A DNA stretch of 64,000 nt from Acidimicrobiaceae bacterium (GTDB lineage: Bacteria > Actinomycetota > Acidimicrobiia > Acidimicrobiales > RAAP-2), in assembly GCA_027306525.1 (NCBI GenBank), contig DAHUZM010000079.1, positions 244 through 64,243 on the forward strand, given 5' to 3'. The notes under the pieces were generated by a model. The model searched no databases. It was not told the DNA's origin and saw nothing but the letters and a program-made list of their open reading frames with translations. Position numbers and translations under genes: made by a program. Shown here in pieces: positions 1 through 64,000 of the stretch (its first letter is position 1; the number at the start of each line of letters is the position of its first letter).

Positions 1-309
1 GGGGTAACGGGAGGGGCCGATTGCCGAGAAGAGCTGCTCGATTGCCCCGTTGGAGGTGGTCAGATTGGTGGCGATCGACGAACGGATGACCTGGATCAGG
101 TCCTCGTCACGCTGGAGGTACGCAGAGAGTGTCGCCGCGACGCTATTCGTCGTCTCCTCGAGGCGCTGCTTCTGCTGGCCGTTCGCATACCCCTCCCAGC
201 GGAACGCGCCGACACAGGAGGCCGCAATACCGATGACGAGCACGATCCATGCTGCGGTCGAGCCCCGCCAGACCCGGTGCCGCCCCTTCGCGTCGAGCGC
301 CGTTGGCAT
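1..309 (-). CDS. partial CDS (N-terminus only, continues beyond left edge): membrane-anchored protein, possibly a sensor with an extracytoplasmic domain
   Basis: Own translation of the minus strand from ATG at 309: MPTALDAKGRHRVWRGSTAAWIVLVIGIAASCVGAFRWEGYANGQQKQRLEETTNSVAATLSAYLQRDEDLIQVIRSSIATNL... It is open for 103 codons to position 1, has GC-rich third positions and one N-terminal TM helix. It is absent from the ORF track because it has no stop inside the window. Confidence 0.4.
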   Translation of the reverse strand, partial: MPTALDAKGRHRVWRGSTAAWIVLVIGIAASCVGAFRWEGYANGQQKQRLEETTNSVAATLSAYLQRDEDLIQVIRSSIATNLTTSNGAIEQLFSAIGPSRYP

Positions 310-483
310 GCTCCTCGTGTCGAGGCGCGACCCGCCAAGCAGTGTCCGATCTCTGGGTGGCCTTCGGCGAGGGAGAGGTGCAGATGGCGTGGGACGATGT
401 TACGGGCGTGACCAGCAAAATCGTGGGAATTGGGCATCCTCGAGTGGGTGTTCATCGGGGGTTTGCGCGCCTACCATTCGGCC

Positions 484-1944
484 ATGGGCCATGACGATGG
501 GGACGGGATCGGGCCGGTCGCTCCTGGCGGCCCGAGCCACGGACCGAGCTTTTCAAGACGGAACCTGCTGAAGGGTGTCGCCATCGCCGGGGTCGGACTC
601 GGTGTCGGTGCGGGCGTGCCGGGCACTGCCGGTGCCGCCAAGTCCAAGTTCCCGATCGGGGCATCGGCCAAGAAGTCGACGCCCACCCAGATCACACTGT
701 GGCACTCGATGACCGAGAACAACCTCACGACGCTGCAGAAGATCACCAACGCGTTCAACTCGTCCCAGCCGCACGTGAAGGTCAACCTGCTCAACCAGAA
801 CAGCTATACCGATACCCAGACCGCGTACACGACGGCGCTCTCTGGCGGGCAGTCGAAGCTGCCCGACCTCGTGCAGTGGGAGAGCGAGCTGATCCAGCTG
901 TTAATCGACAGCCAGAGCGTCGTCCCGGTCTCCCAGGCGATCGCCGCCGATCACTACTCACTATCGGACTTCGTGCCCTCGATGCTCAACTTCTTCAGAG
1001 TCCGAGGGACCCTCTGGGCGCTGCCGTTCAACATCTCGAGCCAGGTGCTCTACTACGACGAGAACGCGCTCACAAAGGCCGGCCTCGATCCGTCGAATCC
1101 TCCCGCCACGTTGACCGCGCTGAAGAAGGCGTGTCAGAAGATCGTCTCGACAGCCACGGCCAAGTACGGGATGAGCCTGAAGCTCGACCAGACGAACTTC
1201 GAGCAATGGATGGCGCTCGGGGGTCAGACGCTTGTGAACAAGAACAATGGGCGCAGCGGACGGGCAACGAAGGTGACCTTCGACAATGCACTCGGCAAGT
1301 ACCTCGTCCAGTGGTGGGCAACCATGTTGAAGGGGAACCTTGCCCAGGCGACCGCCGCCAGCGGGACGGGCGGATACGACAACCTGCTCGCGATCGGCTC
1401 CGGCATCGCGCCGATCACCATCGACACCTCGGCCGCCCTCGGGACGATCCTGACGGTGCTCCAGTCTGGGCAGTACCCCAACGTGAAGCTCGGCGTCGGC
1501 CGGTTGCCCGTGCCTGGCTCCAAGCCGAACAAGCACGGCGGGGTCTATGTCGGGGGGGCGGGCATGTACATCGTGAAGAAGTCGACGCCGGCCACCATGG
1601 ATGCCGCGTGGCAGTTCTTGAAGTACCTCGTGGCACCGACCCAGCAGGCAACCTGGGCGCTCGGCACGGGGTATGTGCCCGTGCGTAAGTCGGCCATCCG
1701 GATACCGGCGCTCGCCCAGGCGTGGGCTTCGGTGCCCCAGTACAAGGTGGCCTACGACCAGATCCTTGCCAGTCCCGTCAACGCGGCGACCGCCGGCTAC
1801 GTGACCGGGGCGGCCAGCCAGGTCGACACGGACCTCCAGGACGCGCTGACTGCGATCTCGAACGGGACGCCACCGAATCGGGCGCTCGCTCAGGCTGCGG
1901 CCAGTGCGAACAGCGCGATCCAGTCCTACAACGAACGCGTCTAA
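484..1944 (+). CDS. ABC transporter extracellular solute-binding protein (carbohydrate/family 1 type) with Tat-like signal
   Basis: ORF 430..1944. Twin-arginine signal SRRNLLKGVAIAGVGLGVGAG, then typical SBP sequence (ITLWHSM..., LPDLVQWE...). Followed by two permease genes. Start at ATG 484 is chosen; 430 is possible. Confidence 0.85.
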   Translation: MGHDDGDGIGPVAPGGPSHGPSFSRRNLLKGVAIAGVGLGVGAGVPGTAGAAKSKFPIGASAKKSTPTQITLWHSMTENNLTTLQKITNAFNSSQPHVKVNLLNQNSYTDTQTAYTTALSGGQSKLPDLVQWESELIQLLIDSQSVVPVSQAIAADHYSLSDFVPSMLNFFRVRGTLWALPFNISSQVLYYDENALTKAGLDPSNPPATLTALKKACQKIVSTATAKYGMSLKLDQTNFEQWMALGGQTLVNKNNGRSGRATKVTFDNALGKYLVQWWATMLKGNLAQATAASGTGGYDNLLAIGSGIAPITIDTSAALGTILTVLQSGQYPNVKLGVGRLPVPGSKPNKHGGVYVGGAGMYIVKKSTPATMDAAWQFLKYLVAPTQQATWALGTGYVPVRKSAIRIPALAQAWASVPQYKVAYDQILASPVNAATAGYVTGAASQVDTDLQDALTAISNGTPPNRALAQAAASANSAIQSYNERV

Positions 1945-1977
1945 CGGGCTCGGTAAGGCCCTCGGGGGACACAGCGG

Positions 1978-2871
1978 GTGCATCCGCGACTTGGTCGCAG
2001 AGTGCGGGAGGCGTCGCTCGGCTATCTCATGATCCTGCCGGCGGTGGCCGCGTTCGGGATCTTCTCGTTCTACCCCCTGGTGAAGACGGCCTATCTCGGG
2101 TTCTTCCTCGCCCCGCCGACGCCGAACCTGCCATCCAAGTACGTCGGGTTCCAGCAGTACTCGAGCGTCCTCGGCTCCTCGCAGTTCGCCGACGACGTCG
2201 GGCGCACGGCGCTGTTCGTAGCCTTCACCGTCCCCCTCGGCATCATCCTCGGGCTCGCACTGGCAAATCTTGCCCAGAAGCACATACGCGGCATCCGGCT
2301 CTTCCGGACGATCTTTTCCTCCACCGTCGCGACCTCGGTCGCGGTTGCCTCGACCATCTTCTTCACCCTGCTCAACCCCCAGATCGGGCTGCTCAGCTAT
2401 GCCTTCGGCAAGGAGGGGGGCAACGGCATCTTGAACAACCCGCACTGGGCGCTTCCCGCCGTCGCTCTCGTCACGATCTGGCAGAACCTCGGCTTCACGT
2501 TCATCCTCATGTCGGCGGCGTTGCAGTCATTGCCTCAAGACGTGCTCGAGGCATCGATGGTCGACGGAGCGTCTTCGTTCACGCGCCTGCGGCAGATCAC
2601 TCTGCCCTTGCTCTCGCCGATCTTGTTCTTCGCCGTGGTGATCGGCGTGATCTCGGGATTTCAGGCTTTCGGACAGATCGATCTGCTGACCCAAGGTGGG
2701 CCGAACCATGCGTCGCTGGTGTTGATCTACGACATCTACCAGCAGGCCTTCCAGTTCAATAACCCCGGCTACGCCGCCGTGCTCTCGATCGCGCTCTTCT
2801 TCATGTTGATGATCCTGACCTTCGTGCAGTTCTGGTTCTTCCAGCGGCGCGTGAGCTATGCCAACGGCTGA
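1978..2871 (+). CDS. ABC transporter permease (MalF/UgpA-like, sugar type)
   Basis: 297 aa, about 6 TM segments. Binding-protein-dependent transport signature region (EASMVDGASSFTRLRQITLPLLSP). Operon position after the SBP. Confidence 0.85.
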   Translation: MHPRLGRRVREASLGYLMILPAVAAFGIFSFYPLVKTAYLGFFLAPPTPNLPSKYVGFQQYSSVLGSSQFADDVGRTALFVAFTVPLGIILGLALANLAQKHIRGIRLFRTIFSSTVATSVAVASTIFFTLLNPQIGLLSYAFGKEGGNGILNNPHWALPAVALVTIWQNLGFTFILMSAALQSLPQDVLEASMVDGASSFTRLRQITLPLLSPILFFAVVIGVISGFQAFGQIDLLTQGGPNHASLVLIYDIYQQAFQFNNPGYAAVLSIALFFMLMILTFVQFWFFQRRVSYANG

Positions 2872-3703
2872 CCACGCCCGTCGGCGCCGCATCTGGCGAA
2901 AGACCATCCGTTACGCGGTGTTGATCGTGGCGGCCGCGGTCGTGCTGTTCCCCGTCTACATCACGGTGGTTGACGCGCTGTTGTCGCCACAGCAGATCAC
3001 CCATCGCCCACCGTTCCTCTATCCCCCGAGCCCGCACTGGAGCTCGTTCGCGACGGCGTTCAGTCAGGGCAACCTCGGCGTGTACTTGCGCAACAGCGCG
3101 ATCATGACGCTTGCCATCGTCGCGTTCGAACTGGTCACCTCGGTGCTCGCGGCGTACGCGTTCGTGTTTCTTCGCTTCCCCGGCCGCAAGGTCCTGTTCT
3201 TCGTCACACTCGCGACACTCATGGTGCCGGGCGAGGCGACGATCATCCCCAACTATCAGACGATCAACACGTTCGGGCTGCTCAATACCTTCCCTGCGCT
3301 CATCTTGCCCTTCGTGGCGAGCGGAATCGGGATCTTCTTGTTTCGACAGGCATTCATGGGCTTCCCCTCCGAGGTCCGAGACGCGGCCAGCCTCGACGGA
3401 TGTGGCCACCTCAAGTTCCTGTTTCGCATCGTCGTGCCGATCAACCGTCCGGTGATCGGGGCCTTCGGGCTCTTCGCCTTCCTTGGGGCCTGGAACCAGT
3501 ACCTGTGGCCGCTCGTGGTCACCCAGTCCAACTCCGTGCGGACGGTGCAGATCGGGTTGCGACAGCTGAGCGGGGTCAGCTTCAGCCAATTCGACGTGCT
3601 CTTTGCGGGCACGGTGATCGCAGCAGCGCCCATCGCCATCTTGCTCGTGCTGTTCCAGCGCCAGCTGGTCGCCGGCCTGACCGCCGGCGCGGTCAAGGGC
3701 TGA
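2858..3703 (+). CDS. ABC transporter permease (MalG/UgpE-like, sugar type)
   Basis: 281 aa. EAA-type loop (DAASLDGCGHLKFLFRIVVPINRP). Overlaps the upstream permease by 14 nt. Confidence 0.85.
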   Translation: MPTADHARRRRIWRKTIRYAVLIVAAAVVLFPVYITVVDALLSPQQITHRPPFLYPPSPHWSSFATAFSQGNLGVYLRNSAIMTLAIVAFELVTSVLAAYAFVFLRFPGRKVLFFVTLATLMVPGEATIIPNYQTINTFGLLNTFPALILPFVASGIGIFLFRQAFMGFPSEVRDAASLDGCGHLKFLFRIVVPINRPVIGAFGLFAFLGAWNQYLWPLVVTQSNSVRTVQIGLRQLSGVSFSQFDVLFAGTVIAAAPIAILLVLFQRQLVAGLTAGAVKG

Positions 3704-3709
3704 ACGACC

Positions 3710-5707
3710 TCAGGGGCGCAGGGCGACGAGCACCTTCACGAACTCGTCGAGGGCGCCGCGGTCGTCGACGGCGCCGGCGGTGAGCGCCTGGGCGGGGTCG
3801 GTGCCGAGCAGGATGCGCCGCGCCGGGACCTCGATCCGCTTGCCGTTGAGCGTCTTTGGTATCCGTCCGACGACGACCACCTCGTCTGGTACGTGCCGGG
3901 GGGAGATCTGGTCGCGGATCGTCCGGCGAAGCTCGTCGGCGAGGTTGTCGGACGCGTCCTCACCGGGCGCGACGAAGAGGAGGAGCCGTCCCTCGGCGCC
4001 GAGCTCGCTCGTGTCGACGACGAGGGAATCGGCCACCCCTGGGACTGCGTCGACCACCCGGTAGAAGTCCGCTGCCCCGCTGCGCACCCCGCCCCGGTTG
4101 AGGGTGGCATCCGAGCGGCCGTAGACGACGTAGCCGCCCTCGGGGGTGAGCTTGATCCAGTCGCCGTGGCGCCATACGCCCGGGTAGGCCGAGAAGTAGC
4201 TCTGGTGCAGCCTCGAGCCGTCCCGATCACCCCAGAAGGCGACGGGCATCGAGGGCATGGGTTGGGAGAGCACGAGCTCGCCCATCTGGGCGACCACCGG
4301 TGTGCCGTCATCCCCGAGGGCCTCGGCCTTCGCGCCGAGCATCGGACACTGGATCTCTCCGGCCCGCACCGCCAGGAGCGGGCAGGACCCGAGAAAGGCG
4401 GTGCAGGCATCGGTGCCACCCGAGATCGACGCGACCAGCACGTCGGACGCGATCCGCTGCGCAGCAAAGGCGAAACCCTCGGGGGAGAGCGGCGCCCCGG
4501 TCGAACCGAGCGTCGCGATCGACGCCAGCTTGTGGTGGTCGGCGGGGAAATACTCCGCTCGGCGCAATGCGTCGAGAAACGGCGCGCTCGTCCCGAAGAA
4601 GGTCACCCCGAGGCGCTCGGCCATGTCCCAGAGCCGGCCCGGGTCGGGCCACATCGGGTGGCCGTCGTAGCAGACGATCGTCGTCCCGATGAGCAGCCCG
4701 CCGACCACGAAGTTCCACATCATCCAGCCCGTCGTCGAGAACCAGAAGAAGATGTCGTCGGGGCCGAGGTCGCAGTGCAGGGTCAGGGCCTTCATGTGCT
4801 CGATCGCGATGCCGCCGTGCGAGTGCACGATCGCCTTCGGGGGACCGGTCGTGCCCGAGGAGTAGAGGATCCACAGCGGATGCTCGAATTCGAGCTCGAC
4901 CGGGCGCAGCTCGGCCGGTTCGGAGACCAGCTCGTCCCAGTCGAGCGTGGCGTGACTCGGTAGAGCCGCGTCGTCCCCAGCCGGGATGGAGACGACCGCC
5001 CCGAGGCCGGGCAGTGCGACGACGAGCGCTCCGAGCTTCTCGTCCATGGAGAAGTCCTTGCCCCCGTAGCGGTAGCCCTTCGCTGCGAGGAGGACCTTGG
5101 GCTCGATCTGGCGGAAGCGGTCGACCATGGCATGCGCCCCGAATTCGGGAGCACAGGCCGACCACACTGCGCCGATGCTCGCTGCGCCGAGGAAGGCGGC
5201 CACGGCGTGCAGCCCGTTGGGCAGGACCGCCGCCACCCGGTCGCCCCGGGTGACGCCGAGGCGCCGGAGCCCAGCGGCCACCGCACCAGCCAGTGCCCGC
5301 AGCTCGCCGTAAGTCACGCGCACCTGCGTGCCCGACTCGTCCTCGGCGATCAGGGCGAGGCGGGAGGAGGGATGCCGGGAGACGACGCTCACGTAGTTGA
5401 GGTGCTGGCCGACGAACCATCGGGCCCCCTCCACGCCGCCGTTGCGCCGGAGCACGTCGGCCGGTCGCACCTCGGGCCCGAGCTCGAAGTACCGCCACAA
5501 TGCGCCCCAGAAGGCGGCGGGGTCCTCCACCGACCAACGCCAGAGGGTCCAGTAGTCCGAAACCTGGGGGCCCGAATGCTCTCCCAGCCACCCGATGAAC
5601 TCCCCGATCCGCGCCGATGCGATCCGTTCGGGCGAGGGCTCCCACAACAGGGTCCCCTCCTCGACCCGGGGGGGTCCGCCAGCTTCGTCAGCTCGCTCAG
5701 CCACCAA
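3710..5707 (-). CDS. acetoacetyl-CoA synthetase (acetoacetate--CoA ligase), AMP-forming acyl-CoA synthetase family
   Basis: 665 aa. N-terminus LLWEPSPERIASARIGEFIGWL...YWTLWRWSVEDPAAFW is typical of acetoacetyl-CoA synthetases. AMP-binding motif YSSGTTGPPKAIVHSHGG. Confidence 0.8.
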   Translation of the reverse strand: MVAERADEAGGPPRVEEGTLLWEPSPERIASARIGEFIGWLGEHSGPQVSDYWTLWRWSVEDPAAFWGALWRYFELGPEVRPADVLRRNGGVEGARWFVGQHLNYVSVVSRHPSSRLALIAEDESGTQVRVTYGELRALAGAVAAGLRRLGVTRGDRVAAVLPNGLHAVAAFLGAASIGAVWSACAPEFGAHAMVDRFRQIEPKVLLAAKGYRYGGKDFSMDEKLGALVVALPGLGAVVSIPAGDDAALPSHATLDWDELVSEPAELRPVELEFEHPLWILYSSGTTGPPKAIVHSHGGIAIEHMKALTLHCDLGPDDIFFWFSTTGWMMWNFVVGGLLIGTTIVCYDGHPMWPDPGRLWDMAERLGVTFFGTSAPFLDALRRAEYFPADHHKLASIATLGSTGAPLSPEGFAFAAQRIASDVLVASISGGTDACTAFLGSCPLLAVRAGEIQCPMLGAKAEALGDDGTPVVAQMGELVLSQPMPSMPVAFWGDRDGSRLHQSYFSAYPGVWRHGDWIKLTPEGGYVVYGRSDATLNRGGVRSGAADFYRVVDAVPGVADSLVVDTSELGAEGRLLLFVAPGEDASDNLADELRRTIRDQISPRHVPDEVVVVGRIPKTLNGKRIEVPARRILLGTDPAQALTAGAVDDRGALDEFVKVLVALRP

Positions 5708-6020
5708 TTCGCTCCTCTGTCGCCGATCCGGCGACCGAATCTATTGTTCAAGGCGGCCGCCGGGAACAAGGGGCGGGCCGGCGGCGTTGGACCCGGTGTC
5801 GCCGCTTCGAGATGTTGTTGTCGGCTTCGGCGGACGGCTACACTCGGGTGCATACCACCCGCGCCTCGGAGCGCTTGCCAGGATCCCCGTTCGCGGTTCG
5901 GGCACGGCTCCGGTGCCAGTGGCGAGGGGGTCCGTCCCCGTGTCGTGGGATCAACCCCACCCCCCTGTTTTCCCCGCATCGGGCTGATGAGACCCTGCGG
6001 TATCAAAGATGAGGAGGCCG

Positions 6021-7724
6021 ATGACTGCCGAACAGCAGCTCGAACGGTCCGTGCTCGAATCCAAGGAGCGTGAAGAGCTCCACGCCATCGCACAGGCGAT
6101 GGACCTGAAGACCACCACCCGGTCAAAGAAGGCGGATCTGATCGACAAGATCCTCTCGGCGACCGGCGTCCCCAACGGCTCGGACGGCGATCACGCCGGG
6201 GCCTCGAGCAATGGGGCCTCGAGCAACGGGGCTTCGAGCAACGGGGCTTCGAGCAACGAGGACGATGGCGCCACCAAGGTCAAGACCCGAGCCCCCTCCC
6301 GGCGCTCCAACGGCGCTGCCGCTTCCTCGATGGAGGAGATCGAGGCCGAGCTCGACGCAAGCGTGTCGAACGGAGCGGCTCCCGAAGCACGCCCGGACGA
6401 GGACCGCGGCGGCCCGGCCGCCCGGACCGCCCAGCCCCAGCGACAGGGCAACCGGCCGAGCCACGGCGGCCCCCAGGGGGTCGAGCCCGGCAATCGCCGC
6501 AACAGCCGGCGCAGGCGGGGCCGTGAGCCTCGCGGTGAGCGTGAATTCCAGGGGGGTCCCAACCAGGACGCCCCCTACACGGGCGAGCTCGTCGAGGTGC
6601 GTGGGCTGCTCGACCTCCGCGATGAGGGCTACGGGTTCCTCCGTTGCGACGGCTACCTGGCGTCGTCCAAGGACGTGTATGTCTCGATCAGCCAGGCTCG
6701 TCGGTTCGCGCTGCGCAAGGGTGACTACGTCGAGGGTGCCTGCCGGCCGGCCACGAACAACGAGCGGTTCCCAGCGCTGCTGCGGATCGATACGGTGTCG
6801 GGGCTCGACCCCGAGGAGGCCCGCAATCGTCCGCGGTTTGAGGATCTGACCCCGCTCTTCCCCGACGAGAAGCTCATCCTCGAGGAGCCCGGCGACAAGG
6901 ACAACCTCACGGCGCGCATCGTCGATCTGCTCTCGCCGATCGGCAAGGGCCAGCGCGGCTTGATCGTCTCGCCGCCCAAGGCCGGCAAGACGACGGTGAT
7001 GAAGCAGATCGCCCATTCGATCGAGGCCAACAACCCCGAGGTGCATCTCATGGTGCTCCTGGTCGACGAGCGACCCGAGGAAGTCACCGACATGCGCCGC
7101 TCGGTCAAGGGCGAGGTGATCGCCTCGACCTTCGACCGTCCCTCCGACGAGCACACCACCGTGTCCGAGCTCTCCATCGAACGGGCCAAGCGCCTCGTCG
7201 AGATGGGCAAGGACGTCGTGATCATCCTCGACGGCATCACCAGGCTCGCCCGCGCGTCCAACCTGGCACAGCCGGCCACCGGTCGGATCATGTCCGGTGG
7301 TGTCGACTCCGGCGCCCTGTATCCGCCGAAGAAGTTCTTCGGCGCCGCCCGCAACATCGAAGAGGGTGGCTCGCTCACGATCCTGGCGACGGCCCTCGTG
7401 GAGACCGGCTCCAAGATGGACGAGGTCATCTTCGAGGAGTTCAAGGGGACCGGGAACATGGAGCTTCGCCTCGACCGGCGCCTCGCCGAGCGTCGCCTGT
7501 ACCCCTCGATCGAGGTCAACGCGAGCTCGACCCGGCACGAAGAGCTGCTCTTCGAGCGGGGTGAGTTGCAGCAGGTTTGGAAGCTGCGCCGGGTTCTGAA
7601 CGCCCTCGCGGCGGACGGCAACGCCGCCCCGGGCCTCGAGCTGCTCATGGACAAGATCCGCACCACCAGGTCCAACAGGGAGTTTCTGGCCGAGATCGCC
7701 AAGGGCCCCACTCCCAACGGTTGA
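6021..7724 (+). CDS. rho: transcription termination factor Rho with actinobacterial-type N-terminal low-complexity insertion
   Basis: Rho N-terminal helix bundle (ELHAIAQAMDLKTTTRSKKADLIDKIL). R/G/N/S-rich insertion. CSD-like RNA-binding region (GLLDLRDEGYGFLR). Walker A (SPPKAGKTT) and the C-terminal ATPase. GAGGAGG RBS sits just upstream of ATG 6021; the ORF track starts at 6009. Confidence 0.95.
   Translation: MTAEQQLERSVLESKEREELHAIAQAMDLKTTTRSKKADLIDKILSATGVPNGSDGDHAGASSNGASSNGASSNGASSNEDDGATKVKTRAPSRRSNGAAASSMEEIEAELDASVSNGAAPEARPDEDRGGPAARTAQPQRQGNRPSHGGPQGVEPGNRRNSRRRRGREPRGEREFQGGPNQDAPYTGELVEVRGLLDLRDEGYGFLRCDGYLASSKDVYVSISQARRFALRKGDYVEGACRPATNNERFPALLRIDTVSGLDPEEARNRPRFEDLTPLFPDEKLILEEPGDKDNLTARIVDLLSPIGKGQRGLIVSPPKAGKTTVMKQIAHSIEANNPEVHLMVLLVDERPEEVTDMRRSVKGEVIASTFDRPSDEHTTVSELSIERAKRLVEMGKDVVIILDGITRLARASNLAQPATGRIMSGGVDSGALYPPKKFFGAARNIEEGGSLTILATALVETGSKMDEVIFEEFKGTGNMELRLDRRLAERRLYPSIEVNASSTRHEELLFERGELQQVWKLRRVLNALAADGNAAPGLELLMDKIRTTRSNREFLAEIAKGPTPNG
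6198..6257 (+). repeat. 4 x 15-bp in-frame tandem repeat inside rho (encodes GASSN x4)
   Basis: ggggcctcgagcaat / ggggcctcgagcaac / ggggcttcgagcaac / ggggcttcgagcaac, read directly. Coordinates verified by codon arithmetic from the ORF start. Confidence 0.95.
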
Positions 7725-7810
7725 GGGAATAGAAGCGAACGTCGCGGCCTTGCACGGACCGCACGCGACCCCGACATCGGGTCGCAAAGAACGAGAGAGA
7801 CGGAGGCGAC

Positions 7811-8044
7811 ATGAAGGCCGAGATTCACCCCGCATACGGAGAGGCGACGGTGCGCTGCTCGTGTGGCAACACGTTCGTGACCCGATCGACCAAGTCCGAT
7901 CTGCACGTCGAGCTCTGCAGCGAATGCCATCCGTTCTTCACCGGCAAGCAGAAGCTCGTGGACTCCGGTGGCCGGGTCGAGCGGTTCCAGCGGCGCTACG
8001 GGCAGCGCAAGGGGGCAGCACGCCCTCGCAGCCCAAAGGCGTAG
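7811..8044 (+). CDS. rpmE: 50S ribosomal protein L31 (zinc-ribbon type)
   Basis: [22 protein letters not shown]...[14 protein letters not shown]. Both CxxC pairs are present. Confidence 0.95.
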
Positions 8045-8108
8045 ACCACCGAACCCCCACGTACCGGGCCCTAACCTGAGCCCGGTGCCCGAGCCTCTCG
8101 AAGCTCGC

Positions 8109-9159
<1,051 letters not shown>

Positions 9160-9173
<14 letters not shown>

Positions 9174-10056
9174 TCCCCTGGCAGTGGGGGTCCCAAGAGA
9201 CGACAGGCGAGCGCTCGAGCGTTCGCTTGCGGCCTCGCTCGGCTCTGCGCGCGAGGCCCGCTGGATCCTCGACGATGCCTTCGAGTCCGCCGGACGCGTC
9301 GCGGAGCGCGAGGCGGCGGCGAGCGCCCGTCGGCTGGCCAGGCGACGCGCCGCAGGCGAGCCCCTGCAGTACGTGCTCGGCCACTGGCCCTTCCGGGACC
9401 TCGATCTTCTCGTCGACGAGCGAGCCTTCATCCCACGGCCCGAGACCGAGTGGGTCACCGACGTCGCCCTGGCCGAGCTCGATCGGCTCCTCGCGCTCGG
9501 AGCGCCCCCAACGGTGGTCGACCTCGGGACGGGCACCGGCGCGATCGCACTCGCCATCGCGGTGGAGCGGGGTGCCCGGAACGTGGAGGTGATCGCCACT
9601 GATCGCGACCCCGCGGCGCTCGAGCTGGCGGCGGCCAACCGCGAACGTGTCGCAGGTCGCCATGGGGACATCGGCGTTGTGCAGTTCCGCATCGGCTCGT
9701 GGTGGGAGGCGCTCGCGGCGGGCGAGATCGGCCGCATCTCGCTTGCGGTGTCGAATCCGCCCTACGTGGACCAGGGCGAGTGGGCCGGGCTCGACCCCGT
9801 CGTGCGCGATCACGAGCCGCACGACGCCCTCGTGTCGCCGCCCGGCAGCGATGGCACGCCCGGGTTCGGGGCGATCGAGGCGGTCCTGAGCGGTGCCGTC
9901 GGCCGGCTGGCGCGCCCGGGCGCGCTCGTGATCGAGCTTGCGCCGGCCCAGGCGGAGGCGGCGCTTAGCACAGCGCTCGGGTCGGGGTCGATCGAGGCGA
10001 CCGTCTTGGATGACCTGACCGGGCGGCCCCGCGCGCTCGTGGCTCGCTTCGAGTGA
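9160..10056 (+). CDS. prmC: release factor glutamine N5-methyltransferase (HemK/PrmC)
   Basis: SAM-binding [14 protein letters not shown] and catalytic NPPY (SNPPYV). Overlaps the prfA stop. Conserved order prfA-prmC. Confidence 0.85.
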
Positions 10057-10664
10057 CGCCGTCACCGCTCGTGGTCGGGGTCGACGAGCTCGACCGGGTC
10101 GTCGACGCGCTGCGTGCCGGCTCGGTGGTGGCGATCCCGACGGACACCGTCTACGGGCTGGCCGCGGCATTGGAGCCGGGCCCGATCGCGGCGGTCTTCG
10201 AGGCGAAGGGCCGGCCGGGCGATCTCGCCCTGCCGGTGCTCGTCGGCGGGCGCCCCCAGCTTGCGCAGGTGGTGGCGTCCTTTCCTGCGGCGGCGGGCCG
10301 TCTCGCCGATCGGTTCTGGCCCGGGCCGCTCACCATCGTCGTCGCGGCCAAGAAGAAGGTCGGGCGACTGCTCGGGGGCGACGGGCGGACGGTCGGGGTC
10401 CGTTGGCCGGACCACCCCTTTGTCGAGGAGCTCTGCCTCGCGACGGGACCGCTGGCCGTCACCAGCGCGAACGCGCACGGCGAGCCCCCGTGCTCGACCG
10501 CCAGCGCGGTGGGTGAGCGCTTCGACGCGGCCTCGGTGGCGCTCGTCGTGGACGGCCACGGCGGCGCTGGCACGCCGTCGACGGTCGTGGACTGCACGCG
10601 TGCTCCACGGTGTCTGCGCGAGGGCGCCCTCGAGTGGGCGCTGGTCGAGTCCGCGCTCGGCTGA
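10053..10664 (+). CDS. YrdC/Sua5-domain protein (L-threonylcarbamoyladenylate synthase TsaC-like)
   Basis: 203 aa, VVAIPTDTVYGLAA...KGRP...LPVLV...GPLTIV motifs. Start overlaps the prmC stop. Same position as the Sua5/YrdC homolog in the mycobacterial rho-atp region. Confidence 0.8.
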   Translation: MTPSPLVVGVDELDRVVDALRAGSVVAIPTDTVYGLAAALEPGPIAAVFEAKGRPGDLALPVLVGGRPQLAQVVASFPAAAGRLADRFWPGPLTIVVAAKKKVGRLLGGDGRTVGVRWPDHPFVEELCLATGPLAVTSANAHGEPPCSTASAVGERFDAASVALVVDGHGGAGTPSTVVDCTRAPRCLREGALEWALVESALG

Positions 10665-10845
10665 TCTCGGCTCCCCGGGCGTCGGAGGCGCAGACGCGGC
10701 CCACGGCGTCGAACGCTCTCGTTGCGACAGGCTCTCGGGCGGTTACTCGGCGATCCTCATCGACCCCGACGGGCGCCCCTCGGAGGTGGCGCACAATCCG
10801 GCGCGGCGCATCGAGAAGGATGGCTCGATCCGCCTCGAAGGCTGA
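10665..10845 (+). pseudogene. probable remnant of a VOC/glyoxalase-family gene (C-terminal about 35 aa only)
   Basis: The reading frame ending at 10845 encodes ...GGYSAILIDPDGRPSEVAHNPARRIEKDGSIRLEG. This resembles the conserved C-terminus of VOC proteins (GGYSGYFxDPDGHxWEVAxNP...DGSxRL). No matching N-terminal part is present. Confidence 0.35.
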
Positions 10846-10849
10846 GCGC

Positions 10850-12418
10850 TCAACCGTCGAGGTCGAGCATCCCGTCGGCCCCGAGCGTGCCGGTCCACCC
10901 GGGCGTCTCCGCGGCGATCAGGGCGGAGAGCTGGTCGGGATCGGTGACGTTCGCCCATGCCCGTCTGCCCGCCCCAACCCGGCAGGCAACGATGCCGCGC
11001 TCGGGTGACCCCTCCCGGTCATAGGTGACGGTGAACGTCTCAACCTCGCAGCGACCGGTGAATCCCGCCTCCGCGTGCCACGTCTCGAGCCCGTCGACCG
11101 CCGACTGCACGTTCGTGGACCGGAACCCCCCGGCAGGCGGCTCCGTCGAGTACAGCCCGACCGCGTGCTTGGTGGCGAACCAGCCGAGCCCTGTCGCCAG
11201 GCCGAGGCTCCCCGGGCGCTCGCGCAGCGCGTGTGCGACCGAGGCGATCCCGTGGCTCGTGTAGTTGTTGCCTGGCCCCCCGCCGAAGGTCAGCCCTCCG
11301 GTCTGGGTGAGCCTGCGCACATCGCCGTCGATGTTGATGCCGAGCTCGCGTGCCGCGATCTGCACGACGCAAGGGAAGCACGAATAGAGGTCGGCGATGG
11401 CGACGTCGTCGATGGTGATGCCCGCCGATCCGAGCGCAGCGGCACCCGCCAGCCTGATCGCGGGCGAGCGCGACAGCTCGGCGCGCTCGGAGAGGTACCA
11501 GTGGTCGTTCGCCTCTGCCGAGGAGACCGGGAAGATCCAACGGTCCCTGGGCACGCCGGCCGCCTCGGCGATCTCCGCAGAGCAGCACAAGAGCGCCGCG
11601 CCCTGGTCGACCTGGATGTTGGCCGTGCAGAGCTTGGGGTAGGGGAACCCGATCATCCGGTTCTTCGGGCCCGGCAGCACGATCTCGTCGGGCGACAGCG
11701 CGGTGCGTGACCAGGCGTGCGGATTGCTAGCGGCGACCTCGGAGAAGCGTGACCACAGCGACCCGATGCGGTCGCGGTGCTGGCTGAGCGTCCAACCCGA
11801 CGACATGCGAAGCGCGTTTTCGATCAGCGGGTAGACGTGCACCGGGAGCATCAGCCCCCGGGCCGCCTCGAGCTCGGTGGTGGGGGCCCGGTCGGTGCCA
11901 AAGGGCACGGCCGGCGGGGTCTCGGGATCTTGCTCGGTCCACGCCAGCCGGGCGCCGGTCCGCCGGGCGCTCGCACGCGCGTAGCCGCACTCGGCCCCGA
12001 CAACGAGGGCGGCATCCAGGCGACCCGCCGCGATGGCCGTGGCGGTGTCGGCCATCCAGGCCTGAGGGGTGTTCCCGCCGATCGCGCTGTGGAGGCTCTC
12101 CTTGGGCGACGCGCCGATCCGCTGCGCGACGAGCAGGCCGGGGTCCGGCACGCTCCACTGGAGCGAGCGCACGACGCGGATGCTCCCGATCGATGCGATG
12201 AGGCGCGACGCCGAGCCCCCCGTGTCCTCGATCGCGCCCAGCGCTGCGCTCGCCATGAGATCGAGCGGCTCGGGGGGCGCCTCGCCCCCGGATCGTGCCT
12301 GGGGCCGGATCGTCACCTGGCCTGCGCCTACCAGCACCGGGGTCCTCGGGTCGAGCGCCACGGCGTCGCAGCGTAGACCCCATCGGGGGGCTGCCGGGCT
12401 CCTGGGTACACTTCGCAC
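10850..12418 (-). CDS. thiolase-like (SCP-x/lipid-transfer-type) protein with an additional C-terminal OB-fold-like domain
   Basis: 522 aa. Thiolase-fold motifs (...[11 protein letters not shown]..., ...[17 protein letters not shown]...). The last about 110 aa ([35 protein letters not shown]) look like a DUF35-type OB fold. GTG 12418 or GTG 12361 as start. Confidence 0.7.
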
Positions 12419-12471
12419 ATGGGTCGACAGCGGACCAGCGTGACCTCGATCGCCCCCGGTCGGGCGGCCAG

Positions 12472-13773
12472 GTGAGCGCCGCCGGCTCGCCCTTTGGTGC
12501 CTGGTTGGACACGGACCTCGAGGTCGCGAGGCTGATCGTCGAGGAATTCGATCGGCAGACCTCCACGCTCCAGCTCATCGCCTCGGAGAACTTCACCTCC
12601 CCCGCGGTGCTGGCGGCGACCGGGTCGGTGCTCACCAACAAGTACTCGGAGGGCTACCCCGGAGCCCGCTACTACGGCGGCAACCGGGTGATCGACGAGG
12701 TGGAGGACCTGGCACGGGAGCGCGCCAAGGCGCTCTTCGGCGCCGAGCACGCCAATGTCCAGCCCCACTCGGGGGCGAGCGCGAACCTCGCTGCGTACCA
12801 GGCGCTGCTCGAGCCCGGCGACACGGTGCTTGCCATGCGCCTGGATCAGGGCGGGCACCTGACCCACGGCTCGCCGGCCTCCATCACCTCCAAGATCTGG
12901 CGCTTCGTCGGCTACGGGGTGACGCCGGCGAGCGACGACCCGGACGCACCGGGCGAAGTCATCGACTTCGACCAGGTGCGAGACCTCGCAAAATCCGAGC
13001 AGCCCAAGTTGATCGTCGCCGGGTCGACGGCGTATGCGAGGGTCATCGACCCCGAGCCGTTCCGCCAGATCGCCGACGAGGTGGGGGCGTGGCTCATGTT
13101 CGACGCGGCGCACCCCGCGGGGCTCATCGCCGGCGGTGCGCACCCGAGCCCGGTCGGATTCGCCGACGTCGTCACGTTCACGACCCACAAGACGCTGCGC
13201 GGACCGCGGTCGGGCGCGATCCTCACCTCGGTCGAGCTGGCAAAGAAGATCGACAGCGCCATCTTCCCCGGCCTCCAGGGTGGGCCCCTGGAGCACGTCA
13301 TCGCGGCCAAGGCGGTCGCGTTCGCCGAGGCGGCACGCCCGGAGTTCTCGAGCTACGCCGCCGCGGTCGTGGCCAACGCCAAGGCCTTCGCAGCGGCCCT
13401 GGGCGAGGAGGGACTGCGGCTCGTGTCGGGCGGCACGGACAACCACATGGTGCTCGTCGACCTGCGCTCATTCGACCCCGAGCTCACGGGGAAGGCCGCC
13501 CAAGAGGTGCTGGATCGATCGGGCATCACCTGCAACCGCAACACCATCCCCGACGATCCGCGATCGCCCTTTGTCACCTCCGGTCTGCGGCTCGGCACCG
13601 CCGCCGAGACGACGGCGGGGATGGGAGAGGCCGAGATGGTGCGGATCGCCGAGCTCATCGGGCGCACCCTTCGCGGCCGCGACGACCCAGATGCGCTGGC
13701 CGCCGTCCGCGCCGAGGTCGCAGCGCTCTGCGCCGCCTTCCCCCCCTATCCGGGCCTCGTCGGCTCGACGTAA
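12472..13773 (+). CDS. glyA: serine hydroxymethyltransferase
   Basis: [37 protein letters not shown] and the PLP-lysine region [15 protein letters not shown]. The ORF track start 12295 overlaps the divergent thiolase gene. GTG 12472 (or TTG 12505) fits the GlyA N-terminus. Confidence 0.95.
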
Positions 13774-13794
13774 GCGCCGAGAGGGGAGTCGGTC

Positions 13795-15099
13795 GTGCCG
13801 CCGCTCGCCTGGTACGGGATCATCCTCGGGATCGCCGCCGTGGTGACGGCGGTGTCCACGATCCCGGCCCGGCGCCTGTCCATGCGGGTCGGCTACGTGG
13901 CCGTGCCCGACGAGCGCAAGGTCCACGAGAAGACGACCCCCTATGGCGGGGGTGCCGCGATGCTGCTCGGATTCCTGATCGCGGTGACCGTCGCGGCCGT
14001 CGTCCCTCAGCTCCACGACGTCTTCGCCAACACCTCCGAGCCGCTCGGTGTGGTGCTCGCCTGTGCTGCGATCTTCGCGGTCGGCCTCATCGACGACGTT
14101 CGCGACATGTCGGCACCGGCGAAGATGGCCGGCCAGGTGCAGGCGGCGAGCATCTTGTACTTCCTCGGGGTCACGATGTACTGGGTCAAGATCCCCCTCG
14201 CCGGGCTGGTCGCCCTCACCCCCGGTGTGACCCCGTTGATCACGGCGCTGTGGGTGATCGCCCTCACCAACGCCATCAACCTCATCGACGGCCTCGACGG
14301 CCTCGCAGCCGGCATCGTGGCGATCGCCGGCGGGTCGCTCTCGGTCTACGGGCTGCGGCTCATGGAGCTCGGCGTGCTCCCGCTGTCGAACATCGGTCCG
14401 CTCATCGCTGCGATCGCCTGCGGGGTCTGCCTGGGCTTCTTGCCCTTCAATTTCCACCCGGCCAAGGTGTTCATGGGCGACGCCGGCGCGCTCTTGCTCG
14501 GGCTCATGATGTCCGCGTCGACCATGGTCATCGGGGGTCGGATCCTCGTGACGAGCGGGTCCACCTATTTCTTCTTCGCCCCCCTCTTCATCCCGGTGTT
14601 CATCTTGGGGGTCCCGCTGCTCGACGCGGCCTTCGCGTTCGTCAGGCGAACCGCCCGGGGCACCGGGTTCCACACGGCGGACAAGCAGCACATCCACCAT
14701 CGGCTGCTCAGCCTCGGGCACGGGCACCGGCGCAGCGTCCTCATCTTGTGGGCGTGGACCGCGGTCCTCTCGGGCTTCGTGCTCTTTCCCCTGTTCATCC
14801 CGCGGGTGAACGCCTTCATCCCCTTCGGGGCGGCGGCGCTCGGAGTCGGCCTCTACACGCTGTTCCACCCGGGGCTGCGCCGAAAGGAGCGCGACGAGCC
14901 GCCGGTCGTGGTCGCCTCCACGGGCGCCGCAGCGTCGGGGGGTCGGGGCGTGTCAGGGGCGGCCGAGGGCGACCGGGAGCCAGGAGAAGGCGCTCCCGGC
15001 CTCCTGCTCGGGGCCAGGGGCACCCGCCGAAGCGGCCGGGGCGCCAGGGGCGGGGCCCCCGGGCATGATGCCGTGCCTGACCGTTTTGCCGACGGGTGA
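13795..15099 (+). CDS. wecA: UDP-GlcNAc:undecaprenyl-phosphate GlcNAc-1-phosphate transferase (WecA/Rfe, MraY-like GT4 family) with low-complexity C-terminal tail
   Basis: Polytopic membrane protein with LIDDVRDM, NAINLIDGLDGLA and VFMGDAGALLLG motifs. Same position as rfe/wecA upstream of atp genes in mycobacteria. Confidence 0.85.
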   Translation: MPPLAWYGIILGIAAVVTAVSTIPARRLSMRVGYVAVPDERKVHEKTTPYGGGAAMLLGFLIAVTVAAVVPQLHDVFANTSEPLGVVLACAAIFAVGLIDDVRDMSAPAKMAGQVQAASILYFLGVTMYWVKIPLAGLVALTPGVTPLITALWVIALTNAINLIDGLDGLAAGIVAIAGGSLSVYGLRLMELGVLPLSNIGPLIAAIACGVCLGFLPFNFHPAKVFMGDAGALLLGLMMSASTMVIGGRILVTSGSTYFFFAPLFIPVFILGVPLLDAAFAFVRRTARGTGFHTADKQHIHHRLLSLGHGHRRSVLILWAWTAVLSGFVLFPLFIPRVNAFIPFGAAALGVGLYTLFHPGLRRKERDEPPVVVASTGAAASGGRGVSGAAEGDREPGEGAPGLLLGARGTRRSGRGARGGAPGHDAVPDRFADG

Positions 15100-15247
15100 G
15101 GCGAGGTGCGATGATGCCCCCCGTCGACCGCGTCGTCCGGGGCGCGCCGGGGGCGCGGCGGCCGAGCTGTTGGACCTGCGTGACGTCTGGATTGCCGGTT
15201 GATCGACTTCCCACACACATCGTCTGACGCGGCTGGGGACGGAGCCG

Positions 15248-15490
15248 ATGGGCGATCACCAGGAGGACCAGCGGGGGACGCCCGAACGGGGCGGTGCGCG
15301 CACGCCCACGCTCGGCGATCTGTTCTGGGTCGGCACCGCCTGTGCGATCAGCGTGGTTGCCGGGATGGGCATCGGGTACCTGGTCGATCAGGCGGCCGGC
15401 ACCACGCCGTGGCTGACCTTCGCGGGGCTCGCCTTCGGTATCGTTTCGGCGGTGCTGCTCGCCGTGCGCCAGTTCCGGCGATTCGTGTAG
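15248..15490 (+). CDS. AtpZ/AtpI-family small membrane protein
   Basis: 80 aa, two TM helices (VGTACAISVVAGMGIGYLVD...TPWLTFAGLAFGIVSAVLLAV), directly upstream of the atp operon. Confidence 0.7.
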   Translation: MGDHQEDQRGTPERGGARTPTLGDLFWVGTACAISVVAGMGIGYLVDQAAGTTPWLTFAGLAFGIVSAVLLAVRQFRRFV

Positions 15491-15525
15491 CGGCACCGGG
15501 CCGGGTGGAGGCCTGAGGAACCGTC

Positions 15526-16053
15526 GTGCTCTTCTCCCAGGTGTCGCTCCCCGATCTGACGAGGATCTCCAAGCGCGCCGTCTTTGGTTCACTGGCCGTG
15601 GGCATCGTCGGGCTCGTCCTGTGCGTGGTCCTCGGTGCCGCCATGGTCGGGCTCGGGCTCTGCATCGGCATCGCGCTCGGTGTGGCGAACTTCCGCATGG
15701 TCCAGGGCTCGGTCGCCCGGGCCGGGAACCGTCCGGGGCCAAAGCGCCGCCCGCTCGCCCTCAACACGGTGAGCCGCCTCGCCATCATCACCGCGATCGC
15801 GCTTGGCCTGCTCTTCGTCAGCTTCGACCTCGGCTTCGGATTGATGGCCGGCCTCGCGCTCTTCCAGTTCCTCCTTCTCTTCGCCGTGATCCGCTCGCTC
15901 ATCAAGAGCGGCGCGGCGGCCGGCGGGCTCGGTGGTGGGTCGCTGCTCTCGGGCATCGGCGGGATGTTCTCGGTCGACGGCCTGGAGGACGCGGGGGGCG
16001 ACCCGCAACCTGACAACGCGCTCGAGCCTCCCGAGGAACGGGGGGAAGGCTGA
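15526..16053 (+). CDS. ATP synthase protein I-like integral membrane protein
   Basis: 175 aa, 4 predicted TM segments. Its stop overlaps the atpB start by 1 nt. Assignment rests on position and topology only. Confidence 0.5.
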   Translation: MLFSQVSLPDLTRISKRAVFGSLAVGIVGLVLCVVLGAAMVGLGLCIGIALGVANFRMVQGSVARAGNRPGPKRRPLALNTVSRLAIITAIALGLLFVSFDLGFGLMAGLALFQFLLLFAVIRSLIKSGAAAGGLGGGSLLSGIGGMFSVDGLEDAGGDPQPDNALEPPEERGEG

Positions 16054-16823
16054 TGCCCGAGCTCTTCAACCTGGCCGCCAACATCACGGTCGGCGACCAC
16101 GTGGTGCGCAAGCTCTTCGGGTTGTCCATCAACGTCGACACCGTTTGGGCCACGGGCGCAGCATTGGTCGTGGTCGTGATCCTCGTCGCGATGCTGCGCC
16201 GCCAGCTCGTCCGGGAGCGCCCGGGCCGGCTCCAGGTGGCCTTCGAGCTCGGCGTCGACGCGGTGACGCGCCAGGTGCAGGGCTCGATCGGTCAGGCCGG
16301 CCAGGCGGTCATCCCCCTCGCCGTCGCGCTGTTCGTGTTCATCTTCGTCTGCAACACCTTCGAGCAGCTCGGCCTCGGAAGCCACTTCGAATGGCTGGCC
16401 GCCCCGACCGGTGACATCAACCTCCCGCTCGCGATGGCGCTGTTCGTCATCGTGCTGGTCCACATCGCGTCGATCAGGGCGAGGGGCATCGTCGGCTACG
16501 TCCGGCACTACGCGATGCAGCCGTTTCCGATCTTCCTCTTGCCGGCCAACCTGTTCATCAACATCGTCGAGGAGCTCGCGAAGCCCATCACCCTCGCCCT
16601 CCGGCTCTTCGGCAACCTGCTCTCGGGCACCCTCATGCTCTCGCTCATCGCCGCGCTCGGTGCCTGGAAGCTCTCAGGCGCGCCGGTGGGTGACGTCGTG
16701 ATCGTGATCATCAACCCGGTCTGGAAGCTCTTTGACCTGTTCATCGGGGCGATCCAAGCCTTCATCTTCGCCCTGCTCACGATCCTGTACTTCGACACGG
16801 CCATGTCGACCGAGGGCCACTGA
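16053..16823 (+). CDS. atpB: F0F1 ATP synthase subunit a
   Basis: Conserved [12 protein letters not shown] (essential Arg) and the C-terminal helices [12 protein letters not shown]. Confidence 0.95.
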
Positions 16824-16864
16824 GGCGATCTCACCCTTCTCAATCACACAAAGGAGACCAGCAA

Positions 16865-17128
16865 ATGGCACACGACACGACCCAGCAGGCGATCCAGCTG
16901 GCTGGCGCGATGGTCGGTGGCGGACTCGCCCTCGGTGGGGGTGCCGTCGGCGCCGCCATCGGTGACGGTCTGGCCGGGAGCCAGACCATCGCCGGCGTCG
17001 CCCGCCAGCCCGAGGCCCAGGGCCGACTGTTCACGATCATGTTCTTGACGGTCGGTTTGGTGGAGGCCATGTACTTCATCAACCTCGCCTTCACGGCGCT
17101 GTTCATCTTCTCCCTCTACAAGAAGTAG
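16865..17128 (+). CDS. atpE: F0F1 ATP synthase subunit c
   Basis: 87 aa hairpin, [11 protein letters not shown] loop, carboxylate helix [23 protein letters not shown] upstream. Confidence 0.95.
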
Positions 17129-17204
17129 GGACGAGCGGACCACAGATGCAAAGAGCGCAGGCACCGGGCCCGTCGCGGCCCGATGACGGGAGCGGCAACC
17201 CAAG

Positions 17205-17729
17205 ATGATGGCAACGAGCAACTTCCTCGTGCCCAACGGCACGTTCATCGTCGAGCTGATCGGGTTCTTGATCGTGCTGGGCGTGGTGGCGCGCTACCTG
17301 CTGCCGCCGCTCAACCGGATGCTGCGGGCCCGCCAGGAGCAGATCCAGGCGGAGCTGGCGGCAGCCGACAAAGCGCGCGCCGAGGCGTCGGCAGCCGAAG
17401 ACGAGCGGCGCCAGGCGCTCGACGAGGCGCGCCGTCGGGCCCGAGAGATCGTCGAGCAGGCGAACCGGACCGCCGACAAGACACGCTCGGACGCGGTCAC
17501 CCAGGGCCAAGAGGAGCACGACCGGATCATCGCCAACGCCGACTTCGAGGTGGCACAGGCCCGCCAACGGGCGCTCGATGAGGCGACGACCGAGGTGGGC
17601 CAGCTGGTGATGGAGGCGGTCGAGCGGGTGATCGGGCGGGCGATGGACTCCGACGCGCACCGCCAGCTGGTCAACGAGGCCATCGCGGCGGTCCAATCCG
17701 AGGGCGCAGGGGACGGTCGGGGCGCGTGA
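17205..17729 (+). CDS. atpF: F0F1 ATP synthase subunit b
   Basis: N-terminal TM helix followed by a long charged coiled coil (A/E/R-rich). Operon position. Confidence 0.9.
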   Translation: MMATSNFLVPNGTFIVELIGFLIVLGVVARYLLPPLNRMLRARQEQIQAELAAADKARAEASAAEDERRQALDEARRRAREIVEQANRTADKTRSDAVTQGQEEHDRIIANADFEVAQARQRALDEATTEVGQLVMEAVERVIGRAMDSDAHRQLVNEAIAAVQSEGAGDGRGA

Positions 17730-18636
17730 ACCCCGCGGTCGAGGGCTACAGCACCGCCGTGTTCGAATCGGTCGGCCAGCAGGGCGCGGGCGCGCTCTCC
17801 TCTGACCTCGCGGCCGTGGAGCACCTCGTCGAGCACCAGGGTGAACTGCGAGCCGCACTGAGCGACACGGCCGTGCCGCCGACCTCGCGCCGCGCCATCC
17901 TCTCGGAGCTCTTGGAGCACCGGGTCGGCGAGCCGGCACGTCAGCTGGCGGCCTTCACTGCCTCGGCCGTCAGCGCCCCCGACGTGCTGACCGCCCTGGC
18001 GTGGGTCACCCGGCGGGCGGGTGGTCGCCAGATGGAGCTGGCTCCGCTCGGCCACCTCGCGGCGCGCGAGCGGATCGGCGGCTATGCGAGCGCCATCTTC
18101 GAGACCGCCGAGACGGGGCTCTTGGAGGAGGTCGAGGACCAGCTGTTCCGCTTCGCGAGGATCGTCGAGTCCAACCCGGAGCTGCGCGGTGTCCTGAGCG
18201 ACCGTGACGTTCCCGTCGACGCTCGCCTCGCCATCGCGCAGGCGCTGCTCGAGGGCAAGGTGGAGGCCGCTACGCTGCGGCTCGTCCGCTTCGTGATCAC
18301 GGGCGGCCGGGCGCGGGACTTTCTCGGCGCCCTCGACTGGCTCGTCGAGCGGACGGCGACGGCTCGGGGTTGGAGGGTGGCCCGGGTCCGTTCGGCCGAG
18401 CCGATTCCAGACGCCCAGGGTGAGCTGTTGTCGGCGGCGCTCACGCACATGACCGGGAGCCCAGTCGAGCTCCAGGTGACCATCGATCCGGAGCTGATCG
18501 GAGGGGCGGTCGTGGAAATCGGCGACCTCCACGTGGACGCAAGCGCTCGAGGCCGACTCGACCGCCTGCGAGAGGAACTTCTCCCGGTGGGCTCCGGACG
18601 CGGCGCCGACCGGCAAGACCGAGCAAGGGGAGCACA

Positions 18637-18640
<4 letters not shown>
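17726..18640 (+). CDS. atpH: F0F1 ATP synthase subunit delta (OSCP) with internally duplicated N-terminal domain
   Basis: 304 aa, versus about 180 typical. Residues about 5-98 and 117-210 align to each other (GYSTAVFE../GYASAIFE.., [32 protein letters not shown]). C-terminal OSCP region [19 protein letters not shown] overlap with atpF, ATGA overlap with atpA. Confidence 0.9.
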
Positions 18641-20160
<1,520 letters not shown>

Positions 20161-20201
20161 GCGGCCGCAAAGGGCGGACGCCGCCCGGAGGGGACTGAGC
20201 C

Positions 20202-22571
<2,370 letters not shown>

Positions 22572-22572
<1 letters not shown>

Positions 22573-23048
22573 TGGCCGACGGATTCGACCTGCAGGTGGT
22601 CACCCCCGACCGGCTTCTCGTCGACACGAGCGCGCAGGCGCTCGTGCTGCGGACGACCGAGGGTGACATGACAGTCCTCGACGGTCACACCTCGCTCGTG
22701 GCCGCCCTCGTGCCGTGGGTCGTGCGGGTGGACCCGGTGGACGGTGAGCCGGTGCGTCTGGCCGTCCATGGGGGGTTCTTGCAGGTCGACACCGGCCCCC
22801 AAGAAGACGCAGAACCCCCCGGTTCGCTGGCCACCCGGGTGACGCTCTTGAGCTCCATCGCCGAGCTCGCTGAGGAGATCGATGTCGACCGGGCCCGCCG
22901 AGCGAAACAGGATGCCGAGGAGCGCGTCGGCCAGGGGCGAACCGCGCCCGGCGGCGAGGGAGCCGAGGTCGAGGAGTCCGAGGCGCGGGCCGCAGCGGAC
23001 CTCGCGCGTGCCGAGCTGCGCCTCGCAGCGGCCGAAGCGCAGAGCTGA
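22572..23048 (+). CDS. atpC: F0F1 ATP synthase subunit epsilon
   Basis: 158 aa, beta-sandwich N-domain (LQVVTPDRLL...) plus helical C-domain. 1-nt overlap with the atpD stop. Confidence 0.9.
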
Positions 23049-23122
23049 GCGAGCCGAGAGGCCGATCCGAAGCGTCAGCCGAGCCGCCTCCCAGACCGGC
23101 GAGGGGCAATAGCCTCGTCGCG

Positions 23123-23743
23123 ATGGATCCGCAGCGGCTGTCCGTGCGTGCGATGCGCCTCGAGGAGGTCGACTACCGGATCGACTACTTCCACGGGTCC
23201 TCGGACGAACACCTGCGCATGCTGGGGGTCGACCGTGCGTTGCTGCCGGACCCCTCGAGCTGGAGGCGGATGTGCGAGGTCGACTACGCACGCCCGCTCT
23301 CGGAGCGGGAATCCTTCTTCGTCCTCTGGGAGCTCGACCGCCGCCGCGTCGGTTTCAGCTCCCTCGACCGGATCGCCTTCGGAGCCGAGGCCTTCATGCA
23401 CCTCCATGTGGTCGAGCCGTCACTGCGCCACCTCGGCATCGGCAGCGAGCTCGTAGGGCGATCGGCCGCCTTGTACCTCGATCTCTTCGAGCTCGAGGTG
23501 CTCTTCTGCGAGCCCAACGCCCTCAACGTTGCGCCGAACCGGACGCTGCAGCGAGCCGGGTTCACGTACCTCTTCAGCCACGAGACCACGCCCGGGGCGA
23601 TCAACTTCCCTCAGGTGACCACCCGCTGGAAGCTCACGCGGGCCTCCTTGTCGGCGCTCTCGCGCGACGAGGCCGGAGCGGCCCAAACCTCGGCGCCCCG
23701 ATCGGCGGGGCTGGCTCGGCTTAGGAGAAGGGGATGGAGCTGA
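23123..23743 (+). CDS. GNAT-family N-acetyltransferase
   Basis: 206 aa. Acetyl-CoA binding-like segment ([17 protein letters not shown]) and [19 protein letters not shown], typical of Acetyltransf_3-like GNATs. Confidence 0.6.
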
Positions 23744-24734
23744 ACTCGGCGAGCTTGTGCAGGGGGTGGATGGCGTCGATCCTGCGGATCGTCCCCGAGC
23801 GCGAGCGCATCACCAACGAGTCCGTGGAGGCACCGCCGCCCTCCAGGTAGCGGACCCCCCGCAACAGGTCGCCATCGGTGATGCCGGTCGCTGCGAAGAA
23901 GCAATTATTGCCTCCTACCAGGTCGTTTGTCGACAACACCTTGTCGAGGTCATAGCCGGCGTCGATGGCAGCCCGCCGCTCTTCGTCGTTGCGCGGCCAC
24001 AACCGGCCCTGGATCTCGCCCCCCATGCACTTGAGCGCCGCCGCCGCAAGGACGCCCTCGGGCGTCCCCCCGATGCCGAGGAGCACGTCGGCACCGGTGG
24101 TGTCCGAGCGTCCGGTGGCGATGGCGCCGGCGACATCCCCGTCGGTGATGAGGCGGATGCGGGCGCCCGTCGCCCGGACCTCGGCGATGAGCTCGATGTG
24201 GCGGGGTCGGTCGAGGATCACCGCGGTCAGATCGCGCACCGGTCGCCCGAGCGCGCTCGCGAGCGAGCGCAGATTCTCGGTCGTCGACCTGGTGATGTCG
24301 ATGGAGCCCGCGCCGCGGGGCCCGACCGCGATCTTCTCCATGTAAAAGCATGGTCCCGGATCGAACATCGTCCCGCGCTCTGAGACCGCGATCACCGAGA
24401 GCGCACCGCCTCTGCCGAGCGAGGCGAGCGTCGTGCCGTCGATGGGGTCGACCGCGACATCGGTCATGGGCGGCGATCCGTCCCCGATGCGCTCGCCGTT
24501 GTAGAGCATCGGAGCATGGTCCTTCTCGCCCTCGCCGATGATGACGGTGCCGTCCATGGAGATGGTCGAGAGGACGACGCGCATCGCGTTGACCGCAGCG
24601 TCGTCGGCGCCCTCCTTGTCGCCCAGGCCCATCCACCGGCTGGCCGCCATCGCGGCGGCTTCGGTCACCCGGGCGAGCTCGAGGGCCAGGTTGCGGTCAG
24701 GCGCCTCAGGCTGTCTCACCACGGCCTCGACCAT
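23721..24734 (-). CDS. glpX: class II fructose-1,6-bisphosphatase (GlpX)
   Basis: [35 protein letters not shown]...[18 protein letters not shown]...[10 protein letters not shown]. The ORF track start 24962 is too far upstream; ATG 24734 is chosen. Confidence 0.9.
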
Positions 24735-24753
24735 AGTTGGCGATAATGGGGCC

Positions 24754-26025
24754 GTGGACCGGCTCGTCATCCGTCCGAACGGTCCCCTCGAGGGTGTGGC
24801 GAAGGCCGGCGGCGCGAAGAATTCGGCGCTCAAGCTGATGGCCGCGTGCCTGCTCGCCGAGGGGCGCCATGAGCTTCGCAACGTGCCGCACATCGTCGAC
24901 GTGCAGATCATGTCCGACATGTTGGGGGCGCTCGGGGTGCGCGTCGATCGCTCGAAAGACACCCTCTTCGTGGAGGTCCCGGCGGTGGACGGGCTCGCCC
25001 CCGAGGCCCCCTACGAGCTCGTCGACAAGATGCGCGCCTCGATCGTCGTGCTCGGGCCGCTGCTCGCACGCTGCGGCCACGCGAGGTTGTCGATGCCCGG
25101 CGGCGACGACTTCGGCTCGCGGCCGATCAACTTCCACGTGAACGGACTCGCCGACATGGGCACGCACTTCGCGACCAGTCACGGGTTCATCGAGGGGACG
25201 GTGGCGTCGAGCGCCGCCGGGCCGCGGCTCGTCGGCACGCGCATCGTCCTCGACTACCCGAGCCACACGACGACCGACAACCTCATGATGGCGGCGACCC
25301 TGGCCAAGGGCACCACGATCATCGAGAACGCGGCCCGCGAGCCCGAGGTCTGCGACCTCGCCGACTACCTGAACTCGATGGGCGCCTCCGTGAGCGGGGC
25401 CGGGACGTCGCGCCTCGAGATCAACGGCGTCGAACGCCTCGAGCCAGGCGTCCACACGGTGATCCCCGACAGGGTCGTGACCGGCACGCTCATCGCCGGG
25501 GCGTGCATCGCCGGTGGCGAGATCGTGGTCGAAGACGGGCGCTTCGACCACATGGAGATGTACCTCAACAAGCTCCGCGAGATGGGCGCCGAGGTGGACC
25601 AGCGCCCCGAGGGGCTCTGCGTCGTCGCCCGGCGCCGGCTCTCCTCGGTCGACGTGGCGACGCTCCCGTACCCGGGGGTGGCGACGGACTACAAGCCGCT
25701 CATCGTGACCATGCTGGCCATCGCCGATGGCGTGGCCATCGTGACCGAGAACCTCTTCGAGGGGCGTTTCCGCTACGTCGACGAGCTCCGCCGGATGGGT
25801 GCCGACATCCGGACCGAGGGCCACCATGCGATCGTCCGGGGTGTCCAGCGGCTCTCGGGGGCCCAGGTGCGCTCGCCGGATATCCGCGGCGGCGCCGCCC
25901 TCGTCCTCGCCGGGCTCGTGGCCGAGGGCGAGACCGTCGTGACCGGCGCCCACCACCTCGACCGTGGCTACGAGGACTTCCCGGCCACCCTGCGGTCGCT
26001 CGGCGCCGACGTGGAGCGTCGTTGA
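24754..26025 (+). CDS. murA: UDP-N-acetylglucosamine 1-carboxyvinyltransferase (MurA), Asp in place of the catalytic Cys
   Basis: [18 protein letters not shown]... and the active-site loop [18 protein letters not shown] 24754 is chosen; the ORF track start 24538 lies inside the divergent glpX. Confidence 0.95.
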
Positions 26026-27038
26026 GCGACGCCACCGAGCGCGGCCCGCGCCGCGGGGATCCGGAGACCCTCCTCGAGCGCTCGGTCGCCGGCGACCGTG
26101 GCGCCCTCGCCCGGTTGCTGTCCTTCGTGGAGGGCGGCGGGGAGCGCAGCCGGGCCGTGGCCAGGCTGAGCTACCGCGTGGCGCCGCCCTACGTGGTCGG
26201 GATCACGGGCGCGCCGGGGGCCGGGAAGTCGACCCTCGTCGACCAGATGGTCGAGGTCGCGCGGCGCGGTTGGCCGGCCACCTCGGCTCGCGACGCGGCG
26301 CCCGCCGCCGGGCCCGAGGCCGTCGACCAGGTCGCCGTGCTCGCCATCGACCCGACCTCGCCGTTCTCGGGCGGGGCGATCCTGGGCGACCGGGCCCGGA
26401 TGCAGCGCCACGCGACGGATTCGAGCATCTTCATCCGCTCCATGGCGACCCGTGGCCACCTGGGCGGCCTGTCGCTCGCGGTGCCCGACGCGATCAGGGT
26501 GATCGGCGCGTCGGGGATCCCGCTCGCCCTGGTCGAGACGGTGGGCGTCGGCCAGGTCGAGGTCGAGGTGGCGGCGGCCAGCGACACCACGGTGGTCGTC
26601 GTCACCCCCGGATGGGGCGATTCGCTCCAGGCGGCCAAGGCCGGACTGCTCGAGGTCGCCGACCTCTTCGTGATCAACAAGGCCGACCGGCCAGGTGCGG
26701 CCGAGGCGGCACAGGACCTCCGCCAGATGCTGGCGCTCGGCGGGGAGCGGGAGTGGATGCCGCCCATCCTCGACACGGTGGCCACGACCGGCCAGGGCGT
26801 CGAGGGGCTGTGGGCCGCGGTCGCGGGGCACCGCGCGCACCTCGAGGGGAGCGGGCTGCTCACCGAGCGCCGGGGGGAGCGGGTGGAGCAGGAGCTGCGG
26901 CGCGTGCTCGGGGCGCTGCTCGGCGAGCGGTTGGACCGGCTGGCCTCCTCCGAGGAGTACCGGCGGGCGATCGAGGACCTCCGCTCGGGGCGCGTCGATC
27001 CCTACGAGGTCGCCGACAACCTGCTCGGATCGAGCTGA
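26022..27038 (+). CDS. meaB: MeaB/ArgK-type G3E-family GTPase (methylmalonyl-CoA mutase-associated chaperone family)
   Basis: P-loop GITGAPGAGKSTLV, LAIDPTSPFSGGAILGDRARM, VETVGVGQ, VINKAD. TTG 26022 overlaps the murA stop (gTTGA). Confidence 0.8.
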   Translation: MSDATERGPRRGDPETLLERSVAGDRGALARLLSFVEGGGERSRAVARLSYRVAPPYVVGITGAPGAGKSTLVDQMVEVARRGWPATSARDAAPAAGPEAVDQVAVLAIDPTSPFSGGAILGDRARMQRHATDSSIFIRSMATRGHLGGLSLAVPDAIRVIGASGIPLALVETVGVGQVEVEVAAASDTTVVVVTPGWGDSLQAAKAGLLEVADLFVINKADRPGAAEAAQDLRQMLALGGEREWMPPILDTVATTGQGVEGLWAAVAGHRAHLEGSGLLTERRGERVEQELRRVLGALLGERLDRLASSEEYRRAIEDLRSGRVDPYEVADNLLGSS

Positions 27039-27127
27039 CCGGCGGCGTCGGGTACCGTGCGGGCGAGCACCGGTCGGCCAGGTGAGGGCCGGCTGATCCC
27101 GAGCACGACGAGCCATTCCGAAACGCC

Positions 27128-28950
<1,823 letters not shown>

Positions 28951-28957
<7 letters not shown>

Positions 28958-30210
28958 TCGGCTCCATGCTCGAACTCGACCCGGGGCGCAAGGACGCCTT
29001 CGGCCGCCTCGTGCGCACGTGGCTCGCCCGTCGTCACGGGGCAGCCGATGCCGTGGAGGTGCTCGAGGTGGAGGTGCTCTTGGCCGGACGGCCGGGGCTC
29101 TTCGACGTGGTCGCCCTGTGTGGGGGCAGGCTCGCGCACCTCGTGGTCGGGCTCCACGAGGAGGGCTCGCCGCTGCACATGCTGCGACACGACGAGGACA
29201 GCGTGCTCGGTCGCTTCGAGGACGAGCACGGGATCGCTCTCGCCGTCGACGCCCTGTGGGACGCGGAGCTCGTCCCGCTCGTGATGGTGGCCGTGGTGGG
29301 CGAGGAGCCCTCGGTGGTGTCGATGGTGCGAGACGACCCCGAGGGCGTCGTGCTCAACGTCGACGACGCCGCCAGCTTGACGGTCTTCCCGTGGCTCACC
29401 GAGCGCCCGCACCCGGGCGTGGAGATGCTCGTCGCGCTGGACGAGGCCGGCTTCAACCATTTGGCCGCCCCGATCGCCCTCTGGCGCCGTCAGGGCCGCG
29501 ACCTCGGCATCGTCCAGGAGCTCCTCGCCGAGCGGGCCCACGGATGGGCGCTCGCCCTCACCTCGCTGCGCGACCTCTTCGCCACCGCCGGTCCTCCGGA
29601 GGAGGCCGGGGGCGACTTCGCCGACGAGGCGGTCGCGCTCGGCACCATGACCGCCAGGATGCACCTGGCGTCGGCCCATGCGTTCGGCCGGCGGATCGGC
29701 GCGCTGTCGGACTGGGCGGCCGAGGTCGAGCTCTTGGTGCGCGAGGTGTCGCCCGTCGCCGTCTCGCCCCGGGCGAGCGAGGCGCTGAGGGCGTTGCGCT
29801 CGAGCGCGGAGCGCTCGGCTACCGTGCGCACGCACGGGGATCTGCACCTCGGCCGGGTGGCGCGCACCAATGCCGGCTGGGTGGTCGCCGACTGGCTCCC
29901 CGGCGGGGTCGACGCCGAGGGAGCCGTCGTCTTCCGCTCCCCGCTCGCCGACGTCGCCGACATGCTGTGGTCGCTGCACTACGTGTCGGCGACCGCGCTC
30001 GAGGAGCGAGACCCCGCCGTGCGCGGCGAACTCGAGGCGCCCGCCCGCGCGTGGGAGGAGCGCAATCACCGGGCATTCCTGGCCGGGTACCTCTCCACGC
30101 CGGGCGTGGAGGATCTCGTCCCCACCGAGCATGCGGTGCTCGAGGCGCTCACCGCGCTCTTCGAGCTCGAGGAGCTCGTCCGCCGGGCCGGGCGGACGCC
30201 CGTGGGCTGA
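28951..30210 (+). CDS. mak: maltokinase (Mak/Pep2-like aminoglycoside-phosphotransferase fold)
   Basis: Follows treS with an ATGGTGA overlap. Kinase catalytic segment RTHGDLHLGRVAR...WVVADW. The ORF track start 28639 lies inside treS. Confidence 0.75.
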
Positions 30211-30248
30211 GCGGTTTGCGTCGGGGCCGGGCGTGGCACACTGAGCCG

Positions 30249-31295
30249 GTGCGGGTGGGGATACTCACGGGCGGCGGCGACTGCCCCGGGCTGAACGCCG
30301 TGATCCGGGCGGTGGTGATCGCCGGGCACGTCCGCTACCACTACGAGACCATCGGCTATCTCGACGGGTGGCGGGGGGTGCTCGAGCGGCGGTCCCGGCC
30401 GCTCGATCCCGTGGAGTCGGCTGGCCTGCTCGCCATGGGCGGCACGGTGCTCGGCACCTCGCGCACCAACCCCTTCGCCCAGGAGCGGGGGGGCGATCGG
30501 GTGGTCGAGAACCTCGCGTCGGCCCGAGTCGACGCGCTGATCGCCATCGGCGGCGACGACACCCTCGGGGTGGCCCACCGCCTGGGCGCCTTCGGGGTGT
30601 CGGTCGTGGGCGTGCCCAAGACGATCGACAACGACCTCTCGGGCACCGAGGTCACCTTCGGCTTCCAGACGGCCGTGCAGACCGCCACCGAGGCGATCGA
30701 CCGGCTGGGGACGACCGCCGAGTCCCATCACCGGGTGATCGTCTGCGAGGTCATGGGGCGCAACGCAGGGTGGATCGCGGCCGAGGCCGGGATCGCCGGG
30801 GGGGCGGCCGAGATCCTGGTGCCCGAGGTCCCCTTCGATCTCGACGCGGTCTGCGCCAAGCTGACCGCCCGCCACCAACGCGGCCAGTTCTTCTCGATCG
30901 TGGTCGTGGCCGAGGGGGCGCTCCCGGCCGACCCGGCGCTCGCCGAGTCGGCCACCTCGGCGCGCTCTGGCGCGTCGGCCGACGCCTTCGGCCATGCCCG
31001 CCTCGGGGGCATCGGGGACTGGCTTGCCGGCGAGGTCGAGCGACGCACCGGCTACGAGGCACGCGCGACGACCCTCGGGCACATCCAGCGGGGCGGGACG
31101 CCCACCGCTTATGACCGGGTGCTCGCGACCCGCTTCGGCGTGGCTGCGGTCGAGGCGGTCCACGACGGCGACTTCGGGATGATGGTGGCCCTGCGGTCGT
31201 GTGACATCGTGCGGGTCTCGTTGCAAGAGGCCGTGGGCAATCCGAAGACCGTCGACCCGGCGCTCTTGGAGGTCGCCGCCCCGTTCTTGGGCTGA
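30249..31295 (+). CDS. 6-phosphofructokinase (PfkA family; Asp/Lys signature suggests a possible PPi-dependent type)
   Basis: VRVGILTGGGDCPGLNAVIRAVV, IAIGGDDTLGVA, VGVPKTIDNDL, MGRNAGWIA. Only the last 348 codons of the 901-aa track ORF 28590..31295 are PFK. Confidence 0.9.
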   Translation: MRVGILTGGGDCPGLNAVIRAVVIAGHVRYHYETIGYLDGWRGVLERRSRPLDPVESAGLLAMGGTVLGTSRTNPFAQERGGDRVVENLASARVDALIAIGGDDTLGVAHRLGAFGVSVVGVPKTIDNDLSGTEVTFGFQTAVQTATEAIDRLGTTAESHHRVIVCEVMGRNAGWIAAEAGIAGGAAEILVPEVPFDLDAVCAKLTARHQRGQFFSIVVVAEGALPADPALAESATSARSGASADAFGHARLGGIGDWLAGEVERRTGYEARATTLGHIQRGGTPTAYDRVLATRFGVAAVEAVHDGDFGMMVALRSCDIVRVSLQEAVGNPKTVDPALLEVAAPFLG

Positions 31296-31302
31296 GCCGG
31301 GT

Positions 31303-32295
31303 CTAGCTGCCCGTGGCGGAAGGGAGGGCGATGCCGAGCTCTTCGGCCGCCATCTCGGGGGGCACGATGTTGATCGCCACGCCGGTGCCGAGCTCGAAGC
31401 CGGCCCGCGTGGTGACCTTCGGCCAGACGTGCACATGCCAGTGGTAGGGCTCGTTGACCCGGTAGGGAGCCGAGTGGAAGACGATGTTGTAGGCGACGTC
31501 GCCGACCTTCTCGCGCAGGTGCTTCAGGGAGTCCCGCAGGCTCTTGCCGACCGAGACGAGGTCCTCGGTGGGGCTGCGGTAGAGGTGGGGCGTGTGCGCC
31601 CGGGGCATGACCAGCATCTCGTAGGGGACCGCGCTCCAGAAGGGGCACACCGCGACGGTCTTCTCGTCGGCGTAGACCACCCGCAGCCCGGCGCTCTCCT
31701 CGGCGTCGATGGTGGTGCACAAGAGGCAGCCGCCGGCAAACTTCGCGAACCGCGCCACCTCCTCGGCGAGCTCACGGGGCACGAAGGACATGCCGAGCAG
31801 CTGGCCGTGGGGGTGCTCGAGCGAGGCCCCGGCCTCCCGGCCGCAGTTGACGATGGCCTGGCTGTAGCGGAGATAGGACTGCTGGGAGTGCTCCTCGATC
31901 CGGTCCCGCAGGGCCGCCATCACCAGGCTCGCCTGCTCGTCGGAGAGCTCGGCCCAGGAGGTCTCGTGCTCGGGTGAGAGGACGAGCACCTCGTGGATCC
32001 CCCCCGCCGTGGCCTGGGTGAAGACCGGCCCACGGTTGGATACCACGAAGGGCTGGTCGCCCTCGAAAGCGGGGTAGAGGTTGGGCACCACCCGCACGAG
32101 CCAGTTGCCGGTCGGGCCATAGGTCTCGAGCGCCGGCGGGCTGGCCTCCTCGTGGCCGGGGCAGAACGGGCAGGGCCGCTCGTCGAGCTCGACGACCGAG
32201 GAGCGTGACAGCTGGAACGCCTGGGGCCGGTCGGCCCGGGCGGCGCTCACCGCGACCCAGCGCCCCGAGAGGGGATCGAGGCGGAGCTCGTTCAC
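31303..32295 (-). CDS. galactose-1-phosphate uridylyltransferase-like (GalT/HIT superfamily nucleotidyltransferase)
   Basis: LRLDPLSGRWVAVSAARADRP, zinc-site CPFCPGHE, active-site HPHGQL. The nearest usable in-frame start is GTG 32295; the upstream Val codons are GTC. Confidence 0.75.
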   Translation of the reverse strand: MNELRLDPLSGRWVAVSAARADRPQAFQLSRSSVVELDERPCPFCPGHEEASPPALETYGPTGNWLVRVVPNLYPAFEGDQPFVVSNRGPVFTQATAGGIHEVLVLSPEHETSWAELSDEQASLVMAALRDRIEEHSQQSYLRYSQAIVNCGREAGASLEHPHGQLLGMSFVPRELAEEVARFAKFAGGCLLCTTIDAEESAGLRVVYADEKTVAVCPFWSAVPYEMLVMPRAHTPHLYRSPTEDLVSVGKSLRDSLKHLREKVGDVAYNIVFHSAPYRVNEPYHWHVHVWPKVTTRAGFELGTGVAINIVPPEMAAEELGIALPSATGS

Positions 32296-32410
32296 CGCGT
32301 CGAGGACGTCGCGGGCACTTCGGATTCGGTGGCCGACGGACGCCCGCTCACGGCTTCTACGGTACCGCCTGCGCGAGGCCCCTCCGGCGACGGGTGGGCG
32401 AAAATGGGGC

Positions 32411-32908
32411 GTGCCCCTCCCCTCGGCCGAGCTCGCCGCGTCCGCGAGCAACGCCGGCTTTGACCTGCTGCTCATCGCGCACGTGGCCTGCGCCATCATC
32501 GGCTTCGGCGTGCTCGTGACGAGTGGCATCCAAGCGGCGCGGCTCGCACGCTCGGGGGCTGGCGCCCCTCCCGCCCTCCGGAACTACTTCGCCCCGGGGT
32601 TCAACTGGGCCGGCCGGGTCCTCTACGGGGTGCCGGTGTTCGGGTTCCTGCTCGTCGACGACTCGAGCGAGCGGTTCAGCATCGGCGACCCATGGGTGGT
32701 CGCGGGGATCGCGCTCTGGTGCGCATCGATCCTCGCGGCCGAGCTTGCGTTGTGGCCGGCCGAGCGCCGGATCCAGGCCGTCCTGGCCTCGGGGGCCGAC
32801 CCCGGCCGGGGAATCGCCCGCGACTGCCGGCTCGTGGGGGCTCTCGGGGGGGCGCTCGGGCTCGTCTTCGTGGCGATGACCGTCGTCATGGTCGCGAAGC
32901 CCGGCTGA
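32411..32908 (+). CDS. hypothetical integral membrane protein (4 TM)
   Basis: 165 aa. Hydrophobic segments with GC3-rich codons. No recognisable motif. Confidence 0.45.
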   Translation: MPLPSAELAASASNAGFDLLLIAHVACAIIGFGVLVTSGIQAARLARSGAGAPPALRNYFAPGFNWAGRVLYGVPVFGFLLVDDSSERFSIGDPWVVAGIALWCASILAAELALWPAERRIQAVLASGADPGRGIARDCRLVGALGGALGLVFVAMTVVMVAKPG

Positions 32909-33577
32909 TCAGCGGGGCTCGGGGACCTCCATCGCCCGGGCGAGTGCCGCGTCGACGAGGCGTTCGGCCGCCGCTCGGTGCCCCGCCTCGAGCAGCCTGG
33001 GCAGGTCCCCGTCCAAGAGACCGGACCAGTCGAGCGCGTGGGTCGGGCGACCGGCGGCCCGCAATCCGAGGCGGGCCCGCTCGAGCACCTCGGCAAGGGG
33101 TTCGAGGTGGGCGCCGAGGACGGCGCCCAGCCGGCGACGGAGCCAGGCCGCGAGCGCAGGGCTCGCGCCGCCGGTCGAGACCGAGACCGTGACCCGCCCC
33201 TGGCGGTGGACCGAGGGGAGGAAGAAGCTGCAGTGCTCGGCGTCATCCGCGCTGTTGACCCAGACCCCGGCGGCGTCGGCATCGGCCGCGGCCCGTCGGT
33301 CGACCTCGGCGATGCCCGTCGCCGTGATGACGAGGCGGTAGCCGGAGGCCTCGCCACTGCGATACGGGCGCCGCCTGATCTGCACCGTCGCCTCGGCCCG
33401 CGTCGCCAGCTCGCTGATGGACCGGTCGATCTCGGGGGCGACGACGGTCACCTCGGCGCCGCACTCGTGGAGGCCGGCCACCTTGCGCGAGGCCACGGCC
33501 CCCCCGCCGACCACGAGGCAGGGCCGGCCCTCGAGGCGCAGGACGACCGGATAGGGCGGGCTCGGGTGCGGGGTCAT
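32909..33577 (-). CDS. precorrin-2 dehydrogenase / sirohydrochlorin ferrochelatase (SirC/Met8/CysG N-terminal type), siroheme synthesis
   Basis: Rossmann motif CLVVGGGAVASRKV...VTVVAP. ATG 33577 overlaps the cysN stop (ATGA). Confidence 0.8.
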   Translation of the reverse strand: MTPHPSPPYPVVLRLEGRPCLVVGGGAVASRKVAGLHECGAEVTVVAPEIDRSISELATRAEATVQIRRRPYRSGEASGYRLVITATGIAEVDRRAAADADAAGVWVNSADDAEHCSFFLPSVHRQGRVTVSVSTGGASPALAAWLRRRLGAVLGAHLEPLAEVLERARLGLRAAGRPTHALDWSGLLDGDLPRLLEAGHRAAAERLVDAALARAMEVPEPR

Positions 33578-34896
33578 CGGGCGGACGCCATCGAGCCCCG
33601 GGCGAGGGAGGGGGCACCGACCATGCACGCCGCCAGCGTCGCGTTGGTGGCCTCGTCGATCAGGACGAAGCTCCCGGTGACCCGGTTGGTGCCATAGGGG
33701 TCGACCGCAAGGGGGGTACCGGTCGTGAGCCGGACGACCCCGATCTCGTTGTCGAGAAGCCGCCCGGCGGGGACGAGGGCGAGCTCGTTCACCTCAAGGC
33801 GCGACAGCACCGCGTCGACCCGCGCCGGCGTCACCCGGGTCGTGTGCTTGATGCGCAGCCGGTCGCCGGCCGACAGCGCCCTGGCGCCGAACCAGCAGAC
33901 GGTCGCCTCGAGCTCGCTCGTCACGAGGGGCGGGGCGCCGGTCGACGCGATCAGATCGCCCCGAGAGACGTCGATGTCGTCGTCGAGCTCGACGGCCACC
34001 GACATGCCGACCGGCGCCTCTTCGAGCGAGCGGTCGTAGGTGCCGATGGAGGCGACGGTGCTCCGGCGCCCGCCGGGGAGCACGAGCACCTCGGCGCCGA
34101 CCCGCAGCGCTGCGCCCCCAAGGACCCCGGCGTACGAGCGGCGACCCTCGTGGCGGAGCACCCACTGCACGGCCAGGCGCGCCCCGGTGCCGTGCCCGGC
34201 CCCCTGCATGGCCGAGAACCCGCCGGCCGGGGCGGACTCGAGCGCGTCGAGCACCGTCGGACCCTCGTACCAGGGGGCGGCGGCCGAGCGCTCGACGACG
34301 TTGTCGCCCTGCAACGCCGAGATCGGGATGACCCGGCATTCGGCGATCGAGAGCCGCCGCGCGAGGGCGTGCACCTCGGCGGCGAGCTCGAGATAGGCGT
34401 CGCGGTCCCAGCCGACCAGGTCCATCTTGTTCGCCACGACCACCAGCTGCTCCACGCCGAGCAGGGCGGCGATGCAGGTGTGCCGGCGCGTCTGTTCGCG
34501 CAGCCCGCCGGTCACGTCGACGACCACGAGGGCGAGGTCCGCGGTGGACGCCCCGGTGGCCATGTTCGCCGTGTACTGCTCGTGCCCCGGGCAGTCAGCG
34601 ATGATGAACTTGCGCGTCGGGGTGGCGGCGTAGCGGTAGGCGACGTCGATCGTGATCCCCTGCTCGCGTTCGGCGCGGAGCCCATCGGTGACGAAGGACA
34701 GGTCCATCTCGGCGACACCCCGCCGCTTCGATGCCGCCGAGACCGCCTCGAGTTGATCGTCGAAGAGCTGGCGGGTGTCGAAGAGCAGCCTCCCGATGAG
34801 GGTCGACTTGCCGTCGTCGACCGATCCGATCGCTGCGAACCGGAGGAGGTCGACCCCGCCCGGCGCGGACGTTGCGGGGCCCCGGGTCGGGCCCAT
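33574..34896 (-). CDS. cysN: sulfate adenylyltransferase subunit 1 (GTPase CysN), no fused APS-kinase domain
   Basis: G1 GSVDDGKSTL, G3 DCPGHEQY, G4 NKMD. 440 aa, so EF-Tu-like domains only. Confidence 0.9.
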   Translation of the reverse strand: MGPTRGPATSAPGGVDLLRFAAIGSVDDGKSTLIGRLLFDTRQLFDDQLEAVSAASKRRGVAEMDLSFVTDGLRAEREQGITIDVAYRYAATPTRKFIIADCPGHEQYTANMATGASTADLALVVVDVTGGLREQTRRHTCIAALLGVEQLVVVANKMDLVGWDRDAYLELAAEVHALARRLSIAECRVIPISALQGDNVVERSAAAPWYEGPTVLDALESAPAGGFSAMQGAGHGTGARLAVQWVLRHEGRRSYAGVLGGAALRVGAEVLVLPGGRRSTVASIGTYDRSLEEAPVGMSVAVELDDDIDVSRGDLIASTGAPPLVTSELEATVCWFGARALSAGDRLRIKHTTRVTPARVDAVLSRLEVNELALVPAGRLLDNEIGVVRLTTGTPLAVDPYGTNRVTGSFVLIDEATNATLAACMVGAPSLARGSMASAR

Positions 34897-34899
34897 CTC

Positions 34900-35853
34900 C
34901 TAGAAGTACCCCTCGCGCTTGCGGTCCTCCATCGCCGTCTCGGAGAACCGGTCGTCGCCACGAGTTGCGCCGCGCTCGGAGGTTCGGGCGGTCGCCACCT
35001 CGGCGATGATCTCCCGTAGCGTCCTCGCCTCGGAGCGCACGGCCCCCGTGCAGGTCGCGTCGCCGACGGTGCGGAAACGGATGCTCGTCACCTCGGTGCG
35101 CTCACCGGGTTCGGGCACCACCCACCGGCCGGTCGCGAGCAGCATGCCGTCTCGCTCGACGACCGGGCGGCGGTGCGCGAAGTAGATCGACGCGAGCTCG
35201 ATCCCCTCGCGCTCGATGTACTGCCAGACGTCGAGCTCGGTCCAGTCCGAGAGGGGGAAGGCCCGCACATGCTCGCCCGGGAGCACCCGACCCTGGTAGA
35301 GCTGCCACAGCTCGGGGCGCTGGCGCTTGGGGTCCCACTGTCCGAAGACGTCGCGGAAGCTCAGCACCCGCTCCTTGGCTCGTGCCTTGTCCTCGTCGCG
35401 CCGCGCCCCGCCGATCGCCGCGTCGAAGCGATGCTCGGCGATCGCATCGAGGAGCGTGGTCGCCTGGAGCCGGTTGCGGGAGCGTCCGGGGCCCGGGTCT
35501 GGCACCCGGCCCGCAGCGATCGAGTCCTCGACCGAGGCGACGATGAGGTGCTCGCCGAGCTCGGCTATCCGGTCGTCTCGGTACGCGATGACCTCCTCGA
35601 AGTTGTGCCCGGTGTCGATGTGCATGATCGGAAAGGGGAACCCCCCGGGCCGGAACGCCTTCAGCGCGAGATGCAAGAGGACGGCCGAGTCCTTGCCCCC
35701 GCTGAAGAGCAGGACGGGCCGCTCGGACTCGGCGGCCACCTCCCGCAGCACGAAGATCGCGTGGCTCTCGAGCAGGGTCAGGTGATCGGCGCGGGGGCCG
35801 ATCGGCGCGTCGGGACCGGAGCGACGGGCGGTGGCGGCGGGGACGGTCGTCAT
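34900..35853 (-). CDS. cysD: sulfate adenylyltransferase subunit 2 (CysD)
   Basis: PP-loop LLFSGGKDSAV, MHIDTGHNFEE, GGARRDEDKARAKER, FRTVGD. ATG 35853 is chosen; the ORF track start 36195 is spurious. Confidence 0.93.
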   Translation of the reverse strand: MTTVPAATARRSGPDAPIGPRADHLTLLESHAIFVLREVAAESERPVLLFSGGKDSAVLLHLALKAFRPGGFPFPIMHIDTGHNFEEVIAYRDDRIAELGEHLIVASVEDSIAAGRVPDPGPGRSRNRLQATTLLDAIAEHRFDAAIGGARRDEDKARAKERVLSFRDVFGQWDPKRQRPELWQLYQGRVLPGEHVRAFPLSDWTELDVWQYIEREGIELASIYFAHRRPVVERDGMLLATGRWVVPEPGERTEVTSIRFRTVGDATCTGAVRSEARTLREIIAEVATARTSERGATRGDDRFSETAMEDRKREGYF

Positions 35854-35879
35854 GTCGTCGAGCGGTCGGGCCCAAAACC

Positions 35880-35928
35880 TGACCAACTTGGTCATGTATA
35901 CTCGCCGACAAGTCCCCCGACAAGTCCC
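35880..35928 (+). promoter_or_regulatory. candidate operator/promoter elements in the cysD-cysH divergent intergenic region
   Basis: Perfect palindrome TGACCAA-C-TTGGTCA (35880-35894). -10-like TATACT (35897-35902). Perfect tandem 12-mer CCGACAAGTCCC x2 (35905-35916, 35917-35928). Confidence 0.45.
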
Positions 35929-35992
35929 TGCGCTTCGGGGGCGGACCCCGTGGGACTTCGACGGGGCCATCGACGGGGAGAGGGCCGATTCC

Positions 35993-36661
35993 ATGCGCGA
36001 CGTCACCATCGGCCGAGCCGACGAGCTGGCGTCGGTCAGCGCCTCGCTCGAGCTCGCCCCGGCCTCCAAGGCGATCGAGTGGGCGCTCGAGCGCTTCTCG
36101 GGCTCGGTCGCGCTCGCGTGCTCCTTCCAGGACGTCGTGATCGTCGACCTTGCCCACGCGCTCGACCCGGGCATCGAGGTCGTGTTCTTGGACACCGGCG
36201 CGCACTTCGAAGAGACGCTCGACCTCGTCGAGCGGACCCGGCGCCGCTACGGGCTCAACCTCGTGGTCACGAGGCCGGCGCAGGACGCGGCGCACGGGCC
36301 GTGCGGGAGCGAGCAGTGCTGCCGCTTCCGCAAGGTGGAGCCCCTGCGCCGGGCGCTCGCAGGCAAGGCCGCGTGGATCACGGGACTGAAGCGCTCCGAT
36401 TCGCCGACCCGCTCGGCGATCCCGATCGTGCACCGTGACGAGTCCTTTGGGCTCGTGAAGGTGAACCCCCTCGCCACCTGGAGCGACCGGGACATCGCCT
36501 CCTACGAGCAGGACCACGCCCTGCCGGTGCATCCGCTCATGGGTCGGGGCTACCGCTCGATCGGCTGCGCACCGACCACCCGTCCCGTCGCCCAGGGCGA
36601 GGACGCGCGTGCGGGCCGCTGGGCGGGGTCGGACAAGACCGAGTGCGGTCTCCACGGCTGA
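35993..36661 (+). CDS. cysH: adenylyl-sulfate (APS)/PAPS reductase, thioredoxin-dependent (CysH family)
   Basis: PP-loop-like ALACSFQDVVIVDL, CC pair (EQCCRFRKVEPL), C-terminal KTECGLH. The second cluster motif reads CAPTT instead of CxxC. Confidence 0.88.
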   Translation: MRDVTIGRADELASVSASLELAPASKAIEWALERFSGSVALACSFQDVVIVDLAHALDPGIEVVFLDTGAHFEETLDLVERTRRRYGLNLVVTRPAQDAAHGPCGSEQCCRFRKVEPLRRALAGKAAWITGLKRSDSPTRSAIPIVHRDESFGLVKVNPLATWSDRDIASYEQDHALPVHPLMGRGYRSIGCAPTTRPVAQGEDARAGRWAGSDKTECGLHG

Positions 36662-36662
36662 G

Positions 36663-38438
36663 ATGGCGCGCGATCCCGACAACCCCTACGGCATCCGCTT
36701 CACGGGCAGCGAGCGCCCCATGGCGTTCATCAATCCGTATCGCTGGCTCGGCGAGCTCAACGAGGTCGAGCGGTGGAAGCTCGACCGTCACCCGCTCGAG
36801 GCCGCCCGCGACGTGATCGCCCGCTACTCGCTCGAGGGACCGGCGGCGATCTACGCCACTCCCGGCGAGGTCGAGCGGCTGAAGTGGGCGGGCATCTACC
36901 CCCAGCGCCAGGGCGGGGACGCCTTCATGCTTCGGGTGAAGGTCCCCGGCGGCCGGTTGACCGCCGAGCAGGTCTGCGAGATCGGCGTCGTCGCCGATGC
37001 CTTCGCCGAGGGGCCCGAGGACAGCGAGGTCTTCGGCAACCGCTACGCGGACATCACGACCCGCCAGGACATCCAGCTGCACTGGGTCCGGATCGAGGAT
37101 GTCCCGCGCATCTGGCAACGGCTGTTCGCCGTCGGCGTCACGACCCTGCAGGCCTGTGGGGATTCGGGCCGCAACGTCACCTGTTGCCCCGTGGCTGGCG
37201 TCGACCTCCACGAGGCCTTCGATGCCTACCCGGTCGCGCGGGCGGTGTCGGACTTCTTCACGGGCAATCGGGAGTACTCGAACCTGCCGAGGAAGTTCAA
37301 GATCGGCCTCACCGGGTGCACGGAGAACTGCGCCCGGATCGAGATCAACGACATCGGCATGTGGCCGGCGCGCCTCGAAGACGGGACTCTCGGATTCAAC
37401 GTGCTGGCCGGCGGCGGGCTCTCGGACGGCGAACGGATGGCGTCGGACCTCGACGTCTTCGTGGAGCCCGAGGGGTCCGTCGAGATCTGCCGGGCCATCG
37501 CCCAGGTCTTCGGTGAACTTGGCAACCGCGAGAACCGCGGTCTCGCCCGCATGCGCTACCTCGTCCAGGAGCTGGGGCCCGAGGGGTTCCGGGCGGCGCT
37601 CGCCGAGCGCAGCCCCCTCCACCTACGGCCGGCGGGGACCGAGCTCACCACCGGGTTCCGGGGTGACCACGTGGGCGTCCACCCCCAGCGCGGCGAGGGG
37701 CTCTTCTACGTGGGTTGCTCGGTGCCGGTCGGGCGGATGCGCGGCATCGAGCTGATCGAGCTGGCCCGGCTGGCCCGCACCTACGGCGACGGGACGGTCC
37801 GGCTCGGGACCGATCAGAACTTCGTGCTGACGGGCGTCGCCGAGCGGCGCCTCGACGCGCTCTTGGGCGAGGAGCTGCTCGCCACGTACTCCCCGTTCCC
37901 CGGTCCCTTCGAACGGGGCGTGGTCGCGTGCACGGGTTCGGAGTTCTGCCGCTTCGCCGTGGTCGAGACGAAGGAGCGAGCCGTCAAGCTCGCCCGGTGG
38001 CTCGACGGCCAGCTGCCCGGGGGCGCCGACGGGGCGGCGCCGGTCCCGGTCTCGCTCGGGCCAAGACCCGCTGGCCGGTCGCGGCCGAGGGGGGATCGGG
38101 GCGTCATCCGACTGCACTTCTCGGGCTGCTCGGCCGGCTGCGCGCAGCCCCAGATCGCGGACATCGGGCTGCGCGGGGACCTCGCCCACGTGGGTGAGCA
38201 CATCGAAGAGGCGGTCGACATCGGGCTCGGCGGCTCGCTCGGCCCCGACGCCGCCTTCATCGACTGGATCGCCGGGGCGGTGCCAGTCGAGATGACCGGC
38301 CCGGCCCTCGCGAACCTGCTCGCCCGCTTCGCCGAGGATCGGCGGAGCGACGAACCCTTCTACTCGTGGGCGCGGCGCACCGACAACGACGAGCTGCGTC
38401 GCATCATCGGCGGCGACCGGGCGGGGGCGCGACGATGA
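36663..38438 (+). CDS. assimilatory sulfite (or nitrite) reductase hemoprotein, ferredoxin-type SirA/NirA family
   Basis: 591 aa. Two NIR_SIR repeats, with siroheme/4Fe-4S cysteine motifs (TGCTENCARIEINDIG; ACTGSEFCRFA...SGCSAGCAQP). Located in the cys locus 1 nt after the cysH stop. Confidence 0.85.
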   Translation: MARDPDNPYGIRFTGSERPMAFINPYRWLGELNEVERWKLDRHPLEAARDVIARYSLEGPAAIYATPGEVERLKWAGIYPQRQGGDAFMLRVKVPGGRLTAEQVCEIGVVADAFAEGPEDSEVFGNRYADITTRQDIQLHWVRIEDVPRIWQRLFAVGVTTLQACGDSGRNVTCCPVAGVDLHEAFDAYPVARAVSDFFTGNREYSNLPRKFKIGLTGCTENCARIEINDIGMWPARLEDGTLGFNVLAGGGLSDGERMASDLDVFVEPEGSVEICRAIAQVFGELGNRENRGLARMRYLVQELGPEGFRAALAERSPLHLRPAGTELTTGFRGDHVGVHPQRGEGLFYVGCSVPVGRMRGIELIELARLARTYGDGTVRLGTDQNFVLTGVAERRLDALLGEELLATYSPFPGPFERGVVACTGSEFCRFAVVETKERAVKLARWLDGQLPGGADGAAPVPVSLGPRPAGRSRPRGDRGVIRLHFSGCSAGCAQPQIADIGLRGDLAHVGEHIEEAVDIGLGGSLGPDAAFIDWIAGAVPVEMTGPALANLLARFAEDRRSDEPFYSWARRTDNDELRRIIGGDRAGARR

Positions 38439-39691
38439 AGCGCTATCGCCTGCGCGAGCAGATGAACGGCATCGACGAGCCGCCGGGCAAGGTCTGGTTC
38501 TGGGAGCTGGCCGCCGCCGTGATCGACGCCGACCGATGCATCCAGTGCGGCACCTGCGTCGCCGCGTGCCCCTCCAATTCGATCGGGGTCGGGGAGCTCG
38601 GCCTGCCCGAGCTGGTGAAGATGTGCACGGGCTGTTCGCTGTGTTGGGACTTCTGCCCGAGGGGCGGGCTCCGCTACGAGGCGCTGTGGCCGCCGTCGAG
38701 CTCGGCCGAGGATGGCGCGCCGGCCGTCGTGCGCTCAGACGCCTCGGATCCCTACTGGAAGATCTCCGGCGGCCCGCCGGCCGATGGGCTGGGCGCGATC
38801 GTCGGGCGCTACGCGGTGCGCTCGGCCACTCGCAACCGGGGCGTCCAAGACGGTGGTGCGGTCAGCGCCCTGCTGGTCGCGTTGCTCGAGTCGGGGGACA
38901 TCGACGGCGCCCTGGTGGCCAAGCCGAGCTCGGACCCAGATGAGCCCTGGAAGGGTGTCGCAACCATCGCCCGCACGCCCGACGAGGTGCTCGAGGCGGC
39001 GGGCAGCTTCTACAACCAGACGATGGCGCTCGCCCAACTCGATCTCGCCAGGTACCAGCTCGGTCCGGACCCACGGCTCGCGGTGGTCGGCACCCCCTGC
39101 GAGATCCAGGGCATCCGTGCCATGCAGTCCCGCCGCTGGGCCACCGGCGCCCACCGGGTGGACTCGGTCGTGCTCACGATCGCGCTCATGTGCACCAAGA
39201 GCTTCGACTACGAGGGCCTCATCGTCCGCGAGCTGCGCGACAAGCGTCGAGTGGACCTCGAACGGGTGGCGAAGATCGACGTGGTCGACGGCAAGATGAT
39301 CGTCGAATATCGCGACGGCCAGCGGGCGGTGGACGAGCCGATCAAGCACTTCCACGGCACCGCGCTCAAGGGGTGCGACGAGTGCGCCGACTTTCTCGGA
39401 CGGAGCGCGGACATCTCGATGGGCAGCGTCGGCTCGCTCAGTGGATGGACGAGCGTCCTCATCAGAACCGATCGGGGCCTGGCCGCCTTCGAGCGGGCGC
39501 GACCCCGGCTCGACATCCGGGCGCTCGACGACCCGGACGCGCTCGTCAGGCTGGACAACCTGGACAAGCGGGTCGCCTTCCGCTCGCTCGGACGCCCGTT
39601 CGACCCCGATGGCCCGCTCTTCGTCGACTACGAGGCGCACGTCCGCCACTACGCGGGGAGCGATCGCCGGGCCGTGGTACACGCCCGATGA
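38435..39691 (+). CDS. FrhB/FdhB/FpoF-family iron-sulfur flavoprotein (coenzyme F420 hydrogenase/dehydrogenase beta-subunit family) with N-terminal 2x[4Fe-4S] ferredoxin domain
   Basis: CIQCGTCVAACP and CTGCSLCWDFCP motifs, then FrhB-like VQDGGAVSALL..., VGTPCEIQGIRAM, GCDECADFLGRSADISMGSVG...SVLIRTDRG. ATGA overlap with the sulfite reductase stop. Confidence 0.8.
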   Translation: MKRYRLREQMNGIDEPPGKVWFWELAAAVIDADRCIQCGTCVAACPSNSIGVGELGLPELVKMCTGCSLCWDFCPRGGLRYEALWPPSSSAEDGAPAVVRSDASDPYWKISGGPPADGLGAIVGRYAVRSATRNRGVQDGGAVSALLVALLESGDIDGALVAKPSSDPDEPWKGVATIARTPDEVLEAAGSFYNQTMALAQLDLARYQLGPDPRLAVVGTPCEIQGIRAMQSRRWATGAHRVDSVVLTIALMCTKSFDYEGLIVRELRDKRRVDLERVAKIDVVDGKMIVEYRDGQRAVDEPIKHFHGTALKGCDECADFLGRSADISMGSVGSLSGWTSVLIRTDRGLAAFERARPRLDIRALDDPDALVRLDNLDKRVAFRSLGRPFDPDGPLFVDYEAHVRHYAGSDRRAVVHAR

Positions 39692-39984
39692 CCGCCCCCC
39701 TCCGCTTGCACGTCCCGAGCGATCCCGGCCGCGAGCATTGGGCGAGGTCGGTGCTCGAGAGCGCCACGCTCGACGAGGTCATCGAGAAGGAGGACGGCAT
39801 CGCGCAGTGGTTGTGGGAGCGCTGGCGCGTCCTCGAGACCGTTGGGCTCGACCGTGCTCGCTTCGTGGCGATCACGGCCGGGTATCGGCGCGAGCTGTGG
39901 CTCTGGCTGATGGGGGAGCGGACCTGGGCCCAGTGCTGCTCGGGCCTGATCGGCCGAGTGGATCGCCGTCTCGGGCTCCGATAG
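39688..39984 (+). CDS. hypothetical protein (98 aa), translationally coupled to the FrhB-like gene
   Basis: ATGA overlap with the upstream stop. GC3-rich. Trp/Arg-rich sequence with a CC pair (WAQCCSGL). No recognisable family. Confidence 0.5.
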   Translation: MTAPLRLHVPSDPGREHWARSVLESATLDEVIEKEDGIAQWLWERWRVLETVGLDRARFVAITAGYRRELWLWLMGERTWAQCCSGLIGRVDRRLGLR

Positions 39985-39998
39985 TCCACAATCCCCTG

Positions 39999-40829
39999 GT
40001 GGCATCGGCGGACACCGGCTCGCCCCGAGGCGAAGGGCCGCTCGTCTCGCTCTCCAAGGTGCGGGTCGTGCGCGACGAGCGCCCGCTCATCGACGAGGTG
40101 GACTGGGTGCTGCGGGCGGGCAAGCGGTGGGTGATCCTCGGGCCGAACGGCTCGGGAAAGACCACCATGCTGCGGGTCGCTGGCGGACGCCTGTGGCCGA
40201 GCGCCGGCACCGTCGAGATCCTCGGTCGGCGCCTTGGCACGGTGGACCTACGCGAGCTGCGGGGCCGCGTGTCGTTCGTGAGCGGGGCCGTCGCTCGGGA
40301 GCTCCGGCCGACCCAGCGCGTGCGCGAGGTGGTGGCGAGCGGCAAGTTCGGGGCGCTCGAGACCTGGTGGCATACCTACGAGGATGACGACTGGGCACGG
40401 GCCGACCGTCTGCTTGCGGACACCGAGGTGGGCGGGCTCGGCGACCGGGAGTTCGGGGTCATCTCGGAGGGGGAGCGCCAGCACGTGCTGCTCGCAAGGG
40501 CCCTCATGGGCCGACCCGAGCTGTTGCTGCTCGACGAGCCCGCGGCCGGGCTCGACATGGGAGCGCGCGAACGGTTGCTCGCCGTGCTCGGCGCCCTGGC
40601 CCGCGACGACTCGGCGGCACCGCTCGCCATGGTGACCCACCACACCGAGGAGATCCCTCCGGGGATCACCCACGCTGTCCTGCTCTCGGGCGGCCGCGTG
40701 CTCTCGAGTGGGCCGGTCGACGAGGTGCTCACCTCCGAATCGGTGTCCGAGTGCTTCTCGGTCCCCGTGGTGGTGGGCCGCGACGGCGATCGGTGGTGGA
40801 GTCGCGCCGGCCCCACGCGCTCGGGATAA
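39999..40829 (+). CDS. ABC transporter ATP-binding protein (stand-alone, ModF/YlmA-like)
   Basis: Walker A GPNGSGKTT, signature ISEGERQHVLLARAL, Walker B LLLLDEPAAGLD, H-loop VTHH. No adjacent permease. GTG 39999 or GTG 40056 as start. Confidence 0.8.
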   Translation: MASADTGSPRGEGPLVSLSKVRVVRDERPLIDEVDWVLRAGKRWVILGPNGSGKTTMLRVAGGRLWPSAGTVEILGRRLGTVDLRELRGRVSFVSGAVARELRPTQRVREVVASGKFGALETWWHTYEDDDWARADRLLADTEVGGLGDREFGVISEGERQHVLLARALMGRPELLLLDEPAAGLDMGARERLLAVLGALARDDSAAPLAMVTHHTEEIPPGITHAVLLSGGRVLSSGPVDEVLTSESVSECFSVPVVVGRDGDRWWSRAGPTRSG

Positions 40830-40913
40830 CCCTCCCGTCACCATCCACCGCACGAAAGCCACCCGTCGATAGCGTGAAATGCGTCGGAGGACGATGGAGG
40901 GGAGTGGCACCGG

Positions 40914-41903
40914 GTGATCGTGCTGATCCTGGTCGCGATCTTGTGGCTCGCGGTGCTCGTCCCAGGGATCATCTCGAAGCTTTCGGAACGCCGGAACGCC
41001 GGCTCGATCGGGCGCTTCCACGAACGGCTCCATCTCCTTGAGCGGACCGGTCCGAAGCTCGTCCAGCCCGCCTACCGACTCACGGGCACCGACGGGGCGA
41101 GCTCGTCGGTTCCCATGATCGTGCCGGTCGCACCTCCCCCGGTTCGGCCGAGCCTCAGACTCGTGTCATCGCCTGCAGAGGGAGCCTCAGCCATGTTCGA
41201 ACCCACGAGTGACGAGCCGACCGCCGTCATCGACATCGCCGACGTTGTCGTCCAGATGCGGCGGGGTGCGAGCGCCTATGGACACGACGGCTATGAGCAC
41301 CACGCCCATGAGCACGCCTACGAGTACGAGGAGGAGACCCACGGCCAGGGCGGGCCGGACGAGGCCTACGGGTACGAGGACGGACTTCAAGGGTACGGGG
41401 ATGAGTCCTACGACGACGGGGACGGGGCCTACCGGTACGAGGACGGGGCCTACGAATACGTCGATCACCTCGGCTTCGACGAGCACGACGAGGACATCGA
41501 GCGCCGAAGGGAGCGCCGCAGTTCGGCTGCGTTCGAGCGCCAGCACCAAGCCCGGCGCCGGCGCCGGAATGCCTTTGGCTCGCTCTGCGCCATTGCCGCG
41601 TTCACCGGCCTCCTCGGTCTGGCCCACCCATTGCGCGGGGCGTGGGTCGTCTCGGGGATCGCCCTCGTGGTCCTCGCGGGATTTGTGGGTCTTGCCGCCT
41701 ACGGTCAACGCATGGAGGCAGAGCGCCGTCACCTGGCCAAGCTCGAGAGGGCCGAGCGAGAGCGCGGTGGCGACTACGGGCACGAGTCGACGATCTTGAA
41801 GTACCTCTCTTCGGATGAGCTCTCCCAGTACCAAGAGGCCATGGCCGATTTCTACGAATCCGAAGACGTCCGCCTCGCCGGTGGCGCACGAGCGATCGGT
41901 TGA
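40914..41903 (+). CDS. membrane protein with an acidic Tyr/Glu/Asp/Gly/His-rich low-complexity central region
   Basis: N-terminal TM (IVLILVAILWLAVLVPGII). Central YGHDGYEHHAHEHAYEYEEETHGQGGPDEAYGYEDGLQGYGDESYDDGDGAYRYEDGAYEY. Basic stretch, then two C-terminal TM helices. Confidence 0.6.
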   Translation: MIVLILVAILWLAVLVPGIISKLSERRNAGSIGRFHERLHLLERTGPKLVQPAYRLTGTDGASSSVPMIVPVAPPPVRPSLRLVSSPAEGASAMFEPTSDEPTAVIDIADVVVQMRRGASAYGHDGYEHHAHEHAYEYEEETHGQGGPDEAYGYEDGLQGYGDESYDDGDGAYRYEDGAYEYVDHLGFDEHDEDIERRRERRSSAAFERQHQARRRRRNAFGSLCAIAAFTGLLGLAHPLRGAWVVSGIALVVLAGFVGLAAYGQRMEAERRHLAKLERAERERGGDYGHESTILKYLSSDELSQYQEAMADFYESEDVRLAGGARAIG

Positions 41904-41972
41904 GCCAACCCAGCTCCTGATCGCCAACAGCGGGCAAGCAGGGCACCCACGAGGACTAGCCTGATCGTCGCC

Positions 41973-42045
41973 GGGGGTGTAGCTCAGTTGGCAGAGCGCT
42001 ACGTTCGCAACGTAGAAGTCGGCGGTTCGAGTCCGCTCACCTCCA
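41973..42045 (+). tRNA. tRNA-Ala (anticodon CGC)
   Basis: Hand-folded cloverleaf of 73 nt. Acceptor GGGGGTG/CACCTCC with the G3:U70 Ala identity pair. D arm GCTC-AGTTGGCA-GAGC. Anticodon arm CTACG-TTCGCAA-CGTAG. T arm GGCGG-TTCGAGT-CCGCT. Discriminator A. CCA is not fully encoded (ACCg). Confidence 0.93.
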
Positions 42046-42342
42046 CCGCAAGGTTTGGATTCGCGCGCCACTCCGCCATGGCGCGAGCCGCTGACGTGCA
42101 GCTTCGCGATCGCCCCTCGCGTTACCCACAGGGTTTATCGACGGAATTTATCGACGGCCTATCACGAGTGCCGTACGCAGCCCTATGCAGACGACCGCGC
42201 GCCACACCGCCAACACGCTGGAACCTTCGCGTAAAGTCGGCCTGGAAGGTGTGGCGGTGCCGTATGCAGCCCTATGCACGCCATGGCGGCCGCCATACTC
42301 AAGACTGACCTCCAAGCACTCGATCACGATGCACCTTCACCT

Positions 42343-42600
42343 TCACTTCCGGGCGCGTAACTCCTTTGCAAGCTGTTCCGGCGTCGCGGGATTGAAACCG
42401 ACGCCTGGCGAGAATGCTTCCCATCCGCTCGGATCCGGAAGCGTCCGAGCATGCTGAGTCATCTCGGGAAGCACTTCAGCTAGCTCCTCGAGCTTCCCCG
42501 TAATGAAGGTCCCATGGCGGTCTCCAGCATCGACGCGCGTCAAGGCATCGGCCACGGCTTTGTCGGCCACGACGGCGGCGCAGTAGGGAACGGCGATCGT
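42343..42600 (-). pseudogene. hypothetical ORF fragment, 5' part apparently cut by the IS insertion
   Basis: Track ORF 42343..42705 runs from inside the IS left end. Only the 42343-42600 part is outside the IS (…TIAVPYCAAVVADKAVADALTRVDAGDRHGTFITGKLEEL…). No family recognised. Confidence 0.25.
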
Positions 42601-43782
42601 GTGGGTGCCGAGAACCCATCCGCCCAGCTCAGGCGGCCATCCGGTACTCGTGGATGAGCCCGCCCAGACGCTCGGTTCTTCGTAGCTTGATGGGGTCGAC
42701 GTCACCGATTGGGGCTGGAGTCCTTTCGGACGCGGAGGGTGCGCGCTGGGAGAGCGACCGGTGGGGACGGTGCGAGTTGTAGTGCTCGACGTACTCGGCG
42801 AGCACGGTCTCGAGGTGACGGCGGCCGAGGATGAGCATCCGGTCGAGGCATTCGCGCCGGAGCGTGCCGATCACGCGCTCGCAGACCGCGTTCGCCTGCG
42901 GCGCTCGGACCGGGGTCCTGATGACCCTGATGCCCTGGGCTGCGAACACGGCGTCGAAGGACACGGTGAACTTGGTGTCCCGATCCCGGAGGAGGAACTT
43001 GACCGCGCAAGCCTGCTCGGCGAGCTCCATGCAGAGGTTGCGGGCCTGCTGTGTCGCCCAGTCGGCGATCGGCTTGGCGGTCACACCGGCGATCCGCACG
43101 AGGCGCGTGTCGTGGTGGATGAAGACGAGCACGTACAGCCGCCGGAGAAGCACCGTGTCGACGGTTAAGAAGTCGCACGCGAGCAGGCCCGTGGCCTGCG
43201 CTCGGAGGAACTCCGCCCAGGTGGGCCCCGACCGCCGGGGTGAGGGCTCGATGCCGTTTCGCTTCAAGATCGCCCAGACGCTCGAAGGCGAGATCATGAC
43301 GTCCATGGTGGCGAGTTCGCCCTGGATCCTCCGGTAGCCCCAGCCTGGGTTCTCCCTCGCCAACCTGAGAACGAGTGCGGCGGTCCCTTTCGGGATGGCA
43401 GGCCGGCCAGGACGGCCGTGCGGATAGGTCCAGCGCTTGGCGACGAGGTCACGGTGCCATCGCAGCAAGGTTGCCGGCTGAACGAAGAAGCGCTCGAGAC
43501 GCTGGCGGGGGAGCAGTCGTGCCAGCGCAGCCAGCAGGGCGCGGTCAGCGGGCTGCAGGATCGGTCGCTGAACCTGGCGCCGGAGTACAGCAACCTCATG
43601 GCGGAGCATGACGACCTCGATCGAGAGATCCGTGTGCGAGCGACAGAGGAGCCGGATCAGTTGGAGGAGGCGGCAGAGCGCCCGGTACAGGAACGACAGG
43701 GTCACCGCCGGATGCTCGCCGCATGATACGAGCACCGTCAAAGTCCAGCTCGCGGACCTCGGATGGCGTTGTCGGCACGCAC
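42601..43782 (-). mobile_element. IS481-like insertion sequence (single rve/DDE transposase), 1182 bp, apparently intact
   Basis: Imperfect terminal inverted repeats found by hand. IRL 42601-42622 is GTGGGTGCCGAGAACCCATCCG. The reverse complement of IRR 43760-43782 is GTGCGTGCCGACAACGCCATCCG (2 mismatches, 1 indel). They bracket the transposase ORF tightly. Confidence 0.75.
42629..43741 (-). CDS. IS481-family DDE transposase (integrase core domain)
   Basis: 370 aa. N-terminal LRHEVAVLRRQVQRP...ATLLRWHRDLV, HTH LRLARENPGWGYRRIQGEL, then the rve core (ACDFLTVDT...FIHHDTR...DRDTKF...PQANAVCERVIGTLRRE...YNSHRPHRSL). Confidence 0.88.
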   Translation of the reverse strand: MTVLVSCGEHPAVTLSFLYRALCRLLQLIRLLCRSHTDLSIEVVMLRHEVAVLRRQVQRPILQPADRALLAALARLLPRQRLERFFVQPATLLRWHRDLVAKRWTYPHGRPGRPAIPKGTAALVLRLARENPGWGYRRIQGELATMDVMISPSSVWAILKRNGIEPSPRRSGPTWAEFLRAQATGLLACDFLTVDTVLLRRLYVLVFIHHDTRLVRIAGVTAKPIADWATQQARNLCMELAEQACAVKFLLRDRDTKFTVSFDAVFAAQGIRVIRTPVRAPQANAVCERVIGTLRRECLDRMLILGRRHLETVLAEYVEHYNSHRPHRSLSQRAPSASERTPAPIGDVDPIKLRRTERLGGLIHEYRMAA

Positions 43783-43798
43783 CGCTGTCGAGGCCTCA

Positions 43799-43819
43799 CC
43801 TTTACTGCTAGAGTAAAGG
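43799..43819 (+). promoter_or_regulatory. palindromic candidate operator immediately upstream of vapB-1
   Basis: CCTTTACT-GCTAG-AGTAAAGG, perfect 8-bp arms, ends 1 nt before ATG 43821. Confidence 0.45.
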
Positions 43820-43820
43820 C

Positions 43821-44042
43821 ATGGCCAAGATCTCTACCAAGAATCAGGTCACTATCCCGGTCGCCGCGCTCGAAGAGGCCGGGCTGCACGCCGGCGATCA
43901 GGTCGTGGTCGAGGCGCTCGAAGAGGGGGAGCTGCGGGTCCGCCGCGGCGAGCTCGGCTTCGAGAGCGCGTTCGGCGTCCTCACCGGCGCCTACCCGCCG
44001 GGCTACCTGGAACAGCTCGACCGCGAAGACGCCGAGCGGTGA
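43821..44042 (+). CDS. vapB: AbrB/MazE/SpoVT-fold antitoxin (VapB-type)
   Basis: MAKISTKNQVTIPVAALEEAGLHAGDQVVVE... is a typical SpoVT/AbrB swapped-hairpin motif. GTGA overlap with the PIN gene. Confidence 0.8.
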   Translation: MAKISTKNQVTIPVAALEEAGLHAGDQVVVEALEEGELRVRRGELGFESAFGVLTGAYPPGYLEQLDREDAER

Positions 44043-44461
44043 CGGTCGTGCTCGACGCCGATGTCCTGATCGGCGCGCTCGACAACTCCGACACACATCA
44101 CACCCGAGCCCGCAGGCTCTTCGTCAGCTGGGAGCGCCGCAACGAGGCCCGGCTGCTGAGCGTCGTCAACCTGAGCGAGGTGCTAGTCGCGCCCGCCGCC
44201 GACCGGCGCAGGCTGCGGACCGCACGCGAGGCGATTGCCGCGCTCGGCATCACGATCCACCAACCGGGCGAGGCGATCGGCGTCGAGGCCGCCCGCCTGC
44301 GGAGTACGTATCCGATCAGCCTTCCCGACGCCTACTGCCTGGCGTCCGCCCGCCACGCCAGTGCCCGAGTCGCCTCCTTCGACGAAAGGGTGCTACGCGC
44401 TGCAGAGGGAGAAGGACTCGCCACCATCGAGACGGGCACGCGACGACCGCGGCCCCGCTGA
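44039..44461 (+). CDS. vapC: PIN-domain ribonuclease toxin (VapC)
   Basis: Acidic PIN residues in context: VLDADVL (D), NLSEVL (E), LPDAYCLA (D), SFD. Confidence 0.85.
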   Translation: MTVVLDADVLIGALDNSDTHHTRARRLFVSWERRNEARLLSVVNLSEVLVAPAADRRRLRTAREAIAALGITIHQPGEAIGVEAARLRSTYPISLPDAYCLASARHASARVASFDERVLRAAEGEGLATIETGTRRPRPR

Positions 44462-44696
44462 CACTCGTGGGTTGCAGGGCCCCTCTGCTTCGGGATCCTC
44501 GGCAAGGGACTGGCCGGCGTCGTCACCGGCGGTGCTGGCGTCCGACACGTGTACGAGGGGCTCGCGGCGGAGCCGGGTGCTCCGACTCTGGATTCGTTGA
44601 AGGACGCCCTGTCGCGCGACGTCGACACGATCCGCCGACTTGGCCCGACGGGAGGCTTCTTGATTATCGGCGGCGCAGGGAGGTGCTCCCGACATT

Positions 44697-44799
44697 GAGC
44701 AGGCGGCCGCTATGGCGCCGCCATATGCAAGTTCGCCTACCAGCGGCTTTGCTCGATCAGAGGCGCGAATGCGCTGAAGCTATCGATGTCACCTCCACC
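44697..44799 (+). repeat. copy A of an approximately 100-bp repeat (palindromic core TATGGCG-C-CGCCATA at 44711-44725; ends in TCACCTCCACC)
   Basis: Hand alignment with 46691-46792 gives about 75-80 percent identity over about 100 bp. The last 11 nt equal the tRNA-Ala 3' end at 42037-42047. Confidence 0.8.
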
Positions 44800-45790
44800 A
44801 AATCGCCGTATTCAAGCTCGCAGAAAAGAGCAGGTCGAAGGGCGGGTGGTACCCCACTGTGGCGATCTTGCCGTCGCGCACGTCGATGCGAGTGAACACG
44901 GCTTGGTTGAACCGCCGCCGGGTTGGCGCCGACGCTCGCGCGTAGGCGGTGGCGCAGTTGGTGGCAAAGCGCATGGCGGTCTCCAAGATTTCCTGCCATT
45001 CGGCCAGGTGGGCGTCCACCGCGGCGAGGCGTTCTTCGGCGGCGCGGACGTCGGCGGCGATGCGGGCCTGCTCGGTCTTCAACGTGGTGACGTCGATGGC
45101 CGCGGCGTAGTAGGCGTCGAGCAACTTGCGCCGCTCGGTGTCGGCCTTGGCGAGCTTGCGGGTGAGGAACTCCCGTTCCGCCGCGTTGCGGTGCTGGCGG
45201 GCGGTGATCTCTGCTTCCAGTTCTTCGCGGAGGCGCTTGAGCCAGGACTTGGGGAGCTGAATGCGCTCGTAGAGCTGTTCGACTTGGGCTTCGAGGTCGC
45301 CGGCCGGCATGTAGGGCTCTTGGCAGCCGGTCGGGTTGCGGTTCTTCTGGCCTAGGCAGTACAGGTACTCGTAGCGGCCCTTGGCGAGCTGGAACGACAG
45401 TCCCCGCCCGCACACCCCGCAGAACAGGGTGCCCTTCAGGTAGTGGTTGTGCCGCCGCTCCCTCGTCCCGCGCGCGGCGCGGGCGGCGAGGAGGTCCTGG
45501 ACCTGGTTGAACGTGGCGGTCTCGGTGAGGGGTTGGTGCAGGCCGGGGTAGTCGATGCCTTCCGACGGGCCGGTCCCGCCGTCCGCGGTTGCGCAGCCCT
45601 CGGTGGTCGAGTTCGGCGACGAGGCGTTCGAGAGTCCACTCGCCGGTGGCGTACAACTCGAAGGCAGCGGTGATGTGGGGCGCGCGTTCGGGGTCCACCA
45701 CGATGTGGGCAACCTGCCGCCCGCTGATGGTCTCGCGGACGTTGGTGTAGCCGAGCGGGGTTGCCAGCACGTCGAGGGATGCCCCGGCGT
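44789..45790 (-). pseudogene. large serine recombinase pseudogene (recombinase + zinc-ribbon/coiled-coil domains; catalytic resolvase domain missing; at least one frameshift)
   Basis: Frame of ORF 44757..46025 encodes ATPLGYTNVRETISGRQVAHIVVDPERAPHITAAFELYATGEWTLERLVAELDHRGLRN. Frame of ORF 44789..45874 continues GLHQPLTETATFNQVQDLLAARA...HYLKGTLFCGVCGRGLSFQ...YLYCLGQ...GCQEPY, followed by a long coiled coil. No Ser-catalytic N-domain lies before vapB-2 at 46024. Confidence 0.8.
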
Positions 45791-46004
45791 CGTGTCGCTC
45801 GCCGACGTCCGCTTCGGTCGCGACACGGTGGCGGCATGGCTGCATGCTGCATTCCGTACCTGGCTCGGGCTCAAGACATTTCCGGCTCTGGGCCCGGCGG
45901 CTTGGAGCTGGCCAAGGGCAGAGAACTATGACGAACCGATCGCCAACTGAGTCGTACCGCCAGGACGACCGGGTGAGTTGCGGCCGTATGCAGATCGCAA
46001 CGGA

Positions 46005-46016
46005 TATGCTAGCATA
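46005..46016 (+). promoter_or_regulatory. palindromic candidate operator upstream of the second TA module
   Basis: TATGCTAGCATA, a perfect 12-bp palindrome 8 nt upstream of ATG 46024. Confidence 0.4.
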
Positions 46017-46023
46017 GTGCGAC

Positions 46024-46245
46024 ATGAGGACGATCTACCTTCGCAACGTGCCCGACGAAGTTGTCGAGCGCCTGGAACGGCTTGCCGCCCGTGAGCGGAT
46101 GTCGGTCGCGGCGGTAGCGGTGAGGGAGCTCGAGGAAGTCTCGCGCCGGGTGGACAACCCGGCGCTGCTGGGCGACCTGCCGGACCTGGGCATTGATCCG
46201 GTCTCCGTCGTCGCCGACGTGGAAGCGGGGCGCGCCGCGAGGTGA
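46024..46245 (+). CDS. vapB: ribbon-helix-helix antitoxin (FitA/VapB-like)
   Basis: [38 protein letters not shown] is a typical RHH/Arc-type N-terminus. GTGA overlap with the PIN gene. Confidence 0.75.
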
Positions 46246-46625
46246 TCGTCGTCGACGCGTCGGCGGCGGTCTCCGCGCTGCTCAACACTGGCCCTGCTCG
46301 TCGGGCATTGGCCGAGGAGCAGGTACATGTCCCTCACCTGATCGACCCCGAGGTCGCCAACGCCCTTCGCCGTGGGGTCGCTGCCTCCCGGGTCGAGCCT
46401 GGCGATGCATGGACCGCGCTCGGCCGGTGGCGCCGGCTCGGCATGTCGCGCTATGCCGTCTTCCATCTGCTGGAACGCGTGTGGGAGCTGCGGGAGAATC
46501 TCTCGGCCTATGACGCTTCGTATGTCGCGTTGGCCGAATCACTCGGCTGTGCACTGCTTACTGCGGACGTACGGCTTGCCAGAGCTCCGGGACTCCGCTG
46601 TCCGGTGACCGTGGTCCCCCGGTAG
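46242..46625 (+). CDS. vapC: PIN-domain ribonuclease toxin (VapC)
   Basis: [42 protein letters not shown]. Confidence 0.85.
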
Positions 46626-46690
46626 TGGCGGTGCGCCTGGGTGGACGTGATCGTCGATTTTCGGTGGAGGTATGACGAATGCCCGAGAAT

Positions 46691-46792
46691 GAGCGGGTGG
46701 CCGCCATGGCGCCGCCATATGCAAGCCCAGCCACCAGCAGTCCGCAGCATCAGAGGCGCGCAGACGCGCAAGTTAACGATGTCACCTCCACC
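46691..46792 (+). repeat. copy B of the approximately 100-bp repeat (core ATGGCG-C-CGCCAT at 46706-46718; ends in TCACCTCCACC)
   Basis: See copy A. The flank to the right (46793-46880, minus strand) retains a decayed serine-recombinase C-terminal signature (STFVALERIYL...). Confidence 0.8.
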
Positions 46793-46889
46793 CGTTACCG
46801 GCTCATCGGATCTGAGCGGGGTCGCGGCCTGAGGTAGATCCGCTCGAGCGCGACGAAGGTGCTTCACGATTGGTGTTGTGAGGCAACAA

Positions 46890-47065
46890 TTCGGAAGCAC
46901 CTACTTCGTCACTGACCCTAGCGAGATCGTCCGGGCCCTGGTGGGCCTCAAAGACGTCCAGGTCCTCGAGCTGGCCCGCCATGGTCCCGAGGTCCATTTG
47001 ATGATCGAGCAGGTGCTGAGCGAGGTGCGCTGTCCGGCGTGCCGCGGCCCGGCTCGGGTCAAGGA
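46890..47065 (+). pseudogene. N-terminal fragment of an ISL3-family transposase
   Basis: ...IVRALVGLKDVQVLELARHGPEVHLMIEQVLSEVRCPACRGPARVKE matches the ISL3 N-terminal zinc-finger region pattern. Homology stops abruptly afterwards. Confidence 0.55.
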
Positions 47066-47248
47066 GCCTGAAGGGTCCAACAACTCGGTCATGCACTGCG
47101 ACGCCGTCGCGATGCTCGTGATGAGTCGACGGATCTCCCGGCGCGGGCATATCGCCATGCAGTCCAGGTGCTCTGCACGTAGCGACGCGCGACCCGTCCG
47201 GCGGCGCTTGTCGCGGTGGCTCGGGTCGGGGCTGGGGGGTCTGTTTGA

Positions 47249-48110
47249 TCAGGCGACGAACTCGTACTCGTGGATGATTCCGCCGAGCACGTCGCGTCGG
47301 CAGATCGTTCGGGTCAGCGTCTGGCTACCCGCTGATGCCGCCTGCGGCGGCTCGAGCCCGAGGCTCCGGTGCGGACGAGCTCGGTTGTAGTGGAGGAGGT
47401 ACTCGGTCACCACGGCCTCGAGGTGGCGTCTGTTGAAGATGAGGAGTGAGCCGGACGGAGTAGACCACCGAACGGCTCTTCCCTTTGCGAACCGCACGGT
47501 CCGAGAGCGGGTCGTCCCGGCTGGCTTCCGACGCGGCCGTCTCCTCCTCGATGAGCTTCTCCAACTCCTCTTTCTTCATAGTCCCGCCCCTCGTTCCAGC
47601 GGGACCGAGTCCTTCCTCTGCGAGTACTCGTCGGACGTCGTGGCCGACGCCCGGATACCGAGACCCTTGAGCTCCCCTTGGATGCGCAGGTAGCCCCAAC
47701 GAGGGTTCTCTCTCGCCAGGCGCACGATGAGCTTCCGGACTTCGGCAGCGGCGGGCGGTCTGCCTGCGCCGCCCCGCGGGTACGTCCATCGCCTGGCCAC
47801 GAGCCTTCGGTGCTAGCGGAGAAGCGTCTCGGGGGTCACGAAGAACGCGGCCCACGACAGGCGCGGCAAGAGCCTCGAGGCGGCTGAAAGGAACACCCGG
47901 TCGGCATCGTTGAGCTGCGGACGACTGACCTGCCGTCGCAGGGCGGATCGTGACGGAGCACGACCAACTCGAGATCCTAGGAAGCTTCGGAACGGAAGCG
48001 GAGCATCACCAGCGACAAGACGCGTCGAACGAGAACGTAGACCATGGACACGAGCAAGCCGGAAGCCTCCATGGGGTCGAGGTGGATCGGGCAAGTTGGC
48101 TCCTCACCAC
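47249..48110 (-). pseudogene. degenerate second copy of the IS481-like transposase (multiple frameshifts, DDE core deleted)
   Basis: Fragments in three frames parallel the intact copy. MVYVLVRRVLSLVMLRFRSEAS and LRRQVSRPQLNDADRVFLSAASRLLPR...FFVTPETLLR (47813-48174). [46 protein letters not shown] (47576-47800). RHLEAVVTEYLLHYNRARPHRSLGLE...GGIIHEYEFVA (47249-47497). Confidence 0.7.
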
Positions 48111-48556
48111 CTCCGTCGGGGCCGGCACCACGAGAGGGGCCGCGCCAGTTCATAGCTTCACCGGTTTCTGGCACCCCACAGGGTCACGGTCCCGGATGCT
48201 CGCCGCGCCCGGCGCCAGTCGTCAAAGTCAAGCTCACAGCCGAAGGCTGAACTTCTCGGCACGCACAAGGATGATCAGGGCCCGGTACCGAGTCGTTGTG
48301 AATTCCGTTCGGGGTCCACGATGCGATGGCGACACAGCTCGCCCTCCTCGCTCAAGACCCGGATGTCGAGATCGCAGACCCCATCGTTACCAGGACTACG
48401 CCGCCGACGACGACCTCCATTTTCTTGCCCTCCGCTGTCCCGCCGTCGATCGCCCAATGGGTCAGGGTGGCCTGCCAGGTCTCGTTGGGTAGGTGGGCGT
48501 CGGATCGCTGCCAGTAGGTCATTGGGCAACGGTGATCCCGCCGCCGGCGCGCCGGT

Positions 48557-49144
48557 TCAGATCAGCCGAAGGAGACCGTGCAGCCCGATGCCGACACCCG
48601 TATAGGTCGCCGTGAAGCCCACCGAGTACGCGAGGGAGGCGAAGAAGACACGACGACGGCCAATAGGTGCGCCGCCCAGCAGGCGGATGACGGTGACGAC
48701 GATCACGGTCCCTATCAGTCCGGCGGCGACCGTCACCCAGATATCCGAGTCGCGAGTGATCCAGCGAGCAGGGAATTTCAGCAGTCGGCCCTCTCGTAGT
48801 CCCGCGAGTCGTGCTTCGAGCCTCGCTCCCTGTGCATGGATCCACGTGTCCCAGCTCCGCTGGACCCACGAGCAGGAGACAACGTTGACGAAGGTGAAGA
48901 TCGCGGTCGCAGCACCCAACGTTAGGTACCAGGGAAAGAGCACGGTTGCCGTGACGAGAACCGGTGCGAAGAGGAGATCATCCAAGAACGCGTAGACAGC
49001 CACGGCAGTACCGACAATCCCGTAATGGAGCCGCTTGAGCGCCCGCGACCTTGGCTTCGCTGGAGAAACACCGTTGGCGTCCTCTGCGTTTCGGGTCGAA
49101 TTGGCGCGGTGATGCACGCTTACTGGACGTCGAAGATGTGGCAT
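48557..49144 (-). CDS. hypothetical integral membrane protein
   Basis: C-terminal 195 codons of track ORF 48557..49477, from ATG 49144. 4-5 hydrophobic helices (GIVGTAVAVYAFLDDLLFAPVLV..., IWVTVAAGLIGTVIVVTVI...). No family recognised. Confidence 0.4.
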   Translation of the reverse strand: MPHLRRPVSVHHRANSTRNAEDANGVSPAKPRSRALKRLHYGIVGTAVAVYAFLDDLLFAPVLVTATVLFPWYLTLGAATAIFTFVNVVSCSWVQRSWDTWIHAQGARLEARLAGLREGRLLKFPARWITRDSDIWVTVAAGLIGTVIVVTVIRLLGGAPIGRRRVFFASLAYSVGFTATYTGVGIGLHGLLRLI

Positions 49145-49740
49145 GGGTCTTGGGCGACGAGCTCGTCGCGTGCTGGGGTGGGCGGGGAGTCCGAGCTGCA
49201 GCTTGGCGCCGATGCCTGCGGGGCGATACGGCGCCGTGTCATCGTCCGGGGGTGGGACTGCCACCGAATGACCCCGGCGGTGCGCCGACCGGTGCGGGTC
49301 CCATCCGAGCCGATCACCGTTGTCGCCATGGAGCGTTGAGTGGACACGAGAACGATGCCTTTCGAACCTCCCCCAGTCTCGGGTGACAAGGGGGGACCGG
49401 CAAGGGACCAACGACCTCGGATGGGGCTTCGTCACGGGCCAGGCCCTCTGCCTGCCCGGAAGCTCGTTCGGCGACAACGTCGACAGGGACGGCAGTGAAT
49501 AGGGCGGCCTGGTCCGGGATCGGGGAAGAAGAGCAGCTCAGTGCTGTGGCAGCGCATGGCGCAGACTCGCGGACCACGCCCCTCGGCACCGACAGGTCTT
49601 GGCGCGTTCAACAAGATGGCGTTCCGCACGTCACGGCAGCTCGTCGGCGAGTCCTCGGAAGTATGGACTCGTCGCCGGCTCGTCCCGCCGATAGGAGCCG
49701 TCAGCGCCGGCTTCGACACTTGTGCGATGAATAGCCTTGG

Positions 49741-50478
49741 ATGATGGTCGACGTCCACCGATACCATGAGATAGCTGAGTCGACGCACCGGATCATGAAC
49801 CCGCTCACGCTCGAGCGCTTGATGCTCGTGGGTGAAATTTGCCGGCTGAATGCGGACTCGCGCATCCTCGACCTCGCCTGCGGGAAGGGGGAGATGCTCT
49901 GTCAGTTCGCGGCACATCTCGGTGCGACAAGCGTCGGGGTCGACGTCTACCCACCGGTGATCGCGAACGCCCGAGCTCGCGCCATCGAACTGGGAGTGGT
50001 AGACCGCGTCGAGCTCGTCGAAGCGGACGCCGCTGAACCCTTGGGCCTTGGGCAGTTCGACGTTGTCAGCTGCCTCGGAGCGAGCTGGATCGGCGGTGGC
50101 TTGGCCGGAACCCTCCAGATCATGACGGACTACGCCGGCGCGCGGGCGTGGCTGCTTGTCGGTGAGGTGTATTGGGCGCGCCCTCCTTCGACCGAACTGG
50201 CGACGCGCTATGGGCAAGAATTCGCTGACCTCGCTGGCACCCTCGACATCTTCGAGAATGCTGGTCTCGATCTTGTAGAGATGGTGCTCACCAACAGTGA
50301 CGACTGGGACCGCTATGCGGCAAGCCAGTGGCTGAACGTCGCAGACTGGCTGGATGCCAATGTGGACCACCCGGATGCCGCGGCTGTACGTGCCGAGCGG
50401 GACAACTCCCGCCGCCGCTACCTGACCGACGAGCGCGGAACCGTGGGTTGGGGCGTGTTCATCCTCCGTGCCCCGTAG
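49741..50478 (+). CDS. class I SAM-dependent methyltransferase
   Basis: Motif I ILDLACGKGEM, then VGVDVYPPVIANARARA, VELVEADA. Confidence 0.8.
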   Translation: MMVDVHRYHEIAESTHRIMNPLTLERLMLVGEICRLNADSRILDLACGKGEMLCQFAAHLGATSVGVDVYPPVIANARARAIELGVVDRVELVEADAAEPLGLGQFDVVSCLGASWIGGGLAGTLQIMTDYAGARAWLLVGEVYWARPPSTELATRYGQEFADLAGTLDIFENAGLDLVEMVLTNSDDWDRYAASQWLNVADWLDANVDHPDAAAVRAERDNSRRRYLTDERGTVGWGVFILRAP

Positions 50479-50800
50479 CTGGCCACCATGACCTATGGCT
50501 GACCGGTGGACCTGCGCATATCGCTTGCGTTGTCAGGGTTGAACAGGCTCGCTCATGTTCGGCGATCTGTCGTGGCGACCAGAGGCGCTGAGCTAGCGCG
50601 CATATTCACATGCATCGTGAGGGCATCGATCGAACCGTCTGATTTACGCCGGATCTCGCACACGGCAACGACGTGGCCTCCAGGTGCGCGCGACGTCGAT
50701 CCGAGCGCCAAGCTGGCTGATCACTTCGCTCGAACGAAGCACCGACAGAAGTCGGCGAGTCCCGCTCACTTCCAAAACGTTGCAATTCCCGCAATGCCGT

Positions 50801-51868
50801 TCACCAACGGCGCGACTGTGTTGCGAGCAGTCTCGCCGTTGCTGCCTTGGCGAGCCGCAGTGCGCACTGCGGAGGGTAAGGCCACACCGCTTGAACATTG
50901 ATCTCACACAGGACAAAGGTGTCCTCGCCGGACGCCGCCTTGCTCCCATAGAGGAAGTCGGCGTCCCAAATGACTGGGAGTGCCTCGGTCGACAGTCCGA
51001 GGAGCCTCGTCATCTCGGGTACCCACTCGCGTTCTGCTTGCAAGCGGAGCGAGGCAAATGCAGGGGTGTCTGGATCGTCCATTGTCGGAACGGCCAGTGC
51101 GGCACTCTCGTCAACGTCGCTTGGGGCGAGCAAGCCCCGGGGCCATTGGTGGCAGAAACCCACGACCTCGTCATGGACGAAGTACGCCCGGATCATGCCC
51201 TCGGCCAGACGGTTCTGGTACGGCTGGTCGATGAGACAGCCGGACCACTCGAAATAGGCCTGACAGTCCTCGAGGAACGCCCCAAAGAACACCCCTTCGA
51301 GGGGTGTGGCGAGCCTGGGATCGGCGCGCTGCACGAGCACAAGATCCTTGGTGCTTGGCGTGCCCCCGGACCAGCCGCCGGGGAGCTGCAGCCTCCAAAC
51401 GCCTTTTCCACCGGTGCCGCGTGCCTGTTTCACAACCAGACGGCCGTATTGAGCCAACCGGCTCGGGAGGTGCGCGGCGAGGTCCTCCGGCGTGCGGTAA
51501 ATCGCGGTGTCGACGCCCCAGCCCAAATGCCGGGTGGAGAAGAGCACTTCCTTGGTGCCCATCGTGTCGATGACATCGGGATGGGCCGACACCCACACCC
51601 CATCGGCTGCGACGTCACGGAGCATTGCGTCGAGGAGCGCCCGATTGGCTCCTTCGTGAATGGGGTTGACCCAGACCAGCACGCCATCCAGCTCTAAGAG
51701 CTCGGCGCGCACTTCGGTGACGGCATCGTCGGCGTAGACGATATGTCGCGCCTCAACTTCTAGCTCAGCGAAGGCAGAGACGAGTGGGCCCAACATGGCA
51801 TCTGCTCGAGGAGAGACTGGTGCTTCCCTTTGTCCTCGCCAAAGCAAACCAATCCTTGCTACTGCCAC
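50801..51868 (-). CDS. ATP-grasp-fold-like protein (function unknown)
   Basis: 355 aa. GRLVVKQARGTGGKGVW and FVLCEINVQAV resemble ATP-grasp nucleotide- and Mg-binding segments. Assignment is tentative. Confidence 0.45.
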   Translation of the reverse strand: MAVARIGLLWRGQREAPVSPRADAMLGPLVSAFAELEVEARHIVYADDAVTEVRAELLELDGVLVWVNPIHEGANRALLDAMLRDVAADGVWVSAHPDVIDTMGTKEVLFSTRHLGWGVDTAIYRTPEDLAAHLPSRLAQYGRLVVKQARGTGGKGVWRLQLPGGWSGGTPSTKDLVLVQRADPRLATPLEGVFFGAFLEDCQAYFEWSGCLIDQPYQNRLAEGMIRAYFVHDEVVGFCHQWPRGLLAPSDVDESAALAVPTMDDPDTPAFASLRLQAEREWVPEMTRLLGLSTEALPVIWDADFLYGSKAASGEDTFVLCEINVQAVWPYPPQCALRLAKAATARLLATQSRRW

Positions 51869-51898
51869 CGGCGCCGCTCCGTCATGTCGTTCCTCATG

Positions 51899-52651
51899 TC
51901 AATGTCTAGTCGGCGCCCTCGTGTCGAGATGATGCGCAGTCAGTCCGTGAGGATCGATGTCTTCGGCGGAATGCGTTGGGTCTATGTGAATGGTTGCCGA
52001 GTCCAGACGGTGTACCTCATGGAGGAGACGGTGATGGGCTGTCTCGCCGATCGCGTGCGCTGCGGCGCTGAGCCGCCGAAGTGGGGCGGCCTCGGCGTGC
52101 AAGCTGCCATCGATCCACCTGAGCCGAACATGATCGACTCGGATTACGTGCTTCGCACTGGGCGAGCAGCCGCTCGACTTGATCCATCAGTGCAGGATCA
52201 ACCGCGTCCATCAGTCGACCGTAGATGTCTTGGGCTGCCCGATGAATGGCCAGAAGAATGACGCCGGTGATAAGAAGCCGAAGATCGGGTCGGCGGACTG
52301 CCAGCCCGCGACTACTCCGACCGCTCCGGCGACCAGTCCCAGCGACGACAATCCATCGGTCCGAGCGTGATGACCGTCGGCCTCCAATGCGGCTGATCCG
52401 GTTGGGCGTCCCACGACGATTCGGTACCGAGCGACGATCTCATTGCCGACAAACCCGATCATGCCCGCCGCCGCCACCCATCTGAAGTGGCTGAGATGCG
52501 TGGGATAGACGAGCCGATGGATGGCCTCGTAGCAGGCCAGTCCCGCCGATGCGACCACGAGCACGATAACGATGCCGGCTAGGTCCTCTGACCGACCGTA
52601 GTCGTAGGTGTAGCGCCGCGTGGGTGGGCGGCGACTCAGCCAGAACACCAC
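51899..52651 (-). pseudogene. cation diffusion facilitator (CDF) transporter pseudogene (N-terminally truncated, at least 2 frameshifts)
   Basis: Three successive frames carry collinear CDF segments. SRRPPTRRYTYDYGRSEDLAG...GSAALEADGHHARTDGLSSL...ADPIFGFL (52211-52651). MDAVDPALMDQVERLL (52017-52211). AHAIGETAHHRLLHEVHRLDSATIHIDP (51899-52102). Confidence 0.7.
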
Positions 52652-52847
52652 TGGGTGCGTCGTCTCTCGGTGGCGTGCTCGTGCTCGTGAAGCGAATCCA
52701 CCGACTGCATCACATGGATTCCGGTGTGGAGGGCCAACCGAGCACGTCGAGAGTCTTTTGCATCAGCCGAAGGATGCCTAAGGTTGACTCTTCCTACGGT
52801 ACCGTCAGATCTCTCACTGCGGGTTCGTGACGAGGAGGATGCCTCAA

Positions 52848-53258
52848 GTGGGCAACGACGAAAACCCCTCGACCCGGCCGGGCGACCCCGGGCGGTTTAC
52901 GCGCCAGAAGACGATCCTGCTTAAGACGAAAAAGCGTGACGGCACCTGGGTGGGTACGCCCGTGAGCATCGTCGTGGACCATGATCTCGCCTACGTCCGA
53001 ACCTACGACAGGTCCTGGAAGAGCAAGCGACTCCGCAATTTCCCCGAGGTACGTCTCGCGCCCTCTACGTTCCGGGGCAAGGCCACGGGCCAAGAGTTGC
53101 ATGCTCGGGCTCGCCTCTTGCACGGCCATGAAGCTGAGAAGGCGGCTCGACTTCTCGTCCGAAAATATCCTGTCCTGCACGGCTTCCTCGTACCGCTCTC
53201 GCACAAGGTGATGCGCACCAAGACGCTCCACTACGAGCTAAGTGGGTTCGCTCTTTAA
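52848..53258 (+). CDS. PPOX-class (pyridoxamine 5'-phosphate oxidase fold) probable F420-dependent enzyme
   Basis: KTILLKTKKRDGTWVGTPVSIVVDHDLAYVRTYDRSWKSKRLRNFPEVRLAPSTFRGKATG...EAEKAARLLVRKYP follows the small PPOX/F420 split-barrel family pattern. GGAGG lies 9 nt before GTG 52848; the track ORF starts at 52827. Confidence 0.65.
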   Translation: MGNDENPSTRPGDPGRFTRQKTILLKTKKRDGTWVGTPVSIVVDHDLAYVRTYDRSWKSKRLRNFPEVRLAPSTFRGKATGQELHARARLLHGHEAEKAARLLVRKYPVLHGFLVPLSHKVMRTKTLHYELSGFAL

Positions 53259-53649
53259 GGCGAGGACATCCGTCACCCAGCTTGCCCGTGATCGGTGCTG
53301 GCGAGGGACAGCAGCTCCGAGCCGGCCCGAGGCGTATCGTCTGTGACGAGCAGAGATTGGCGCCTCGGGCGAGTTTCGACCAGGCACTCTCGCCACGGAA
53401 CTCCGAAAGGCGTCGAGCACGGTTTCATTTGCTCGTCCTGGGGACCGTTGGATTGTGGCGATGTCCTGCAACTGCGGGGCCCGCGCTCCACCTCGATCCA
53501 GGGGGCGACGATACGGCGGGGCCCAAGTGGGATGGAGCCGGCTGTCGAAGTCGGGTAGCCCGATCGTCACCTGATCCGAGACGGATTGGGCCGCTGCCAG
53601 GGGACATTCGGCCCTGGCATTCAGCCCCAGGAGGTCGTCTGCTGTAACG

Positions 53650-54423
53650 ATGATCCAAAATCTCGGGGTCCGGCCGGCCAGTCGGCTCCGCCCCTACAAC
53701 CTGGTCGCTGCCACGTTGCATACGGCGCAGGCCATCACCGTCGTGGTCTTCGCCAACAACTTTTCCTTACCCGTTCGGGCGACCTACATGACCGGGCCTC
53801 CTGGCCCTGGAGTCGGCAGACGGCCCTTCACCCTGTTCGAGCTGCGGTTCTCGTGGGCGGTGGCTGCCTTTTTTGCCCTCTCGGCGCTGGCACATCTCGT
53901 GGTCGCCGGTCCTGCATGGCGCTCGTATCTGGCACAACTAGAGATGCACCGGAACCCTTATCGGTGGCTCGAGTACTCCCTCAGTGCATCGATAATGCTT
54001 GTGCTCATCGCCATGCTCGTTGGCATCGACGATATCGCCGCCCTTGTCGCACTGGTTGGCGTCAACGCGTCGATGATCGGCTTCGGCTGGCTTCAGGAGC
54101 GCTACGAGTCTCCCGGCGGGAGGCTCGTTCCCTTCTGGCTCGGCTGCGTAGCCGGCGCCGTACCGTGGGCGGCTATCGGGATCTACCTGGCTGGACCTGG
54201 CGCCGATCTTCACCCGCCGGGTTTCGTGTACGCGATCTTCGGTTCTTTGTTCGTCGCGTTCAACTGCTTTGCCATCAATCAATGGCTGCAATACCGCCAA
54301 GTCGGGCGATGGCGTGAGTACGTCGTGGGAGAGCGGGCTTACGTGACACTTTCCCTGGTGGCGAAGAGCCTCCTGGCATGGCAGATTTTTGCCTCGACGC
54401 TGGCATCCGCAGCGGCGCATTGA
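53650..54423 (+). CDS. heliorhodopsin (retinal-binding 7-TM photoreceptor with inverted topology)
   Basis: 257 aa, 7 hydrophobic segments, collinear with the remembered HeR-48C12 sequence. Matching blocks: ANNFSLPVRATYMTGPPG, RWLEYSLSASIMLVLIA, GVNASMIGFGWLQERY, LVPFWLGCVAGAVPWAAIGIY, PGFVYAIFGSLFVAFNCFAINQWLQY, GERAYVTLSLVAKSLLAWQIF. Lys239 in TM7, Glu108, His24 and His82 are at the expected positions. Confidence 0.9.
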   Translation: MIQNLGVRPASRLRPYNLVAATLHTAQAITVVVFANNFSLPVRATYMTGPPGPGVGRRPFTLFELRFSWAVAAFFALSALAHLVVAGPAWRSYLAQLEMHRNPYRWLEYSLSASIMLVLIAMLVGIDDIAALVALVGVNASMIGFGWLQERYESPGGRLVPFWLGCVAGAVPWAAIGIYLAGPGADLHPPGFVYAIFGSLFVAFNCFAINQWLQYRQVGRWREYVVGERAYVTLSLVAKSLLAWQIFASTLASAAAH

Positions 54424-54741
54424 TCCCGGCGATCCCACGCACGGCGATGTCGAATCGCGATTGCCCCTTAGTTCGCCGATCCGTCTTGACTCATGAGACG
54501 ATTCGGCCGCGCTCGGCCTTAGCGTTCGGATCCCGAGGCTTCGATCCCTACTCTCCGTTCCTCGGCAGAGCCAGGTTGCTGAGCCGACCCGGATCTTGCC
54601 GAGATCTAGGGGCGCACACATGCGACCCGTCGAACCCAGTCCAGCCATCCCGGGCCCCCGAGAAGATCGTCGATGGGGAGACGAGCGTCTGGACGCGGCG
54701 TGGAGCCGCCAAAGGCGTGGGCCGTTCGCCTCTGGTGGTCG

Positions 54742-57528
54742 ATGACCCGAGTGCTCGACACTGGTCTCGTAGCCACCGAAAGGCCGCGCGAGGTGTCTGA
54801 CCACAGCGCCGTCACGAGCCCAGCAACACCCTCGACGGCCGCTGACCCACACCACGCGCTTGCAACCCACCAGGTTGTCCTGCTTCTCGAAAGCGATCTG
54901 TCGAATGGGCTCTCCACCCATGAAGCCCGCACGCGTCTGGCTCGTTTCGGATCGAACGAGCTTCCGCGGGCTGCGGCGTCCTCGCCGATCGTGCGACTCG
55001 CTCGTCAAGTGCATCATCCGCTCGTCTACGTCCTGGTCGCCGCCGGGTCGCTCACCCTCGCACTGGGGAACCATGTCGATGCCGGGGTCATCTTTGGCGT
55101 GGTTGTGCTGAACGCCATCGCCGGCTTCGTCCAAGAGGCAAAGGCCGAGGCGGCCTTGGAGGCCCTGAGGTCGCTGGTCAGGACCGAAGCCAGGGTCCGC
55201 CGCGACGGCGACTTGCGGACGGTTCCTTCGACCGAGCTGGTTCCCGGCGATGTCGTGCTCGTTGAGGCAGGCGACAAGGTGCCCGCCGACTTGCGTCTCG
55301 TGGCCGTCGGCGACGTCCAGGTGGACGAGTCCTTGCTCACCGGAGAGTCGATGCCGGTGTCCAAAGCTGAGGTCGTGCTGCCGATGGCAACCCCGGTGAA
55401 CGACCGCTCCAACATGCTCTACTCGAGCACGCTCGTCACCAAGGGCCGGGGGACCGGCGTCGTGGTAGCTACCGGTGCCGAGACAGAGGTGGGCGAAATC
55501 CACCGGTTGGTCGGCTCGGCCGATGAGCTCGCCACCCCGCTCACTCGAAAGCTGGCGCGCTTCAGCACGATCCTGACAGCGGTAATCCTTGGACTTGCCG
55601 CGTTGACGTTTGCGGTGGGCATGATCCGGGGTGAGGGCGCTGCCGCGATGGTGGGCGCTGCGGTTGCGCTCGCGGTGGGAGCGATTCCCGAGGGCCTGCC
55701 CGCCGCCATGACCATCACCTTGGCCATCGGGGTCACCCGCATGGCCCGCCGCCGGGCCGTGGTGAGGCGCATGCCGGCCGTCGAGACCCTCGGGAGCACC
55801 ACGGTCATCTGCTCCGACAAGACCGGCACTTTGACCGAGAACCAGATGACAGTCCAGGCGGTGTGGACGCCCGGGCGTACATACGAGGTGACTGGCATCG
55901 GGTACCGGCCCGACGGAGTCCTCCTCGGGACGAACCACACGCCAGCGAACACGAAGGAGGACCACGCCCTCGAGTGGACGGTCACCGTCTCGGCCGCCTG
56001 CAACGACGCCCACCTTTCGATGGCGGGGGAGCGCTGGGAGGTCACCGGCGATCCGACAGAGGGAGCACTGCTCGTGCTGGCGAGCAAGGCCGGCTTCGAC
56101 ACCACGGAATGGGCCGCCCGGTTCCCGCGGGAGGCGACGGTGCCCTTCAGCTCCGAGTCTCAATGCATGGCGACGGTGCACGGGGCCGGGGATCGCCGAC
56201 TGCTGTTGGTGAAGGGGGCGGCGGAGAGGCTCGTCGCTTTGTGCTCGTTCCAGATGCAAACCGACGGATCCAGGGCTCCCCTGGACGAGGCGGCGGTGCT
56301 TCAGGCAGCCGACGCGCTCGCCGGGAACGGCTTTCGGGTGCTGGCCACGGCCGTTGGCACGATGCGACGGAGCGAACTGTTCGACGTCGGTCAGCGCCAT
56401 GGAGACCTCGCGTTGACCGGCCTCGTGGGGATGTTGGACCCGCCGCGTCCAGAGGCGATCGCCGCTGTGCAGACCTGCCACCGGGCCGGCATCGACGTGA
56501 AGATGATTACCGGTGACCACCCGACGACCGCGACGGTGGTCGCCGAGAGGATGGGCATCGGCAAGCCGGGAGACAGCGGTGCGCTGACCGGCGCGGAGCT
56601 CGCCGAGCTCGCGACCTGGGAGTTCCCCGCCGCGGTCGAGCGCTCCTCGGTGTTTGCAAGGGTCACTCCGGAGCAGAAGCTGCGCCTGGTCCAGGGACTC
56701 CAGTCCCGAGGCCACGTGGTGGCGATGACCGGCGACGGGGTGAACGACGCGCCGGCCCTTCGTCAGGCGGACATCGGGGTTGCGATGGGGAAGGGCGGGA
56801 CCGAGGTCGCCAAGGACGCTGCGGACATGATCTTGACCGATGACGACTTCGCCACCATCGAAGCCGCGGTCGAGGAAGGACGCGGCATCTTCGACAACCT
56901 CACGAAGTTCATCGCGTGGACACTGCCCACCAATATGGGCGAGGGGTTGGCGGTTCTCGTTGCGATCCTGCTGGGCACGACCTTGCCCCTCATGCCCGTT
57001 CAGATCCTCTGGATCAACATGACGACTGCAGTCGCGCTGGGCCTCATGCTCGCATTCGAGCCGAAGGAGGTCGATGTCATGGAGCGGCCTCCGCGCGATC
57101 CGGGTCGGCCGCTGCTGACCGGTGTCCTCATCCTTCGAGTGCTCCTGATGTCGGCGATCTTGGTGGGAGGTGCAATGTGGCTTTTCCATTGGGAAAGATC
57201 GAGCGGTGCACCGATCGCCGAGGCAAGGACGTCTGCCCTCAATTTCTTCGTAACAACCGAGGCCTTCTACCTCTTCGCTTGCCGGTCCCTCACACGCTCT
57301 GTCTGGCAGATCGGCGTGCTCTCGAACCGCTGGGTTCTGGGCGGCGTGGCGCTGCAGGCGCTCGGACAGGTGGCGATCACCTATGTCCCGGCCTTCAACT
57401 CCCTGTTTGGCACGGCGCCAATCGGTGCTGGCGCCTGGGTGCGCCTACTGCTCGTTGCGGCGGGGAGCTCGGTGGTGGTCGCATTCGACAAGAAGATCCG
57501 GCGGTCGATCGCTCTCCGAGTCCGATGA
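54742..57528 (+). CDS. P-type cation-transporting ATPase, P2 (Ca2+/cation, PEGL motif) type
   Basis: TGES, TM4 IPEGLPA, phosphorylation site CSDKTGTLTENQMTV, TGDHPTTA, MTGDGVNDAPALRQADIGVAMG. Start ATG 54742 or GTG 54793; the track ORF starts at 54673. Confidence 0.9.
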   Translation: MTRVLDTGLVATERPREVSDHSAVTSPATPSTAADPHHALATHQVVLLLESDLSNGLSTHEARTRLARFGSNELPRAAASSPIVRLARQVHHPLVYVLVAAGSLTLALGNHVDAGVIFGVVVLNAIAGFVQEAKAEAALEALRSLVRTEARVRRDGDLRTVPSTELVPGDVVLVEAGDKVPADLRLVAVGDVQVDESLLTGESMPVSKAEVVLPMATPVNDRSNMLYSSTLVTKGRGTGVVVATGAETEVGEIHRLVGSADELATPLTRKLARFSTILTAVILGLAALTFAVGMIRGEGAAAMVGAAVALAVGAIPEGLPAAMTITLAIGVTRMARRRAVVRRMPAVETLGSTTVICSDKTGTLTENQMTVQAVWTPGRTYEVTGIGYRPDGVLLGTNHTPANTKEDHALEWTVTVSAACNDAHLSMAGERWEVTGDPTEGALLVLASKAGFDTTEWAARFPREATVPFSSESQCMATVHGAGDRRLLLVKGAAERLVALCSFQMQTDGSRAPLDEAAVLQAADALAGNGFRVLATAVGTMRRSELFDVGQRHGDLALTGLVGMLDPPRPEAIAAVQTCHRAGIDVKMITGDHPTTATVVAERMGIGKPGDSGALTGAELAELATWEFPAAVERSSVFARVTPEQKLRLVQGLQSRGHVVAMTGDGVNDAPALRQADIGVAMGKGGTEVAKDAADMILTDDDFATIEAAVEEGRGIFDNLTKFIAWTLPTNMGEGLAVLVAILLGTTLPLMPVQILWINMTTAVALGLMLAFEPKEVDVMERPPRDPGRPLLTGVLILRVLLMSAILVGGAMWLFHWERSSGAPIAEARTSALNFFVTTEAFYLFACRSLTRSVWQIGVLSNRWVLGGVALQALGQVAITYVPAFNSLFGTAPIGAGAWVRLLLVAAGSSVVVAFDKKIRRSIALRVR

Positions 57529-57725
57529 TGCCTCGGTGATGGCTGTCGCCCCTCGATCAGTCGGAAGGTTGGCGATGACATTCCTCGGCGAGCCGCAGAG
57601 CATTCGAAGATGACACGGCGATGGATCGTGCCGAGTTCCCAGCCCCATCGCGTCGACAGAACGCCCCCTCAGCACGCCCACGTTTGATCGTCGCTGCCCC
57701 AGGCGGGAGATCTCGCCGATCGGAG

Positions 57726-59492
57726 TTAGGTCGGATTCGGTGTTGGCGCGGTCGGCCGAACGCCGGGGGCACAGGCCCTTGGATCCCATGGCTCGAGACT
57801 GGTGATAGCGGGGCTCGGGGCAGCGATCGCACCGGCGGCAGATCCAGAAGCAGCCGGCACAATTGTTGTCAATGTCGTCGTCGACGTCCCTGATGTCGTC
57901 GGGATACCGGGTCCAGAGGGAGCGTTGACGGAGAACTGTGAACCTGTGACCACTGTGACCTGAGCGCCGTCAACCACTTCCGCGGGGTCATACGCCATCA
58001 CGACTGCGCCGGACATCGACCGAGCGACCGATTCCGCCGCGGCCTCATCCGCCCCTGTCCGCGATCCGTAGTAGACGTAGGTTTCCTGGACATCACCGAC
58101 GGGCGCGGTGTCGCCAACACCAAGAACGTGGAAGCCGAGGGTGCCGAGAGCGTCTGCAGTGGTGCTGGCCTGGTTGTAGGCACCTGTACCGTTGAGCACC
58201 GATACCGACACCGAGGAGGGCGATGGAAGCGGGCTTCCGGTCATCGAGTCGGTGTTCGCTCCGATGCCGAGCAGCTGATCGACAGCCGAGAGGTCCTGTG
58301 ACTCGGCCGGGAACTCGACGTCGCCGTAGCTATACCCCTTGTACATGAGCGAGCCACCCACGCCCGCCGGGTCAGAGACCACTTGCACCGGGAGAGTGAG
58401 CTGCGGAACCGAACTGAGATTGATCGAGTGAAGGTCGAGAACGAGATGAACCATGTCGCTCACAGACCACGATTGATCAAACGTCAGATCGGCCTTAACT
58501 GAGTTGATCAGGTTCAGATCCGTGACGGGATTGCCGAGCCCCCGATTAGCCATGGCTGCGGCGAGGACCCGTAGGAATTCATGGTCGCGCCGGATGCGGG
58601 CAAGGTCACTCAGCCCTTCTTGGGGCCACGAGTAGGGGTCGTTCGGATTCGACTGAGGCGTTTCATGGCGTAGATGACGCGCCCTGACGACTTGAAGGGC
58701 TTGGGTGCCGTTCAGGTGCACGCAGGCCGCGGCACGCTGGTTGAGCCCCGAACTCACTGGTTGGTCCCCGTTGACGCCACCACCAGTCGGAGCCCAATCG
58801 AAAACCGAGATTGGAAAGGACATGTTGAGACCACCTAGCGCATCAACGATGTTGGCGAATTGGTCGAAGTCGAGCGAGACGGCATGTTGGATCGGTATGC
58901 CGAAGTCCTCTTCGATCGAAGCGACAAGCTGCGAGAGGCCCTCGTAGAGGCCTGCATCGATCTTGTTGGCGCCCGTGGTGCGGGCGTTCGGAATGAAGAG
59001 ATCCCGCGGTATGGAGAGCAATGCCAGGCGATGTTTCGCCGGATCGGCGTGCAGAATCATGATCACGTCGCTGTTGACTCCGGTGACACCCTGTGAGCAC
59101 AGGCCGTACGCGGGGTTTTGAACCGCGAGTGCGCAGCGGGACGTGGAACCGACCATCAGGATGTTTTCGGTCCCGAGTTCCCTTCCTGCGACAAACGCCG
59201 GACGAAGTCCTCGGACCGTCTGACGCCGTAGGTCGTGAGCGAGGTAGTAGATGTATCCGGCACCGGCCAACACCACCACCATCACGGTCGCGACGACGAT
59301 CAGAACCCATCTGCGCCAACGGTGAACGCGGCGGCTGCCCGTATGACGTGCTCTGCTCCTCGTGCTCGCGTGATTCGCTCGGCGCGCCGGCCGGCCTGCG
59401 CTCTTGTTGTGTATGTCCAGCTCTCGACCGAGAGCATGAAGACCATCCAAGCGATCCTTCGGCGTGATTTCATCGCGGCTGTGTCTAGGCAT
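57726..59492 (-). CDS. LytR-CpsA-Psr (LCP) family cell-envelope phosphotransferase with C-terminal LytR_C domain
   Basis: N-terminal TM. LCP core (NILMVGS...SDVIMILHADPAKHRLALLSIPRDL...IQHAVSLDFDQFANIVDALGG). LytR_C (VSVSVLNGTGAYNQASTTADALGTLGFHV). Confidence 0.85.
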   Translation of the reverse strand: MPRHSRDEITPKDRLDGLHALGRELDIHNKSAGRPARRANHASTRSRARHTGSRRVHRWRRWVLIVVATVMVVVLAGAGYIYYLAHDLRRQTVRGLRPAFVAGRELGTENILMVGSTSRCALAVQNPAYGLCSQGVTGVNSDVIMILHADPAKHRLALLSIPRDLFIPNARTTGANKIDAGLYEGLSQLVASIEEDFGIPIQHAVSLDFDQFANIVDALGGLNMSFPISVFDWAPTGGGVNGDQPVSSGLNQRAAACVHLNGTQALQVVRARHLRHETPQSNPNDPYSWPQEGLSDLARIRRDHEFLRVLAAAMANRGLGNPVTDLNLINSVKADLTFDQSWSVSDMVHLVLDLHSINLSSVPQLTLPVQVVSDPAGVGGSLMYKGYSYGDVEFPAESQDLSAVDQLLGIGANTDSMTGSPLPSPSSVSVSVLNGTGAYNQASTTADALGTLGFHVLGVGDTAPVGDVQETYVYYGSRTGADEAAAESVARSMSGAVVMAYDPAEVVDGAQVTVVTGSQFSVNAPSGPGIPTTSGTSTTTLTTIVPAASGSAAGAIAAPSPAITSLEPWDPRACAPGVRPTAPTPNPT

Positions 59493-59955
59493 GAGAAGCT
59501 GGCCACCGTCGGTGCGGGCGGAGAATGGCTCGACTCACGGTAGCTGGTCGAGGTAGGTGCGAATCGACTCGGAACATCGAGCACCTTGTTCGAACCGAGC
59601 TTGGCCGCCTGCGACCTGCGTCGGATCGAGTTTGACCGTGCGAGGTGGCTTGGGGGTTGCCGAGACCCGCCATAGCCGCGTCGCCATCGCAGCGATCCGA
59701 AGTTGCTGCGGTCGACGAAGAGAACCTTCGCGCAAATGACAGCCCGCGCTCGGGCTTCTGGACGTCGTCGTGGGAGCACCGCACGGGCGTCGATGGCGGC
59801 GGGACGCCACGGCCAATGCGAGATGTGCGATGCGAGAGACGTCTACGTCGAAGGGATGGAGCGTCCCTCGGTCGCGCGCATCTGGACCCGATCCCGCTGA
59901 TCCTGGGCACCATCCCAGCCGGCTTTGCCCAACGAGCTTCCTCTCGCTCCCGTTG

Positions 59956-60570
59956 TCAGGGTCTCGTTGCGAGCACGCTCACGGTCGATCTTCGCCCTTC
60001 GGTGTGTTTGCTGGTCGTGATGTTGACAAATCCGAGATTGCGGCACAGTTCGGCGAACGTCGCCGCTTGGGCCTCTGTCCATCCGTGACTCGCGAGACCG
60101 CGGGCGCCCGCTTGCGTGTGACGTTCGATGGCTACGAACCGACCGCCATCTCGTAGCACCCGGTGCACCTCACGCAGTCCGGCGTCGAGGTCGGTCCAAT
60201 GGTGCACCGTCGCGAGGGACCACACAACCGTTGCGGACGCTTCGGGCAGTGGAAGGGCCTCGGCCACGCCCTCGATGTAACGGACCTCCCGCCGGTGTGC
60301 CGTGAGCAAGCGAGCCGTTCGCAGCATGACGGCGGCCGGGTCGACACCAGTGACCGACGCACCGAGGGAGGCCGCGTAGCGAGCGGCCGCACCAGGCCCA
60401 CAGCCAAGGTCCACCACCACGTCACCTCGGGATAGACCGGTCAAGCGCCCTGCCAAGCGGGCGTCGCCCCCTCGTCCGGCGGCCATGCTCAGCGCGGCGA
60501 CAAGCCCGGAGAATCCGGAGAACCCGGGGTGTTGCGCGTGGTGGTTAGGGACACTCGCCTGGTCGGACAC
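59956..60570 (-). CDS. class I SAM-dependent methyltransferase
   Basis: Motif I VVDLGCGPGAAARY, then VTGVDPAAVMLRTA. GTG start at 60570. Divergent from the MerR gene. Confidence 0.8.
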   Translation of the reverse strand: MSDQASVPNHHAQHPGFSGFSGLVAALSMAAGRGGDARLAGRLTGLSRGDVVVDLGCGPGAAARYAASLGASVTGVDPAAVMLRTARLLTAHRREVRYIEGVAEALPLPEASATVVWSLATVHHWTDLDAGLREVHRVLRDGGRFVAIERHTQAGARGLASHGWTEAQAATFAELCRNLGFVNITTSKHTEGRRSTVSVLATRP

Positions 60571-60578
60571 CCCACGAC

Positions 60579-60608
60579 CTTGACAGTTGAAGCTGGGTTC
60601 AAGTCAAG
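60579..60608 (+). promoter_or_regulatory. imperfect palindrome, candidate MerR-type operator in the divergent methyltransferase/merR region
   Basis: CTTGAC-AG-TTGAA-GCTGGG-TTCAA-GTCAAG. Outer 6-bp and inner 5-bp arms are perfect; there is a 2-nt bulge on the left. Confidence 0.4.
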
Positions 60609-61081
60609 TGTTCATCGTGTCCGAGACGCTCCTCACCATCGGCGAGGCCGCCGAGCGTGCCCAGGTGGCGACCTCCACCATCCGTTACTACGAGCGGCGA
60701 GGCCTCCTGGTGCCCGATGCCAGGGTGTCCGGACAACGGCGCTACCGGGAATCCACTCTCCGCCGGCTCATCTTCATCGGCATGCTGCAGGACGCTGGCC
60801 TCGCTCTCGACGACATCGACGGGATCTTGCGCGCGGCCGACGTCGCCGAGTGGAAGGAGATCGCGGCTCGCCGGCTCGCCGCCCTCGACGGGGAGATCGC
60901 CCGGCTGGGGCGAGCTCGCGCGTACCTCGCCGGTGCGTTGCGGTGTCGCTACGACCACCCTGCAACCGACTGCGAGGTCATGGGGGCTGAGATCGACCGA
61001 CGCCTCGCCACCCACGTCAAGGGGACTCGTTCGGAGGGAACGATCACCGAGGACGTGGGCCCGAAGTCGCGTCGTTCGTAA
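60587..61081 (+). CDS. MerR-family transcriptional regulator
   Basis: HTH LTIGEAAERAQVATSTIRYYERRGLL...GQRRY and a coiled-coil dimerisation helix. C-terminal Cys pair (RCRYDHPATDC). The true start may be GTG 60608 or 60617. Confidence 0.85.
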   Translation: MKLGSSQVFIVSETLLTIGEAAERAQVATSTIRYYERRGLLVPDARVSGQRRYRESTLRRLIFIGMLQDAGLALDDIDGILRAADVAEWKEIAARRLAALDGEIARLGRARAYLAGALRCRYDHPATDCEVMGAEIDRRLATHVKGTRSEGTITEDVGPKSRRS

Positions 61082-61395
61082 TCGAGGCGTCTGAACCGGC
61101 TTGCATGGGGCTCTCGAACCCGATCGTGGCGCGAGGAATGATCGGAGACGCCCCATCTTCGTGGTCGCGGAGAATCGCCTCGCCACCCGTCCGAGGGAGG
61201 ACTTCCTCGGTCACATTGATCGTTTCTCTCTCGAGGAGGCTCGGCACACAGAGCCAGCCAGCGAACGATGAGGAATCCCGAGGCGCCCGGGAGATCGGTC
61301 CCGACCAGGAACCGACCGGTTGGAGGGAGACGGGCGTTCACGAGTAGAGCCTTTCGACCCTCCTCCGCGGGATTGGGCCATGAGATCTTCGTCTC

Positions 61396-63765
61396 ATGGC
61401 CTCGGCGTCGGAGCCTCGCGATCAAGATGCTGACGATTCCCCGGTCGGACTGACGGAGGCCGAGGCCGCCGACCGCCTGGCCCGCGTCGGTCCGAACGCT
61501 CTCGAAGGGGAGCGTCGGCACCTGGTTCGTCGGCTGGCTCGAAAGCTCACAGGCCCGGTTCCCTACCTCCTCGAGGCCGCCGTGGTCCTGGAGCTCGCCG
61601 TAGGGAAGGGCATCGAGGCGAGCATCGTCGGCGCACTGATCGTCTTCAACGGGGTCCTGAGCTTCATCCAAGAGGGTCGTGCGGCGAGCGCTTTGGCGCT
61701 CTTGCGAAGCCGACTCGCGGTCCAGGCACGGGTGCGGCGTGATGGCCGTTGGCGGCTGGTCGACGCCGAACGGCTCGTCCCGGGTGACATCGTGCATGTC
61801 CGTGTGGGCGACATCGTCCCTGCTGACGTCGCGCTGGCCACCGGGTCGGTGTCCGTCGATCAATCGGTCCTCACTGGCGAATCCGCGGACGTAGAGGTGG
61901 TCCCCGGCGGATCGTGCTACTCGGGGTCCATCGTCCGACGGGGTGAGGCGACCGGTGAGGTCACGGCCACCGGATCACGCACTTACTTCGGACATACGGC
62001 CGAGCTCGTCCGGACAGCGAAGACGGCCAGTCACCTCGAAGAGACGATCTTCAAGATCGTTTGGGCCCTGCTCGCGCTCGACGGAGGCCTCGTCGTGGCG
62101 ATTCTCGCCTACGGGCTCATCACCCATCTTCCGGCGGACGAACTGGTGCCCTTCGTCCTCATCTTGGTCGTGGCGACGGTGCCGGTTGCATTGCCTGCGA
62201 CCTTCACCCTCGCCACCTCCGTGGGCGCACTTGAGCTCGCGCACGCCGGGGTCCTCGTCACTCATCTGGCGGCCATCGAGGAAGCGGCAGCAATGGACCT
62301 TCTCTGCACCGACAAGACGGGCACCATCACCGAGAACCGCCTCTCGGTGGTCGCCGTGCACCCCTTCGGGCGGCACGATGAGCGAGACGTGCTCGCCCTG
62401 GCAGCGGTGGCATCCGACGAGGCGACCCAAGACCCCATCGACCTCGCCATCTTGCAAGCCGCGGGTCACACGGGAGCGCCGAGGGTTGGCCCGCGCCTCG
62501 GCTTCATTCCCTTCGACCCAGCGACGAAACGCTCGGAGGCCACCGTGCAAGTCGCCGGGGCCGAGCTGCGGGTGGTGAAGGGCGCTCCGGCGGTGGTCGG
62601 GGCGCTCGCCGGAGCGCGGAACCCACCGCCGGCATCGCTCGAGGCTGCGGTGGGCGAGCTCGCAGCCGGGGGTGCCCGGGTCCTGGCCGTCGCGAGTGGA
62701 CGAGGCATGCTCGAAGTCGTCGGTCTGCTGGCTCTTGGTGATCCCCTCCGTCCGGACTCCAGAGGCCTCGTCGAACGCCTCGACGCCCTCGGGGTCCGTG
62801 TCGTCATGGTCACAGGAGACGCTGCCCCGACGGCGCTCGCTGTCGCCAAGCAGGTCGGGATCGGGGAGCGCCTCGGTGAGTTGGAGGCGCTGCGCGCTCG
62901 CCGGACCGGCGAGATCGACTTTGACGTCGCGGCGGGTGTCCTTCCCGCCGACAAGTTGGCGCTCGTCGAACGCGGCCAGCACGCCGGCCATGTCGTCGGA
63001 ATGACCGGTGACGGAGTCAACGATGCTCCGGCTCTCAAGCGGGCAGAGGTCGGGATCGCGGTGTCGAGTGCGACCGACGTCGCGAAGGAGGCTGCGAGCC
63101 TCGTCCTCACCGGCGAGGGACTCTCCAACGTCGTCGCAGCCATCGAGACGGGGCGTCGGGTGTATCAACGGATGCTGACCTACACGCTGAACAAGATCGC
63201 CAAGACCTTCCAGGTGTCGCTCTTCCTCGGTGTGGGACTCCTCGCGACGGGGACATTCGTCACGACGCCGCGCCTTGTGCTCCTGTTGCTGTTCGCGAAC
63301 GACTTCGTCACGATGTCGCTTGCCACCGACCGCGTCGGCTTCTCGCCGCGCCCGGATCGCTGGCGGGTGCCGGCCCTCTCGTTCTCGGCGCTTGGTGTTG
63401 CCATCCCCTGGCTCTTCGCCTCCTTCGCCACCTTCTTCGTCGGGCGTGATGTCCTGCATCTCGAGATGGCGGCTGCCCAGACACTCGTCTTCGTGATGCT
63501 CGTGGCGACCGGGCAGGCCACCGTGTACCTCGTTCGAGAGCGGGGTCACCTCTGGTCGTCGCCTCCGAGCAGCTGGATGCTCGCAGCGACCGGCCTCGAT
63601 CTCGTCGTGGTGACGGTGCTCGCCACGCGAGGCGTCCTTATGGCTGCAGTCCCGCTCTTGGACGTCATCGTTCTCCTCGCCTCGCTGCTCGCGCTCACGG
63701 TCGGACTCGATTATCTGAAGGGTCCACTGCTCGGCCGGGTGCGCACCGAATCGACGCCTCTATGA
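61396..63765 (+). CDS. P-type ATPase, P3A-like (plasma-membrane H+-ATPase-like) cation pump
   Basis: TGES (LTGESADV), TM4 VPVALPA, CTDKTGTITENRLSV, MVTGDAAPTA, GMTGDGVNDAPALKRAEVGIAV. 789 aa with about 10 TM. Confidence 0.88.
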   Translation: MASASEPRDQDADDSPVGLTEAEAADRLARVGPNALEGERRHLVRRLARKLTGPVPYLLEAAVVLELAVGKGIEASIVGALIVFNGVLSFIQEGRAASALALLRSRLAVQARVRRDGRWRLVDAERLVPGDIVHVRVGDIVPADVALATGSVSVDQSVLTGESADVEVVPGGSCYSGSIVRRGEATGEVTATGSRTYFGHTAELVRTAKTASHLEETIFKIVWALLALDGGLVVAILAYGLITHLPADELVPFVLILVVATVPVALPATFTLATSVGALELAHAGVLVTHLAAIEEAAAMDLLCTDKTGTITENRLSVVAVHPFGRHDERDVLALAAVASDEATQDPIDLAILQAAGHTGAPRVGPRLGFIPFDPATKRSEATVQVAGAELRVVKGAPAVVGALAGARNPPPASLEAAVGELAAGGARVLAVASGRGMLEVVGLLALGDPLRPDSRGLVERLDALGVRVVMVTGDAAPTALAVAKQVGIGERLGELEALRARRTGEIDFDVAAGVLPADKLALVERGQHAGHVVGMTGDGVNDAPALKRAEVGIAVSSATDVAKEAASLVLTGEGLSNVVAAIETGRRVYQRMLTYTLNKIAKTFQVSLFLGVGLLATGTFVTTPRLVLLLLFANDFVTMSLATDRVGFSPRPDRWRVPALSFSALGVAIPWLFASFATFFVGRDVLHLEMAAAQTLVFVMLVATGQATVYLVRERGHLWSSPPSSWMLAATGLDLVVVTVLATRGVLMAAVPLLDVIVLLASLLALTVGLDYLKGPLLGRVRTESTPL

Positions 63766-64000
63766 GCAACGCGCATCGCCGGCCTCGAGTTGGGTTCCGA
63801 TCCCGCCGACCCGCGCAACGCCCGCCTCCGAGGACCTCTCGAGGGCGATCCGAGCTTCCGGCCGGTTCCGGCCGGTTCCGGCCCCGGTCGGCGAGGGTCG
63901 TTCGACCCTGGACGCTTCCCAACGCGAGTCTCACAATCGATCAGGGCGGTGCTTCGCGTCCGCGATGGATTTCGGAGGTGCGCTGCGCGGTGATCGATGT

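Follow-up and report, generated by a model that had tools for sequence, protein, structure and literature searches.

A NirA/SirA-type sulfite reductase gene coupled to an FrhB-type flavo-iron-sulfur gene in Acidimicrobiales: a candidate bacterial member of the predicted aFsr type

In a 64-kb stretch of Acidimicrobiales DNA (the window), the gene for a NirA/SirA-type siroheme sulfite reductase (sirA; product, alpha) overlaps the gene for an FrhB-type flavo-iron-sulfur protein (beta), and this gene coupling is conserved across two domains of life. We propose, with a probability of roughly 55%, that these proteins are subunits of an assimilatory sulfite reductase belonging to the predicted 'aFsr' type. 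In this model, alpha would reduce CysH-derived sulfite to sulfide, which would be used for cysteine, and beta would be the reductase subunit dedicated to it. A hydride donor, most likely F420H2, would reduce the FAD of beta, from which single electrons would pass to beta's own [4Fe-4S] cluster and then to the two clusters of its N-terminal ferredoxin domain; this domain would dock on alpha at the free-ferredoxin site and feed the siroheme-coupled cluster, with three F420H2 consumed per sulfite. A 98-aa protein encoded next (orf98) would serve as a clade-specific accessory module of beta.

Table 1. Features of the sulfite reductase locus, in window coordinates.
Feature	Coordinates	Strand	Description and basis
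SirC/CysG-N-like	32909..33628	-	siroheme synthesis gene; PF13241 NAD_binding_7 (1e-28), PF14824 Sirohm_synth_M (5e-8)
cysN	33574..34896	-	sulfate adenylyltransferase GTPase subunit; PF00009 GTP_EFTU (9e-41), PF22594
cysD	34900..35800	-	sulfate adenylyltransferase subunit 2; PF01507 PAPS_reduct domain (3e-41)
cysH	35999..36661	+	(P)APS reductase; start approximate; PF01507 (3e-43); NF002537 245 bits
sirA (alpha)	36663..38438	+	NirA/SirA-type siroheme-[4Fe-4S] assimilatory sulfite reductase, 591 aa
beta	38435..39691	+	FrhB/Fsr-N-type flavo-iron-sulfur protein, 418 aa; proposed F420H2-oxidising electron-input subunit
beta ferredoxin domain, residues 28-77	38516..38665	+	Fer4 dicluster models
beta FrhB core, residues 126-360	38810..39514	+	PF04422 + PF04432
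beta C-terminal extension, residues 361-418	39515..39691	+	family-specific; model secondary structure, alignments
orf98	39688..39984	+	98-aa all-alpha Trp-rich protein; proposed accessory (gamma) subunit or beta extension
solitary ABC-type ATPase	39999..40829	+	directly 3' of orf98; start approximate; PF00005

The stop/start chaining of sirA, beta and orf98 reported in the first-pass annotation is present at both junctions: the beta start codon lies within cgATGAag, a 4-nt overlap with sirA, and the orf98 start codon lies within a second ATGA at the end of beta. The cysH stop codon (TGA, 36659-36661) falls 1 nt before the sirA ATG, and orf98 ends with TAG. The cys genes do not form the single operon that had been described, but two divergent units, with cysD, cysN and the SirC/CysG-N-like gene on the minus strand (32909 to ~35800). 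The SirC/CysG-N-like gene, with which the cysDN unit ends, is of the precorrin-2 dehydrogenase/ferrochelatase type and has homologs in most related loci, and cysN is syntenic in most of them. The true start of cysD is uncertain; the longest ORF, to 36195, would overlap cysH, and tblastn matches in related loci span ~34900-35800. The earlier label 'APS-route' is insecure, as CysH reaches 245 bits with the NCBIfam PAPS-reductase model NF002537, above its cutoff of 154, but falls short of the APS-reductase cutoff (202.5 bits against 235.3); its cluster motif is a variant CC...CAPTT rather than CC...CxxC. The ABC-type ATPase gene, a conserved neighbour that lies ~100 nt 3' of orf98 in ~47 of 80 related loci, is an unproven member of the system; the name of its best NCBIfam match, 'F420-0 ABC transporter ATPase', is inapplicable because the score of 136 bits is far under the cutoff of 372.

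The coupling of sirA to the FrhB-like gene is more than chance. In each of the 80 related Acidimicrobiales loci fetched, the gene immediately upstream of beta was a NIR_SIR gene. The pair also occurred in all 7 distant contexts, which span Archaea and Actinomycetota: Haloterrigena, Bathyarchaeia, Nitrososphaerota, a MAG named Actinomycetota, two contigs from metagenomes and an unlabelled genome contig. The two genes usually overlap. Of the 76 related loci that could be scored, 70 kept the 4-nt sirA/beta overlap, and the order cysH-sirA-FrhB-like-orf98 recurred across loci that are 62-88% identical. Beta-linked alpha proteins share 39-62% identity among themselves and only 32-41% with a classical cysH-linked SirA whose gene shares a locus with one of theirs. 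Because the pair is kept in the 80 Acidimicrobiales genomes fetched and in every distant context, beta is very probably the subunit dedicated to electron input into the sulfite reductase; the conserved synteny confirms the linkage described in the first-pass annotation and supports the electron-input role suggested there.

The domain content, cofactor motifs and fold behind the aFsr model are directly evident in beta, whose architecture, by sequence and predicted structure, is that of the N-terminal half of Fsr. Profile searches matched residues 28-77 to several Fer4 dicluster models and the remainder to PF04422 FrhB_FdhB_N (2e-20) and PF04432 FrhB_FdhB_C (1e-34), the domain order read earlier from four motifs (CIQCGTCVAACP, CTGCSLCWDFCP, VGTPCEIQGIRAM and GCDECADFLGRSADISMGSVG), all of which we found in the sequence. 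The ferredoxin domain holds two CxxCxxCxxxCP motifs, for two [4Fe-4S] clusters; seven of the eight cysteines are invariant across the family, and the eighth, Cys38, is present in 63 of 64 members. In 8RIU, the F420-reductase subunit attaches to its partner enzyme through the equivalent domain (PMC11493965), and by analogy we infer that this domain of beta docks on alpha, together with the physical complex and its docking geometry. Alignment to Methanothermobacter marburgensis FrhB, with residue roles from PMC3591093, located FAD-site motifs (QDGG, Y193), ligands of the core [4Fe-4S] cluster (C222/C253/C314/C317) and the F420-proximal motifs G286-K287 (FrhB G166-K167) and G330-S331-V332-G333-S334 (GSVGS; FrhB S209/V210). 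Among PDB sequences, beta matched 8riu_B (a CODH F420-reductase subunit) at 4e-38, followed by 9tn7_A, Fsr 7np8 (3e-35) and FrhB (7e-33), compared to only 3e-4 for HCAR. Foldseek, run with the AlphaFold2 model of beta (pLDDT 87), gave the same order as sequence (8riu_B, 8rja_E, FrhB, Fsr), with TM-scores of 0.66-0.71 for the F420 modules and 0.54 for HCAR. The C-terminal extension forms two helices in the model (pLDDT ~90).

Judged from sequence and model, F420H2 would most likely be the donor, since the motifs adjoining FAD and F420 are kept. Counting against F420H2, one of the two lysines proposed as F420-phosphate binders in FrhB is Asp in beta. All 19 Acidimicrobiales members carry K or R at position 287, a basic residue that is not kept in the haloarchaeal clade. 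A dedicated electron input with another donor, either NAD(P)H reducing the FAD or reduced ferredoxin feeding the clusters, is unlikely but by no means far-fetched, and would make the complex a functional analogue of CysJI or of an Fpr2/ferredoxin system. All of the synteny evidence fits such a donor equally well, beta scores far under the NCBIfam FrhB and FpoF cutoffs (170 vs 269 and 127 vs 475), the proposed phosphate-binding basic residues are half kept here and lost in the haloarchaeal clade, and the 64-kb window contains no F420 biosynthesis genes or genes for F420-dependent enzymes. Nor is an FrhB fold proof of F420 use, as HCAR uses ferredoxin and a tetrapyrrole substrate. However, the nearest sequence and structural relatives of beta are without exception proven F420 enzymes, by sequence at least 30 orders of magnitude above HCAR; the GSVGS loop, whose FrhB counterpart packs against the F420 ring, is conserved; and Pfam searches detected no Rossmann or NAD(P)-binding domain in beta. 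FsrII, moreover, uses F420H2 despite a reversed charge at the phosphate-site position (PMC9295563), and F420 production is known or predicted in the lineages with the pair (PMC8498797), among them members of Acidimicrobiia (PMC3910706, PMC7771536). In the CODH and Fwd of Ca. Ethanoperedens, free-standing modules with the architecture of beta reduce F420 and dock through their ferredoxin domain (PMC11493965).

Alpha matched PF01077 (1e-48) and PF03460 (3e-36), and the solved structures closest to it are those of plant ferredoxin-nitrite reductase and Mycobacterium tuberculosis NirA/SirA. Its pocket motif is LPRKFK (K-x-K), where tobacco nitrite reductase has K-W-N, and PRK-x-K occurs in all beta-linked alpha proteins, mostly as LPRKFK; this motif and the cysH/cysDN/sirC-like context argue for sulfite rather than nitrite as the probable substrate. 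We consider it very improbable that alpha is an assimilatory nitrite reductase or another NIR_SIR enzyme, such as a CobG-like oxygenase, and that the pair acts in nitrogen or corrin metabolism instead of sulfur metabolism. Ferredoxin-nitrite reductases are the top NCBIfam and PDB matches of alpha (403 and 294 bits), the CobG model matches at 176 bits and in one locus (L087) the pair adjoins cobalamin genes, but both family scores are under their cutoffs (594 and 235, respectively), M. tuberculosis 'NirA' is also nitrite-reductase-like by sequence and yet is a sulfite reductase according to the literature, the pocket is K-x-K as in sulfite reductases and not K-x-N, and alpha shows translational linkage to cysH in the window and, in locus L088, to cysH/cysD/cysN. 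It is likewise hardly credible that beta, instead of donating electrons to alpha, works in siroheme or corrinoid metabolism as an HCAR/BciB-type tetrapyrrole reductase or dehydrogenase that depends on ferredoxin: the structural match to HCAR is significant (Foldseek E 4e-17) and some homologous loci have ferrochelatase, CbiX, CbiC/CbiG or uroporphyrinogen methyltransferase genes beside the pair, but HCAR is far weaker than the F420 modules by both E-value and TM-score, a SirC/CysG-N-like gene for siroheme steps is already in the cluster (also in L088 and L089), and the constant partner of beta is a NIR_SIR gene with overlapping stop/start, tetrapyrrole genes being only occasional neighbours.

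The preferred reading, an aFsr-type sulfite reductase, has a precedent: a two-gene arrangement was predicted in haloarchaea and named aFsr by Susanti and Mukhopadhyay (2012; PMC3448663), and was still termed putative in 2022 (PMC9295563). The arrangement, which the first-pass annotation took not to have been characterised, is therefore uncharacterised but not undescribed, and the Acidimicrobiales pair appears to be a bacterial member of this predicted, putative type. Reviews place the FrhB-linked sulfite reductase family in Archaea only. Haloarchaeal aFsr likewise has an aSir/NirA-type alpha adjacent to a beta consisting of FrhB with two N-terminal [4Fe-4S] clusters; relative to the pair of Haloterrigena turkmenica, identity is 42% for beta (E 5e-93) and 45% for alpha (435 bits). 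In contrast to haloarchaeal aFsr, the host here is bacterial, the pair lies directly behind cysH, beta is without an R-x-H-x-Y-E-x-x-C tail and is followed by a separate 98-aa protein, and alpha lacks the N-terminal rhodanese region of the Haloterrigena protein.

The term 'split Fsr' does not fit, as homology to Fsr lies in the FrhB half only; alpha is of the two-repeat NirA/SirA type and the reductase half of Fsr is Dsr-like (PMC3448663). Group I Fsr of Methanococcales (PDB 7NP8, 7NPA; PMC10229431) catalyses the overall reaction proposed here, and its N-terminal half corresponds to beta in order, sequence and fold (TM-score 0.66), but it is one polypeptide, its reductase half has a single Dsr-like repeat plus an extra ferredoxin domain, and it serves methanogens mainly in the detoxification of sulfite. 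The best matches of beta, ACDS zeta (8RIU) and FwdI (8RJA; Foldseek 2e-27) of Ca. Ethanoperedens thermophilum (PMC11493965), are free-standing like beta, with an N-terminal two-cluster ferredoxin anchor and an FAD/[4Fe-4S] core, and ACDS zeta also has a C-terminal extension; these archaeal proteins partner CO dehydrogenase and formylmethanofuran dehydrogenase and reduce F420, whereas bacterial beta has a different partner and would oxidise F420H2. M. tuberculosis SirA (NirA, Rv2391; PDB 1ZJ8) is of the same family as alpha and holds the same pathway position adjoining cysH; alpha aligns with it at full length (2e-56) but is nearer to haloarchaeal aFsr-alpha (435 vs 194 bits). To our knowledge, M. 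tuberculosis SirA has no FrhB-type partner gene and receives electrons from free ferredoxin. Dedicated partners exist elsewhere, as with Escherichia coli CysJ and CysI or Corynebacterium glutamicum fpr2 and cysIXHDNYZ, where a flavoprotein encoded with the haemoprotein splits a two-electron hydride into single electrons for siroheme, but their folds (diflavin reductase or FNR) are unrelated to FrhB and the donor is NADPH.

Orf98 is a real gene, with a GC3 of 0.90 similar to that of its neighbours, homologs in 76 of 80 related loci and 420 homologous clusters, every source-named one from an Acidimicrobiales bacterium. Its AlphaFold2 model has a pLDDT of 94, its core motif is YRRELWLWLxGERTWxQCCSGLIGR, and it had no match in Pfam or the PDB. 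The earlier suggestion that it is a third component gained support from its conservation as a partner and its fusion to beta in three sequences (P0244, L041 and L071); an orf98-like domain is also fused to CysD in L088. The CC pair that had been singled out is nearly invariant in stand-alone Acidimicrobiales copies but absent from the fused or diverged P0244 and L088. Beta ends in ...DRRAVVHAR, without the Cys tail of non-Acidimicrobiales homologs, and orf98 is present exactly where beta lacks that tail. This pattern, new in this analysis, suggests that orf98 is a clade-specific module that replaces the conserved C-terminal Cys tail of beta, for which it may act as an accessory.

The first-pass annotation described a sulfite reductase gene (sirA, here alpha), a gene for an FrhB-family protein (beta), and a small open reading frame (orf98) chained by stop/start overlaps, and this chain was confirmed: ATGA overlaps join alpha to beta at 38435 and beta to orf98 at 39688. 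In a window of ~70% GC, third-position GC for the three genes was 0.90–0.92, as in real genes of this genome. Their placement within a single cys operon did not hold up, as cysD, cysN, and a siroheme gene diverge from cysH; the locus is thus a two-armed sulfate-assimilation cluster rather than one operon. The solitary ATPase gene that follows was also found 3' of orf98 in ~47 of 80 related loci; the best-scoring name for it in NCBIfam, 'F420-0 ABC transporter ATPase', was rejected at 136 bits versus a cutoff of 372. A scan of 35500–42200 found no promoters or terminators, which is uninformative at 70% GC in an actinobacterium, and a search for evidence of co-transcription found no RNA runs containing the locus, the matching runs being DNA. 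These DNA runs came chiefly from mine-drainage, soil, and sediment metagenomes, and the close relatives of the window are all metagenome-assembled genomes, almost all labelled Acidimicrobiales or Acidimicrobiaceae.

Features of the sulfate-assimilation locus and of the window downstream of it
Feature	Position	Strand	Remarks
cysD, cysN, SirC/CysG-N-like siroheme gene		opposite to cysH	divergent from cysH
cysH	35999-36661	+	TGA at 36659-36661, just before the sirA ATG at 36663
alpha (sirA)	36663-38438	+	591 aa; ATG start at 36663
beta	38435-39691	+	418 aa; start within ATGA, 4-nt overlap with alpha
orf98	39688-39984	+	98 aa; start within ATGA overlapping the end of beta
ABC-type ATPase	39999-40829		solitary, without adjacent permease; directly after orf98
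Integrase-core gene (rve_3)	42629-43741	-	
P-type ATPase	54673-57528		
MerR-family regulator	60587-61081		
P-type ATPase	61396-63765		

The alpha protein matched PF01077 (NIR_SIR) and, in two stretches, PF03460 (NIR_SIR_ferr), and contains the cluster cysteine motifs and the sequence LPRKFK. Its nearest solved relatives were plant ferredoxin-nitrite reductases (294 bits) and M. tuberculosis NirA/SirA (194 bits). Where tobacco nitrite reductase has PRKWN, alpha has PRKFK, and the K-x-K arrangement is that of sulfite reductases (K215/K217 in E. coli SiRHP versus N226 in nitrite reductase). Given this motif and the coupling to cysH, alpha probably acts on sulfite. Models for dsrA and dsrB scored alpha at only E 6.5e-4 and 1e-5, respectively, and alpha is a two-repeat NirA/SirA protein rather than a Dsr-like one, the group III Dsr-LP proteins having one repeat and an inserted ferredoxin domain. 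Residues 449–481 of alpha (38007-38105) form a low-complexity insertion rich in Pro, Gly, Ser, and Arg compared to homologs, with a length that varies among relatives.

The beta protein begins with two CxxCxxCxxxCP motifs (residues 35–75), followed by a linker (residues 87–118; 38693-38788) that is a low-complexity Pro/Gly/Ser/Arg-rich insertion compared to homologs and is disordered in the structural model (pLDDT 44–61), by FrhB_N and FrhB_C domains, and by a 58-residue C-terminal extension. The FrhB assignment proposed from the sequence was borne out by profile searches, in which PF04422 and PF04432 both scored above their cutoffs. In NCBIfam, FrhB and FpoF were nearest to beta at scores far under their cutoffs, indicating that beta belongs to a distinct subfamily. 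Among solved structures, beta matched an F420-reductase subunit on the CO dehydrogenase of an ethane-oxidising archaeon (8riu_B, E 4e-38), a 613-aa protein with an FrhB domain (9tn7_A, E 5e-38), the fused methanogen sulfite reductase Fsr (7np8_A, E 3e-35), FrhB itself (3zfs_C, E 7e-33), and the chlorophyll reductase HCAR (5dqr_A, E 3e-4). An AlphaFold2 model of beta built from 64 homologs (pLDDT 87, pTM 0.87) ranked its relatives in Foldseek as the sequence search had done. A tetrapyrrole function like that of the ferredoxin-dependent chlorophyll reductases HCAR and BciB, which share the FrhB fold, was rejected as the main reading: 5dqr gave a TM-score of just 0.54 along with its poor E-value, and beta lacks both a close sequence relationship to these enzymes and a tetrapyrrole-pigment context, with no photosynthesis genes nearby and a sulfite reductase as its invariable neighbour.

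To assess how widely alpha and beta occur together, we scanned one genome per species, which yielded at least 580 regions encoding relatives of beta, and examined the best 80 as loci. These 80 were all close relatives, almost all labelled Acidimicrobiales or Acidimicrobiaceae. A sirA homolog lay directly upstream of beta in 80 of 80 loci, and the 4-nt alpha/beta overlap was identical in 70 of the 76 related loci that could be scored; cysH was found 5' of sirA on every contig long enough to show it, apart from three divergent loci (L072, L077, and L078). A second protein search with distant seeds (40–50% identity) revealed a large clade including Halobacteria (Haloterrigena, Natrinema, Halopiger, Natronococcus, Halorhabdus, and others), Bathyarchaeia, Nitrososphaerota, and other Actinomycetota. 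In 7 of 7 of these distant contexts, a NIR_SIR gene was immediately upstream of beta, either abutting it, overlapping it, or within ~50 nt, and several also contained cysH, cysD, cysN, or siroheme genes, as in locus L088, with the order cysH-sirA-beta-cysD-cysN-sirC. All beta-linked alpha proteins contain PRK-x-K, mostly as LPRKFK, and are 39–62% identical to each other, compared to 32–41% identity with a classical cysH-linked SirA that shares a locus with one of them. Conservation of the pair, both in close relatives and in distant contexts, thus argues strongly on comparative grounds for joint action of alpha and beta, and lends good support to the functional link that had been suspected between the reductase and its FrhB-type partner. 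Two apparent alpha–beta fusions (P0092 and P0283) were set aside as Rosetta-stone evidence, because both are truncated reading frames and a single indel at the ATGA overlap would create such fusions as frameshift artefacts.

Several neighbourhoods of distant pairs differ in content. Locus L089 carries two consecutive NIR_SIR paralogs in one genome (482-2140 and 3439-5004) that are only 35% identical; the classical copy is followed by cysH and a 152-aa open reading frame, and the beta-linked copy by SirC-like and uroporphyrinogen methyltransferase genes. In L087 (1-3003), the pair comes immediately 3' of CbiG/TP_methylase, CbiC, and CbiX genes, placing it in a corrinoid/siroheme rather than a cys context in some lineages. 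The Haloterrigena alpha protein (L081, 4583-7000) has an N-terminal rhodanese region, and a DsrE-like gene lies directly 3' of beta in Bathyarchaeia and Nitrososphaerota loci (L083, 7705-8088; L086, 2772-3152). These sulfur-carrier domains beside archaeal pairs suggest that persulfide or sulfide handling is linked to the enzyme.

A comparable pair is known from the literature. Susanti and Mukhopadhyay (2012; PMC3448663) noted free-standing homologs of the Fsr N-terminal half beside assimilatory-type sulfite reductases in haloarchaea and named the predicted two-subunit enzyme aFsr, with aFsr-alpha being the reductase (aSir) and aFsr-beta an F420H2 dehydrogenase subunit (PMC3448663). The text of that paper mentions haloarchaea alone, and its tree legend includes Haloterrigena turkmenica and two bacterial open reading frames, from Rubrobacter and Thermobaculum (PMC3448663). 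The same group still termed aFsr-beta 'putative' in 2022 (PMC9295563), and we found no biochemical study of aFsr in the literature, where the string 'aFsr' otherwise matches Streptomyces AfsR and unrelated uses. The first-pass annotation had regarded the two-component arrangement as uncharacterised, which stands as far as biochemistry is concerned, but the arrangement itself has been described since 2012.

Like aFsr, the window pair consists of adjacent genes for a NirA/SirA/aSir-type alpha subunit and a beta subunit that combines an FrhB module with two N-terminal ferredoxin-type [4Fe-4S] centres, and its beta and alpha proteins are 42% and 45% identical, respectively, to the Haloterrigena pair, far closer than to any characterised enzyme. 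Beta scored 274 bits against the H. turkmenica (Htur) aFsr-beta and ≤134 bits against any solved FrhB, Fsr, or F420-reductase chain, and by these pairwise bit scores it groups with haloarchaeal aFsr-beta and not with FpoF, the Fsr N-terminal half, or FrhB. In composition and gene adjacency the pair therefore matches aFsr, for which F420H2-dependent sulfite reduction is predicted, and the locus is a bacterial instance of this published predicted concept rather than a new kind of system. The label 'split Fsr' does not apply strictly. Fsr of groups I and II is a single polypeptide with a Dsr-like reductase half, whereas the window has two genes with their own stop and start, as do 70 of 76 related loci, and a NirA/SirA-type alpha. 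Modular docking of beta would have a structural precedent by analogy: in Ca. Ethanoperedens, free-standing modules with the same domain order dock onto CO dehydrogenase and formylmethanofuran dehydrogenase via their ferredoxin domain and reduce F420 (PMC11493965).

To evaluate the electron donor, we aligned beta to M. marburgensis FrhB and interpreted the alignment with the residue assignments published by Mills et al. (PMC3591093). Residues C222, C253, C314, and C317 of beta align to the FrhB [4Fe-4S] ligands C104, C134, C192, and C195 and are invariant across the family; QDGG at the start of the FAD helix is kept in 61–64 of 64 family members, and Y193 in 61 of 64. In these cysteines, the FAD-site QDGG and Tyr, and both FrhB domains, beta resembles the FrhB-type modules of the F420-coupling FDRC family. 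Near the F420 site, beta keeps the GSVGS loop (FrhB S209-V210) that lies against the F420 ring in FrhB and the Gly-Lys of the FrhB IGKGK turn (G286-K287); position 287 is Lys or Arg in 19 of 19 Acidimicrobiales sequences examined and is not conserved in the haloarchaeal clade. FrhB K75 (in the K75-Y76 loop) is Phe in beta, at a position that also varies among proven F420 enzymes, and FrhB K165, one of the proposed phosphate-binding lysines, is Asp in beta and Glu in the proven F420-reducing ACDS zeta; FsrII oxidises F420H2 despite reversed charge at that F420 site (PMC9295563). These F420-proximal motifs are suggestive, not diagnostic, and Foldseek also found the FrhB fold in ferredoxin-dependent enzymes.

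No NAD(P)-binding domain was detected in beta, and F420 production is known or predicted for the lineages in which the pair occurs (PMC8498797). Given also that its nearest relatives are proven F420 enzymes and that FAD and F420 motifs are kept, F420H2 is the most likely, albeit unproven, predicted donor to beta, and F420 is a plausible part of the enzyme model as a prediction. For Acidimicrobiia, our literature search on F420 gave class-level statements only; the F420 pathway has been reported within this class in Ilumatobacter and Ca. Actinomarinales (PMC3910706, PMC7771536). None of roughly 45 window genes scanned was F420-related, including 30 further proteins searched against NCBIfam (rho, prfA, glyA, the atp operon, murA, treS, P-type ATPases, and similar), but this result covers the 64-kb window only and gives no answer either way on F420.

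Outside Acidimicrobiales, beta ends in ...TDRxP-(6-10)-R-x-H-x-Y-[ED]-x-x-C, with Cys as the last residue (L081–L087, L089, and alignments). Acidimicrobiales beta proteins end right after ...TDRxPVVxxR, and orf98 is the next gene in 76 of 80 loci. No locus with a Cys-tailed beta contains orf98, so that tail and orf98 are mutually exclusive, an exchange that is new as far as we can tell. The orf98 protein has 420 homologous clusters, each source-named one coming from an Acidimicrobiales bacterium, and the core motif YRRELWLWLxGERTWxQCCSGLIGR. It had no match in Pfam or NCBIfam, and its all-helical model (pLDDT 94) found no PDB match better than E 2.8. It is fused to beta in P0244 (523 aa) and in L041 and L071, the latter two with frame changes near the end of beta that could be frameshift errors. 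In L088, beta has neither a Cys tail nor a separate orf98; cysD there (6164-7492, 442-aa product) begins 4 nt short of the end of beta and has an N-terminal extension holding a diverged orf98-like segment, EVRLWVAGERSWPALASSVAGRALR (hmmsearch E 6.5e-4 against open reading frames of all 89 loci). This join may be a merged gene call, or it may hint that sulfate activation and sulfite reduction are physically linked. The orf98 module, free or fused, always directly follows beta, and the simplest reading is that it belongs to the beta subunit as an accessory part. The suggestion that orf98 with its CC pair forms a third component thus gains from gene position and fusions but loses on the CC pair itself, which is almost invariant in the free form, is absent from P0244 and L088, and is therefore unlikely to be essential to core function. 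The orf98 N-terminus (RLHVPxEP) resembles the archaeal tail R-x-H-x-Y-E in spacing, but its His is not conserved in P0244, and homology between the two was set aside as speculation.

We assign a probability of roughly 0.4, and thus hold only tentatively, that the locus encodes a bacterial F420H2:sulfite oxidoreductase in which orf98 is a hitherto unrecognised third subunit that functionally replaces the Cys tail of archaeal beta. In this position, orf98 might, for example, contact the alpha active site or link the reductase to CysD. If this reading is true, Bacteria would gain their first demonstrated FrhB/FDRC-type F420 enzyme, and F420 would have a place in the central sulfur assimilation of widespread soil, peat, and mine-drainage Actinomycetota. 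A review restricts FrhB-type F420 enzymes to Euryarchaeota (PMC8498797) and a classification paper places the FrhB class exclusively in Archaea (PMC8518648), indicating that the breadth seen here is not common knowledge; for haloarchaea, the role of F420 in physiology has been described as undetermined. Should the aFsr model hold, F420 would supply electrons to sulfite reduction, a core biosynthetic step, in Acidimicrobiales, haloarchaea, Bathyarchaeia, and ammonia-oxidising archaea, and actinobacterial sulfite reduction would not be uniformly ferredoxin-dependent. As a compact, translationally coupled set of three genes, the locus is a good bacterial test case, in which co-expression could put a 14-year-old prediction to a direct test, and its one new anatomical detail, the exchange of tail and orf98, points to a functionally important interaction surface.

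Other features of the window were observed. Its CysH has the CC pair of APS reductases and SIGCAPTT in place of SIGCxPCT as the second motif, with the fourth cluster Cys changed to Thr. Of 66 loci scored, 65 have another residue at this position (64 with SIGCAPTT and one with SIGCAPPT), the sole exception being the canonical CAPCT of L089, from another lineage; the variant may have a three-Cys cluster or be cluster-free. From 42000 to 64000, GC falls from ~0.71 to 0.62–0.68, and this region, with its integrase-core, P-type ATPase, and MerR-family genes, may have been acquired as an island for metal or ion homeostasis, in keeping with a mine-drainage origin. At 28590-31295, the longest open reading frame (901 aa) matches phosphofructokinase only over residues 555–857, and an overlapping open reading frame in another frame (28639-30210) also has coding-like third-position GC, so the gene structure upstream of pfk is provisional.

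Follow-up and report, generated by a model that had tools for sequence, protein, structure and literature searches.

The window, by which the whole analysed stretch of 64,000 nucleotides is meant, contains an ORF assigned to the heliorhodopsin family, which is preceded by two conserved sequence blocks and followed by a P-type ATPase gene. The features of the locus are collected in Table 1. A preliminary description, made from the letters alone, had placed a full-length gene for a heliorhodopsin of 257 residues here, and its coordinates, length and ATG start proved accurate. An in-frame stop codon precedes this ATG, which is the first possible start, and a longer version of the ORF is thereby ruled out. 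CTG and GTG starts further upstream were rejected, as they are out of frame or lead straight into a TAA codon.

Table 1. Features of the heliorhodopsin locus, with positions counted from the first nucleotide of the window.
Feature	Position	Strand	Remarks
Heliorhodopsin CDS, 48C12-like subfamily 1	53650..54423	+	257 aa plus stop; profiles, PDB, Foldseek
Upstream element GGACATTCGGCCCTGG (subclade consensus GGACGTTCGGCCCTGG)	53602..53617	+	48 nt before the start codon
AGGAGG, Shine-Dalgarno-like	53629..53634	+	15 nt before the ATG; read from the sequence
Second conserved block GTCTGCTG (subclade consensus GTGTGCTG)	53637..53644	+	6–13 nt before the start
His24 codon CAT	53719..53721	+	48C12 H23; invariant among relatives
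His82 codon CAT	53893..53895	+	48C12 H80; invariant among relatives
Glu108 codon GAG, Schiff-base counterion, helix 3	53971..53973	+	48C12 E107; invariant among relatives
Lys239 codon AAG, retinal Schiff-base lysine, helix 7	54364..54366	+	48C12 K241; invariant in 79 aligned relatives
F420-dependent PPOX-class oxidoreductase, upstream neighbour			391-nt gap to the heliorhodopsin gene
Type-II P-type ATPase, downstream neighbour	54673..57528	+	249-nt gap to the heliorhodopsin gene
Truncated cation-efflux (CDF) gene fragment	52211..52651		1 kb upstream of the heliorhodopsin gene
MerR regulator	60587..61081		6 kb from the heliorhodopsin gene; directly upstream of another ATPase

The assignment is carried by two family models, both of which are matched over their entire length and well above their curated cut-offs. 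The Pfam heliorhodopsin profile PF18761 aligns from position 1 to 242 of 242 with an E-value of 3.5e-94 (315 bits, threshold 26.7), and the NCBIfam HeR equivalog NF038020 from 1 to 244 of 244 with 306 bits (cut-off 100). The Bac_rhodopsin profile PF01036 yields only a partial match (E 0.034) of 14 bits, below its gathering threshold of 24.6, so that profiles for type-1 rhodopsins miss the gene, as had been predicted. Among solved structures, 6su3 (HeR-48C12) aligns in full length with an E-value of 4.1e-76 and 51% identity over 249 aligned residues, and 6is6, a heliorhodopsin from a Thermoplasmatales archaeon, with an E-value of 2e-52. The six sequence blocks quoted earlier as evidence of collinearity with HeR-48C12 all recur verbatim in the HMMER alignment to 6su3. 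It is virtually certain that the ORF encodes a genuine and intact heliorhodopsin; the protein is apparently functional.

The residues expected of the family are in place. The codons named earlier for the Schiff-base lysine and the counterion are correct, and both residues, as well as the two histidines, align with the 48C12 positions that had been proposed for them. Further aligned pairs between the window protein and 48C12 are S235/S237, N102/N101, R105/R104, E150/E149, Q211/Q213 and E228/E230. All 61 columns that are conserved to at least 95% among the relatives are kept, and at the 85% level the sole deviation is F34, where the majority has leucine. The subfamily-1 markers in the Kovalev classification, as summarised in PMC9529153, are Leu202 (48C12 numbering), Ala168, Pro172, Ile142 and Gln213. 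The window protein carries L200 at 48C12 position 202, A168, P172, I143 for Ile142 and Q211 for Gln213, and by these sequence markers it is a member of the bacterial 48C12-like subfamily 1.

Seven hydrophobic segments had been noted, and the secondary structure of an AlphaFold2 model agrees, with helices at residues 13–35, 67–86, 105–124, 129–152, 160–181, 190–216 and 221–256. Helices 1 and 2 are joined by a loop that forms a β-hairpin with strands at 40–47 and 57–65. Confidence in this model is low (mean pLDDT 60.6, pTM 0.51; shallow alignment of 38 close homologues), so the evidence for the fold rests mainly on sequence, and identity to solved structures already settles it. In the structural comparison suggested earlier, the best ten PDB matches of the predicted structure in Foldseek were all heliorhodopsins (TM-score 0.71–0.75, E 6e-17 to 1e-13), while type-1 rhodopsins in the same search reached E-values of 1e-2 or higher, TM-scores of 0.4–0.53 and identities of 11–16%. 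Loops of the N-terminal face contain six lysine and arginine residues in all, the three short segments of the opposite face contain none, and four more lie in the 31-residue hairpin loop. This distribution is consistent with a cytoplasmic N-terminus, as a rule of thumb only.

Upstream of the gene lies an element of 14–17 nt, GGACGTTCGGCCCT(GG), which lies 44–49 nt (in most cases 48) ahead of the start codon and is confined to the heliorhodopsin subclade of the window protein. It is present in 14 related loci with unrelated upstream genes and travels with the gene across unrelated contexts; it is absent 5' of more distant heliorhodopsin genes. The window copy has one substitution, which is shared with locus L086. 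The element forms an imperfect palindrome, GGGACG-TT-CGGCCC. It could be an operator, a promoter or part of the 5' leader, and it probably governs expression of the heliorhodopsin gene from which it lies 48 nt upstream; it is a small new item of this analysis. In the second conserved block, G38, T42 and T47 of alignment A2 are invariant and G48 is nearly so. The spacing between AGGAGG and the ATG is longer than usual, and in the relatives a purine-rich stretch lies nearer to the start codon.

Several readings of the upstream element were tried. A riboswitch or structured leader was dropped, because RNAalifold gave no consensus fold (−0.51 kcal/mol, four pairs, essentially no covariation) and Rfam had no match to the element at E-values up to 1. 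A scan for sigma-70 promoters at the element returned no match, and an ECF-type promoter was rejected since the spacings do not fit, as judged by eye against sigma-factor consensus sequences. The T-N4-T block that ends at −7 does not have the A that is conserved at position 2 of a −10 hexamer. The idea of a wider regulon was likewise rejected, as matches with at most one mismatch lie almost exclusively upstream of heliorhodopsin genes; the exceptions are two identical one-mismatch sites, in L011 and L053. Chance appears to explain the matches with two mismatches, of which the window has just one other in an intergenic position, at 63896.

The heliorhodopsin gene stands alone between the two intergenic gaps given in Table 1. 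No published partner gene is adjacent, and the window neighbours scanned include no gene for a glutamine synthetase, NAD+ synthetase, photolyase, ABC transporter, TerC, SDR, α/β hydrolase, DUF2177 or DUF2238 protein; nor does any partner gene adjoin in the same orientation so as to form one predicted transcription unit with the heliorhodopsin gene. Conserved synteny was rejected, as a tblastn search with 20 window neighbours in 80 related genome loci gave only sporadic matches to the P-type ATPase and CDF genes. When the neighbours were clustered all against all, no family was present in more than 7 of the 80 loci; a cluster spanning 61 loci merely reflects the shadow ORF antisense to the heliorhodopsin gene itself. 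A mobile cassette was rejected too, because conservation does not extend past the heliorhodopsin stop codon. Between the heliorhodopsin and ATPase genes no canonical terminator was matched, and folding gave a z-score of −0.14. The heliorhodopsin gene appears to be transcribed on its own and its neighbours are not conserved in relatives; a partner cannot be named from the locus.

The heliorhodopsin could be a light-dependent modulator of the neighbouring P-type ATPase or of cation homeostasis more broadly. The ATPase gene is the next one downstream and has the same orientation, and in L005, whose heliorhodopsin is 81% identical, a 57.5% identical P-type ATPase adjoins in divergent orientation. 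P-type ATPases are also found within 6.5 kb in L041, L075 and L010, and CDF genes near the heliorhodopsin in L081 and L001 as well as in the window. Zn2+ binding by heliorhodopsins has been published (cited in PMC9529153), and a heliorhodopsin that modulates an ABC transporter provides a precedent (PMC11109279). Nevertheless, a P-type ATPase occurs within 10 kb in only 4 of the 80 genome loci, an excess of at most two- to threefold over a rough estimate of genome frequency for a category picked after the data had been seen. Most close relatives (L001–L004, L008, L012, L019, L082–L089) have no ATPase nearby, and P-type ATPases are not among the ten recurrent neighbour groups of 448 heliorhodopsin loci (PMC11109279). 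Both the spacing of 249 nt and the presence of a conserved 5' element of its own speak against an operon of the heliorhodopsin gene with the ATPase. Modulation of the ATPase is judged very unlikely, and equally doubtful is the joint proposal that the subclade light-modulates P-type ATPases or cation homeostasis while an undescribed regulator binds the palindrome. The neighbourhood of the ATPase pair in L005 is otherwise unrelated to that of the window.

The surroundings also bear on whether the gene is active in its host. The region from 42 to 64 kb has a GC content of 0.654, compared with 0.700 in the core, and third-codon-position GC is 0.74 in the heliorhodopsin gene, 0.69–0.82 in the surrounding region and 0.84–0.95 in the core genes of the window. 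This flexible region begins at a tRNA-Ala gene, an integration hotspot, with the heliorhodopsin gene downstream, and contains an rve-type integrase/transposase, a recombinase fragment and two PIN-toxin modules; a 3' 11-mer of the tRNA-Ala is repeated twice within it. Because of the lower third-position GC and the richness in mobile elements, the gene may be a recent acquisition of uncertain expression. A stronger version, in which it is a recently transferred passenger of a genomic island, silent or non-functional in its host, for example for want of retinal, could also draw on the truncated CDF gene nearby and on the absence of retinal and carotenoid biosynthesis genes from the approximately 40 scanned of about 60 window ORFs. 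However, such genes usually lie elsewhere in the genome, so that their absence from 64 kb means little. The ORF is intact with every highly conserved residue kept, the upstream element is intact but for the substitution also seen in L086, the heliorhodopsin has its closest relatives in the class to which the host belongs, and the two repeat-bounded modules already end at 46792, before the gene. A silent or non-functional passenger is regarded as very unlikely.

By analogy with characterised relatives, the window heliorhodopsin would bind all-trans retinal at Lys239, run through a slow photocycle without pumping ions, and act as a light sensor or regulator of a partner protein. A light-driven conformational change would be passed on to the partner through the basic cytoplasmic loops (R92, R101, R151, R158, R216, R220, R222). 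Regulation of partners through contacts of the cytoplasmic loops has been described for heliorhodopsins (PMC9529153, PMC9769723, PMC11109279), and the bacterial members tested have long-lived photointermediates and show no pumping (PMC11109279, PMC9529153). Ion transport, as in the viral proton transporter V2HeR3, has some basis in the fact that some viral heliorhodopsins move protons (summarised in PMC12873467 and PMC11109279), but is scarcely credible for a protein of the bacterial 48C12-like subfamily 1, which keeps the conserved hydrophobic residues of the extracellular half, including L200, F204 and A208, and whose tested bacterial relatives do not pump. The sensor or regulator mechanism, taken on its own, is favoured with modest confidence. 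When it is blended with the intact heliorhodopsin into a single judgement, the explanation as a whole is considered highly probable.

The window heliorhodopsin is routine and already known, and its family is large and well profiled. NCBI already contains an identical protein (P0001, 100%), close homologues bear the name "heliorhodopsin HeR [Acidimicrobiales bacterium]", the candidates scored include more than 5,000 homologues with E-values of 1e-10 or better, and structures have been solved for six distinct heliorhodopsin sequences. Dedicated Pfam and NCBIfam models exist, so that routine annotation finds the gene. Heliorhodopsins are abundant in Actinobacteria, and several functions have been shown experimentally since 2022: AbHeR, TfHeR and OcHeR regulate glutamine synthetase, photolyase and the ABC exporter OmrDE (PMC9529153, PMC9769723, PMC11109279). 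The observation made in the preliminary description stands in every detail; only its importance was overstated. Its view that every new genomic context is informative does not hold here either, as the context is idiosyncratic and the neighbours are not common to the relatives. As it stands, the find matters little and adds one stand-alone heliorhodopsin in a flexible genome region, in agreement with the variable ("promiscuous") contexts that have been published. Of modest use to specialists are the conserved upstream element, as a handle for finding the regulator of the subclade, and the adjacency to a P-type ATPase, which is seen again in one other relative.

HeR-48C12, the founding heliorhodopsin (PDB 6su3, 6su4, 6uh3, 9ljj), was found on a freshwater actinobacterial fosmid. 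It has the key residues, the seven helices, the β-hairpin between helices 1 and 2 and the subfamily-1 markers in common with the window protein, although about half of the residues differ. Gly144 in the window protein corresponds to L143 in 48C12, and Ala113 to S112; Gly144 is nearly invariant in the subclade of the window protein. In contrast to 48C12, the host is a high-GC actinobacterium of the Acidimicrobiia/Acidimicrobiales type, and the scanned ORFs neighbouring the gene include no glutamine synthetase gene. AbHeR, TfHeR and OcHeR belong to the same family, and the basic residues of their partner-binding cytoplasmic loops are also kept in the window protein (PMC9529153, PMC11109279). Their genes share an operon with the partner, whereas no such partner is present among the window neighbours scanned. 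Type-1 rhodopsins such as bacteriorhodopsin and proteorhodopsin are likewise seven-helix retinal proteins with a lysine in helix 7, but their topology is opposite to that of heliorhodopsins, the structural resemblance is weak, and the window protein stays under the PF01036 threshold. A further comparison is provided by heliorhodopsins of uncultured Acidimicrobiaceae and Acidimicrobiales (P0002–P0021; L001–L012, L019, L081–L087), which are 255–258 residues long and 77–86% identical. Their neighbouring genes are almost entirely unlike those of the window; the same element GGACGTTCGGCCCT precedes their heliorhodopsin genes. The closest named relatives of the heliorhodopsin and of AtpD both come from metagenome-assembled genomes of Acidimicrobiales/Acidimicrobiia.

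The window contains an intact heliorhodopsin gene in which every conserved functional residue of the family is kept. The ORF starts with ATG, encodes 257 aa and shows a coding-type GC pattern over the three codon positions (0.64/0.49/0.74). Its gene model is unambiguous, because no in-frame start codon lies further upstream. The Pfam profile PF18761 (Heliorhodopsin) matches residues 13-251 over its full 242 positions with an E-value of 3.5e-94, and with 306 bits the protein passes the cut-off of 100 set for the NCBIfam equivalog NF038020 "heliorhodopsin HeR". PDB sequences of HeR-48C12, the founding heliorhodopsin (6su3, 6uh3, 9ljj), are matched by residues 8-257 with E-values of 4e-76 to 5e-75, followed by the heliorhodopsin of a Thermoplasmatales archaeon (6is6, E 2e-52). 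As the preliminary description had stated, the type-1 rhodopsin profile PF01036 misses the gene, with 14 bits being below its cut-off of 24.6. This has no practical weight, since heliorhodopsins have curated profiles of their own.

The protein was compared in one alignment with 48C12 and with 78 translated heliorhodopsins of related genomes. It is fully collinear with 48C12, with an identity of 51% over 249 residues, and it has the conserved residue in each of the 61 columns with at least 95% conservation. These include (window/48C12) K239/K241, E108/E107, H24/H23, H82/H80 and S235/S237, as well as N102/N101, R105/R104, E150/E149, Q211/Q213 and E228/E230. The sole deviation among columns conserved to at least 85% is F34, where the majority residue is leucine. 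The protein also has all subfamily 1 markers, which in 48C12 numbering are L202, A168, P172, I142 and Q213 (classification as summarised in PMC9529153). The codons of His24 (53719-53721), His82 (53893-53895), Glu108 (53971-53973) and Lys239 (54364-54366) lie where they had been assigned beforehand, and all six 48C12 blocks quoted there agree exactly with the PDB sequence. The preliminary description is correct in both observation and interpretation.

An AlphaFold2 model, for which 38 close homologues were used, is of low confidence (mean pLDDT 60.6, pTM 0.51) and displays seven long helices, the first two being joined by a loop with a beta-hairpin. Its ten best Foldseek matches in the PDB are heliorhodopsin structures (E 6e-17 to 1e-13, TM-score 0.71-0.75), while type-1 rhodopsins appear only from E 1e-2 with TM-scores of 0.4-0.5. 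The loops on the N-terminal face carry six Lys and Arg residues, the three short segments on the opposite face none, and the 31-residue hairpin loop four. This distribution is compatible with the N-terminus-inside topology of heliorhodopsins, although it is only indicative.

Characterised bacterial relatives (PMC9529153, PMC9769723, PMC11109279, PMC8612252) suggest how the protein may work. Retinal would be bound at K239 with E108 as the counterion, and a slow photocycle without ion pumping would be expected. Light may then regulate a partner via basic cytoplasmic loops; in the window protein, the predicted cytoplasmic loops carry R92, R101, R151, R158, R216, R220 and R222.

This heliorhodopsin is an ordinary member of its family and is already deposited in NCBI. 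Among 8,000 candidates scored, 5,041 proteins matched at E ≤1e-10. An identical protein (P0001) is encoded on an NCBI contig of 72,132 bp, and the next homologues are 81-86% identical; several close relatives are named "heliorhodopsin HeR [Acidimicrobiales bacterium]". The top matches among species-representative genomes (72-85%) belong to Acidimicrobiaceae/Acidimicrobiia metagenome-assembled genomes. The closest named relatives of the window AtpD (21118..22572) are likewise from Acidimicrobiales/Acidimicrobiia (85-92% identity); therefore, the affinity of the gene agrees with the host class. One homologue, in the related locus L069 (~9760-10524), is 77% identical, matches residues 81-255 only and has an in-frame stop within the translated match; it may be a pseudogene or stem from misassembly.

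The first 42 kb of the window are core chromosome, including rho, prfA, a Sua5/TsaC-family gene, glyA, atpD, murA, sulfate-assimilation genes and a SepX/GlpR-like gene. After tRNA-Ala(CGC), GC drops from 0.700 to 0.654, and third-codon-position GC is 0.69-0.82 in 42048-64000 versus 0.84-0.95 in the core genes, which also exceed the heliorhodopsin ORF in this respect. Such values point to a flexible region or to horizontal acquisition; the right edge of the region lies beyond the window end (64000). Genes of mobile elements come after the tRNA. The 3' 11-mer of the tRNA, TCACCTCCACC, is repeated at 44789-44799 and 46782-46792 (chance expectation 0.02 copies), and the ~140 nt before the two copies are also homologous (repeat families D1 and D3). 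The repeats are read as the ends of two small tandem integrated modules behind the tRNA, each with a PIN-toxin gene. As a whole, 41973-46792 resembles a hotspot of integration at a tRNA gene in which the integrative elements have decayed. The heliorhodopsin gene is located 7 kb past these modules, yet inside the lower-GC stretch.

Features of the window and of related heliorhodopsin loci (L handles)
Sequence	Feature	Coordinates	Strand	Remark
Window	tRNA-Ala(CGC)	41973..42047		
Window	rve-type integrase/transposase	42629..43741	-	
Window	PIN-toxin gene	44039..44461		
Window	Large serine recombinase	44789..45874	-	truncated fragment
Window	PIN-toxin gene	46242..46625		
Window	Methyltransferase	49741..50478	+	
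Window	Cj0069-family/DUF6815 protein	50801..51868	-	
Window	CDF cation-efflux gene	52211..52651	-	146 aa, profile positions 46-177 of 198; probably a truncated pseudogene
Window	F420-dependent PPOX-class oxidoreductase	52827..53258	+	TIGR03666, 108 bits vs 84.9
Window	Both upstream blocks	53600-53644		
Window	First upstream block	53602-53617		GGACATTCGGCCCTGG
Window	Heliorhodopsin	53650..54423	+	
Window	Antisense ORF	53938-57189	-	1,083 aa
Window	Type-II P-type ATPase	54673..57528	+	best to PMR1/SERCA-type Ca2+ models, below their equivalog cut-offs
Window	LytR-CpsA-Psr protein	57726..59492	-	
Window	Methyltransferase	59956..60570	-	
Window	MerR regulator	60587..61081	+	
Window	Type-IIIA proton-efflux P-type ATPase	61396..63765	+	TIGR01647, 628 bits vs equivalog cut-off 615.5
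Window	GGTCGTTCGACCCTGG site	63896-63911		
L001	Upstream element	200-213		
L002	Upstream element	3609-3622		
L003	Upstream element	9920-9933		
L004	Upstream element	4707-4720		
L005	P-type ATPase	7130-9784	-	
L005	Heliorhodopsin	10001-10774	+	
L008	Upstream element	9943-9956		
L012	Upstream element	9936-9949		
L083/L084/L085	Upstream element	5953-5966		
L083	ABC-2-type transporter	3733-5634		
L086	ABC-2-type transporter	2394-4929		
L086	Upstream element	4973-4986		
L087	Upstream element	4952-4965		

Gaps of 391 nt and 249 nt flank the heliorhodopsin gene. A sequence scan around it found no consensus promoter or intergenic terminator, and the 249-nt downstream spacer folds no better than shuffled sequence. 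No genes for carotenoid/retinal biosynthesis, photolyase or glutamine synthetase were found among the ~40 of ~60 window ORFs scanned. The antisense ORF overlaps the heliorhodopsin 3' end and the whole adjacent ATPase gene; equivalent shadow ORFs clustered across 61 related loci, and it was rejected as a real gene and taken as a high-GC artefact. Further downstream, the MerR regulator gene lies directly 5' of the second ATPase gene, whose plasma-membrane-type proton-efflux class is apparently uncommon in bacteria.

Comparison of the window gene with 11 relatives from unrelated contexts revealed a conserved upstream element. The upstream regions lack similarity until ~50 nt before the start codon, where a non-coding block GGACGTTCGGCCCT(GG) begins; ~20 variable nt follow, and then a second block, GTGTGCTG, 6-13 nt before the start. 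Copies that are exact or have one mismatch occur 44-49 nt upstream (usually 48) in L001-L004, L008, L012, L019 and L083-L087, and diverged copies in L005 and L082. Despite unrelated upstream genes, both blocks are limited to a heliorhodopsin subclade of at least 77% identity. The block is absent from genes of at most 76% identity (L006, L007, L009-L011, L053) and from L088 and L089 (76-77% identical, longer N-termini). The core is an imperfect palindrome, GGGnCG-NN-CGnCCC; neither a consensus RNA structure nor an Rfam family match was found for the element, and no conservation past the stop codon was found in related loci. In this subclade it probably serves as an operator or lies close to a promoter. 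The GGTCGTTCGACCCTGG site resembles the element, from which it differs by two mismatches, and is a perfect 5-2-5 palindrome (GGTCG-TT-CGACC). It is intergenic, 3' of the second ATPase gene, and an ATG follows after ~55 nt at 63966, near the window end.

A link of the heliorhodopsin to the adjacent P-type ATPase, combined with a dedicated regulator that targets the upstream element, is very improbable. The pairing recurs in one other close relative only, the metagenome-assembled Acidimicrobiaceae locus L005 (heliorhodopsin 81% identical), where an ATPase 57.5% identical to that of the window is directly adjacent and divergent in an otherwise unrelated neighbourhood. This recurrence is a weak hint, because only 4 of 80 loci have any P-type ATPase within 10 kb of the heliorhodopsin gene. 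When 20 window neighbours were compared with the 80 loci, counterparts were found only for the ATPases and the CDF fragment, and clustering of all flanking ORFs yielded no family in more than seven loci.

The closest relatives each have a different neighbourhood. L081 and L082 feature an HtrA-like protease, a transposase, a toxin-antitoxin pair and two CDF genes, and L084 a methyltransferase together with a 1,167-aa protein that no Pfam family matches. In L081 and L001, intact pairs of CDF genes are found at a distance of 2-7 kb from the heliorhodopsin gene. In L083 and L086, the heliorhodopsin gene is immediately preceded, in the same orientation, by genes for an ABC-2-type transporter (ATPase and permease), and an F420H2-dependent quinone reductase is encoded a few kb further upstream. 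ABC transporters of another type make up one of the published heliorhodopsin neighbour groups. The window heliorhodopsin has none of the ten recurrent groups of PMC11109279 next to it. Heliorhodopsin neighbourhoods are described as highly variable (PMC8612252), with ~61% of the genes predicted to be transcribed alone (PMC11109279), and the variable contexts found here agree with this picture.
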